From: Candidatus Saccharimonadota bacterium | GTDB lineage: Bacteria > Patescibacteriota > Gracilibacteria > BD1-5 > UBA6164 | Reading direction: 5' to 3' | DNA length: 32,000 nt | Assembly (NCBI GenBank): GCA_965229705.1 | Contig: OZ245922.1 | Location: forward strand, 690,001-722,000 | Part shown: positions 1 to 32,000 of the stretch, in pieces | Layout: the number at the start of each line of letters is the position of its first letter | Numbering within the stretch: the first letter of the stretch is position 1 | The notes under the pieces: model-generated | What the model was told of the DNA's origin: nothing | What the model saw: only the letters and a program-made list of their open reading frames with translations | The model's database searches: none | Program-made: the position numbers and the translations under genes

Positions 1-232
1 CTATCTGCATACCAATAATACTTTCTCCAAAGATGCTCGCACAAGCTGTCGTAATAATCGCTGTATCTCACTGGAAAGACCAGTTTTGTATTGTATTATT
101 TTTGATTTTTATATACACTTTGAGGTCATCTCCACAAGTACGATTTTCTTCCCAAAAGGATACATCGTAGTGAGGAAGTATTCCTTTATTTGGTGGTGTT
201 CTCGAATAAAATGTAATAATTTCGTTATGCAA
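1..232 (-). CDS. sufU: SufU/IscU-type Fe-S cluster scaffold, N-terminal part only (continues past window start)
   Basis: Minus-strand frame is open to the window edge. Translation from TTG (230-232): HNEIITFYSRTPPNKGILPHYDVSFWEENRTCGDDLKVYIKIKNNTIQNWSFQ(G=TGA)DTAIITTACASIFGESIIGMQ. This fits the NifU-N/SufU pattern (P.N.G, CGD, F.G.G-A-I..A.AS). The start codon is uncertain because there is no upstream ATG. Confidence 0.7.
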
Positions 233-240
233 GATAGGGA

Positions 241-269
241 AAAGTTTAAAGGGAAAAGCTAAAAGTAAG
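241..269. repeat. Left arm of the 29-bp perfect inverted repeat
   Basis: Exact reverse complement of 742-770, checked base by base. Confidence 0.9.
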
Positions 270-315
270 AGAAAAGTTACGAGTTACAGGTTGGAAGTTA
301 GAAAAAAATAACTAT

Positions 316-666
316 TTATGCACGCCTCTTTAAAGACTTAATCAGTCAAGCAAGCATTTTAGATATCTCAATACATACTTGAAACAGTTTCTGAAACATT
401 GTTTGATCTATATATCAAAAATCTAAAGCGATGTATAACATTGAGCGAACTTCTCAACAAGATCATTTAGCAATAAATAGAAATTGTCGTAGCTCTTTAT
501 CAGTTTGTCGCTCATATCATTCAGCAATATTATTGGAAATAGATACTGCTGCTCTTTCTATTTGGTTTTTAAATCAAAAATCAGAGTTACTTTGAAAAAT
601 CTTATATATTACAACTGATAAATCTTTTGCCTTTTTCCAACAGTCCAAATCTTCAAATTGTTTCAT
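316..666 (-). CDS. Four-helix-bundle protein (23S rRNA intervening-sequence protein family; DGR Avd-like fold family)
   Basis: 116 aa with 5 TGA read as Gly: MKQFEDLDCWKKAKDLSVVIYKIFQSNSDFGFKNQIERAAVSISNNIAEGYERQTDKELRQFLFIAKGSCGEVRSMLYIALDFGYIDQTMFQKLFQVCIEISKMLAGLIKSLKRRA. It carries the family hallmarks F.DL..W.KA, R.A.SI.SNIAEG and F..IA.GS..E. Confidence 0.85.
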
Positions 667-741
667 ATAATCTCTATCCTTAAATGTTAAACTCTCTCAA
701 CTCTTGCTTTCTGATTTTTTCCTCTTACTCCCCACTTCTCA

Positions 742-770
742 CTTACTTTTAGCTTTTCCCTTTAAACTTT
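742..770. repeat. Right arm of the 29-bp perfect inverted repeat, with an adjacent tandem copy of its CCCTTTAAACTTT unit
   Basis: Exact reverse complement of 241-269. The unit CCCTTTAAACTTT occurs at 758-770 and again at 779-791. Confidence 0.9.
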
Positions 771-811
771 CTACTTTCCCCTTTAAACTTTCCCCTTTCC
801 ACTTTTCACTC

Positions 812-2044
812 TTAGCTTCCAAGCTCAATAATAGCCTGATTCAAAATATCAAAAAATTTCTCTATATCTTCCCGAGTATTATATACTTGTAAACTCATTC
901 GGCACGTGTGTGTCTGCCCAACATATTCCATGAATGGCTCCGCACAATGCTGACCTGCACGCACGCAGATACTATGATTTGCAAGATAGTCAGAGATATC
1001 AAAACTATGAATTCCCTCTACAACAAAGGTAAAAACTCCGACTCTATTAACAGGAGAAGAAGAACCAATGAGTCTGAGTTGTGGTATTTGAGAAAATTTT
1101 TCTCAAGCATATTGTACTAAATCTGCCTCTATTATTTCAAGTGTTGTGTATCATCAAATACTCTCAATATACTCAAAAGCTTTGAGTATACTCACTGCTC
1201 CTGTAAGGTTTGGTGTTCCTGGTTCAAACTTGTCTGGCAGCTTGCTACTATGCGTAAAATGATGTTGCTTCACTTCTCCTATTGCTCCTCCTCATGAAAA
1301 TATAGGTTTGAGTTCCGTAAGAAGTTCTTCTTTTGCCCATAAAACTCCTATTCCAGAATCTGCAAAAACTTTATGTCCCGTAAAAAAGAGGGCGTCACAA
1401 CCAAGTTTTTCTACATCTACCTGAAAGTGTGGAACACTCTGAGAAGCATCTACAATCAGGAGTGGTTTTTGCTGTCTTCCGTATCGAGCCAAGAGCAATG
1501 AGTTGATATGAGCAATATCAAATATTTGCCCCGTGGTATTACTCACATGTGTCAGTGAAACAACTTTTACCCTACCACTAAGCTTATCTCGAAAGTCATT
1601 ATAGTCTACATCAAAATTTTCCGTCACTCATACAAACTCTACATTGATACCATAGTCTTCTTTGAGTATGAGCCATGGAACAACATTGGCGTGATGTTCA
1701 ACAATCGTGACAAGTACGGTATCTCAGGTTTTGAGTTTATGTGATCGCTGTAAGCTTTGAGCAAGAATATTGAGAGCGTATGTGGAGTTTGCTGTGTAAA
1801 CTATCTCTCTCCAGGACTCTGCTCAGATATGTTTTGCAACCATTTTTTTTGAGTCTTCATAGAGCTTTTCTGATTGTTCTGAGATATCATAACTTCCTCT
1901 ATGAATATTTGCGTAGCTTGATCTGAGATACTCACTCATACCTTCTATAACATGTGATGGTTTTTGAGCTGTCGCAGTACTATCGAGATATACAAGATCT
2001 GGATGAGTTGCGAATATCGGAAAATCTTTTTTAATGTTTGACAT
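812..2044 (-). CDS. sufS: Cysteine desulfurase SufS (class V aminotransferase)
   Basis: 410 aa once seven in-frame TGA are read as Gly. Diagnostic peptides: MSNIKKDFPIFATHPDLVYLDSTATAQKP, SLTHVSNTTGQIFD, FFTGHKVFADSGIGVLW, IFS(G)GGAIGEV, VRAGQHCAEPFM. Track fragments 1292-1627 and 1823-2044 are in the same frame. Confidence 0.95.
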
Positions 2045-2207
2045 ATATTTATGTAATTATATATCCAAATGGTACTCTTAAGAAAACTCTGAGAAAGGCA
2101 TTTTTTCTCTCCTTTTTCAAAGAAGAAATGGCTCATTAGAACCAGAGAGGATTGGAAAATTTTTGTTTCTTAGAGCTTTCTTACAACTCTGTGGGCGACG
2201 CCTTTTT

Positions 2208-2483
2208 TTATTTGTATATTTCTGCTCTCAAAGCTATTCGATGCACAAGAATGATATTATTTCCCATATCTATCGAATAAATAACTCTGTACTCTCACAC
2301 TCTGAGACGAAACTTATTCTCTGATTTTGGAGAAAGTTTTTTTATATCCCATTTTTGAGAAAAAGGATTTTCAGAAAATTTTTGTAAGGTACTTTTTATC
2401 TTTTTCTTCAATATATAGTCCTTGTTCATTTTTTGCCAATCTTTCTTAAAAGCTCAAGAATTGTCGAGTCGAATACTATACAT
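2208..2483 (-). CDS. RelE/ParE-family type II toxin
   Basis: 91 aa: MYSIRLDNSGAFKKDWQKMNKDYILKKKIKSTLQKFSENPFSQKWDIKKLSPKSENKFRLRVGEYRVIYSIDMGNNIILVHRIALRAEIYK. The core R.RVG.YR.IY.I......I....I..R...Y is typical of the family. Its ATG overlaps the antitoxin stop by 8 nt (ATGTATAG). Confidence 0.8.
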
Positions 2484-2766
2484 CTCCAAATACTTCATCA
2501 AAAGATAAGAAGGCATCTTTGTTTCTCTGTTTATAATTCTTTTCAGACTCACGAATAGCCGCAATTGTTTCTTCATTGAGTTCGTCAAGACGGATAGCTC
2601 TCACATCCCAATCTATTTTTTCTTTTTCTAGTGGCTCTATCACAACTCTCCCTGCTTCAAATTTTGCTCTCACGTGCTGTTTATCTACTCACATTTCTTT
2701 TCGCCATTCTTGCGGAATCGTATATTGCCCGTTCCCTATAGGCTTTAAGATAGCTTCTGTAATCAT
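2476..2766 (-). CDS. AbrB/MazE (SpoVT-AbrB fold) antitoxin
   Basis: 96 aa: MITEAILKPIGNGQYTIPQEWRKEM(G)VDKQHVRAKFEAGRVVIEPL... The N-terminal swapped-hairpin motif (G.G..TIP.E.R...G) and the overlap with the downstream RelE-like gene support the call. Confidence 0.75.
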
Positions 2767-2834
2767 AAGAGTTAAAGTAATTTAATAATTAAATTAATGT
2801 AATTATATCGAAGACTCACAAGAAATACAAGTAT

Positions 2835-3584
2835 TTATTCGTGTCTTATTTTTTCTAGTACTTTTGCTTGTAGCTCTGCATATAAGGCTTCATTATACTC
2901 TTCCAAACCTCAAAATATCTTATATATATAACTCTCCAACATGAGAAGTGTGGCATCTTGCTTTGGGAGACCACGACTGCGGAGATAAAAAAGCTTTTCG
3001 TCCGAAATTTTTTCCATATTACAGGCGTGTGATGCCTTTACATCATTACTGTGTACTAAAAGTGTTGGAAGTCATCGCACTTTTCCGGTACTTCCAAGAA
3101 AAATATTCTCTTCAACCAGATACCCTTCTACTCCTGCTATATTTTCTCGAATATCTATGATACCATCAAGATCTATGAGACCATTGTCTGAAACAAAGCT
3201 TACAATATTCATATCGAGAAAACTTTTACTTGCAGCAACTTCTCCATGAATTTTTGCTTCTATATTTTCTCATCGAGAACTCAACAGACTATATACTTCG
3301 CAGCGACTCTCCTCACTTCCGAGTAGAAAATGTTTGTCATATACCACTCAGCCATTCCGGGAGTTCTCCTTATTAAGGGGAGCATTTTCTTCCTCTCTTG
3401 ATAAAAGGAGATTGAGGGGGGTCTTTGAGAAATATGAAAAATATTTGAGACTTGCTCAAACTCCAAAAGTGACTTTCCTCAAAATATTTTCTTCATCAAA
3501 AATAACAGCAGAAATACCATCTACAATATGTACTTCATCTGCAAGTTCTGATGAGAGATACAGTCTATTTTCTTGTATGTTCAT
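2835..3584 (-). CDS. sufD: SufD-like Fe-S assembly protein (short form, 249 aa)
   Basis: The C-terminal region ...LPTLLVHSNDVKASHACNMEKISDEKLFYLRSRGLPKQDATLLMLESYIYKIF... matches the SufB/SufD signature (V.CSHGATVG..D...LFYL.SRG). The frame was checked codon by codon with TGA as Gly and has no TAA/TAG. Confidence 0.8.
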
Positions 3585-3587
3585 AGT

Positions 3588-3983
3588 TTATTTTTTACTA
3601 TTTAAAAAGTTTTGCCTCAGTTGCCTGAGCTTCTCAAGATCAATTTTTGGAATTGGTTTCTCAAAAGCAAAGCTCGTCCCACAACCACACCTATCCTCTA
3701 CATCATCACTAGCGAAAATATATCGTATTTTTTCTATTCCGGTATGGTCTGCTTTTTTCACTCGAGTAATACTCGCATTCTCTAGGTACTGCGTGTCTGT
3801 TTTTGGAACATACAGATGAAACTCATACGCACTTTCGAGTTCATCGAGAGTTTCATCAACCTGAAACTCTGTTTCCATATTGATCTTCGTTCCACTACAT
3901 CCAGCCTCATAAAAAAACACTTTGAGTTTTTTGACTCAAGCTTCTTGAAATTCGGATACTGTTTTTTTATCGAGTTGGAGCAT
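3588..3983 (-). CDS. sufA: HesB/IscA/SufA-type Fe-S cluster carrier
   Basis: 131 aa: MLQLDKKTVSEFQEA(G)VKKLKVFFYEAGCSGTKINME...DRCGCGTSFAFEK. It has the conserved Cys in GCSG and the C-terminal CGCG.SF motif. The start lies 2 nt after the hicA stop. Confidence 0.85.
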
Positions 3984-3985
3984 AG

Positions 3986-4201
3986 TTACAAAAAATCTTT
4001 TTTAGATAATCAACTTTGTCGAATAATACTCATTGTTGTGCGAATATTGAGGGTCTTTTTTCCGTGATCTGGAACAGTGATTCGTATATCTCATTTTTTG
4101 AGCTGAACATGACTTCATTTTTGATGGGACACAAAAAATCACTTTTCAAGAAGTATCTCAATAATATCTTTTGAGCATATATTATGAATATTTGGAGACA
4201 T
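3986..4201 (-). CDS. hicA: HicA-family toxin (mRNA interferase)
   Basis: 71 aa: MSPNIHNICSKDIIEILLEK(G)FFVSHQK(G)SHVQLKK(G)DIRITVPDHGKKTLNIRTTMSIIRQS(G)LSKKDFL. This fits the HicA pattern (L.K.GF...RQ.GSH......TVP.H..K.L..GT...I.KQAGL). Confidence 0.85.
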
Positions 4202-4205
4202 CCTC

Positions 4206-4427
4206 TTATACACTTACATAAGTATTCATAGCATTTTTGAGAGATTCATATATTTGGTACTCTTCATCATGTTTTTCAAGGCCTTCTATATGACAAGCAA
4301 GGGCCTCCTGTCAATTAGTTATTGCTTCTTCAAGACTATCTCCCTGTGTTACAATATTAAAAATATTTGAGAGAACGGTATATGTTCCGTCTTCATTTTT
4401 AATAATTGTTAGTGGTATTTGTGACAT
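4206..4427 (-). CDS. hicB: HicB-family antitoxin (UPF0150 domain only)
   Basis: 73 aa: MSQIPLTIIKNEDGTYTVLSNIFNIVTQGDSLEEAITN(G)QEALACHIEGLEKHDEEYQIYESLKNAMNTYVSV. This fits the HicB N-domain pattern (EDG.Y.......G..TQG.SLEEA..N..EAL..H.E). The stop lies 4 nt upstream of the hicA start. Confidence 0.85.
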
Positions 4428-4551
4428 AAATATGGAAATACGAAAATATTTTATTTACTATATATATATTTTTAAAAAAGCATTTTCTGTTTTTTATTTT
4501 TCCCCTGCTGGACTCACCTCTTTTATAAGGGGGAGTTAGAGCGGGTACAAA

Positions 4552-5955
4552 CTACCCAATAGACCCCTCCATCTCCATTGATATAAGAACATTCATCTCG
4601 CTGGCATACTCCAGTGGAAGTTCTTTGACAATAGGAGAAATAAATCCGTTCACGATCATCGCCGCTGCCTCTTCTTCTCCGATACCACGAGACTGCAAAT
4701 AAAAGAGATCATCTTCATTGATTTTTCCTGCGCTTGCCTCATGGGCAACGATAGAATCAGTATTTGCACAACGAATATCTGGAATCGTATCTGATCATGA
4801 AATATCATCAAGCAGTAAGGCATCACACTCAATATGTGTGACACTTCCCGTTGCTCATGGCTTAATATCTATGAGCCCCCTATAAGTTGAGAGTCATCAT
4901 CCTTTGGAGATAGATTTTGATACCACACTACTAGAAGTATTTTTTCCGATATGGATAATCTTGGCTCCTGTATCCTGATTTTGCCCAGTATTTGCAAAAG
5001 CAACACCAAGGTGATCTGCTCGAGAATTATCTCCTTTCAACACACTACAAGGATAGAGCATTGTCGTATTTGAACCCATATTTCCTCATACCCATTCCAT
5101 ATATCCTCACTCTTCCACAATAGCTCTTTTAGTATTAAGATTATATGTATCAAGAGACCAGTTTTCTACCGAGCTATATCTCATGGTAGCATTTTTTCCT
5201 ACAAATATTTCTACTCATCCAGCGTGTAGTGAGTTTTCATCATACTTTGGAGCACTACACCCCTCTATATAATGAGCTTCTGCATCATCTTCTATGATAA
5301 TCATAGTATGCTCAAATTGTCCTCATTTTTTCACATTCATTCGAAAATATGACTGCAGTGGTTCTGAGACCTTGACTCACTTTGGAACATAGAGAAATGT
5401 CCCCCCTGACCATACAGCATAATGAAGAGCACTAAACTTGTGATCATTGAGAGGAATAGATTTTGCAAAATATTTTTTGATAATTGCCTCGTAGTGAGGG
5501 TTTTTGAGAGCGTGAGACAGATCATCAAAGACTACTCCCTCTTTCGCTATTTCTTCTTTGAGGCTATGATACACTGTCTCGCTATCATACTGCGCTCCGA
5601 CACCTGCAAGGGCTTTTTTCTCTGCTTCCGGAATACCGAGCTTATCAAAAGTACTTTTTATATTTTCTGGAACATCATCCCAAGACTTGTTATTTCCTGC
5701 GCCTTCTGGACGACGAAAATAATAAATAGATTGCAAATCTAGCTTTGAAAGATTTGGTCACCATGCTGGCATTGCGCGATCGTTATAGAGTTTGAGAGCC
5801 TCTAATCTCAGCTTGAGCATCCACTCAGGTTCTTCATTTTCTCGACTGATCTGCCGTACAACATCTTCATTTATTCCCTGAATTGCATCTCATTTATAGG
5901 TAACATTGTCTGAGAAATCCCAGGTATTTTGGACAGTTACTGTTTGTGTACTCAT
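4552..5955 (-). CDS. sufB: Fe-S cluster assembly protein SufB
   Basis: 467 aa with TGA as Gly. Peptides: [39 protein letters not shown]-equivalent region [46 protein letters not shown]. Track fragments 5377-5736 and 4897-5079 are in frame. Confidence 0.95.
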
Positions 5956-6006
5956 ATATTTTTATAATGTTAAATTAGTATTCTGTTACTTGTATCACAG
6001 AGAGAA

Positions 6007-6759
6007 CTATACGTCACGAAAACCATTCTCTTGTATGTGCTGCGCCAAGTCTTTTCATCACTGTTTCACTATTTGACCATCTTTGAGAACAAATACTGTA
6101 TCTACATCAATATATTCTAGTATTGTAAAATAATGCGTAATAATGATAATCGAGTTATGCTCATTACTCAGAGACTGGAGCATACTTGCAACCGTCTTAA
6201 ACGCATCAAGGTCAAGACCACTATCTATTTCATCAAGAATAATATACTTTGGTCCTATAAGCTTCATTTGCAGTATCTCTATTTTTCTTTTTTCCCCTCC
6301 ACTAAAACCAACATTGAGATCTCTTTCCAGAAATGCTTCGTCTATGTGCAACTCCTGCAAAAAAGGTTTTACATATCGCTTGAACATAAAAGGAGATATA
6401 TCTTGAAAATTCTCTTCTTCCCCTTTGAGTTCTGATTTCTTAGAAATATTTAAAATAGTTCTGAGATACTCTCAGAGTTTCACTCATTTGATTTCTGGGA
6501 TATTTTGAAAAGAGAGAAAAATTCCTGCTGCTGATCTCTCATCTGGCCCCATCTCTGTGAGATATTCATCTTCAATATACACTTCTCATCCTGTTATCTC
6601 ATAGTGTGGATGACCCATAAGTACACTCGAAAGTGTTGATTTTCCGCTCCCGTTCTTCCCCAGTAAACAGTAATTTTTTCATGTCTCAAACTGGAGAGAG
6701 ACTCCTTTCAAGATTTCAACATCTCCTGCCGATACCTTGAGATTTTTTATATCTATCAT
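6007..6759 (-). CDS. sufC: Fe-S cluster assembly ATPase SufC
   Basis: 250 aa: Walker [16 protein letters not shown] signature FSGGEKRK, Walker [14 protein letters not shown]-loop ITHY. Track fragment 6058-6387 is in frame. Confidence 0.95.
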
Positions 6760-7094
6760 AATTTTGAAAATTTAAATACTTCTGTAAATGTTTTACACAT
6801 CTTGATAAAACATGAGTATTTTATTCATGTTTTATAACATGCAAGAAAAAATATTCAGAAAATACATCATACACAAAATATATACCTTTGCTTTACAAAG
6901 GGAAATGTGAAGAAAATGTGAATAAGTTTTTATTTTTGGCTTAAAATAAACAAAAATAATTTTTCCTTAATGTCTAGCTTATTATATATCTCGCGTTTGA
7001 CTCAAAAGTCAAAAACCATACAAATAGCTATAAGATTTCTCTATTTTATGAGATTAAAATTAAGAAATCTACATTTTTTTCACAATAGTGTTCC

Positions 7095-7110
7095 AAGAGA
7101 CCGGTCTCTT
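7095..7110. promoter_or_regulatory. 16-bp perfect palindrome AAGAGACCGGTCTCTT (candidate operator, copy 1)
   Basis: Self-complementary when read directly. It shares the core GAGACCGGTCTC with 7134-7147 and lies in the sufC/rsmH divergent spacer. Confidence 0.5.
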
Positions 7111-7133
7111 GTGTGCAAATTACTATCCTAAAT

Positions 7134-7147
7134 TGAGACCGGTCTCA
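7134..7147. promoter_or_regulatory. 14-bp perfect palindrome TGAGACCGGTCTCA (candidate operator, copy 2)
   Basis: Self-complementary. Centre-to-centre distance to copy 1 is 38 bp. It ends 14 nt before the proposed rsmH start. Confidence 0.5.
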
Positions 7148-7160
7148 TACAAACACGAAA

Positions 7161-8114
7161 GTGATATTGAGAGATCCACATGTTCATACGCCTGTATTGC
7201 TTAGGGAACTTGTATGAGCTATAGAGGTATCATCTATCCGCCAAAATATTATTGTTGATGCTACTGTTTGACTTGCATGACATGCAAGCGAAATAATACA
7301 AAAAATGCGTCCATGAGATATATTTATAGGTTGTGACACCGATAAGAGAAATCTTAATATTGCCCAGAAAAATTTAGAGAAAACACAAAAAGAACATGAT
7401 CTACGTGATATAAAAATTGTTCTTATACAAAAAAACTTTGCCTTTCTGAGACAAGAACTGCAAAAAATAGGTATTCATCATATCACAGGAATATACTATG
7501 ATCTTGGTGTTTCTTCTCTCCACTTTGATGAACCGGAGAGAGGTTTTAGCCTCCGGCTCGATGGTCCTCTTGATATGCGGCTCAATACAGATCTCCCCCG
7601 CACAGCCGCTGACGTGCTCAACTATGAAGAAGAAGGAGAAATCCTCAGAATACTAAAAGAATATGGAGAAGAAGTATATGCCCGAAAAATCGCCGCAAAA
7701 ATCATCGAAGTACGAAAAGAAAAAAAGTTTCATCGGACTCTTGAGTTATGTGACTTTCTTGATAACAAGATCAATAAGCATATCAAGACAAAGATGCGAG
7801 TGTTCCAGGCTCTGAGAATCGCAGTAAATAATGAACTCTCCGTACTAGAAACAAGCATCAATGGTGCACTCAAACTCCTAGCGTCTCAGGGAAATATGTT
7901 TGTTATCAGTTTTCATTCTCTCGAAGATAGAATCGTAAAACGTATTTTCCAAAGAGAACTGAGAGACTGCATATGCCATGATACGCTCTGCACCTGCCAA
8001 CATACAAAAACAATACAAAAAATGCATAAAAAAGTTATTACTCCTAGCCAAGAAGAACAGCATAGCAATCCTCGTAGTAGGAGCGCAAAAGCTCGACATA
8101 TACAAAAAATTTAA
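7161..8114 (+). CDS. rsmH: 16S rRNA (cytosine1402-N4)-methyltransferase RsmH/MraW
   Basis: 317 aa from GTG 7161 (TTG 7167 is an alternative start). Peptides: HTPVLLRELV, VDATV(G)LA(G)HASEI, YDLGVSSLHFDEPERGFS, ISFHSLEDRIVK, NPRSRSAKAR. Confidence 0.9.
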
Positions 8115-8136
8115 TTCTTTTCCTCCCCCAATAAGC

Positions 8137-8505
8137 GTGCCAACAAAAAAAACACTTTTACACAATATACGACCATCATTTTTTTCACTTCGAAAAAAAG
8201 AACAGGAAAACTTTAAAATATGATACCAGTCAACCTATTTTATTCTCATAGCGGCTATTTCTTTTCTCCTCATATATTATGTATGGATACTCAACTCCAA
8301 TGCCACTCAGTGATATACTGTGAGAGATATGGAACAAGCTCAGCAAGAACTCAAAGATGAACTCAATAGAATCGAGTCAAAAATCTCAGAATTTGAAAGT
8401 ATCAATACTATAGAAAATAGTGAGTCAATTCAAGATATGCAAGAAAGTGACGAACTCAGCTATATCGTCATTCGAGACAATGTACAGTATGTGTACAATA
8501 ACTAG
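8137..8505 (+). CDS. FtsL-like bitopic membrane/coiled-coil protein (start uncertain)
   Basis: The frame is continuous from 8137 through two TGA to TAG at 8503-8505. It has a basic N-terminus, one hydrophobic helix (YFILIAAISFLLIYYVWIL), then a coiled-coil-like stretch (MEQAQQELKDELNRIESKISEFE). Its position directly after rsmH matches ftsL in dcw clusters. GTG is the only canonical start upstream of the helix. Confidence 0.5.
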
Positions 8506-8636
8506 AGAAAAGTTGAAAGAGGAAAGTTACACGTACGCAATATTATATTTCAAATTGCAAATCATCACTTCTTTTAGATAATGTTTTCTGTAAGTTATTA
8601 TAACTTTTCCCTTTTAAATTTAGACTTTTTCCTTTC
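8506..8636 (+). repeat. Cargo-less member of the same GGGAAAAG/CTTTTCCC inverted-repeat family
   Basis: The 5' arm GAAAGAGGAAAGTTA (8515-8529) pairs with TAACTTTTCCCTTTT (8601-8615): 15 positions with one A-C mismatch and two G-U pairs. The arm sequences resemble those at 233-311 and 700-811 (AAAGGGAAAAGTTA versus AAAGGGAAAAGCTA). Confidence 0.5.
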
Positions 8637-9245
8637 ATGCCAGAATCTCTCAAGCGACTGATACATTCTATATCTCTTCTGCCATGAATATGAGAAAATA
8701 GAGCTACAAAGCTTGCGTTTTTTTTGCTTTCCAGTAATGAAAACTACATCAAAGACTTCAGTAAAAACCTTTTAGATATCAAGCAAAATACGAGTTTTTG
8801 TCATATTTGTCATTCTCTTACTGATAAAGGAAAGGAGAGTTGTAATATTTGCGAAGACTCTCATCGAATACAGCATCAAATATGTATTGTCGAAGAGTAT
8901 CTCGATCTCTTAACTCTTGAAAACTCTGGATGATATCACTGAGTCTACCATGTACTTTGAGGAGCTATATCTCCAAGTAATGGGATATTTGTGTGAGATC
9001 TCAACTTTTCTTCTCTATTTAGTCGCATTGAACATGCAGATGAAAAACTCGAAATCCTTATAGCGACCAATCCTAATCTTGAGTGAGAGGCCACGGCAAA
9101 TTTTTTTATAGAGGAGATAGAGGCTCGCAAACTTCGTCATAAGTGTAAAATAACTCGACTCTCTCGAGGTCTAAGCTCTTGATATATTGAATATGCTGAT
9201 AGTCTCAGTCTTGTGAGTGCTATTAAAGAACGTAAAGAAGTATAA
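8637..9245 (+). CDS. recR: Recombination protein RecR
   Basis: 202 aa: LLP(G)I(G)ENRATKLAFFL helix-hairpin-helix, zinc finger CHICHSLTDKGKESCNICED, Toprim region YH(G)VYHVL(G)GAISP, ILIATNPNLE(G)EATANF. Confidence 0.95.
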
Positions 9246-9262
9246 AAATAAAATATGAATCT

Positions 9263-9448
9263 ATGACTTCTGAATTTGCTCCAGCCTGATCCAATCCTCG
9301 CATGACACAAGCGCAAATACGCAAGTATGTGCGTGATATGAAGGCTGCTCAAGAACAAGCAAAAAAACAACTCGATCCACAAAAAGAACAATCTGAAAAA
9401 CATCAAGATATGAAACATCTGGAAGACCAGTTAGATGAAGCGTTTTAG
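9263..9448 (+). CDS. Small charged hypothetical protein (61 aa)
   Basis: MTSEFAPA(G)SNPRMTQAQIRKYVRDMKAAQEQAKKQLDPQKEQSEKHQDMKHLEDQLDEAF. This is only an open frame with helical, charged composition. An alternative frame starting at 9255 is also open. Confidence 0.35.
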
Positions 9449-9466
9449 AAGTTTTTTTTGCATTTC

Positions 9467-10486
9467 TTATTTTATCCATCCCCGACAAATATCTATGAGT
9501 ACCCTCGCAAGCTTCTTTGGATCATGGCGAACATAGTCACTCTCGTTGATAAAATCCCTTTCAATAATCTTAAATCTTCGAGACGAAAACTCCATAGACT
9601 CCTTGAGTTTTACCGGTTTTTTTCATTCCTGCTTATACTTATCTACGAGACTCTGAGAAATATCGGCATTATTTACCAGTACATAATCAAGAATATTTCC
9701 TGCATACTTTTCGATATTTTCAATAAAGTCTGGGAGCTCATAGGTAGTCGTCTCTCCTTTATCTGCCATGATGTTACAAACATATATGATTTTTGCATCT
9801 GTCTGCATAAGAGCCTCACGCATTCACTCAGAAAGCAGATTGGGAATAATAGAAGTATAAAAATCCCCCGGTCACAGGATAATGATATCTGAGTGCAAGA
9901 TCGCCTCTCGCGCTCGTGGATTGAGACTTCACTCTCCACCTACCAAGAACGCTTCTTGAATATTTTGGTCTGGATTATGAGATTTGGTTTCGGGGTTTTT
10001 TTCGGAAACATCAATATTTCTCTCTCCTATCACTCGCGTTCCATCCTCCATCTCAACTCATAGATGTACATCTTCAAGCGTTACAGGTATGACCTTTCAC
10101 TGCACCTGAAACATATCACAAGCAGCATCCAAACCTGCCTGAAAACTTCCCTTTATATCTCATAGCGCTGTAAGAAGGGTATTTCCTATCTTATTTGCTC
10201 CTATACAACCATCTTCATCATGAAACTTGTATTCAAATAACTGTCGAACAAGCCCTGTATCTTTTGCAAGTGCTGCAACTGCTCTACGAATATCTCCAGG
10301 AGGAAGGACTCCATACTTGTCTCGTATGTCTCCCGTTGTTCCTCCTGAGTCTGTCATGGCAATAATCGCTGCAAGATTTTTTTTCTCCTGTATGCTATCG
10401 TCATGAAACTTCTTGAGTCCATAGAGCACATTATATGTTCCTGAACCTCCTCAAATAACGGTGATATTAAAGGTATTATCCGGCAT
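9467..10486 (-). CDS. YvcK/CofD-like protein (UPF0052 gluconeogenesis-factor family)
   Basis: 339 aa: ITVI(G)GGSGTYNVLYGLK, IIAMTDSGGTTGDIRDKYGVLPPGDIRR, IGNTLLTAL, IIIL(G)PGDFYTSIIPNLL, IIYVCNIMADKGET. Track fragments 10160-10429 and 9623-9823 are in frame. Confidence 0.85.
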
Positions 10487-10651
10487 GAAAAATATAAAAA
10501 ATAATTCCAAAGATTGTATGGTTTTTCACAGAAATACCAGCCATATTTACTATAATTTTTCTCTCTATGTGAAAAACTTTGCTCTTTTACAAAAAATATA
10601 TTACTCTATAGATAGAAAAACTCCCTAATATATATTACTTACAGATACACT

Positions 10652-11149
10652 ATGACTTCAAACGTTTCTGAGGGAAACATACTCCCATTTGAAGCAAGAG
10701 CCAATACTCAGCCTCAAAGTGAAAATCCCATAATGCAGTACTCTAGCATGGTGCGGGATATACTTGAAGAAAAGGGGGATATCCTCTGAAAAGAGGACAT
10801 GTTTCAGCTTGCAATGAATATTAAAAACTCTCATTTTCATCTCCCTATTGAAGATATACGAAAACTCTTTTGGGAAATTCTCCTGTTTTGACTCTCTGAT
10901 ATCCATGAAAATATACATCTCCGTAGTGAACAAGTATGCGATCCCATAGAGGCTGCGTGTTATTTGGATAATGCCTTTGCCTACTTAGAAGATTGAGGGC
11001 AACAGCAAACCACAGAGTACAAAATACTCCTATTATGGAGAGAGTTATTTCATACACTCGTTGGAAGACCACAAGCTCCATCATTTGAAAACGACGCAAG
11101 GTTTATAGAACAGCTCTATTCACAGAAAAATTCTTGAAAAAGTCTTTAA
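10652..11149 (+). CDS. Hypothetical protein (165 aa)
   Basis: ATG-initiated frame with four in-frame TGA and no TAA/TAG until 11147. I recognise no motif. Confidence 0.55.
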
Positions 11150-11167
11150 AAAGCTTCAGAGCTTCTG

Positions 11168-13060
11168 CTATAGAAGCACTGCCTTAATACGCCTCACACC
11201 CCTACTTGATGCCTCTTCTTTTTGTATCTGAAACTTCCCCATACCTACGCTCGTCTCGACATGTGGGCCTCCGCATAACTCTACTGAAAAAACCTCTTGT
11301 TCACTCTGCATGGTATAAACCTTGACTATATCAGGGTATTTTTCCCAAAAACTCCCAACAACCCCAGCATCCATTGCTGCCTGTTTTGGCATCTCTTCAA
11401 CTCATACACGCATACCCGATTGTATCGCATGATTTACAAATGCTTCTACTCTATCTAACTGTTCACGACTCACTTTTTCTTCATGTGAAAAATCAAAACG
11501 CAAACGCTCTGCCGTAATATTTGATCCTTTTTGAAATACATGATTTCCCAAAACCTTTCTCAGACCTGCAAGCAATAAGTGTGTTGCTGTATGTAACTGC
11601 GTTGTTTCCTCTGAAGTATCTGCAAGACCTCACTGAAACTTTTGCTCTGCTCCTGCTCGAGACTTTGCTCTGTGTTCCTCAAAGGCTTTATCAAAGCCTT
11701 CTCTATCCAAAGTAAGACCATGTTCCTCAGCAAGATCTTCGGTAATTTCTATAGGAAATCCATAAGTATCATAGAGTGTAAATGCGAGCTTTCACGGTAT
11801 TTGTCTTTTTCAATCTTCTCTCATTACAAGGGTAAGGAGTTTTTCAAACTCTTTCAGGCCTTTTTCGAGTGTTGTAAGAAACTGTTTTTCTTCCGACGCG
11901 ATATCTGCAAGGATTTGTTCTCGCTTTTCTCAAAGTTCATGATAGTGATGCTGATACTCATCTATGACTCCCTTTGCCACTTCTTGAGAAAGCCCTGACT
12001 GTATCCCCAAACCTCGAGCGTATCTAATAGCTCGTCTGAGCATTCTTCGGGTAAAGTATCACTGATCTTTATTTGATGGTGTTGCTCCATCTGCAATCAA
12101 AAATACCACCACTCGCAAATGATCCATGATCACGCGAAACGCCTTTGTTTCTGACTCGTTTTCTCCATATATTTTTCCTGAAAATCTCTCTATTGCTCAT
12201 CGAGCTGTATCAAATATATCTCCTAAAAATACATCTGGCTGGTCTTGCAAAGCAACCGCAATACGCTCAAGCCCTCCTCAAAAATCTATATTTTTATTTT
12301 CGAGTTCTTCAAAACCCTTTTCTGTTCGTATATAACTCATAAAGACATTGTTTCCTATCTCAAGAAATCTCCCACAATCACAGGCTGGATGACATGGCAT
12401 ATCGCACCACTGAGATTGTTCATGAAATCCGTGATGTTCTCCAAAATCCCAAAACATCTCACTATCTGTTCCTCCAGGTTCTCAAACCGGCATCTTTTCT
12501 GGAGTTCCTGATCGACTCCACCAGTTTTCAGTCTCATCATATAAAAATATTTTTCCTCCATTTACTCCTTCTTGTTCCGGATTTTCGATCACTTTTGCTT
12601 CTATTCCAGCACTTGCAAATTTTTCTTTCCAGTAATCAATCGCTTCTTCATCACGAGGAATACCGAGCTGCGTATTCCCCTTAAATACGGTCACACAAAA
12701 CTGCTCTGGGTTGAGTCAAAATTCATGGATATAGAGACCCCATGCCCAATCTATTTGTTCTCTTTTAAAATAGTCTCATAGTGACCAGTTTCCGAGCATT
12801 TCAAAAAATGTTGTATGACTATTATCACCTACCTCCTCTATATCAGAAGCTCGAAAGCACTTCTGACTATCAACGATACGCGTTCCGAGAGGATGTTTTT
12901 CTCCGAGGAGATATGGGACCATAGGCTGCATTCCTGATCCGGTAAAAAGTGTCGTAGGATCATTTTCTGGTAAAAGAGATGCAGAGGGAATGATATGGTG
13001 TCCTCTTTTTTGAAAAAATTCGAGGTATTTTGCTCTAAGTTCGTGAGTGGAGTATTGCAT
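11168..13060 (-). CDS. alaS: Alanine--tRNA ligase, short form ending after the editing domain
   Basis: 630 aa: [55 protein letters not shown](G)[13 protein letters not shown], editing-domain HTATHLL and CGGPHV, ending ...RRIKAVLL. Track fragments 12776-13126, 12482-12694 and 11168-11392 are in frame. Confidence 0.9.
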
Positions 13061-13252
13061 ATAAAAAAACGGAAAATAAAGGGAAATAAGATGAAAAATA
13101 TTATATATATATATTCTCTCTTTCAAGCCAATTTTTGTTTTAGTAAATAGTAAAAATCACTATTAAGTTAATGTCTAGTTGCATTCTTAGAAAAAGTCTG
13201 AGAAATATGGTATTTTTATAGGGATTATTTCTCTTATAGAACTATACTTTAT

Positions 13253-16200
13253 ATGTCAGAAAATACTGATATTTACGACCAACTCGATCAGATAGACTGA
13301 CAAGAGTGAGAAGATGAAACTCGTGCTCTACTAAAAGAGGCTGAGGTTATTGCTTCGCGCTTTCAAAATGTAGATGCCGTAATGCAAAAATATCAGGATC
13401 TTCGGCAAACAACTATAGATGCTCTTGCTGATCTTCGTATTGATACAGCCAATGAGTTAGCAAATATGAGAAAAGAGTTTCAGGATATGAAAAATGTCGC
13501 TGGAGTATGAGTAAATGAAGATGGGAATAGTATTCCTGATATGCCCAGTTATTTTCAAGAAAATACACGAAATTGAAATTTATTACAAAATACTCCTTTT
13601 ATCGAGTTTTCAGATGAAGAAAAAGAATTTGCACTTTCATGGATTACAGAAAACTACTCAGATTTTCGTGGTTCTGGAAGCTGGTGACAAAACGATCGGC
13701 TTTCTCGAGTACACAATAAAGAAGAAGCAAGAATATCTCAAGAAAATCTTATAAATCTTTTATACAATAGCAGTGCTATTTCTCACTGATTTTACAATAC
13801 CTGATCAGAAGTATTATTTTTTACCTTGACGGATAATCATTGATGGGTGCAAGAAAATATACATAGTATAGAAAATGAAATAGAAAATGGGAGTATTTCA
13901 TCTGAAAAGCTCCAAAAGTATATTCACTATCTTGAACTTTCAAAAATTTCTACAGATTTTGAAATAGCTGAAATACTGATAGAAAAAAATATACACCTAG
14001 CTGATACTCTAAGTACTTGAAAGGTTCGTTGAGTGTATCGTGCACTACTTACTATAAAAGATCCTGAGATTCGAAGTCTTGCGACTACGAGTGTTGAGAA
14101 ACTCTCTCCCGAATCTGCAAAAAAGGTTCTTCATTTTTTACAAAACGATAGTCGAACATGAGATTATAGTGAAGATATTTGACTCAGTTGAATAGGAGCA
14201 ATGATTGAAGTGCATAACGATAATCAAAGAGACACTTTTCAAAAAGAGCTGATAAAAAGAGCTTTTTGAGAAGCTCTTATAGATAACTGATATGATGCGG
14301 GGAAATTGCTCGCATATTCTCGTGAGAAAGGATATAGTGTTCTCACAGAAGCACAATTTAATAATAGTCTCCGAAAAAGAGATAGCTATGCTCTTGTGAA
14401 CTATGTTGCATCACTCTCACAGAGATATAATGGAGATCTCTCTCAAGTACGACAAATATTGCGAACAGACTCTTTATGATTTATGTCTCCAAACGAAATT
14501 GAGGAGCTTCTCAAAGAATCAACAAGAAAAAACTCAATGCATGCAGATACAATGAATAGTCTCATAGGACTGTTTGAGTCACCTGAGGGACTAGAAGATA
14601 TTTTTTGGAAGCCTATAGATGATCTCTCGTCAGAACAAGCTCGTAAAGCCTTAGAATATACCAATGAATTTTTCTGAGAGAAAAATACACCTGCAAACTG
14701 GTTTTGACTTGCAGACTGGGATGCGTGAAGTATCTCGGAGATTTATACCCTTGATGATCGAAATGAATCTCAAAAAAAGCTCATAGATAAGATTTATGGT
14801 GACGGAACTTTTGAGACATGATATACTCAAGATGGGAGTATTATTTGATATTCTGACGAAGAATGAGGAAATCATCTATCAACCACAGAAGAATTTGAAG
14901 CAAAACTTCAAGGAGGAAAAGAGTTTAATGCTCTTATAGCTGCAAACTATATTAGGTATTTATCATCTCAATATGAATGAGACACTTTATCTTACAAAAT
15001 CTTAGAAACCTTTGTACCAAGAGCAAAATCTCAAGAGAAAAAATTCGAAGAATACATAAATGATGATTTACTTACCTTTTTAAAAGCAAGTAAAAATGAA
15101 GATGTAAAGTCTGCTCTCGAAATACTCAGAAAAGAACGTATACTTATACACGAGTGATGAGTTGAAGTTTGGCTAAAAGATAATCAATGGGAAACTCTCA
15201 AAGATGAATACTATCAAGCCAAAGAAGACCTTGAATCACTATGTAATAGTGATATAGGTGGAAATAATAAACTAGTAGACTTAAATGATGCCGTAGTACG
15301 TACTCATGAAAGTCAGTGTAGTATTCAAAAAGAGCGTCCTGCATTTTGAAACGAGATAGATACAGAACTCATAGATAATTGTCTACAATCTTGTGACTTC
15401 TCTAAATGAGTAGATAGTAGAGCAGATGTGGATATATCAGATTTTGATACTCAAGTTTTGAGCCTTGAGACACAAGCAAGAATACAAAGCTTTTGATGAA
15501 AAATATCAGAAAAAACCAACGCATTCACCACACAAATCCTTGCATGACCATATGGGCAAGTACCATGAATCCAAACGCTTCTCAGAGAGTATAATATTAA
15601 TGGTAGCGAAGATCTTTCTCATCCTTCGGCAAACGGTATACAGTGAGCCTATAACTCTGATGAGTTTCAAAACGCATTCAATACTCTGATACAAAGCTAT
15701 AACCAAGATACAAGTAATAAGCCTCTTCCAGAACTCTCTGGAGCTACACTAGATATTATCATGGCACAAATCGACGAAGTAGGAGACGAAGATTTTACCA
15801 CAGAGTTTGCGAGCAAACTCACATGAGTCGAAAGCTTATGAGGACTATTAGATGGAGCTGCAACAGAAATTCAAAATTGATGAAGAGAGATAGATGCAGA
15901 GTACAAAAAACTCAATACCGACTGACATACTACTAGCAGTATTATGGAAATACTATGAGCTCTTTCTACCCTTGCACCAAATAGTAATGGATTTCATGCA
16001 GCAAGAGAAGTGATTCTTTCACTACCAGAAAATCAAGGAACTTCTACGAATTTTGCAAATAATTCCTTCTATACATGAATTCCAGCTTCTAATAGCTTAG
16101 GTGGTCATATAGACAACATTACCGTTGCCGCAAAGTATCAAGAGTTTGGAGAAGAGTTAGAAATAAATATTAATGAACAAGCCTGTAAAGAAAATATTAC

Positions 16201-18652
16201 AAAAATATTTACTGGTATTCCCGAGTGAATCATAGATGTTGACGAAGTGTTTACAGGACTTCTTACAAAAATCTCAGAGTGATCCAATCCTCTACTCGTT
16301 GAAAATCTTGATCAGTTGAAGACATTTTTAGAAACATGAGATATAGACTCGCTTGATGATTCTGCTCTTGCTGAACTGATACGAGAGGTATACGCTGAGG
16401 CTCTATCTCTTACAGAGTCAATAATCGTAAGCAAAATGAAGCGACAAGAGGAACTCTTAGCAGAGTGATGAGATCCTGATGAATTTAGCCAAATAACATC
16501 TGAGCTTGCAAGCCTCTTTGTAATTAGAAAAGAACTGCAGTTAAGCAGTTTTGTTGTATCAGGGAACTTCACGCTCGAAGGAAATAATACTTGAGTAACG
16601 GCGCAAGATATTCTCCGTAGTTTTTTAGATTGAGAAATAAGTGAAGAAGCATATAAGCAAACACTTATAGAATTGTATAGTAATAATGAGGCTATAAGGG
16701 AAGAAAATGAAAGATTAGAATGAGAGTTAGATGAAAAACTTGATTATATAGCAAAACTGTCACGTGATTTTATTTCGCAAATTAGTGAGTGACTTACTCT
16801 AGATGAAATACAACAAAAAAAAGAATTATTTAGATTTTCTAACTACTATGTCCTCAGAGCAGAACAAAACCTAGAAGACAATAATGAAATTGGAAATAAA
16901 ATAGTTGGTATAAATGAAGCTTTACATAAGGAACTTACGGAAAAATGGAATAACATCATTGAAAGTATACGTACAGATATAAAAACTTCAGCTAATTCTA
17001 CAACATCTATGAATCTTGCAAATGAAGATTTCTGAAACGAGAGTATTCAAAACGATAATGAAATACAAAGTATGCTAGATCTGGCAAAAGAAACTGAATG
17101 GAGAAACAAACTTGAACATAATATAGGGAATATAGAGGTTTTAGATGACTCAAGAGTTGCTATTTTTGAAGCTCTCCAAGGCTTTGGTCTCACAGAAGAA
17201 GAAACCCATGAGATATTTTGACAGGTATTATCTAAAATCAAAAAAGATCCAAATCTTGTAAATAATACCCAGCACCTTGCTCAGCTCCTCGAATGAAAAG
17301 AGTTTGCATGAGATGAGCTTAGTGCGACCATCCATGCTATATACACGCATACTGCTCAGCAAAATGCTGAGAAACTCAAAATTGCTACAAAAGAATTCTC
17401 TCATCTTCAAGACAAAATAGATAGATGAGAGTATCTCACGCCTGATGAATTGGCAGATATAAGAGCTCTTGCACATCTTATATGAGAGTATATAGACTTT
17501 AATAATAAGCTTGAGATTGAAAATCATATTTTCACTACTGGTGGAGAGACTCTCATAGAAAAATTCCTAAATGGAGAAATCACTCTTGAAGAAATGCATG
17601 ATCAAGTAAGGAAAAAAAGACAAGAAAGTATTGCAGTATTAAGGTGAGGGCAAGTAGCAAGAACATGACATATTATAGCAATTGTAGATCAAACCGTTCT
17701 TGATGCTAGTTGAGATACTTCTATGATACCAGATATGGAATTCCCTTATCCTCTTACATCTGAAGAAGAATATCTCCTCGAGTCATGAGCATATCATGCA
17801 CGTTATGAGAATGCGAGTCTCGTAGAAGAGATAGCAACAGATATATCTCACTCTTCAAGCACTCAGTGAGCGGTAGCAACAGTCACATTAGTAGAAACTA
17901 CCGGAGAAGAAAACTTTTCTTCTGAAACTCTCGAATTTATTGAAGAACAAAAAGAAGTCATCATCGCATATTCTCAAAGTGATAAGTGACAAAAAGATAT
18001 TATGTTTCAGGCAAGTCTCAAACATATGAAAGAGAGTCTTTGAGAAGAAAACAGTTTCGTGCAATCACTTGAAAAGATAGAGTCTTGAGAGGTAAGGGTT
18101 ATCCCCCCACTCACAGCTCAAAATATCTCCTCTCCAAACATGAAAACTACCTATAGAGAAATATCTCAAGAACTCACCCTCTCTCCCGAAGAACAAGAAA
18201 CACTCACAGAGCAAGAACTCACCCTCATCGCCTCCAACGAAAACGCAAAAGAACGCTTTGTAGAGTTTCGTACCACCCTCAAAGAGCTCTGACTCACAGA
18301 ACTCTGGAGATACAGAAATGAGATTTTTCGCTCCATTGCAGGCATGAGTTTTAGCATCACAGACGGAGACTACATCAGTGAAAATGAACTCAATATCTTC
18401 CTGTCAAAAAGCGTCTACGCAACAACACAAGATTCACGACTCAAAACAACTCCTGGAAACATCACAAGCACAAAACAAATCATCAGAGAAGTGAATCGAC
18501 AAACTGGAGGTTTTGGGGATATAAACGCTGTCAATGTTATCGGAGAACCGCTCACTCTCGTAGAATACCACTTTCGAGAAAAATTTGCGCCTCGAAACGC
18601 ATGAATGATTAGCTATTATACGCAGGCATTTCGAGATGCACTAAAATCATAG
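13253..18652 (+). CDS. Giant hypothetical protein, 1,799 aa, no recognisable domain
   Basis: A single frame runs from ATG 13253 to TAG 18650-18652. The first 2.2 kb was walked codon by codon with coordinates, and the rest as continuous triplets that re-enter track ORF 18344-18604 in phase. About 64 in-frame TGA and no TAA/TAG in a low-GC context. Track fragments 14483-14677 and 18344-18604 lie in this frame. Confidence 0.85.
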
Positions 18653-18671
18653 TAAAGGAAATGCAGAAAAA

Positions 18672-21212
18672 CTACTCTTCTTCTTCACTCTCACGAATCA
18701 CGCTGGCACGAACAATCTCATCTCCTGCATCTTTGAGCTTAGTGAGTATCACTCATTGTGTCACTCGTGATGTGAGTCTCACTCCCTTGAGACTTAAGCG
18801 TATTGTTTGTCACGCCTTAGATATGAGGAGGACATCACTATTTTTCTTATCTTCTTCTGTGAGTATTTTTGCCGATACAAGTTTTCCTGTTTTTGCGGTC
18901 ACTGCCATAGCTTTGACTCCTGCTCATCATCGTTTTTGATTACGGTATTCCTCTATATCTGTGATCTTTCACAGACCATTTTGTGTTGAGATAAATACAA
19001 ACTTATTTTCTTCTCCCACGACTGCTACCTCGATCACATAGTCATGATTTTTTAGTCCAATACCCTTGACTCATGCAGCAGCTCTTCACATCGGTCGAAC
19101 ATCTTCTTCGTGAAACTGGATAGCTTTTCCTTCACGCGTTGCAATAAAAATACTATCATTTCCTGTTGTAGTTTTGACCCACTTGAGTTCATCTCCCTCT
19201 TTTACTCCAACTACCTTGAGACCATTGGCTCTGATATTTCTCACAAGATCCATATTGAGTTTTTTTACTACTCCCATTTCTGAAACAAAGAAGAGGTATG
19301 TATTTTTTTCACGAGTGATATCAAGGATTGCTGATATTTCCTCTCCTTTTTGCAGATTGAGCAGATTCACAATTGCCTGTCATTTTGCAATGCGCGAAGT
19401 CTCTGGTATCTCGTAGGCTGGGAGAGAAAATACGCGTCACTGACTGGTAAAAAATAGCAGGTCAGCATGGTTGGTTGTTGGGACAACGAGATAGATTTCA
19501 TCATCTTCTTTTGTGGCTGTAGTAATTCATTTTCCTCATCTTCTTTGTGTACGAAAAGCACTTGACTTGAGACGCTTTACATAGTTATTTTTTGTTAAAA
19601 CAACAACAACATCTTCGTTTGGTATAGTATCCTTTGCATTAAACTCTCATACTTTTCCTAGTTGTACTTGCGTTCTTCTCTCATCACCATATGACTCTTT
19701 GATCACATCAAGTTCTCCGTCAATAATTGCCACAATCCTCTCTGGTTTTGCCAAAATATCTTGAAGATCTGCTATGAGTTCCAGCTTTGCTTTGAGTTCG
19801 TCTTCCACTTTTTGCCTTTCAAGACCTGCAAGTTTTTGAAGTCTCATCTCAAGTATTGCATCTGCTTGGAGATCAGAAAGATCAAAATTTGCTATCAGAT
19901 TTTCTTTTGCTTCCTCCTTTGTTTCACTGGCTCGAATCGTTTTGATAATAGCATCAATATGATCAAGAGCTTTTTTGAGTCCTTCGAGTATATGTGCTCG
20001 CGCCTGCGCAATCTTGAGTTCGTACTGGGTGCGACGCGTGACTACCTCTTTTCTGTGCTGGAGAAACTCCAATAACATTTCTTTGAGGTTATAGAGTCGC
20101 GGTTGCATTCATCTATCTCCGAGAGCAATCATGTTGTAGCCAAAACTTGTTTGCAGTGATGTGAGCTTGTAGAGCTGGTTCAAAATCTTTTTTGGAAAAC
20201 TATCTTTTTTGAGTTCCACGATAACTCTTACTCCGTCTTTATTTGATTCATCACGGATATCTGAGATTCCTACTATTTTTTTATCTCGTACGAGCTCTGC
20301 CATTTTTTCCACAAATGTGGACTTGTTCATTCCAAAAGGTACTTCAGATATATGAATATATTTTCTTCCTTTCGTATTTTCTTCAATATTTGCAACTCAA
20401 CGAATAGTGACAGATCCTCTTCCTGTAGAATATGCCGTAAGAAGCGCTTGCTTATCATACACTATTCCTCCTGTTGGAAAATCTGGTCCCTTGATATACT
20501 CCATCAGATCTTCTATACTGACTTCATCAACACTTGGATGAAGCAGGAGGTATTTGAGCGCTCATACAAGTTCTGTGAGATTGTGAGGAGGAATATTTGT
20601 TGCCATACCAACTGCAATACCCATCACTCCACTCATCAAGAGGTTTGGAATCCTATTTGGAAGGACGGTTGGCTCTACTTCATTGGCATCATAATTTGGT
20701 CGAAAATCAACGGTTTCTTTCTCAATATCTGAGAGCATATTTTCGGCAATCTTGGTCATCTTTGCTTCTGTATACCTCATCGAAGCAGCTCCGTCTCCAT
20801 CCATAGATCCAAAGTTTCCCTGCCCATGAACGAGTGGATAACGCAAAGAAAAATCTTGCGCCATACGAACCATTGCCTCATATACCGAAGTATCTCCGTG
20901 TGGATGATATTTTCCGAGTACGTCACCGACAACTTTTGCGGATTTTCGAAACTTTGCGCTACTTCTTAGACCATTTTCATGCATCGCGTAGAGGATACGC
21001 CTATGAACAGGCTTGAGTCCATCTCTCACGTCAGGTAAAGCTCGCGAAACAATAACGCTCATCGCATAGTCAATATAACATTCCTGCATCTCATCTCCGA
21101 TATTTCTCGCCGTATCTCCTTCATATACAATATCTGCTTCTCGTGGTTCTGGCTGGTGTGAGTCTTGATGTTCTTCTGTATCCTTAATATCCATATTTTC
21201 GTTTTCTGACAT
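18672..21212 (-). CDS. gyrA: DNA gyrase subunit A
   Basis: 846 aa: [61 protein letters not shown] (catalytic Tyr), [18 protein letters not shown], and C-terminal beta-pinwheel repeats. Track fragments 20562-21212, 20109-20330, 19647-20108 and 19086-19370 are in frame. Confidence 0.95.
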
Positions 21213-21358
21213 GATTATTAGTAATTCTTAAAGTAAAAAATATACATGCAAAATATATGAATATATTGGCTTTTTACAAGGAAAAAAGAGCCTTTTTTTG
21301 GTATTTTTTTATTCTTGTCTACAATACAAAAAATACCTCTTGAAAAATACTCTTACAT

Positions 21359-22624
21359 ATGAAAGCTATTATCCTCGCTGCAGGAAAAGGAACCCGACTC
21401 CAACCACTCACTCTTGATGTCCCAAAAGCAATGGTAGAAGTTTATGGAAAACCTCTATTAGAACATAATATAAATAAACTCTTCCCCTTTGTAGATGAGT
21501 TTATTATTGTGGTAAAGTACAAAAAAGAAGTGATTATCGAGTATTTTTGAGACGAGTATCAGTGAAAAAAAATACACTATCACGAACAAGGAGAAAAGCA
21601 AGGTACAGCGTGAGCACTTGAGTGAATACATATATCATGAGACTGCTTTATTATATCATCAGATAGTATATATCATCAGCAAGATATCAATATGATAGCT
21701 ACATATGATGGTTATGCGGCTCTATGCCAAGAGGTAGAGAACCCTGAAAAGTGGGGAATATTTCAAATATCTCCGCATGATCATACTATCGAAAAAGTTA
21801 TCGAAAAACCTCACACATATGTCTGAAATCTCGCACATCTTTCCTATCTCAAGTGCCATAGTGAAATGATAACCTTGTGCGACTGAATAGAAGTATCCTC
21901 AAGATGAGAATATGAACTCACTGATGTTATCAACATTTTTATCAAAAAATTTCCACTCAAGGCTCTGAAGTTGCAGCAGAGTTTTATTGATATTACTGCT
22001 ATGCAAGATCTTGAGAAAGCAAATACCATTGAAAAACCTCCTCTATGACACACTCGCTACATAGAAAATATCGGAAGTTATGAAGTACATGTTTGAATTC
22101 CCCAAAATGGCATTCAAGAAATCCTAAGCTACTCACAAGATACTCGTGATATAGCGCTCCAAAAATGAACCAGTGATGGGAAAAAACGCTTCACCAGTCA
22201 TAAAAATATCTCAAAATGGTACCATGACACTGACAGATACCCTTTCACACTTCTTTCAGAAGACGGAACTGTCGCTGGTCTTTGGTGGGGGAGACCAGCA
22301 AAAATGCCCATCATTCATGAAGTTCTCAACAATCATCTCTACAAAATGATAAAAGATCATTCTGATAATATCCATACGAGCGCTATTCGTATCTACCCTT
22401 TTGCTCGAGGAAAAAAACTCGCAAGCCCCTTTATAGAAGTTTGCGAGAGATGCTACAAGCAAATATTTACAGATATATATATGTGTGATGATATCAGTGA
22501 GACAAATATTCCCTCACAAAAAGCCGTTGAGCGCCTTGGCTATCAAAAAGTCTGATACGGGAAAAATATCAATAATTCTCTCTCTTGAGATGAGAGAAGG
22601 TTTGTATATACAAAAAAGTGGTAA
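21359..22624 (+). CDS. Nucleotidyltransferase (sugar-1-phosphate NTP-transferase fold) fused to a GNAT-like acetyltransferase domain
   Basis: 421 aa; the frame was checked codon by codon. N-terminus [28 protein letters not shown] (G.G.R...K signature). The C-terminal third, [24 protein letters not shown]...[16 protein letters not shown], resembles the GNAT acetyl-CoA-binding core. Confidence 0.8.
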
Positions 22625-22631
22625 ACCATCA

Positions 22632-22707
22632 TGGAGCCACTAACGAGGCTTGAACTCGTGACCTCTCCCTTACCATGGGAACGCTCTACCAACTGAGCTA
22701 TAGTGGC
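22632..22707 (-). tRNA. tRNA-Thr (anticodon GGU) with encoded CCA
   Basis: GCCACTA-TA-GCTC-AGTTGGTA-GAGC-G-TTCCC-ATGGTAA-GGGAG-AGGTC-ACGAG-TTCAAGC-CTCGT-TAGTGGC-T-CCA. It folds by hand into a canonical 76-nt cloverleaf with GGT at positions 34-36. Confidence 0.9.
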
Positions 22708-22741
22708 AAAAAATCATTCTTTTACAGAATGATTTTTTTTG
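22708..22741 (-). terminator. Perfect 13-bp hairpin flanked by A-run and T-run (terminator-like or processing hairpin)
   Basis: AAAAAATCATTCT (22708-22720) pairs with AGAATGATTTTTT (22726-22738) around the loop TTTAC. It lies between the rpmA stop (22742-22744) and the tRNA 5' end (22707). Confidence 0.5.
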
Positions 22742-23014
22742 TTATACCACTGAGACATAGGTTTCTTTGTATACTCTTCCATCGAATCTCACTCGTTTTT
22801 TTTCAGAGTATTGTACATGCCCCTGTTTTTCAGCGTAGAGGGTAAAATCAGATCCCTGTCCAACACCTTCTGCTGGCCAGTATTTATTTCCTTTTTGTCG
22901 AACAATAATTCCTCCAGCCGCTACTGGTCTTCCTCCATATATTTTTATTCATAGTCGTTTGGCATTACTATCACGACCATTATTGGTGGATCATTGGGCT
23001 TTTTTGTGAGCCAT
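22742..23014 (-). CDS. rpmA: 50S ribosomal protein L27
   Basis: 90 aa: MAHKKAQ(G)STNNGRDSNAKRL(G)IKIYGGRPVAAGGIIVRQKGNKYWPAEGVGQGSDFTLYA. Confidence 0.95.
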
Positions 23015-23046
23015 AATTATCTTGTTTAAAGTATAAGGTAATCTTT

Positions 23047-23484
<438 letters not shown>

Positions 23485-23638
23485 AATACTCCAGTAATAA
23501 ATAAAATACTTTTTGATTTCAAGAAATTTTTCAGCTACTGCCTAGCTTACTCTTAAATCAAAAGCCATAGTGTGATACTATGAAACTCAAGAAATATATT
23601 TGCCATTGATATATATTTCTCAATGCCTCACAGTATTT

Positions 23639-24061
23639 TTAAGACTTTGGTTTTTTTGCTCCATAGAGTGATCTCCCCTGTTTTCTGTCTTTTACTCCTT
23701 CGCAGTCCAAAACTCATCTCACAACATGATACTTCACCCCTGGAAGATCCTTTACTCTTCCTCATCGAATCGCGACAACTGAATGCTCTTGGAGATTATG
23801 TCCTTCTCATCCAATATAAGCATTTACCTCATATCCATTTGTCAGTCTTACTTTTGCTACTTTACGCAAGGCTGAGTTTGGTTTTTTTGGCGTCATAGTT
23901 GTCACCTTAGTACATACTCCTCGTTTCATCGAACACCCTTTTGGAAGTTCTGTTATTTTTCCTCTCTTGAGGGAGTTTTTGAGTACCTGAAGAGCAGGAG
24001 ATTTAGATTTTTTTATTTTATCTTTTCTCGGTTTTTTTACGAGTTGACTAATAGTAGGCAT
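23639..24061 (-). CDS. rpsL: 30S ribosomal protein S12
   Basis: 140 aa: [12 protein letters not shown]...[25 protein letters not shown](G)[14 protein letters not shown](G)[15 protein letters not shown](G)[15 protein letters not shown]. All three TGA fall on positions that are Gly in E. coli S12. Confidence 0.97.
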
Positions 24062-24098
24062 TTTAAAAGTATAAGGAAAATATTTGTAATATATAAGA

Positions 24099-24488
24099 TT
24101 AACGCTTTGACCATGATGGCGACTTTCTCGCTTTTTTGAGACCTGGTTTCTTTCTCTCTACCTTTCGAGCATCACGAGTGAGCATTCCTGCAGCTTTAAG
24201 GAGAGTTCTATGACTACCTTCTTTTTCTGCAAGAGCCCGAGCCAATCCATGAGCGATAGCTCCGGCTTGAGCACTTTCACCAGATCCTTGAACATCTACC
24301 GTAAAATACACATCTCTATCAACTTTACACAGCTTGAGTGGAGCGAGAGCAATTTCAAATAGATCTTTTCTATGAATGTACTCTCTCATAGATTTTCCAT
24401 TGATAACATTTTCTCATTTTCCATCATACAAGCGTACTTGAGCAGATGCTGTTTTTTTTCTTCCTACCTTATAGGTGTATTGAGACAT
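24099..24488 (-). CDS. rpsI: 30S ribosomal protein S9
   Basis: 129 aa: [24 protein letters not shown](G)[12 protein letters not shown]...[19 protein letters not shown]...[27 protein letters not shown]. Confidence 0.95.
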
Positions 24489-24498
24489 AGATAATAAA

Positions 24499-24930
24499 TT
24501 ATAAAGTTAAGGTTTCTGGTTTTTGAGCCGTATAATTATGCTCATTTCCAACACATAATTTGAGTCTTTTTTGCATATCTTTTCGTAGCTTGTTTTTTGG
24601 AAGCATCCCACTTACTGCTAACTCCAAAGCCTTAGTTGGTTTTTTTGATAACATTTTCTCCAGTGGTGTCGAAACAAGACCTCCAAGATATCCTGTATGT
24701 CTATGGTACATTTTATCTCTCATTTTGTTTCCCGAAACTGCAAATTTATCAGCATTGAGAACAATCACATAATCTCCATTATCCATATGTGGAGAAAAAT
24801 CGACTCTATCCTTTCCTCGTATCTTACGAGCAATAAGGGTTGCAAGACGACCAAGCGTATGGCCTTGCGCGTCAATGACATACCATTTTCTCTCTTGAGA
24901 TGGAAGTTGTTTTGGTGTAATAGTTTTCAT
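24499..24930 (-). CDS. rplM: 50S ribosomal protein L13
   Basis: 143 aa from the internal ATG (MKTITPKQLPSQERKWYVIDAQGHTLGRLAT...). The track start at 24960 would overlap the rplQ stop by 8 nt and would add 10 residues (MYNTFKRDKI) ahead of the canonical MKT... start. Confidence 0.9.
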   Translation of the reverse strand: MKTITPKQLPSQERKWYVIDAQGHTLGRLATLIARKIRGKDRVDFSPHMDNGDYVIVLNADKFAVSGNKMRDKMYHRHTGYLGGLVSTPLEKMLSKKPTKALELAVSGMLPKNKLRKDMQKRLKLCVGNEHNYTAQKPETLTL

Positions 24931-24952
24931 AATTTTATCTCTCTTAAAGGTA

Positions 24953-25315
24953 TTATACAAGCTCTAAAGCAACAAGTTTTGCATTATCTCCGTCTCGATA
25001 CTTTATCGGAGTTATGCGAGTAAAACCAGAAGTTTTTTTGTCTTTATATTTTGGAGCAACATTTTGAAATAGCTCCTTACTTGATTCCTCAGTAAATAGA
25101 TACTGCATCACATATCGTATAGCATTCATTTCATCTTTGGTGTTTACCGCATTAATCATCTTATCTACCATCGGAATAAGAGATTTTGCTTTTTTTTCTG
25201 TTGTTTTTATCCCTTTATGGAGAAACAATGAGGTCAAAAGATTTCTTTGCATCGCTTTTCGATGCTGAAAACTTTTTCCGTTAAACTTTAGATGTTTTCT
25301 GACTTTATGTCTCAT
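24953..25315 (-). CDS. rplQ: 50S ribosomal protein L17
   Basis: 120 aa intact in the track: MRHKVRKHLKFNGKSFQHRKAMQRNLLTSLFLHKGIKTTEKKAK...GFTRITPIKYRDGDNAKLVALELV. Confidence 0.95.
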   Translation of the reverse strand: MRHKVRKHLKFNGKSFQHRKAMQRNLLTSLFLHKGIKTTEKKAKSLIPMVDKMINAVNTKDEMNAIRYVMQYLFTEESSKELFQNVAPKYKDKKTSGFTRITPIKYRDGDNAKLVALELV

Positions 25316-25347
25316 GGTTCAATATAAAAATAGTAATAAAGATTCTT

Positions 25348-26328
25348 TTAGTCGTCTCCAAGGAGCTTGAGTCATCTTTCACTGAGAGAAGATCGTATCT
25401 CTGTCATAGCCTTTTTTCCAAATCATTTTATAGAAGAAAGTTTTGTTTCTGTACACTTTGTGAGTTGCTCTATAGAAAGAATATTTCCATTAATTAATGC
25501 GTTGAGAGTTCTTGGAGAAAGCCCCATAATCTCAATCGGAGTATAACTCTCTTTTTCCAGTTCTTCTTTTACTTCTTCTTTTTCTTTATTGAGAAGGTCT
25601 TTTATGTCTCCTATAAATTCTCATTCTACCTGCAATGCTTCTTCATTAAGAAGAGAGAAGTACGATTGGAGCATATTTCCCGAAAACTTGAAAACATCTA
25701 CTGGAGAAAGAGCCCCATTTGTTGTAATCGTCATCTCTATTGCATCAAGGTTTGTGAGGTCACCAACACGAGTTGGAGAAACATCATATTTTACATTGAG
25801 TACTGGTGAAAAGTTCGCATCCATAAGGAGTACTTGTACGTCTTCTTCTTTTTCTTTGAGTTCTTCTACAGAAATATATCATGCATTTTTTTCTAATCGG
25901 ATTTCAATATCAAGTTCTAGCTTATCCTGATCTATTTCCGTGATATACATATCAGGGTTGAGGATAGTGATATCTGATGGAAGCGTGATATCAGCAGCTG
26001 TAACTGTTCCTTTTTTATTTTTCTTCAGAGATACCCATTGTGGTCCTAATTCTTTTTTGTCTAAAATCAGTCCTTTGAGGTTGAGCATAATATCTAAAAC
26101 CGTATCTTTCACACCAGGAAGTGAGTCATATTCGTGGCTCACTCATTTTACTCGAACTCCTGTAACACAAGTACCAGGTACTGATGAAAGAGCAACTCTT
26201 CGTATAGCATTTGCTAGGGTTACCCCATATCCTCTTGGAAGGGGTGAGAGTGTAAATATAGACGAATTTTTACCGGCACTATTTTGAGTAATTTTTGGAA
26301 CTCAGATGACATTGTGGAGAATATGCAT
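25348..26328 (-). CDS. rpoA: DNA-directed RNA polymerase subunit alpha
   Basis: 326 aa: [49 protein letters not shown], and alpha-[23 protein letters not shown]...IK(G)FGKKAMTEI. Confidence 0.95.
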
Positions 26329-26384
26329 AATGTTGTATTTTTGGGAGATAAACTAAGAAAGTCTGAGAGAAAATAACAAAATGA

Positions 26385-27008
26385 TTATTTTGAGTAAAAC
26401 TCAACTATTTTTTGTATATCAATTATCTGTTCAAAGTCTTCCTTCTCAGGAAGTTCATTAACGGTAATTTTCAAGTTCTTAATATCTACATCTATCCACT
26501 TGGCGCTAGATATCTTTCCTTTTGCATCTTTTGCAAATTCTTCTAGTTCTTCCAAAAGAGATTTGTATAGTGGTGATTCTTTGAGTTTTGTTCGAAGTTC
26601 TATGATGTCTCATTTTTTGAGAGAAATAGAAGGAATCGTTACCTTCACTCCATTGAGAGTAAAATGAGCATGGCTCACAAACTGGCGAGCTTGCATTCGT
26701 GTTCTTGCAAATCCTGATCTATACACGACATTATCAAGCCGAAGCTCTAAGAGTTGTAACATCTTTTCTCATGTTGTACCCGCACTATGAGATTTTTGAG
26801 CCTTTTTAAAGTATGAAAGAAACTGTTTTTCTGAGAGTCAGAACATTCTTTTTGCTCATTGTTTTTTTCGAAGTTGTACTCCAAACTCTGATGATTTTCG
26901 ACTTCTGAGCACTCATCGTTTTCCAGTATCAATATCATATTTCTCTGTTCCAAAGAGGTTTATCCCCTCTCTTCGACAAAGTTTTTTCTTTGGTCCGGTA
27001 TATCTCAT
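26385..27008 (-). CDS. rpsD: 30S ribosomal protein S4
   Basis: 207 aa: [20 protein letters not shown]..., [41 protein letters not shown] (S4 RNA-binding domain). Track ORF 26747-26953 is out of frame with it. Confidence 0.95.
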
Positions 27009-27063
27009 GATATATATTGCGTTATAAAGTAATTGATTGTGTTGTGTTTATCCTCCAAGATTT

Positions 27064-27441
27064 TTACATCCTTCGAGCCTTTTTCTTTCTGCAGCCATTA
27101 TGTGGAACAGGAGTTACATCATAAATAGCTCTCAGATCAACGCCTGCTGATATGAGTCATCGAATTGCTTGTTCTCTTCCTACCCCAATACCTTTTATGT
27201 ATACATCTACTACCTCTAGACCATGAAGCGTCTTTGCCTTTTCTACCGCTTGCTCCGAAGTCATTTGTGCAGCATAAGGAGTTGACTCTCTTGCTCCCTT
27301 AAAACCAGCAGATCATCCACTCGACCATGTAAGGACATTTCCTTGTTCGTCAGTAATACTCACAATAGTATTATTAAACCCTGCCATGATATGCGCCTGA
27401 CCTATCTGAACAACTTTTCTTGTTTTTTTACTTTTCGCCAT
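27064..27441 (-). CDS. rpsK: 30S ribosomal protein S11
   Basis: 125 aa: [28 protein letters not shown](G)[17 protein letters not shown]...[13 protein letters not shown](G)[23 protein letters not shown]. Confidence 0.95.
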
Positions 27442-27465
27442 AAATATATCAAAAACTATAAAATA

Positions 27466-27834
27466 TTATTTTTTCTTTCCTGCAATTGCGACACTCTTTC
27501 CTTTTCGAGTACGAGCATTTGTTTTTGTATTTTGTCATCTTACTGGAAGTCTTTTTTGGTGTCTGATTCCTCTATAACATCGTATTTCTCTGAGTCTCTT
27601 TATATTTCCTGAAAGGAGTCTTCTCAGATCCCCTTCTACAATGTATTTTTTTACCTCATCACGAATCAGATCGAGCTCTGCCTCACTACAATCATCAATC
27701 TTTTTTGTTCTCGCAATCTTAACGGTATCAAGAATTTTTTGAGCTGTTGTTCTCCCTACTCCATATATATAGGTAAGTGCAATTTCTGCATGTTTTCCAC
27801 TTGGAAGAATAATACCAGCAATTCGAACTGCCAT
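27466..27834 (-). CDS. rpsM: 30S ribosomal protein S13
   Basis: 122 aa: MAVRIAGIILPSGKHAEIALTYIYGVGRTTAQKIL...IRCYRGIRHQKRLPVR(G)QNTKTNARTRKGK. Confidence 0.95.
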
Positions 27835-27875
27835 AGTTATGTATGGTAAAATAATTAAATTATCAATAAAAATAT

Positions 27876-28001
27876 CTATCCTTGTCTTTGCTTACACTTA
27901 GGATTTTCACATATAACTCGAACACATTTCTTTCCCTTAAATGGTCTACTCACAATTTGGCATTTTTGACATATTTTTTTTACTCCTGTTCGTACTTTCA
28001 T
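27876..28001 (-). CDS. rpmJ: 50S ribosomal protein L36
   Basis: 41 aa: [41 protein letters not shown] (zinc-ribbon C..C...C....C pattern). Confidence 0.95.
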
Positions 28002-28032
28002 AATGTGTTATTTATAATAATAAATTCGATTC

Positions 28033-28299
28033 TTAAGAGGCTGTTGAACTACCTTCTTGATGAGTTGATGATGTCGGAAGTCTGTAGGTTATTCTTCACT
28101 TTTCTGGATCATAAGGACTCAACTCTATAGTCACTCTATCCCCTTCAATGAGTTTAATATAGTTTTTCCGCATATTTCCACTGAGATGTCATCTCACAGT
28201 TCATCATCATAAATTCTCTGGTAATTGTACTTCAAAAACCAGACCGGGTAGAGACTGAGTAATAGTGCCTTCTACCTCTATTTTATCTTCTTTTGACAT
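28033..28299 (-). CDS. infA: Translation initiation factor IF-1 with a C-terminal tail
   Basis: 88 aa: [30 protein letters not shown](GGG)TVR(G)[30 protein letters not shown](G)[21 protein letters not shown]1-like fold motifs are conserved. Three consecutive TGA codons lie at 28201-28209. Confidence 0.9.
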
Positions 28300-28370
28300 G
28301 TATACTTTGAGTTAAAAGCTCGCGAATTCTATAGAAAACGAAAAGGATTGCAAATTTTTTTGAAACTTTT

Positions 28371-28757
28371 TTATACCCTCACTCTTTCTTCTATAATTTT
28401 TCTCATCTTTGCATGGAGTTTAGGGTATTTTTCAAACATTTGATTCATAGAAAATGATATAATAACGAGCAATTTTGTTGGTCATAGAGAAACAGCGCTC
28501 GCATTTCTTTTTTGGTCTTGAAATAAAAAAGCTATTTCTCCAAGTATATCTCACGAAGAAAGAGTGGCGCATTGCTCTCATCACTTCATTATAGCGCATG
28601 ATCCCTGCAGGATAAGATACATAGCTTGGGCTTCTTCTCCCTCTTCAAAGAGTACTTCACCATCTGAGAGATACTTCTCTTGGCAGAAGCTTGAGAGTAT
28701 TTCTTGATCTGAAGTTGAGAGATCAGAAAAAAGTAAAAAGTCCTGAAGATGATTCAT
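28371..28757 (-). CDS. Stand-alone cyclic-nucleotide-binding (CAP effector-type) domain protein
   Basis: 128 aa from ATG 28757 (TTG 28766 is an alternative start): FLLFSDLSTSDQEILSSFCQEKYLSDGEVLFEEGEEAQAMYLILQGSCAIMK(GG)EQCATLSS(G)DILGEIAFLFQDQKRNASAVSL. This fits the cNMP-binding pattern (F..L....L........G..L...G........G......G...GE.A......R.A...A). No HTH or other output domain follows. Confidence 0.75.
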
Positions 28758-28758
28758 A

Positions 28759-31077
28759 CTACTCAATAATTATTTTATATACTTCTATCGTATCTTTTTC
28801 TTGTACGTCTTGAACTCATGTAAGTTTGATTCAACATTCTGTGACATCTTGTAAACTCTTAACTTCTTCCACTCACTGCTTAAGTCACTCAATCTTTCCT
28901 TTTCCGATCATCTTATCTCAGCGTATAACACGAACTGAGGCTCAGAGCTCTATACTCACTTCCTCTGAAGTCATCTGAAGTCCTACAATCAAAAACTTCT
29001 TTGATGTATAAAATATTCCTCCAACTCGCGCTTCACACAAAGATATCTCACGCTCTTTGGGATCAAGCATTCCCGTAACTATTTTTTCTATTCTTTCGGT
29101 GATATGGTATATGATCTTGCTTTCAATAAATTCTATCCCTGACTCTTCAAGGACTTTTTTTGCATTTGGATCTACCCCTGTTCCAAAAGCAACAAGTATA
29201 GCCGAACTTCCTCCACACATAAGGATATCTCCCTCTGTAATATTCCCGACTCATGAGTGAATGACACTTACTGATGTTTCTTCTGTAGAGAGCTTCACAA
29301 TAGCATTTTTGATCGCCTCAAGACTCCCGTTTGTATCTGCTTTGAGAACGACTTTGAGATGCTTGAGATTCCCCGACTTGATACGTGACATCAAGATATC
29401 AAGCTGTGAAGACTGAAGTTTTTTCTGATTTGTAAGGTAGTGTGAGTATTCTATAGATTTTGATCGAGCCTTATCGATACTTGGCATCACCTGAACAATA
29501 TCTCATCCCTCAATTACCTTATCAAGTCCTACTACAAGTATTGGTTCTCAAGGAAATCATTTTCTTACTGCTTGTCCAGTATAGTCGCGCATAAGTTTGA
29601 TTTTTCCATATGATGCTCCACACACCATAGCGTCTCCACTATGAATTGTTCCTGTATTAATAAGAAGTGTTGCAACAGGACCAAGTTTTGTATCAAGATG
29701 TGACTCTATCACTGTTGCAACCGCATTTCTCTCAGGGTTTGCACTCAGCTCTTGCATATCAGCAACCAGGAGGATAATCTCTAGCAGTTCATCTATACCA
29801 AACCCTGTATGAGCTGAAACAGGAACCATAGGGGTTTGTCCTCACCAGTCCTCTGGAGTCAGACCTTGTTCTGCGAGTTGTCCTTTTACATGGTCGGGAT
29901 TTGCCCCTTGTTTATCCATCTTATTTATTGCGACAATGATGGGGATATCAGCCTCTCTCGCGTGAGAAATAGACTCAAGTGTCTGGGGTTTAACTCATTC
30001 ATCAGCCGCAACAACAAGTATAGCAATGTCTGTAGATTTTGCTCAACGAGAACGCATGATAGTAAATGCTTCATGACCTGGAGTATCAAGAAAAGTAATT
30101 TTTCTCCCTCCTGACTCTACCTGATAAGCCCCAATACTTTGTGTGATTCATCCAGCTTCCCCATCTGCTACCTTTGCCTGGCGGATATAGTCTAAGAGAG
30201 AGGTTTTCCCATGATCTACATGACCCATGATAGAGATAACTGGTGGGCGAGACTGGAGCTTGGATGTATCTTCTTCTGCGAGAAGTTCTTTAATATTTCC
30301 AGATACTATCTCAGAGGCTGAAATACCTGCAGAAGTGTCTTTTTCAAGTTTTACTTCAAAAGCTTCTGCAATAAGAGAAGCTGTATCAAAATCGATTTTC
30401 GAATTGATTGTCATCATCATCCCATTCTTCATAAACTCCGCAATAAGTTTTGGAAGAGTAACTCAAATCTTTTCAGAAAATTCTTTCAGAGAAAGTACCT
30501 CATGCACTACCACGGTCTCTCACGTACGAGTCGTAAGATTTTGTTCAATATCATTGATGTTTTTTTCTATCTTTTTTTTGTTCTTTATTTTATTTGACCG
30601 AACAAATCACGCGTCTTCATCAATACTATTTTTATGCTTTTGACTCTTTTTTACTGGACTGAGTCGAGATTTTTTTTGCGCCTTTCTTTCATCTTGCCCG
30701 GTAGGAGACTTGAGTGATCATTTCTGAGAAAATCAGGGCTTAAACTTTGGCGCTTTTTTTTCTTGAATTTCTTGTGGAGTATACTCAGGTTCTTTTTCTC
30801 ATAAGACTTTATCTTCATGGTGTTCCTCCTGAGAATGAAGAACTACCTGAAAAGAAGACTTTTTTTCATTTTGTTCTAGTTGCTGATTGAGACTGATAGC
30901 CTGACTATCTCATGATGGAGCTTGTTCTTGTAGAGGAGCTTGCTGAGAAGAGTCTTCTTTCGTAACTTCCACCTTTTTGACCTTCAATTTTTTGCGAATT
31001 TTCAGCTTTTTATCCTCCTTTGGAGCGTCATCATTCGCTGAAGATATACTGCTATAATAATCATCTTTTTGTACCAT
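28759..31077 (-). CDS. infB: Translation initiation factor IF-2
   Basis: 772 aa: [28 protein letters not shown](G)[25 protein letters not shown], and a low-complexity charged N-terminal region. Track fragments 30148-30432, 29557-29829, 29251-29490 and 28942-29220 are in frame. Confidence 0.95.
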
Positions 31078-31290
31078 ATATGCTTGTTTTTGAATTTTTT
31101 GAGTGAAATAAAAACATAGATAAAATATCTCTATAGAGCGAATAGTATGGCTTTTTTATATGAAGTCAAAATTTAGTTTCTCTCGAGAGGTTTTGGAGGT
31201 TTTCTTCGTATTTCTCAAAGTATAAAAAACTTGTAAATACCGCTTTTTTTATTAGTCTTCTTATACTAAAATATTTCCTAGAAAAACTGT

Positions 31291-31782
31291 ATGAATCCTG
31301 AAAGAATAACTGAAATATCTCAAGAGTTTTTTACAAAGCTTGGCGCAGATTTCTCAGAGTTGAGTGTTGCACTTGAAGCTGAAAATATATTTCGGATATC
31401 TCTTAAAAGTGAAGACTCTCATATACTGATTGGTCCTCATGGGAAAAATCTTGATGGCATTACACATATACTCAAAATCTTAGTTCAATGAGAATATGAA
31501 GAGTATATTACCATTCATCTTGAGATAAATGACTACCTCGAAAAAAAAGAGGAAAAACTCCTAAGATATATTCAAGGAAAAATAGATTATGTACAATCAA
31601 GTGGAAAAGAAATCACTCTCCCGTTTTTGAGTGCCTACGAGAGAAAAAAAGTACATTCCTATGTTTCTGAAAAGTGATGAAATGTTTTTACGCAAAGTAT
31701 ATGAGAATGAAAAGAGAGAAGAATACATTTGTGCAAAAAAGATGCAAAAATAACTATAGATATAGACGGAGACGATATTTAG
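31291..31782 (+). CDS. Jag/KhpB-like RNA-binding protein (KH + R3H domains)
   Basis: 163 aa: the KH-like segment ILIGPHGKNLDGITHILKILV and the R3H-like segment ITLPFLSAYERKKVHSYVSEK(GG)NVFTQSI(G)E(G)KERRIHL. Confidence 0.75.
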
Positions 31783-31797
31783 AAAGTAGAGAGACAT

Positions 31798-32000
31798 ATG
31801 AAAAAATATATTTCTGCTTGCCTATTTTTTGTACTGATAAGTTCCACCTTGGTCTTCTTTTATATCAGTCATGGTTTTGGGTATAAAAAGCACAATGAAT
31901 ACGACGCTGTATATATAGAACATCCAGAGTTTCTTCCCCAGTCAGAACAGGCAAATATTGTCAGTTTTGGTTTTCAGAAACTGAGCGCAGATATGTACTG
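31798..32000 (+). CDS. Membrane-anchored hypothetical protein, N-terminal part (runs off window end)
   Basis: MKKYISACLFFVLISSTLVFFYISHGFGYKKHNEYDAVYIEHPEF... It has one N-terminal hydrophobic helix, and the frame is open to position 32000. Confidence 0.5.
   Translation, partial: MKKYISACLFFVLISSTLVFFYISHGFGYKKHNEYDAVYIEHPEFLPQSEQANIVSFGFQKLSADMY

What the first reader, a model, noticed from the sequence alone, without database searches (positions are those of the whole stretch)
233..811. Four-helix-bundle (23S-IVS-protein/Avd-like) gene enclosed by a 29-bp perfect inverted repeat inside the sufS-sufU spacer
241-269 and 742-770 are exact reverse complements, with further imperfect pairing outward and a tandem duplication of the CCCTTTAAACTTT unit at 758-770 and 779-791. 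Together they bracket a single 116-aa gene of the family first described as the ORF carried by 23S rRNA intervening sequences. The same fold family includes DGR Avd. On the minus-strand operon transcript, the purine-rich arm directly follows the sufS stop and the pyrimidine-rich arm directly precedes the sufU start. The RNA could therefore form a duplex of at least 29 bp that loops out the whole cistron. That geometry resembles rRNA IVSs, which RNase III excises at such stems, but here it lies in an mRNA operon. I cannot say whether this is an RNA-processing module, a non-autonomous mobile cassette, or both.
Basis: partly seen in the sequence, partly recalled or inferred. Interest (0 to 1): 0.7.

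Follow-up and report, generated by a model that had tools for sequence, protein, structure and literature searches.

The report
IVS-type gene cassette inside suf operon
A small four-helix-bundle gene, bracketed by mirror-image arrays of 7-base repeats, has been inserted exactly between two iron-sulfur genes, and the same layout turns up in many bacterial operons, so the elements known as "23S rRNA intervening sequences" are not limited to rRNA.

Summary
Window 241-269 and 742-770 are exact reverse complements, extend to 50 nt at 86%, and occur nowhere else in the 32 kb. They enclose a 116-aa PF05635/TIGR02436 gene that reads only under genetic code 25 (TGA = Gly).

The 579-nt sufS-sufU spacer is an insertion. 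Four related Gracilibacteria have sufS and sufU overlapping (TAATG) or 2-4 nt apart. Three other contigs carry the cassette at the same junction.

The layout is general. In about 79% of 72 diverse homologues the gene is flanked by complementary arrays of 7-9-nt units that abut the neighbours' stop and start codons. It is co-oriented with both neighbours in 49 of 56 loci and lies in rRNA in 0 of 40. The crystallised Xanthomonas protein XCC0516 sits the same way between accB and accC across five genera.

The anatomy matches ORF-bearing 23S IVSs: a terminal stem, the ORF in the loop, and heptamers of variable copy number. Only the host RNA differs.

It is an old resident under purifying selection (dN/dS about 0.07), not a recently mobile element.

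RNase III cleavage, translational bridging and protein binding to the repeats are all inferred. A test for G·U tolerance gave no sign of selection on the RNA strand.

The parts
812..2044 (-). sufS (cysteine desulfurase, 410 aa under code 25); its TAA stop is at 812-814
   Evidence: Aminotran_5 368.5 bits; the ORF is continuous only under tables 4/25
721..811 (-). 5' arm on the operon transcript: about 13 tandem purine-rich heptamers (AAG-NNN-A) that begin immediately after the sufS stop
   Evidence: Heptamer register and lag-7 autocorrelation of 0.60; TRF periods 7/14/21; the closely related contig L001 lacks exactly 35 nt (5 heptamers), window 764-798
742..770 (-). Perfect 29-nt core of the 5' arm; the imperfect extension runs to 721
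316..666 (-). Four-helix-bundle protein gene (PF05635 / TIGR02436), 116 aa plus TAA, with six TGA = Gly codons
   Evidence: PDB 2GSC E = 6.5e-14; dN/dS about 0.07-0.08 against L002 and L088
233..290 (-). 3' arm on the operon transcript: pyrimidine-rich heptamer array that ends at the sufU start
   Evidence: Lag-7 autocorrelation of 0.57; pairs with 721-770; none of 60 unit-order permutations reach the real pairing score
241..269 (-). Perfect 29-nt core of the 3' arm
1..232 (-). 5' part of sufU (NifU_N domain); the start codon is TTG at 230-232, where empty-site relatives have ATG
   Evidence: NifU_N 33.6 bits; junction comparison

Best explanation
The sufS-sufU spacer (233-811) is an inserted cassette of the same kind as the ORF-bearing intervening sequences of 23S rRNA, but it sits in an mRNA operon. 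The cassette is a promoter-less four-helix-bundle (PF05635) gene flanked by inverted arrays of heptamer repeats, purine-rich on the 5' side and pyrimidine-rich on the 3' side of the sense strand. The outer ends of the arrays are the ends of the inserted DNA, and they abut the sufS stop and the sufU start.

Shown: it is an insertion relative to related genomes. The architecture recurs across the protein family in non-rRNA operons. The gene is nearly always co-oriented with its neighbours. The protein is under strong purifying selection, and the arm architecture has persisted across the same divergence. The 3' arm mirrors the unit order of the 5' arm.

Inferred: the cassette is transcribed as part of the suf mRNA. 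The arms pair into a duplex of 29 bp perfect and about 50 bp imperfect, which loops out the 4HB cistron and places the sufS stop next to the sufU TTG start. The insertion is therefore topologically neutral for the host RNA, as an IVS stem is for 23S rRNA. In the W/L001 lineage the duplex is long enough to be an RNase III substrate, and cleavage would release a separate 4HB mRNA. Alternatively, or additionally, a ribosome terminating at sufS melts the base of the stem and frees the sufU start, which would restore the stop/start coupling that the empty TAATG site provides.

The element is an old, vertically kept resident that has been gained or lost a few times, not an active transposon.
For: Insertion: L003-L006 (SufS 72-77% identical by tblastn; 75-79% over the full alignment) have sufS and sufU overlapping (TAATG) or 2-4 nt apart. 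W, L001, L002 and L088 carry 579, 545, 408 and 410 nt at the same junction, all with TAA|...T|TG and a TTG start for sufU.

Family-wide architecture: flank complementarity has a median score of 43.5 against 23 for displaced controls, and 79% of 72 loci exceed the controls' 95th percentile (p = 1.8e-26). AAAGT is 18.8-fold enriched upstream and ACTTT 18-fold downstream, with unit spacings of 7 and 9 nt. Of 144 AAAG/CTTT arrays in 368 kb, 118 lie next to a 4HB gene. The 5' arm starts a median of 4 nt after the upstream stop, and the downstream start lies a median of 8 nt after the 3' arm. Neighbours are co-directional on both sides in 49 of 56 loci, and the upstream gene is on the same strand in 67 of 70. 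The cassette lies in rRNA in 0 of 40 loci.

Independent clade: accB-[4HB]-accC occurs in Xanthomonas, X. sacchari, Stenotrophomonas, Lysobacter and Dyella, with GGGAATN heptamer arms 3-6 nt after the accB stop and 0-7 nt before the accC ATG.

Pairing beyond a shared motif: within-locus arm pairing beats cross-locus pairing (37 vs 25, p = 7e-10). Real arms beat unit-permuted arms in 15 of 18 loci (p = 3.7e-4), and 0 of 60 permutations reach the real score for W.

Folds: MFE structures close the cassette in W (z = -8.7), L001 (z = -5.1) and Xanthomonas (z = -4.0).

No promoter-like or terminator-like site lies inside the cassette on the operon strand.

Selection and age: dN/dS is 0.07-0.08 with saturated pS, and five TGA = Gly codons are shared among W, L002 and L088.

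Comparator: the Coxiella IVS is 428-444 nt with a 28-bp stem, the S23p ORF in the loop, tandem heptamers of variable copy number and demonstrated RNase III excision (PMC4990558). W and L001 differ by exactly five heptamers.
Against: No transcript data exist, so co-transcription, duplex formation and cleavage are all inferred. With strand-symmetric scoring, G:T-type mismatches (38) do not outnumber A:C-type mismatches (43), so nothing shows that selection acts on the sense RNA rather than on DNA or on each arm's sequence. The arms share a conserved core across very divergent elements and are almost invariant across Xanthomonadales genera. This points to sequence-specific recognition, which simple pairing does not require, and cross-locus arm pairs already score well (95th percentile 48). 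The orthologous suf cassettes in L002 and L088 have only 11-12 bp perfect cores, and the L002 fold is not better than shuffles (z = -0.8), so a long RNase III-grade duplex is not conserved even at this site. In Xanthomonadales the last 5' heptamers may be coding (a possible N-terminal extension M-x-NRESSKRPHE).
Confidence: 0.55

Rival explanations
1. The arms are primarily arrays of binding sites for a sequence-specific factor, most plausibly the pentameric 4HB protein encoded between them. The factor would act on the RNA or the DNA, for example in autoregulation or in control of the neighbouring cistrons. Complementarity between the arms would then largely follow from the same motif being arrayed in inverted orientation.
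For: The core motif is conserved across proteins only 51-63% identical to the window protein (AAAGT 18.8-fold and ACTTT 18-fold enriched). Cross-locus arm pairs score well. The GGGAATN heptamers are nearly invariant across five Xanthomonadales genera. Periodicity is a strict 7 or 9 nt. There is no G·U excess. The protein is a ring-shaped homopentamer in 2GSC (PMC4990558), and its relative Avd works together with nucleic acid in DGRs.
Against: The 3' arm mirrors the order of non-identical units of the 5' arm, and in W the match is 29/29 including the variable positions. An array of independent sites does not need this. Unit numbers per arm are broad (mode 4, range 0-16) and show no relation to a pentamer. 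No binding data exist. This rival is compatible with the main explanation, since a protein could toggle the stem.
Confidence: 0.22
2. The arms are terminal inverted repeats of a non-autonomous DNA transposon (MITE-like, with a passenger gene) mobilised by a transposase encoded elsewhere. Any RNA consequences are incidental.
For: The inverted termini coincide with the ends of the inserted DNA. Empty sites are precise (TAATG in L003 and L006). Filled sites are not monophyletic on the flank-protein trees. Cassettes about 80% identical sit between unrelated genes (L026/L056, L041/L045, L046/L057, L011/L015). ORF-less hairpins of the same units exist (L085 3975-4062). There is no G·U excess.
Against: No target-site duplication is visible at the suf junction. 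There is only one copy in 32 kb, and no pair of near-identical cassettes lies at different sites. The arms remain intact and motif-conserved after saturating divergence, whereas the ends of an immobile transposon should decay. The strong co-orientation with host genes and the placement exactly at stop/start junctions are not expected from transposase targeting alone. The protein itself is under strong purifying selection.
Confidence: 0.13
3. The 4HB gene is an ordinary accessory gene of the suf (Fe-S assembly) operon, and the repeat is a local, functionless slippage product.
For: The position is conserved in four contigs from at least three lineages, and the gene is under purifying selection.
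Against: Homologues with the same arms sit in unrelated operons: MacB/FtsX and ABC transporters, LolA, Obg, MetRS, sugar-nucleotide enzymes, accBC and gmk-nadD (PMC5524665). The nearest relatives of W by SufS lack the gene. The repeat architecture is family-wide and far above controls.
Confidence: 0.03

Closest known systems
ORF-bearing intervening sequences (IVS) of 23S rRNA (Leptospira, Coxiella burnetii, others)
   Same: Same protein family in the loop (S23p / PF05635). Similar size: 410-580 nt here, 428-444 nt in Coxiella. Complementary termini form a long stem: 29 bp perfect here, 28 bp in Coxiella. Tandem heptamer repeats upstream of the ORF vary in copy number between strains: W and L001 differ by five heptamers, and Coxiella strains carry two or three. 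Presence is sporadic among relatives (PMC4990558).
   Different: The host RNA is a protein-coding operon, not helix 25/45 of 23S rRNA, and the window contains no rRNA. The ORF here is under strong purifying selection, whereas the Coxiella ORF is reported as decaying and probably untranslated. RNase III excision is demonstrated for IVSs and only inferred here. Cutting an mRNA separates cistrons, whereas a fragmented rRNA stays assembled.
Avd, the accessory protein of diversity-generating retroelements
   Same: Same fold superfamily. There is a weak PHROG match (E = 3.8e-4), and PF05635 is described as resembling Avd (PMC10053308).
   Different: No reverse transcriptase gene was called within about 6 kb in L001, L002 or L088. 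No template/variable repeat pair was looked for. The gene sits in a housekeeping operon and is flanked by heptamer arrays, which are not a described DGR feature.
Intercistronic RNase III processing stems in polycistronic RNAs (for example phage T7 early mRNA and rRNA precursors; cited in PMC4990558; otherwise from my own knowledge)
   Same: A double-stranded RNA element lies between cistrons of one transcript and could be cut to give separate mRNAs.
   Different: Those are local hairpins. Here the two strands of the duplex are 430 nt apart and enclose a complete gene, and the element is an insertion with its own protein.
MITEs and other non-autonomous TIR elements
   Same: Inverted termini, precise empty sites, and ORF-less hairpin derivatives (L085).
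   Different: It carries a conserved gene. No target-site duplication is visible. It is single-copy in the window. The termini are arrays of 7-9-nt units rather than a unique transposase-binding end. Orientation relative to host transcription is strongly biased.

Membership tests
PF05635 / TIGR02436 four-helix-bundle (23S rRNA IVS protein) family | Profile HMM score above the curated cut-off | tested here: met
   PF05635 122.2 bits (cut-off 33.8); TIGR02436 119.5 (24); NF008912 134.3 (124)
PF05635 / TIGR02436 four-helix-bundle (23S rRNA IVS protein) family | Conserved motif GxxRxxxSxxxNxxE (as given in PMC3936711) | tested here: met
   R38, S42, N46 and E49 are present and invariant or nearly invariant in alignment A1. 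The first motif position is Q35 rather than G in this subfamily.
PF05635 / TIGR02436 four-helix-bundle (23S rRNA IVS protein) family | Four-helix-bundle fold assembling into a homopentameric ring | not tested
   There is only sequence homology to the pentameric structures 2GSC (E = 6.5e-14, residues 4-115) and 2RLD. No structure prediction was run.
ORF-bearing 23S rRNA intervening sequence | Inserted within a 23S rRNA gene (helix 25 or 45) | tested here: not met
   It lies between sufS and sufU. Rfam finds only one tRNA in the window. The cassette is in rRNA in 0 of 40 homologous loci.
ORF-bearing 23S rRNA intervening sequence | Complementary termini forming a long stem that encloses the ORF | tested here: met
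   29 bp perfect, 50 nt at 86%; the MFE structure closes the cistron, z = -8.7
ORF-bearing 23S rRNA intervening sequence | Tandem short (heptamer) repeats 5' of the ORF with strain-variable copy number | tested here: met
   7-nt periodicity; W and L001 differ by 35 nt, which is 5 heptamers; compare Coxiella
ORF-bearing 23S rRNA intervening sequence | Excision from the precursor RNA by RNase III | not testable with these tools
   No transcript data are available. The duplex length (at least 29 bp) is compatible with an RNase III substrate.
ORF-bearing 23S rRNA intervening sequence | Sporadic presence among related genomes | tested here: met
   Four empty and four filled sufS-sufU junctions among Gracilibacteria contigs
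DGR Avd | Adjacent reverse transcriptase and template/variable repeat pair | tested here: not met
   The neighbours are suf genes, toxin-antitoxin pairs, Rrf2 and L1. No RVT family appears among the called genes within about 6 kb in L001, L002 or L088. The window's other ORFs were inspected by eye only, and TR/VR repeats were not searched for.
MITE / TIR DNA transposon | Target-site duplication flanking the inverted termini | tested here: not met
   The junction reads TAA|GAGTG...CTATCT|TG against the empty TAATG, with no duplicated bases
MITE / TIR DNA transposon | Multiple near-identical copies per genome | tested here: inconclusive
   There is one copy in the 32-kb window, and the rest of the genome was not available. 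L010 and L026 carry two and three diverged copies within about 5 kb.

The most novel reading that the evidence does not exclude
PF05635 cassettes are a widespread class of 'mRNA intervening sequences' that I could not find described in the literature searched: operon-embedded genes whose ring-shaped product binds the heptamer arrays of its own transcript. Such binding would resemble the way the TRAP ring binds spaced triplets. The protein would then decide whether the arms pair. Pairing could in turn control RNase III cleavage of the host operon mRNA and the coupling of the flanking cistrons, so the host would depend on keeping the protein intact. Alternatively the protein could act like Avd, together with a reverse transcriptase supplied in trans, to copy the excised stem-closed RNA back into transcribed junctions.
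Probability: 0.18. Interest if true: 0.85.

Novelty: new variant of a known kind. Interest (0 to 1): 0.68.

Why it matters
The function and origin of 23S rRNA intervening sequences, and of their four-helix-bundle ORF, have been open since the early 1990s (stated as still open in PMC4990558). The protein family is very large: 9,907 clusters at 50% identity.

This analysis indicates that the rRNA cases are the minority context, at least for the branches sampled. The same cassette (inverted heptamer or nonamer arrays plus the ORF) sits at intercistronic junctions of ordinary operons in Gracilibacteria and Xanthomonadales, and probably in other CPR lineages and Bacteroidota. It has been kept there under purifying selection.

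This reframes the IVS as a general "stem-bridged" insertion into abundant transcripts. It also offers a tractable test system, because Xanthomonas accB-XCC0516-accC comes with a crystal structure, genetics and an essential downstream gene.

It has a practical side too. These genes are currently annotated as unrelated "four helix bundle proteins", have been counted as cas-associated genes (PMC3936711) and have been listed within a predicted phage region (PMC5524665).

Tried and rejected
1. RNAduplex energy of 156-nt flanks as a family-wide metric was too noisy, because random flanks already give -40 to -60 kcal/mol. I replaced it with local complementarity scoring.

2. G·U tolerance as a signature of RNA-level selection. 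A first count looked positive but was an artefact of scoring G·U favourably. With symmetric scoring it is 38 vs 43, so there is no signal.

3. Number of repeat units per arm as a match to the pentamer. The distribution is broad with a mode of 4, so it is uninformative.

4. Do other insertions in the same operon share the arms? The HicAB and AbrB/ParE pairs do not, so the arms are specific to the 4HB gene and are not a general cassette signal like attC.

5. rRNA context was negative in the window and in 40 loci.

6. Defence-system membership: no PADLOC hit.

7. Phage carriage: one partial hit in 2.9 million viral contigs.

8. Promoter or terminator inside the cassette: none on the operon strand, and counts equal the shuffles.

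9. Gain versus loss history. Flank-protein NJ trees place W/L001 with the empty L003/L004 and pair L002 with L088. Two gains and two losses are equally parsimonious, and synonymous sites are saturated, so this stays unresolved.

11. I could not search the rest of the source genome for the arm sequence.
Full report
**1. The observation**

Window 241-269 and 742-770 are exact reverse complements. Allowing up to 3 mismatches, the 29-mer occurs only at these two positions, and none of 100 dinucleotide-preserving shuffles gives a match. Pairing extends inward to 241-290/721-770 (50 nt, 86%). The tandem units also create alternative registers, 233-266/766-799 and 236-265/781-810. A scan of all 32 kb finds no other inverted repeat of this kind. 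The duplicated CCCTTTAAACTTT at 758-770 and 779-791 is present, and TRF reports periods of 7, 14 and 21 over 745-810.

**2. Genetic code and genes**

Under table 11 the region is broken into fragments. Total ORF length of at least 100 aa rises from 4,998 aa (table 11) to 23,666 aa when TGA is read as sense. The TGA codons of the enclosed gene fall at positions 31, 50, 68, 71, 84 and 107. Positions 50, 68 and 107 are Gly in at least 90% of homologues, so the code is 25 (TGA = Gly). This fits the Gracilibacteria titles of the related genome records.

All features lie on the minus strand:
- sufS is 812-2044 (Aminotran_5, 368.5 bits).
- The enclosed gene is 316-666, 116 aa (PF05635 122.2 bits; TIGR02436 119.5; NF008912 134.3).
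- sufU (NifU_N) starts at TTG 232 and runs off the window.
- The protein matches the pentameric four-helix-bundle structure XCC0516, PDB 2GSC, at E = 6.5e-14.

**3. The arms are heptamer arrays**

Read on the operon strand, the stretch after the sufS stop is about 13 tandem heptamers (GAGTGAA AAGTGGA AAGGGGA AAGTTTA AAGGGGA AAGTAGA AAGTTTA AAGGGAA AAGCTAA AAGTAAG ...). The stretch before the sufU start is its pyrimidine-rich counterpart. Autocorrelation at lag 7 is 0.60 and 0.57.

The RNA 200-840 folds with the arms closing the entire 4HB cistron (dG -168.4 kcal/mol, shuffles -128.9 ± 4.5, z = -8.7). No sigma-70-like promoter or intrinsic-terminator-like site lies inside the cassette on the operon strand. 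This is consistent with read-through transcription but does not prove it.

**4. It is an insertion**

A scan of species-representative genomes with SufS returned four Gracilibacteria MAGs, L003-L006 (72-77% identical by tblastn; 75-79% over the full alignment). In these, the sufS stop and the sufU ATG overlap (TAATG in L003 and L006) or are 4 and 2 nt apart (L004, L005). No 4HB gene was found anywhere in those loci.

Three further contigs carry a 4HB gene at exactly this junction:
- L001 is nearly the same strain (SufS 98% identical).
- L002: its 4HB protein is 84% identical to W's.
- L088: its 4HB protein is 73% identical to W's.

All four filled sites read TAA|insert...T|TG. As a result sufU starts with TTG at the codon where the empty sites have ATG. 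Removing the insert precisely would regenerate TAATG. No target-site duplication is visible.

**5. Age and selection**

Between W, L002 and L088 the 4HB gene has pS of 0.66-0.82, which is saturated, and dN of 0.10-0.16. That gives dN/dS of about 0.07-0.08 or less, similar to the adjacent half of sufS at 0.07-0.12. Five TGA = Gly codons are shared among the three. The cassette has therefore resided in code-25 genomes for as long as these lineages have been diverging, and its protein is functional.

On NJ trees of the flanking proteins, W/L001 group with the empty L003/L004, and L002 pairs with L088. Two gains at one site and two precise losses are equally parsimonious, so I could not decide between them.

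The long perfect stem is specific to one lineage. L002 and L088 have 29-30-nt and 39-nt spacers with 11-12 bp perfect cores inside imperfect arms of 31-43 nt. The L002 fold still closes the cassette but is no better than shuffles (z = -0.8). W and L001 differ in the 5' arm by exactly 35 nt, which is five heptamers.

**6. The architecture is family-wide and not in rRNA**

A metagenome scan with an alignment of 41 homologues returned 80 loci (51-63% identical to the window protein).

- *Complementarity.* Local complementarity between the 140 nt upstream and the 140 nt downstream has a median score of 43.5, against 23 for intervals displaced within the same contigs. 79% of 72 loci exceed the 95th percentile of those controls (Mann-Whitney p = 1.8e-26).
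- *Motif.* The arms are tandem units with a conserved core. AAAGT is 18.8-fold enriched upstream and ACTTT 18-fold downstream on the sense strand, with unit spacings of 7 and 9 nt. Of 144 such arrays in 368 kb of fetched DNA, 118 lie next to a 4HB gene, and several of the others flank extra 4HB copies.
- *Position.* The 5' arm starts a median of 4 nt after the upstream stop codon, and the downstream start lies a median of 8 nt after the 3' arm.
- *Orientation.* Both neighbours are co-directional in 49 of 56 loci, and the upstream gene is on the same strand in 67 of 70.
- *Host genes.* Neighbours are diverse housekeeping genes: MacB/FtsX and ABC transporters, LolA, Obg, MetRS, GDP-mannose dehydratase and UDP-glucose dehydrogenase among them.
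- *rRNA.* Rfam places the cassette inside an rRNA gene in 0 of 40 loci.
- *Hosts.* Names given by the sources include Paceibacterota/Pacebacteria, Taylorbacteria and Bacteroidales.

**7. An independent, cultivable example**

The crystallised protein XCC0516 and its homologues all lie between accB and accC. This holds in Xanthomonas spp., X. sacchari, Stenotrophomonas, Lysobacter and Dyella. Tandem GGGAATN heptamers start 3-6 nt after the accB stop, and their complement (...CCCATTC CCCATTC CCGACTC CCTATTC CC) ends 0-7 nt before the accC ATG. The fold closes the cassette (z = -4.0).

The unit sequence differs from AAAGT, but three features are shared: a 7-nt period, the purine-rich array on the 5' side, and arms that abut the stop and start codons. 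The arms are nearly invariant across these genera. One caveat is that the last 5' heptamers overlap a possible N-terminal extension of the ORF.

A published gene table for Flavobacterium columnare shows the same layout, guanylate kinase-4HB-nadD with 33-35-nt spacers, listed within a predicted "phage region" (PMC5524665). In F. psychrophilum such a gene is differentially expressed, so it is transcribed (PMC5787105).

**8. Pairing or motif?**

Three tests bear on this.

- *Cross-locus control.* A locus's own 3' arm pairs with its 5' arm better than foreign 3' arms do (median 37 vs 25, p = 7e-10). In 15 of 49 loci it beats all 12 foreign arms tested, where about 4 would be expected. Foreign arms still score well, with a 95th percentile of 48.
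- *Unit-order permutation.* Real arms beat versions with whole units permuted in 15 of 18 informative loci (Wilcoxon p = 3.7e-4), and none of 60 permutations reaches the real score for W. The 3' arm therefore mirrors the order of non-identical units. This argues for pairing, or for copying of one arm from the other.
- *Mismatch asymmetry.* With strand-symmetric scoring, G:T-type mismatches number 38 and A:C-type 43. There is no evidence that G·U is tolerated, so nothing shows that the sense RNA is the selected molecule.

Taken together, the arms share a lineage-specific motif under sequence constraint and also match each other in register. The data do not say whether the pairing that matters occurs in RNA or in DNA.

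**9. Comparison with what is known**

The Coxiella burnetii 23S IVS is 428-444 nt long. It has a 28-bp terminal stem, carries the S23p ORF in the loop, and has two or three tandem GACAGAT heptamers upstream of the ORF depending on the strain. It is excised by RNase III in vitro, with ends mapped in the stem (PMC4990558).

Apart from the host RNA, the window element meets every anatomical feature I could test. It fails the defining location, which is inside 23S rRNA, so it is not an rRNA IVS. It is the same kind of element in a different host transcript.

It is not a DGR. No reverse transcriptase gene lies nearby, and the match to Avd is weak. PADLOC gives no hit.

Searches of the held literature found the family mentioned only in these contexts: rRNA IVS ORFs, Avd relatives, genes seen inside cas loci (PMC3936711; PMC10910872), and annotation tables. 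I found no description of the flanking arrays or of the operon-junction architecture. The library omits most subscription journals, so prior description cannot be excluded.

**10. Most likely mechanism, with shown and inferred steps separated**

Shown:
- It is an insertion at the stop/start junction.
- The arms form the ends of the insert.
- It is co-oriented with its neighbours and carries no internal promoter-like or terminator-like signals.
- The protein is under purifying selection, and the arm architecture has persisted over the same divergence.

Inferred:
- The cassette is transcribed with the operon.
- The arms pair, loop out the 4HB cistron, and put the upstream stop next to the downstream start.
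- In lineages with long stems (W/L001 and many family members, whose median arm is 36 nt), the duplex should be cut by RNase III, as in rRNA IVSs.
- In all lineages the stem base would be melted by a ribosome terminating on the upstream gene. This would expose the downstream start, which otherwise lies against a pyrimidine-rich arm with no Shine-Dalgarno sequence.

The conserved repeat core suggests a sequence-specific partner in addition, and the encoded ring protein is the obvious candidate. I put 0.55 on the RNA-stem explanation, 0.22 on protein-binding arrays as the primary function, 0.13 on a purely DNA-level TIR element and 0.03 on an ordinary operon gene.

**11. Verdict**

The locus is a new variant of a known kind: an IVS-type cassette in an mRNA operon. 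It exemplifies a widespread architecture that I could not find described, and that can be tested directly in Xanthomonas.

Noticed in passing
window 1-32000: The whole window uses genetic code 25 (TGA = Gly). ORF content rises from 5.0 kaa to 23.7 kaa when TGA is read as sense, and TGA falls at conserved Gly positions. Related records are titled Candidatus Gracilibacteria.
   Followed up: yes
window 2208-2766 (-) and 3986-4427 (-): Two toxin-antitoxin-like pairs are inserted into the same suf operon. An AbrB/MazE-like antitoxin (2476-2766) and a ParE toxin (2208-2516) lie between sufD and sufS. HicB (4206-4427) and HicA (3986-4201) lie between sufB and the sufA-like gene. Both pairs are also in L001 and are absent from the compact suf operons of L004-L006. 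They have no flanking inverted arrays.
   Followed up: partly
L002 1364-1867: In this relative a 167-aa gene with a faint GNAT acetyltransferase hit sits between sufB and the sufA-like gene, so the Gracilibacteria suf operon repeatedly accepts small inserted genes.
   Followed up: no
L094 3424-3873 (also L092, L093, L096-L102): The crystallised four-helix-bundle protein XCC0516 of Xanthomonas lies between accB and accC, flanked by GGGAATN / NATTCCC heptamer arrays. The arrangement is conserved in Stenotrophomonas, Lysobacter and Dyella.
   Followed up: yes
L014 1443-1628: A 186-nt array of 23 AAAGT-type units lies directly upstream of an ABC-2 permease-like gene (same homology cluster as the Pfam-annotated L044 protein). 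It is about 870 nt upstream of that locus's 4HB gene and has no adjacent 4HB gene of its own.
   Followed up: no
L085 3975-4062; L038 3702-4096: ORF-less or differently filled hairpins are built from the same units: AAAG units, then about 30 nt (L085) or about 250 nt (L038), then CTTT units. They may be remnants or miniature derivatives of the cassette.
   Followed up: no
L026 833-4234; L010 2501-4602: Several 4HB genes are clustered. L026 has three copies within 3.3 kb, separated by long CTTT arrays of up to 16 units. L010 has two cassettes on either side of a MacB/FtsX gene.
   Followed up: no
L041 3735-4284: A cassette lies about 900 nt from the end of an rRNA operon (5S and the 3' end of 23S, on the opposite strand). 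It is not inside the rRNA.
   Followed up: no
window 13253-18652 (+): A 1,799-aa ORF (code 25), rich in acidic and repetitive segments, has no function obvious by eye. It was not analysed.
   Followed up: no

Follow-up and report, generated by a model that had tools for sequence, protein, structure and literature searches.

An undescribed family of large proteins encoded between alaS and gyrA in recoded Gracilibacteria

The stretch of DNA analysed here (the window, 32,000 nucleotides) carries a genuine protein-coding gene, gene X, which is readable only when UGA is decoded as glycine. Its 1,799-residue product, protein X, belongs to a new dark-matter protein family that was previously undescribed and is always encoded between alaS and gyrA. 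As judged from sequence comparisons, the family is confined to one narrow Gracilibacteria clade whose gyrA is at least 79% identical to that of the window. Dark-matter families are common in CPR genomes. We tentatively propose that X acts without enzymatic activity, as a soluble scaffold or interaction protein that docks through its conserved ends and whose body changes fast.

A long gene read with UGA as glycine

An open frame, codon periodicity, intact syntenic orthologues and a copy of the protein in a public database identify the coding sequence (13253..18652, forward strand, code 25). In the frame, which runs from the ATG at 13253 to the TAG at 18650-18652, 64 of the 1,799 sense codons are TGA, TAA is absent and the only TAG is the terminal one; this recount is identical to the frame described in an earlier note on this DNA, which had given about 64 TGA and no internal TAA or TAG. 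The five remaining frames of the same 5.4 kb contain 26-93 TAA/TAG each, and the probability that a frame of this length stays open by chance is ~1e-28 at the mean stop rate and 1e-11 at the lowest rate. GC content at the three codon positions (~0.49, 0.34 and 0.23) is even along nearly the whole ORF, so the gene is coding throughout; only in the final ~600 nt is GC3 raised, to 0.40. Under the standard code the longest start-to-stop ORF at the locus is 86 aa, the upper limit claimed previously, and the longest stop-to-stop run is 103 codons. The expectation that table-11 pipelines would miss the gene is borne out by a relative in a public assembly (L018), where the locus has been called as fragments of 72-201 aa. 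The sole database copy of protein X (P0001) was translated with table 4 and has Trp at all 64 TGA.

The gyrA of the window gives independent support for code 25: its translation aligns over the full length with solved gyrases (E ~1e-219), and at least 10 of its 15 TGA codons fall opposite Gly in the best-matching of these. TGA outnumbers GGN by 27 to 19 in the first 736 codons of gene X, as counted before, and accounts for 64 of the 116 Gly codons of the whole gene (55%), compared with 0-36% in the ribosomal-protein, gyrA, alaS, rpoA, infB and suf genes of the window. In this usage gene X resembles other poorly conserved genes in the window, and so high a TGA share gives no hint of a very abundant structural protein.

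Conserved ends and a lineage-unique core

Only three parts are shared across the family: a helical N-terminal head (aa 1-100), a module of ~175 aa and a C-terminal domain of ~190 aa. When compared with all family members by phmmer and jackhmmer, protein X aligned only over aa 1-~656 and 1611-1799. The head (aa 1-~100; 13253..13552, forward strand) could be aligned across 9-11 members (HMM E = 1e-38) and has amphipathic stretches behind an acidic leader. Protein X is here 18-28% identical to its orthologues, and the consensus of the family reads ..IK.ET.K.L.EA..I...KEY.DVR..TI..L...T...L...R.EL.; a PDB profile search with the head returned amphipathic-helix noise alone (ApoA-I, E at least 0.026). 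The module occurs one to three times per family member, once in L003, L004, L006a, P0003 and P0004 and three times in protein X (aa ~96-625), all on the forward strand. Repeat 1 (aa ~96-270; 13538..14062) is the most diverged copy (module HMM aa 158-228, iE = 5e-5; blastp to repeat 3, E = 1.4e-5). Repeat 2 (aa ~263-445; 14039..14587) is recognised by the module HMM at aa 325-400 (iE = 6e-10) and is 27% identical to repeat 3 (blastp E = 6.5e-12). Repeat 3 (aa ~439-625; 14567..15127), with the core LIDKIYGDGTFETGYTQDGSIIGYSDEEGGNH...FEAKL...ANYIRYL, is the best conserved, being 42% identical to L003 over 137 aa. The C-terminal domain (aa 1611-1799; 18083..18649, forward strand; family HMM E = 4e-74) has the consensus ITPEE...I..NPEA..NFI.....L.ELNLE..W.YR.EI..A....IN..DDSL.E.EL..F. 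and shares 52% identity with L007 and 16-27% with the remaining members; nothing significant emerged from its PDB profile search, in which an EF-hand protein ranked first (E = 0.13).

Between these ends lies a lineage-unique core of ~950 aa (aa ~660-1610; 15230..18082, forward strand), which is open and codon-periodic and has zero detectable similarity to orthologues and database proteins. A relaxed self-comparison of protein X recovered the three N-terminal modules only, with no internal repeats in the core, and a single coiled-coil match in the core, to Pfam CdvA at aa 1123-1168 (E = 0.0016), falls below the curated cutoff. The core also contains a Cys cluster, C664-x24-C689-x20-C710-x3-C714 (15242..15394, forward strand), for which the range of 15240-15400 reported earlier was right and the spacing of x26 and x21 was not. 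Since it lies in the non-conserved core and is absent as a pattern elsewhere (the remaining members have 0-7 Cys with no common pattern, and L006b has none), this cluster is unlikely to be a family-defining metal site.

AlphaFold2 was run on the Trp-for-Gly mistranslated sequence with shallow alignments, and gave helices plus one small beta-hairpin for repeat 3 (pLDDT 66, pTM 0.61) and an unusable, predicted helical model for the C-terminal domain (pLDDT 41). Both modelled segments are predicted to be predominantly helical, with usable confidence for the module only; protein X is probably mostly helical. Foldseek found no match to the module model, itself built from the Trp-for-Gly sequence, in PDB or BFVD. 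Searches of Pfam, NCBIfam, PHROGs, PADLOC and PDB sequences found no characterised relative, and no database searched gave a significant profile match, in agreement with the earlier failure to assign the protein to a family. Among 1.8 billion representative proteins the matches were to repeat 3 only (P0003, E = 1e-8; P0004, E = 1e-6), and phage genomes and IMG/VR held no relatives. The description of X as an orphan therefore holds outside the narrow clade but fails inside it, where a family exists.

Protein X is strongly acidic, not least at its N-terminus (net charge -153, pI 4.5), and poor in Cys (0.28%) and Pro (1.9%). All family members carry a net charge of -2 to -13 per 100 aa, with Pro at ~2-3% and hydrophobic residues at 29-34%, a level typical for folded proteins. 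The highest 19-residue Kyte-Doolittle score is 1.17 in protein X, consistent with the reported lack of a hydrophobic helix, and 0.6-1.4 across the family. Pattern searches found no Walker A, HExxH, DEAD or other catalytic signature in protein X, as had been noted by eye, and no Walker A, HExxH, DEAD, RTX, LPxTG, lipobox or EF-hand loop in any family member; likewise, none of the 12 members has a Sec or lipoprotein signal, pilin-type leader, transmembrane helix or wall anchor. The recurrent helix caps noticed previously are real, [LM][ST]P[EDN]E occurring three times in protein X against 0.02 expected from shuffles, and PTD repeats and low-complexity repeats are absent.

A fixed locus that diverges rapidly

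On its left, gene X is flanked by the divergent alaS (11168..13060, reverse strand), which is 54-75% identical to the alaS adjoining X in relatives and likely starts at a Met at 13060, leaving a 192-bp intergenic region. Within this region, 37 nt 5' of the ATG, lies a 13-nt motif, AATATGGTATTTT (13204..13216, forward strand), the sole match in the 32-kb window to the family pattern AATATGKTATTTT. The motif looks like an extended -10 promoter (TGnTATTTT) and occurs once per related locus, always 35-50 nt 5' of the X start; in L006 each of the two tandem paralogues is preceded by a match, the split gene of L017 has one, and there are none elsewhere in the fetched loci. We infer that it is a promoter. 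On the right, the convergent gyrA (18672..21212, reverse strand; 79-85% identity to gyrA in related loci) is separated from X by 19 bp (18653-18671), exactly the spacer stated before. A terminator-like hairpin on the gyrA strand, so assigned by consensus match only, lies within the X coding sequence, close to its 3' end (18586..18601; one site against 0.1 expected from shuffles). No secretion or immunity genes adjoin X.

The suggestion that X is a fixed chromosomal gene and not island cargo is upheld by the related loci: all eight (L001-L007 and L017) keep the alaS-X-gyrA order with an intact large code-25 ORF in the middle, so that gene X is found at the same site in 9/9 genomes of the clade. 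These orthologues begin with ATG and contain 12-64 TGA each, and protein length across the family ranges from 674 to 1,799 aa. Internal TAA or TAG in orthologues, which according to the earlier note would argue against a real giant protein, occur in L017 alone, and both pieces of that gene are still long open frames (292 aa and 1,250 aa), corresponding to a head-plus-module protein and a body-plus-tail protein. Tandem paralogues are present in L006/L018 and L016.

The nonsynonymous rate of X is 5-13 times that of gyrA. Between L003 and L004, dN is 0.91 for the X body, 0.32 for the C-terminal domain and 0.07 for gyrA at similar dS, with omega of ~0.65 for the body and ~0.2 for the C-terminal domain; gyrA dS between related loci is 1.3-2.6, placing synonymous sites near saturation. 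X proteins are nearly unalignable between species whose gyrA is 92-94% identical. The C-terminal and N-terminal types of X are incongruent with the gyrA tree, and the allele classes of the neighbouring alaS, CofD-like and NTP-transferase genes disagree with gyrA, suggesting recombination at the locus, as read from identity matrices only. By analogy, the arrangement may be compared to the O-antigen rfb locus with gnd in E. coli, a fixed-position hypervariable locus with hitch-hiking flanks: X too has a constant address between housekeeping genes, diverges far faster than the genome and has housekeeping neighbours in allele classes at odds with the species tree, although its locus consists of one protein gene and not of a biosynthetic cluster.

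Possible roles of protein X

Since no export, membrane, anchor or catalytic feature was found in 12 members and the N-terminus is acidic, we regard X as most likely soluble, intracellular and non-enzymatic, its location being judged from the absence of known signals only. As a scaffold, X would be docked by both conserved ends to conserved partners or to itself, and selection on its acidic, Pro-poor and probably largely helical body would act mainly on size, charge and helicity rather than residue identity, leaving it free to diverge, to duplicate and to split. The acidity, low Pro and hydrophobic content common to all members, the helical predictions and the dN values of L003 and L004 speak for such a bulk constraint. 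Of the things that X might organise, an attachment or host-contact structure of these episymbionts is the most attractive candidate. A strict 'ruler' or 'tether' is disfavoured because such a model needs both ends on one chain, and L017 is split. Several further points count against the scaffold: Sec signals are likewise missing from effectors that contact-dependent systems secrete, the TGA share is high, and divergence, incongruent C-terminal types, duplication, fission and mosaic flanks are usual in genes for interactions between organisms.

The main rival, which we consider possible but doubtful, is that X is a host-interaction effector or surface protein exported without a Sec signal, for example by a contact-dependent system. 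Its conserved head or C-terminal domain would then serve for export or anchoring, while the variable body would bind a target that itself varies among hosts or prey, and the locus would diversify under an arms race. Such a role would account for the near loss of alignability, the end types at odds with the gyrA tree, the tandem paralogues and the fission, as well as for flank alleles off the gyrA pattern, as expected from hitch-hiking beside a diversifying locus, and low Cys content and acidity are traits that X has in common with many giant proteins that are exported. It would also suit the lifestyle, since cultivated Absconditabacteria are predatory and metaproteogenomics has led to the proposal that Gracilibacteria depend on hosts (PMC8080830, PMC11452946). 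However, no member has a recognisable export signal, anchor or adhesin/toxin domain, the N-terminus is strongly negative, no partner secretion or immunity genes adjoin X, and the gene occupies a constant site in all genomes instead of being present in some only; moreover, omega stays below 1 (0.2-0.65), so that most of the pattern can be explained by weak constraint and saturated divergence, with no need for positive selection. An intracellular conflict protein, such as an anti-phage or anti-mobile-element sensor whose body recognises invaders while its ends signal or oligomerise, appears improbable: in its size, cytoplasmic look, fast evolution, modularity and tandem paralogues X resembles many defence proteins, but it matches no PADLOC family at E < 0.03, has no NTPase, nuclease, TIR, Sir2 or protease motif and no phage or IMG/VR relatives, and lies outside any defence island, among housekeeping genes and with no effector partner. 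That X is a pseudogene in decay, or that its frame is open by chance in a genome both recoded and AT-rich, might be suggested by the high omega of the body and the in-frame stops of L017, but is effectively refuted by conservation: 9 genomes have kept long intact frames at this site although their synonymous divergence is saturated, conservation covers the head, the module and the C-terminal domain as well as the motif upstream, the C-terminal domain has an omega of ~0.2, codon-position bias is uniform over nearly the whole ORF, and the chance of so long a frame is negligible (~1e-28).

Among known systems, HMW1, HMW2 and P200 are cytoskeletal proteins of the terminal (attachment) organelle of Mycoplasma. 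X may be analogous to them in being large, acidic, Cys-poor, non-enzymatic, lineage-restricted and free of a signal peptide, in a tiny-genome bacterium that attaches to other cells; yet it shows no sequence or profile similarity to them, has no EAGR-box or other Pfam match and lacks a long proline-rich acidic region, and an attachment organelle in its clade is only putative. Flagellins combine conserved helical N- and C-termini with a hypervariable centre of very variable length, including the 'giant flagellins', and X is reminiscent of this architecture in its conserved ends, its hypervariable middle of widely varying length, its lack of a Sec signal, its few Cys, its acidity and its tandem paralogues. 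Unlike flagellins, no X member matches the Pfam flagellin N- or C-terminal families, no flagellar genes lie nearby, and the low-confidence C-terminal model consists of several short helices rather than one long coiled-coil arm. Like X, the LXG/type VII-secreted polymorphic toxins have a conserved helical N-terminal domain of ~100 aa, a variable remainder and no Sec signal, whereas in X the C-terminal domain is conserved rather than polymorphic, gyrA directly adjoins the 3' end with no immunity gene, and no Pfam LXG or WXG100 match was found at E <= 0.1. RTX and other type I-secreted giants share with X the giant size, strong acidity, scarcity of Cys, lack of an N-terminal signal and conserved C-terminal region, but no X member has GGxGxD nonapeptide repeats or an Ig-like or other repeat body, and no ABC/MFP transporter genes adjoin X. 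Within the lineage, a Gracilibacterium (BD1-5) has a hypervariable gene, read as being under diversifying pressure, that varies within its population in a 9-mer nucleotide repeat encoding PTD, a motif that Sieber et al. 2019 linked to a co-occurring Colwellia, in which a large extracellular protein carries PTD repeats (PMC6851277). X lacks such repeats, and its variation is found between species and is spread over the whole body.

The recoded reading frame and its surroundings

The gene for protein X runs from ATG 13253 to TAG 18650-18652 on the forward strand, between the divergent alaS and the convergent gyrA, and comprises 1,799 sense codons with 64 in-frame TGA, no TAA and a sole, terminal TAG. 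Each of the five alternative frames over the same stretch carries 26-93 TAA/TAG, and at the mean stop rate an open frame of this length would arise by chance with a probability of ~1e-28. Codon-position GC is ~0.49 / 0.34 / 0.23 and holds steady in nearly all 600-nt slices (GC3 = 0.40 in the last one), so that the entire frame looks coding. The earlier note, made from the sequence alone, had given 86 aa as the longest table-11 ORF within the frame and had counted by hand 27 TGA against 19 GGN in the first 736 codons; we obtained exactly the same figures. Across the whole gene, TGA provides 64 of the 116 Gly codons.

The reading of UGA as Gly is independently supported by the neighbouring gyrA, whose code-25 translation aligns over its full length with solved gyrase A chains (E ~1e-219); of its 15 TGA codons, at least 10 fall on Gly of the best-matching solved gyrase. 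Protein genes in the rest of the window can likewise be read only if UGA is a sense codon. The TGA share of Gly codons tracks conservation across the window genes, rising from 0-14% in rplM, rpsI, rpsM and rpsK, through 18-36% in alaS, gyrA, the suf genes, rpoA, infB, rpsL, rpsG and rpsD, to 42-62% in X, recR, an NTP-transferase-like gene and two small hypothetical ORFs.

Elsewhere the window has the appearance of ordinary core genome. A putative suf cluster (sufS, sufB, sufC), rsmH, recR, a ribosomal-protein/rpoA block and infB lie on the reverse strand within 812-6759 and 23047-31077, as read from the code-25 ORF map and N-terminal sequences, and a tRNA-Thr(GGU) at 22632-22707 is the sole Rfam match in the window. 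Between a CofD-like gene and alaS there is a small acidic ORF at 10652-11149 (+), encoding 165 aa with a pI of 4.8 and containing 4 TGA. The alaS gene itself (11168-13060, -) is short, at ~630 aa from the likely Met at 13060; a typical bacterial alaS product has roughly 870 aa. Pfam matches only the catalytic and second-additional domains in the 608-aa alaS orthologue of L017, a related metagenome contig, and the C-terminal domain seems to be missing in the clade. On the other side, a terminator-like hairpin with a T-run, oriented for gyrA, lies at 18586-18601 (-) within the final 70 nt of the X coding region, which encode a conserved FREKFAPRNA stretch. The 19-bp spacer between the stop codons of X and gyrA is too short to house a terminator, so that the two convergent transcripts probably overlap.

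The expectation that table-11 pipelines would miss X is borne out by L018 (ENA ERZ6863655), a public assembly in which standard-code gene calls break up CofD, alaS, X and gyrA (fragments of 36-326 aa), the X locus itself being called as pieces of 72-201 aa. P0001, the only database copy of X, is a table-4 translation, which places Trp in each of the 64 UGA-Gly positions. Public gene annotation cannot be relied on for this clade, and both table-11 shredding and table-4 Trp-for-Gly entries also degrade homology search and structure prediction; the present case provides a documented warning of such misannotation.

A modular family confined to one clade

X had been regarded as an orphan, which holds for direct searches, as these return only X itself, but not within the clade, where a gyrA-anchored search finds a family. 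Seven Gracilibacteria MAG loci (L001-L007), with gyrA 79-85% identical to that of the window, were found through gyrA anchoring, and the orthologues were recovered only in this way, not by searching with X. All seven carry a large code-25 ORF just downstream of gyrA on the opposite strand, with a divergently transcribed alaS beyond it wherever the contig extends that far. The ORFs of the related loci encode 1,223-1,678 aa, start with ATG and contain 42-64 in-frame TGA and no internal TAA/TAG. L006 instead holds tandem paralogues of 963 and 674 aa (L006a and L006b), and the same pair is present in L018, an independent assembly of the same organism. In locus L016, the database protein P0003 (941 aa) adjoins alaS, and a second paralogue begins after it. 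A further database protein, P0004 (292 aa), comes from the Botany Bay metagenome contig L017, where the order rsmH...CofD-alaS-X-gyrA is that of the window and six in-frame TAA/TAG split the gene into a head-plus-module protein of 292 aa and a body-plus-tail protein of 1,250 aa. No such gene occurs beside gyrA in the more distant Gracilibacteria and Peribacteria loci, whose gyrA is 50-60% identical.

We define this alaS-gyrA locus family by a head, a tail with a W.YR.EI ... E.EL..F core, the alaS/gyrA position and the upstream 13-mer AATATGKTATTTT. All four are found in X: the head (HMM E = 1e-38) and tail (HMM E = 4e-74), in both cases with HMMs built from sequences that included X itself, the alaS/gyrA slot, and the 13-mer at 13204-13216. 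This 13-mer lies 35-50 nt 5' of every X start, occurring once in the window, once each in L001-L004, L007 and L017, twice in L006 (one per paralogue) and as a one-base variant in L005; it was not found elsewhere in the fetched loci. It resembles an extended -10 promoter (TGnTATTTT) and is a putative promoter; most of the coding sequence of X is less well conserved than this non-coding signal. The fixed address, alaS-X-gyrA together with the 13-mer, finds copies by synteny where sequence search fails.

Similarity within the family is limited to the head, a ~175-aa module and the tail. The head (~100 aa) of other members is 18-28% identical to that of X, and the tail (~190 aa) of X shares 52% identity with that of L007 and 16-27% with the others. 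The module is single-copy in L003, L004, L006a, P0003 and P0004, and stands three times in tandem in X (aa ~96-270, 263-445 and 439-625), where the module HMM detects the two extra copies at iE = 5e-5 and 6e-10 and copies 2 and 3 match each other by blastp at E = 6.5e-12. The stretch at aa ~660-1610 aligns with nothing, orthologues included, and self-comparison detected no further internal repeats in this core. Structure models were run on Trp-mistranslated substrings with 3-5-row alignments. AlphaFold2 predicted helices and one small hairpin for module copy 3 (a model of moderate quality, with pLDDT 66 and pTM 0.61, from such a mistranslated input and a 5-row alignment), for which Foldseek gave a best PDB match at E = 0.47 with TM <= 0.30 and nothing alike in BFVD; the model of the tail, also from mistranslated input, was unusable at a pLDDT of 41.

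Homology searches did not connect X to any characterised family. The best Pfam match of X, to the CdvA coiled coil, scored 18.9 bits where the cutoff is 30, and all NCBIfam and PHROGs matches had E >= 0.03; Pfam and PADLOC searches of eight orthologue/paralogue proteins plus P0003 gave nothing at E < 0.02. Full-length X returned 0 phmmer matches in the PDB at E <= 10, and PDB profile searches gave none for the module, a best E of 0.13 (an EF-hand protein) for the tail, and ApoA-I-type amphipathic-helix noise at E >= 0.026 for the head. A word-index search of 5.8 billion proteins with full-length X returned X as its sole result, profile searches with the tail and head returned only the fragments P0002 and P0005, and exhaustive HMMER of X aa 1-1200 against 1.8 billion representative proteins found only P0003 and P0004, both clade members. 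Back-translated pattern scans with X or its tail gave nothing in GTDB genomes, JGI metagenomes or IMG/VR, and tblastn against 50,697 phage records gave no match. With no phage or IMG/VR relative, and with an identical slot position in 9/9 genomes, phage or mobile-element cargo was rejected. The gene for X is real, clade-specific and modular, and sits at a fixed core-genome address. None of the libraries searched contains its family, which is new at the family level and can now be defined by head, module and tail profiles and the upstream motif.

Rapid divergence and mosaic flanks

The gyrA proteins of L001-L004 are 92-94% identical to one another, and the X proteins of these loci can be aligned only at their ends, or else with ~25% identity. 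Between L003 and L004 (Nei-Gojobori under code 25), dN and dS were 0.07 and 1.34 for gyrA, 0.32 and 1.6 for the X tail, 0.91 and 1.4 for the X body, and 0.94 and 1.4 for the front third of X. The resulting omega values, roughly 0.05 for gyrA, 0.2 for the tail and 0.65 for the body, are relative rates only, because dS is near saturation (1.3-2.6). Taken as such, these rates show a weak but real constraint on X and no proof of positive selection, omega being below 1.

The types of head and tail are incongruent with the gyrA tree: the tail closest to that of X is in L007, that of L001 is closest to L006b, and that of L002 to L006a and P0003. This pattern fits old tandem paralogues that were differentially retained, recombination, or both. 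The flanking genes group in yet other ways. The alaS genes of L003 and L017 are 87% identical to each other and 57-63% to all others, despite which the gyrA genes of these two loci are 90-92% identical to those of L001, L002 and L004. The CofD-like gene (window 9467-10510) groups otherwise, as L003, L017 and L007 on the one hand and L005 and L006 on the other. Beyond gyrA, the NTP-transferase-like gene (window 21257-22624, +) evolves fast, uses TGA for 47% of its Gly codons and falls into two classes, one of L001, L002, L003 and L005 (58-73% identity) and one of the window, L004 and L006 (43-54%), with 31-40% between classes. Judged from these groupings, the mosaic flanks point to recombination or allele replacement in the neighbourhood of X.

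The gene accounts for 0.5% of a genome of ~1.0 Mb. All sampled clade members have kept it intact, and its sequence turns over almost completely between close relatives. Intact retention combined with such turnover implies that X is important to the organism and is probably tied to something that is itself changing. That its frame should be non-functional is barely credible.

Properties and possible roles of X

X has a pI of 4.5, a net charge of -153, 1.9% Pro, 0.28% Cys and 31% hydrophobic residues, and opens with the strongly acidic N-terminus MSENTDIYDQLDQIDGQEGEDE. Its acidity is not a trait of the whole proteome, as neighbouring enzymes carry -1 to -6 charges per 100 aa versus -8.5 in X. 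Hydropathy analysis revealed no segment of membrane-helix grade in X, and the maximum 19-residue hydropathy is 0.58-1.43 across 12/12 family members, with no peak at the N-terminus. By hydropathy and regular expressions, and with a positive n-region plus hydrophobic core as the signal-peptide criterion, the Sec signal peptide, lipobox, transmembrane helix and LPxTG anchor are absent from all members. Regular expressions likewise gave 0 matches in all members for Walker A (GxxxxGK[ST]), HExxH, GGxGxD calcium-binding nonapeptide repeats and the EF-hand loop D-x-[DNS]-x-[DNSG]-G-x-[ILV]-x-x-x-E, and a lone DE[AVIC][DH] match for DEAD/DExH, in L002, which was judged to be chance. Accordingly, P-loop NTPases (SMC/MukB-like, STAND, AAA+), helicases and zincins were rejected for missing their defining motifs, and an RTX / T1SS substrate for lacking tandem GGxGxD repeats. 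The match of the tail to hippocalcin (E = 0.13), on IN..DDSL.E.EL..F, fails the loop expression, and by eye both the loop length and the ligand positions of this motif misfit an EF-hand, which was therefore also rejected. Flagellin was rejected because its terminal domains were not found (Flagellin_N, PF00669, and Flagellin_C, PF00700, without a match at E <= 0.1 in X and nine other family proteins), LXG because its defining features are missing, and a link to the published hypervariable PTD-repeat gene of Gracilibacteria because X has no PTD repeats.

Since 12/12 members are without export signal, anchor or catalytic motif and the body keeps its bulk character, which we infer to consist of large size, net negative charge, low proline and folded-protein-like hydrophobicity, we tentatively favour a non-enzymatic role for X, as a soluble scaffold or interaction protein inside the cell that would dock to conserved partners through its head and tail. 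The split in L017 argues against a strict single-chain "ruler". The leading alternative, that X leaves the cell without a Sec signal and serves as an effector or surface component in host interaction, seems somewhat unlikely: the arms-race-like divergence, duplication, fission, incongruent domain types and mosaic flanks speak for such a role, whereas the family has no export feature, the gene is constantly present and omega is below 1. The two ideas could be reconciled if X were the cytoplasmic scaffold of an attachment structure, by analogy with the HMW and P200 proteins, which have this role in Mycoplasma. No PADLOC family reaches significance on X, and a defence sensor is in our view very unlikely.

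CPR bacteria such as Gracilibacteria are abundant, mostly uncultured and dependent on other cells, and their genomes commonly encode giant, lineage-specific proteins without an assigned function. Little is known of how these bacteria attach to and exploit their hosts, and much of what they encode has no annotation. It is conceivable, if doubtful, that alaS-X-gyrA serves a marine Gracilibacteria clade as a locus dedicated to diversification, with X as a variable, partner-recognising component of attachment or feeding, either a cytoplasmic scaffold of the apparatus or cargo exported without a Sec signal. The conserved head and tail would then plug into conserved machinery, and the body would be swapped by recombination between lineages, dragging alaS and other neighbours along, and would set which host the episymbiont can exploit. 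X would in that case represent a new class of host-range determinant without relatives outside the clade. As giant CPR orphans are familiar and the mechanism is only proposed here, we consider X a solid lead rather than a surprise.

Among the smaller motifs, a strict helix-cap pattern occurs 3 times in X versus 0.02 expected, one instance overlapping the ITPEE motif that opens the tail, and the recurrence of L[ST]P[ED]E helix caps is partly due to the module repeat. The cysteine cluster proposed in the earlier note had been given spacings of x26 and x21, which need correction: the residues are 664, 689, 710 and 714, that is, C-x24-C-x20-C-x3-C. It lies in the unique core of X and is not conserved, family members having 0-7 Cys, and was rejected as a metal site. 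A separate CP[FL]C stretch (...CPLCKRIDEYDNLTDITIALQSPELQEAQPDFYA...), which X itself does not have, is conserved in some bodies, at aa ~640-700 of L003 and aa ~170-215 of the second ORF of L017, and may represent, in one type of body, a small element related to metals or redox chemistry.
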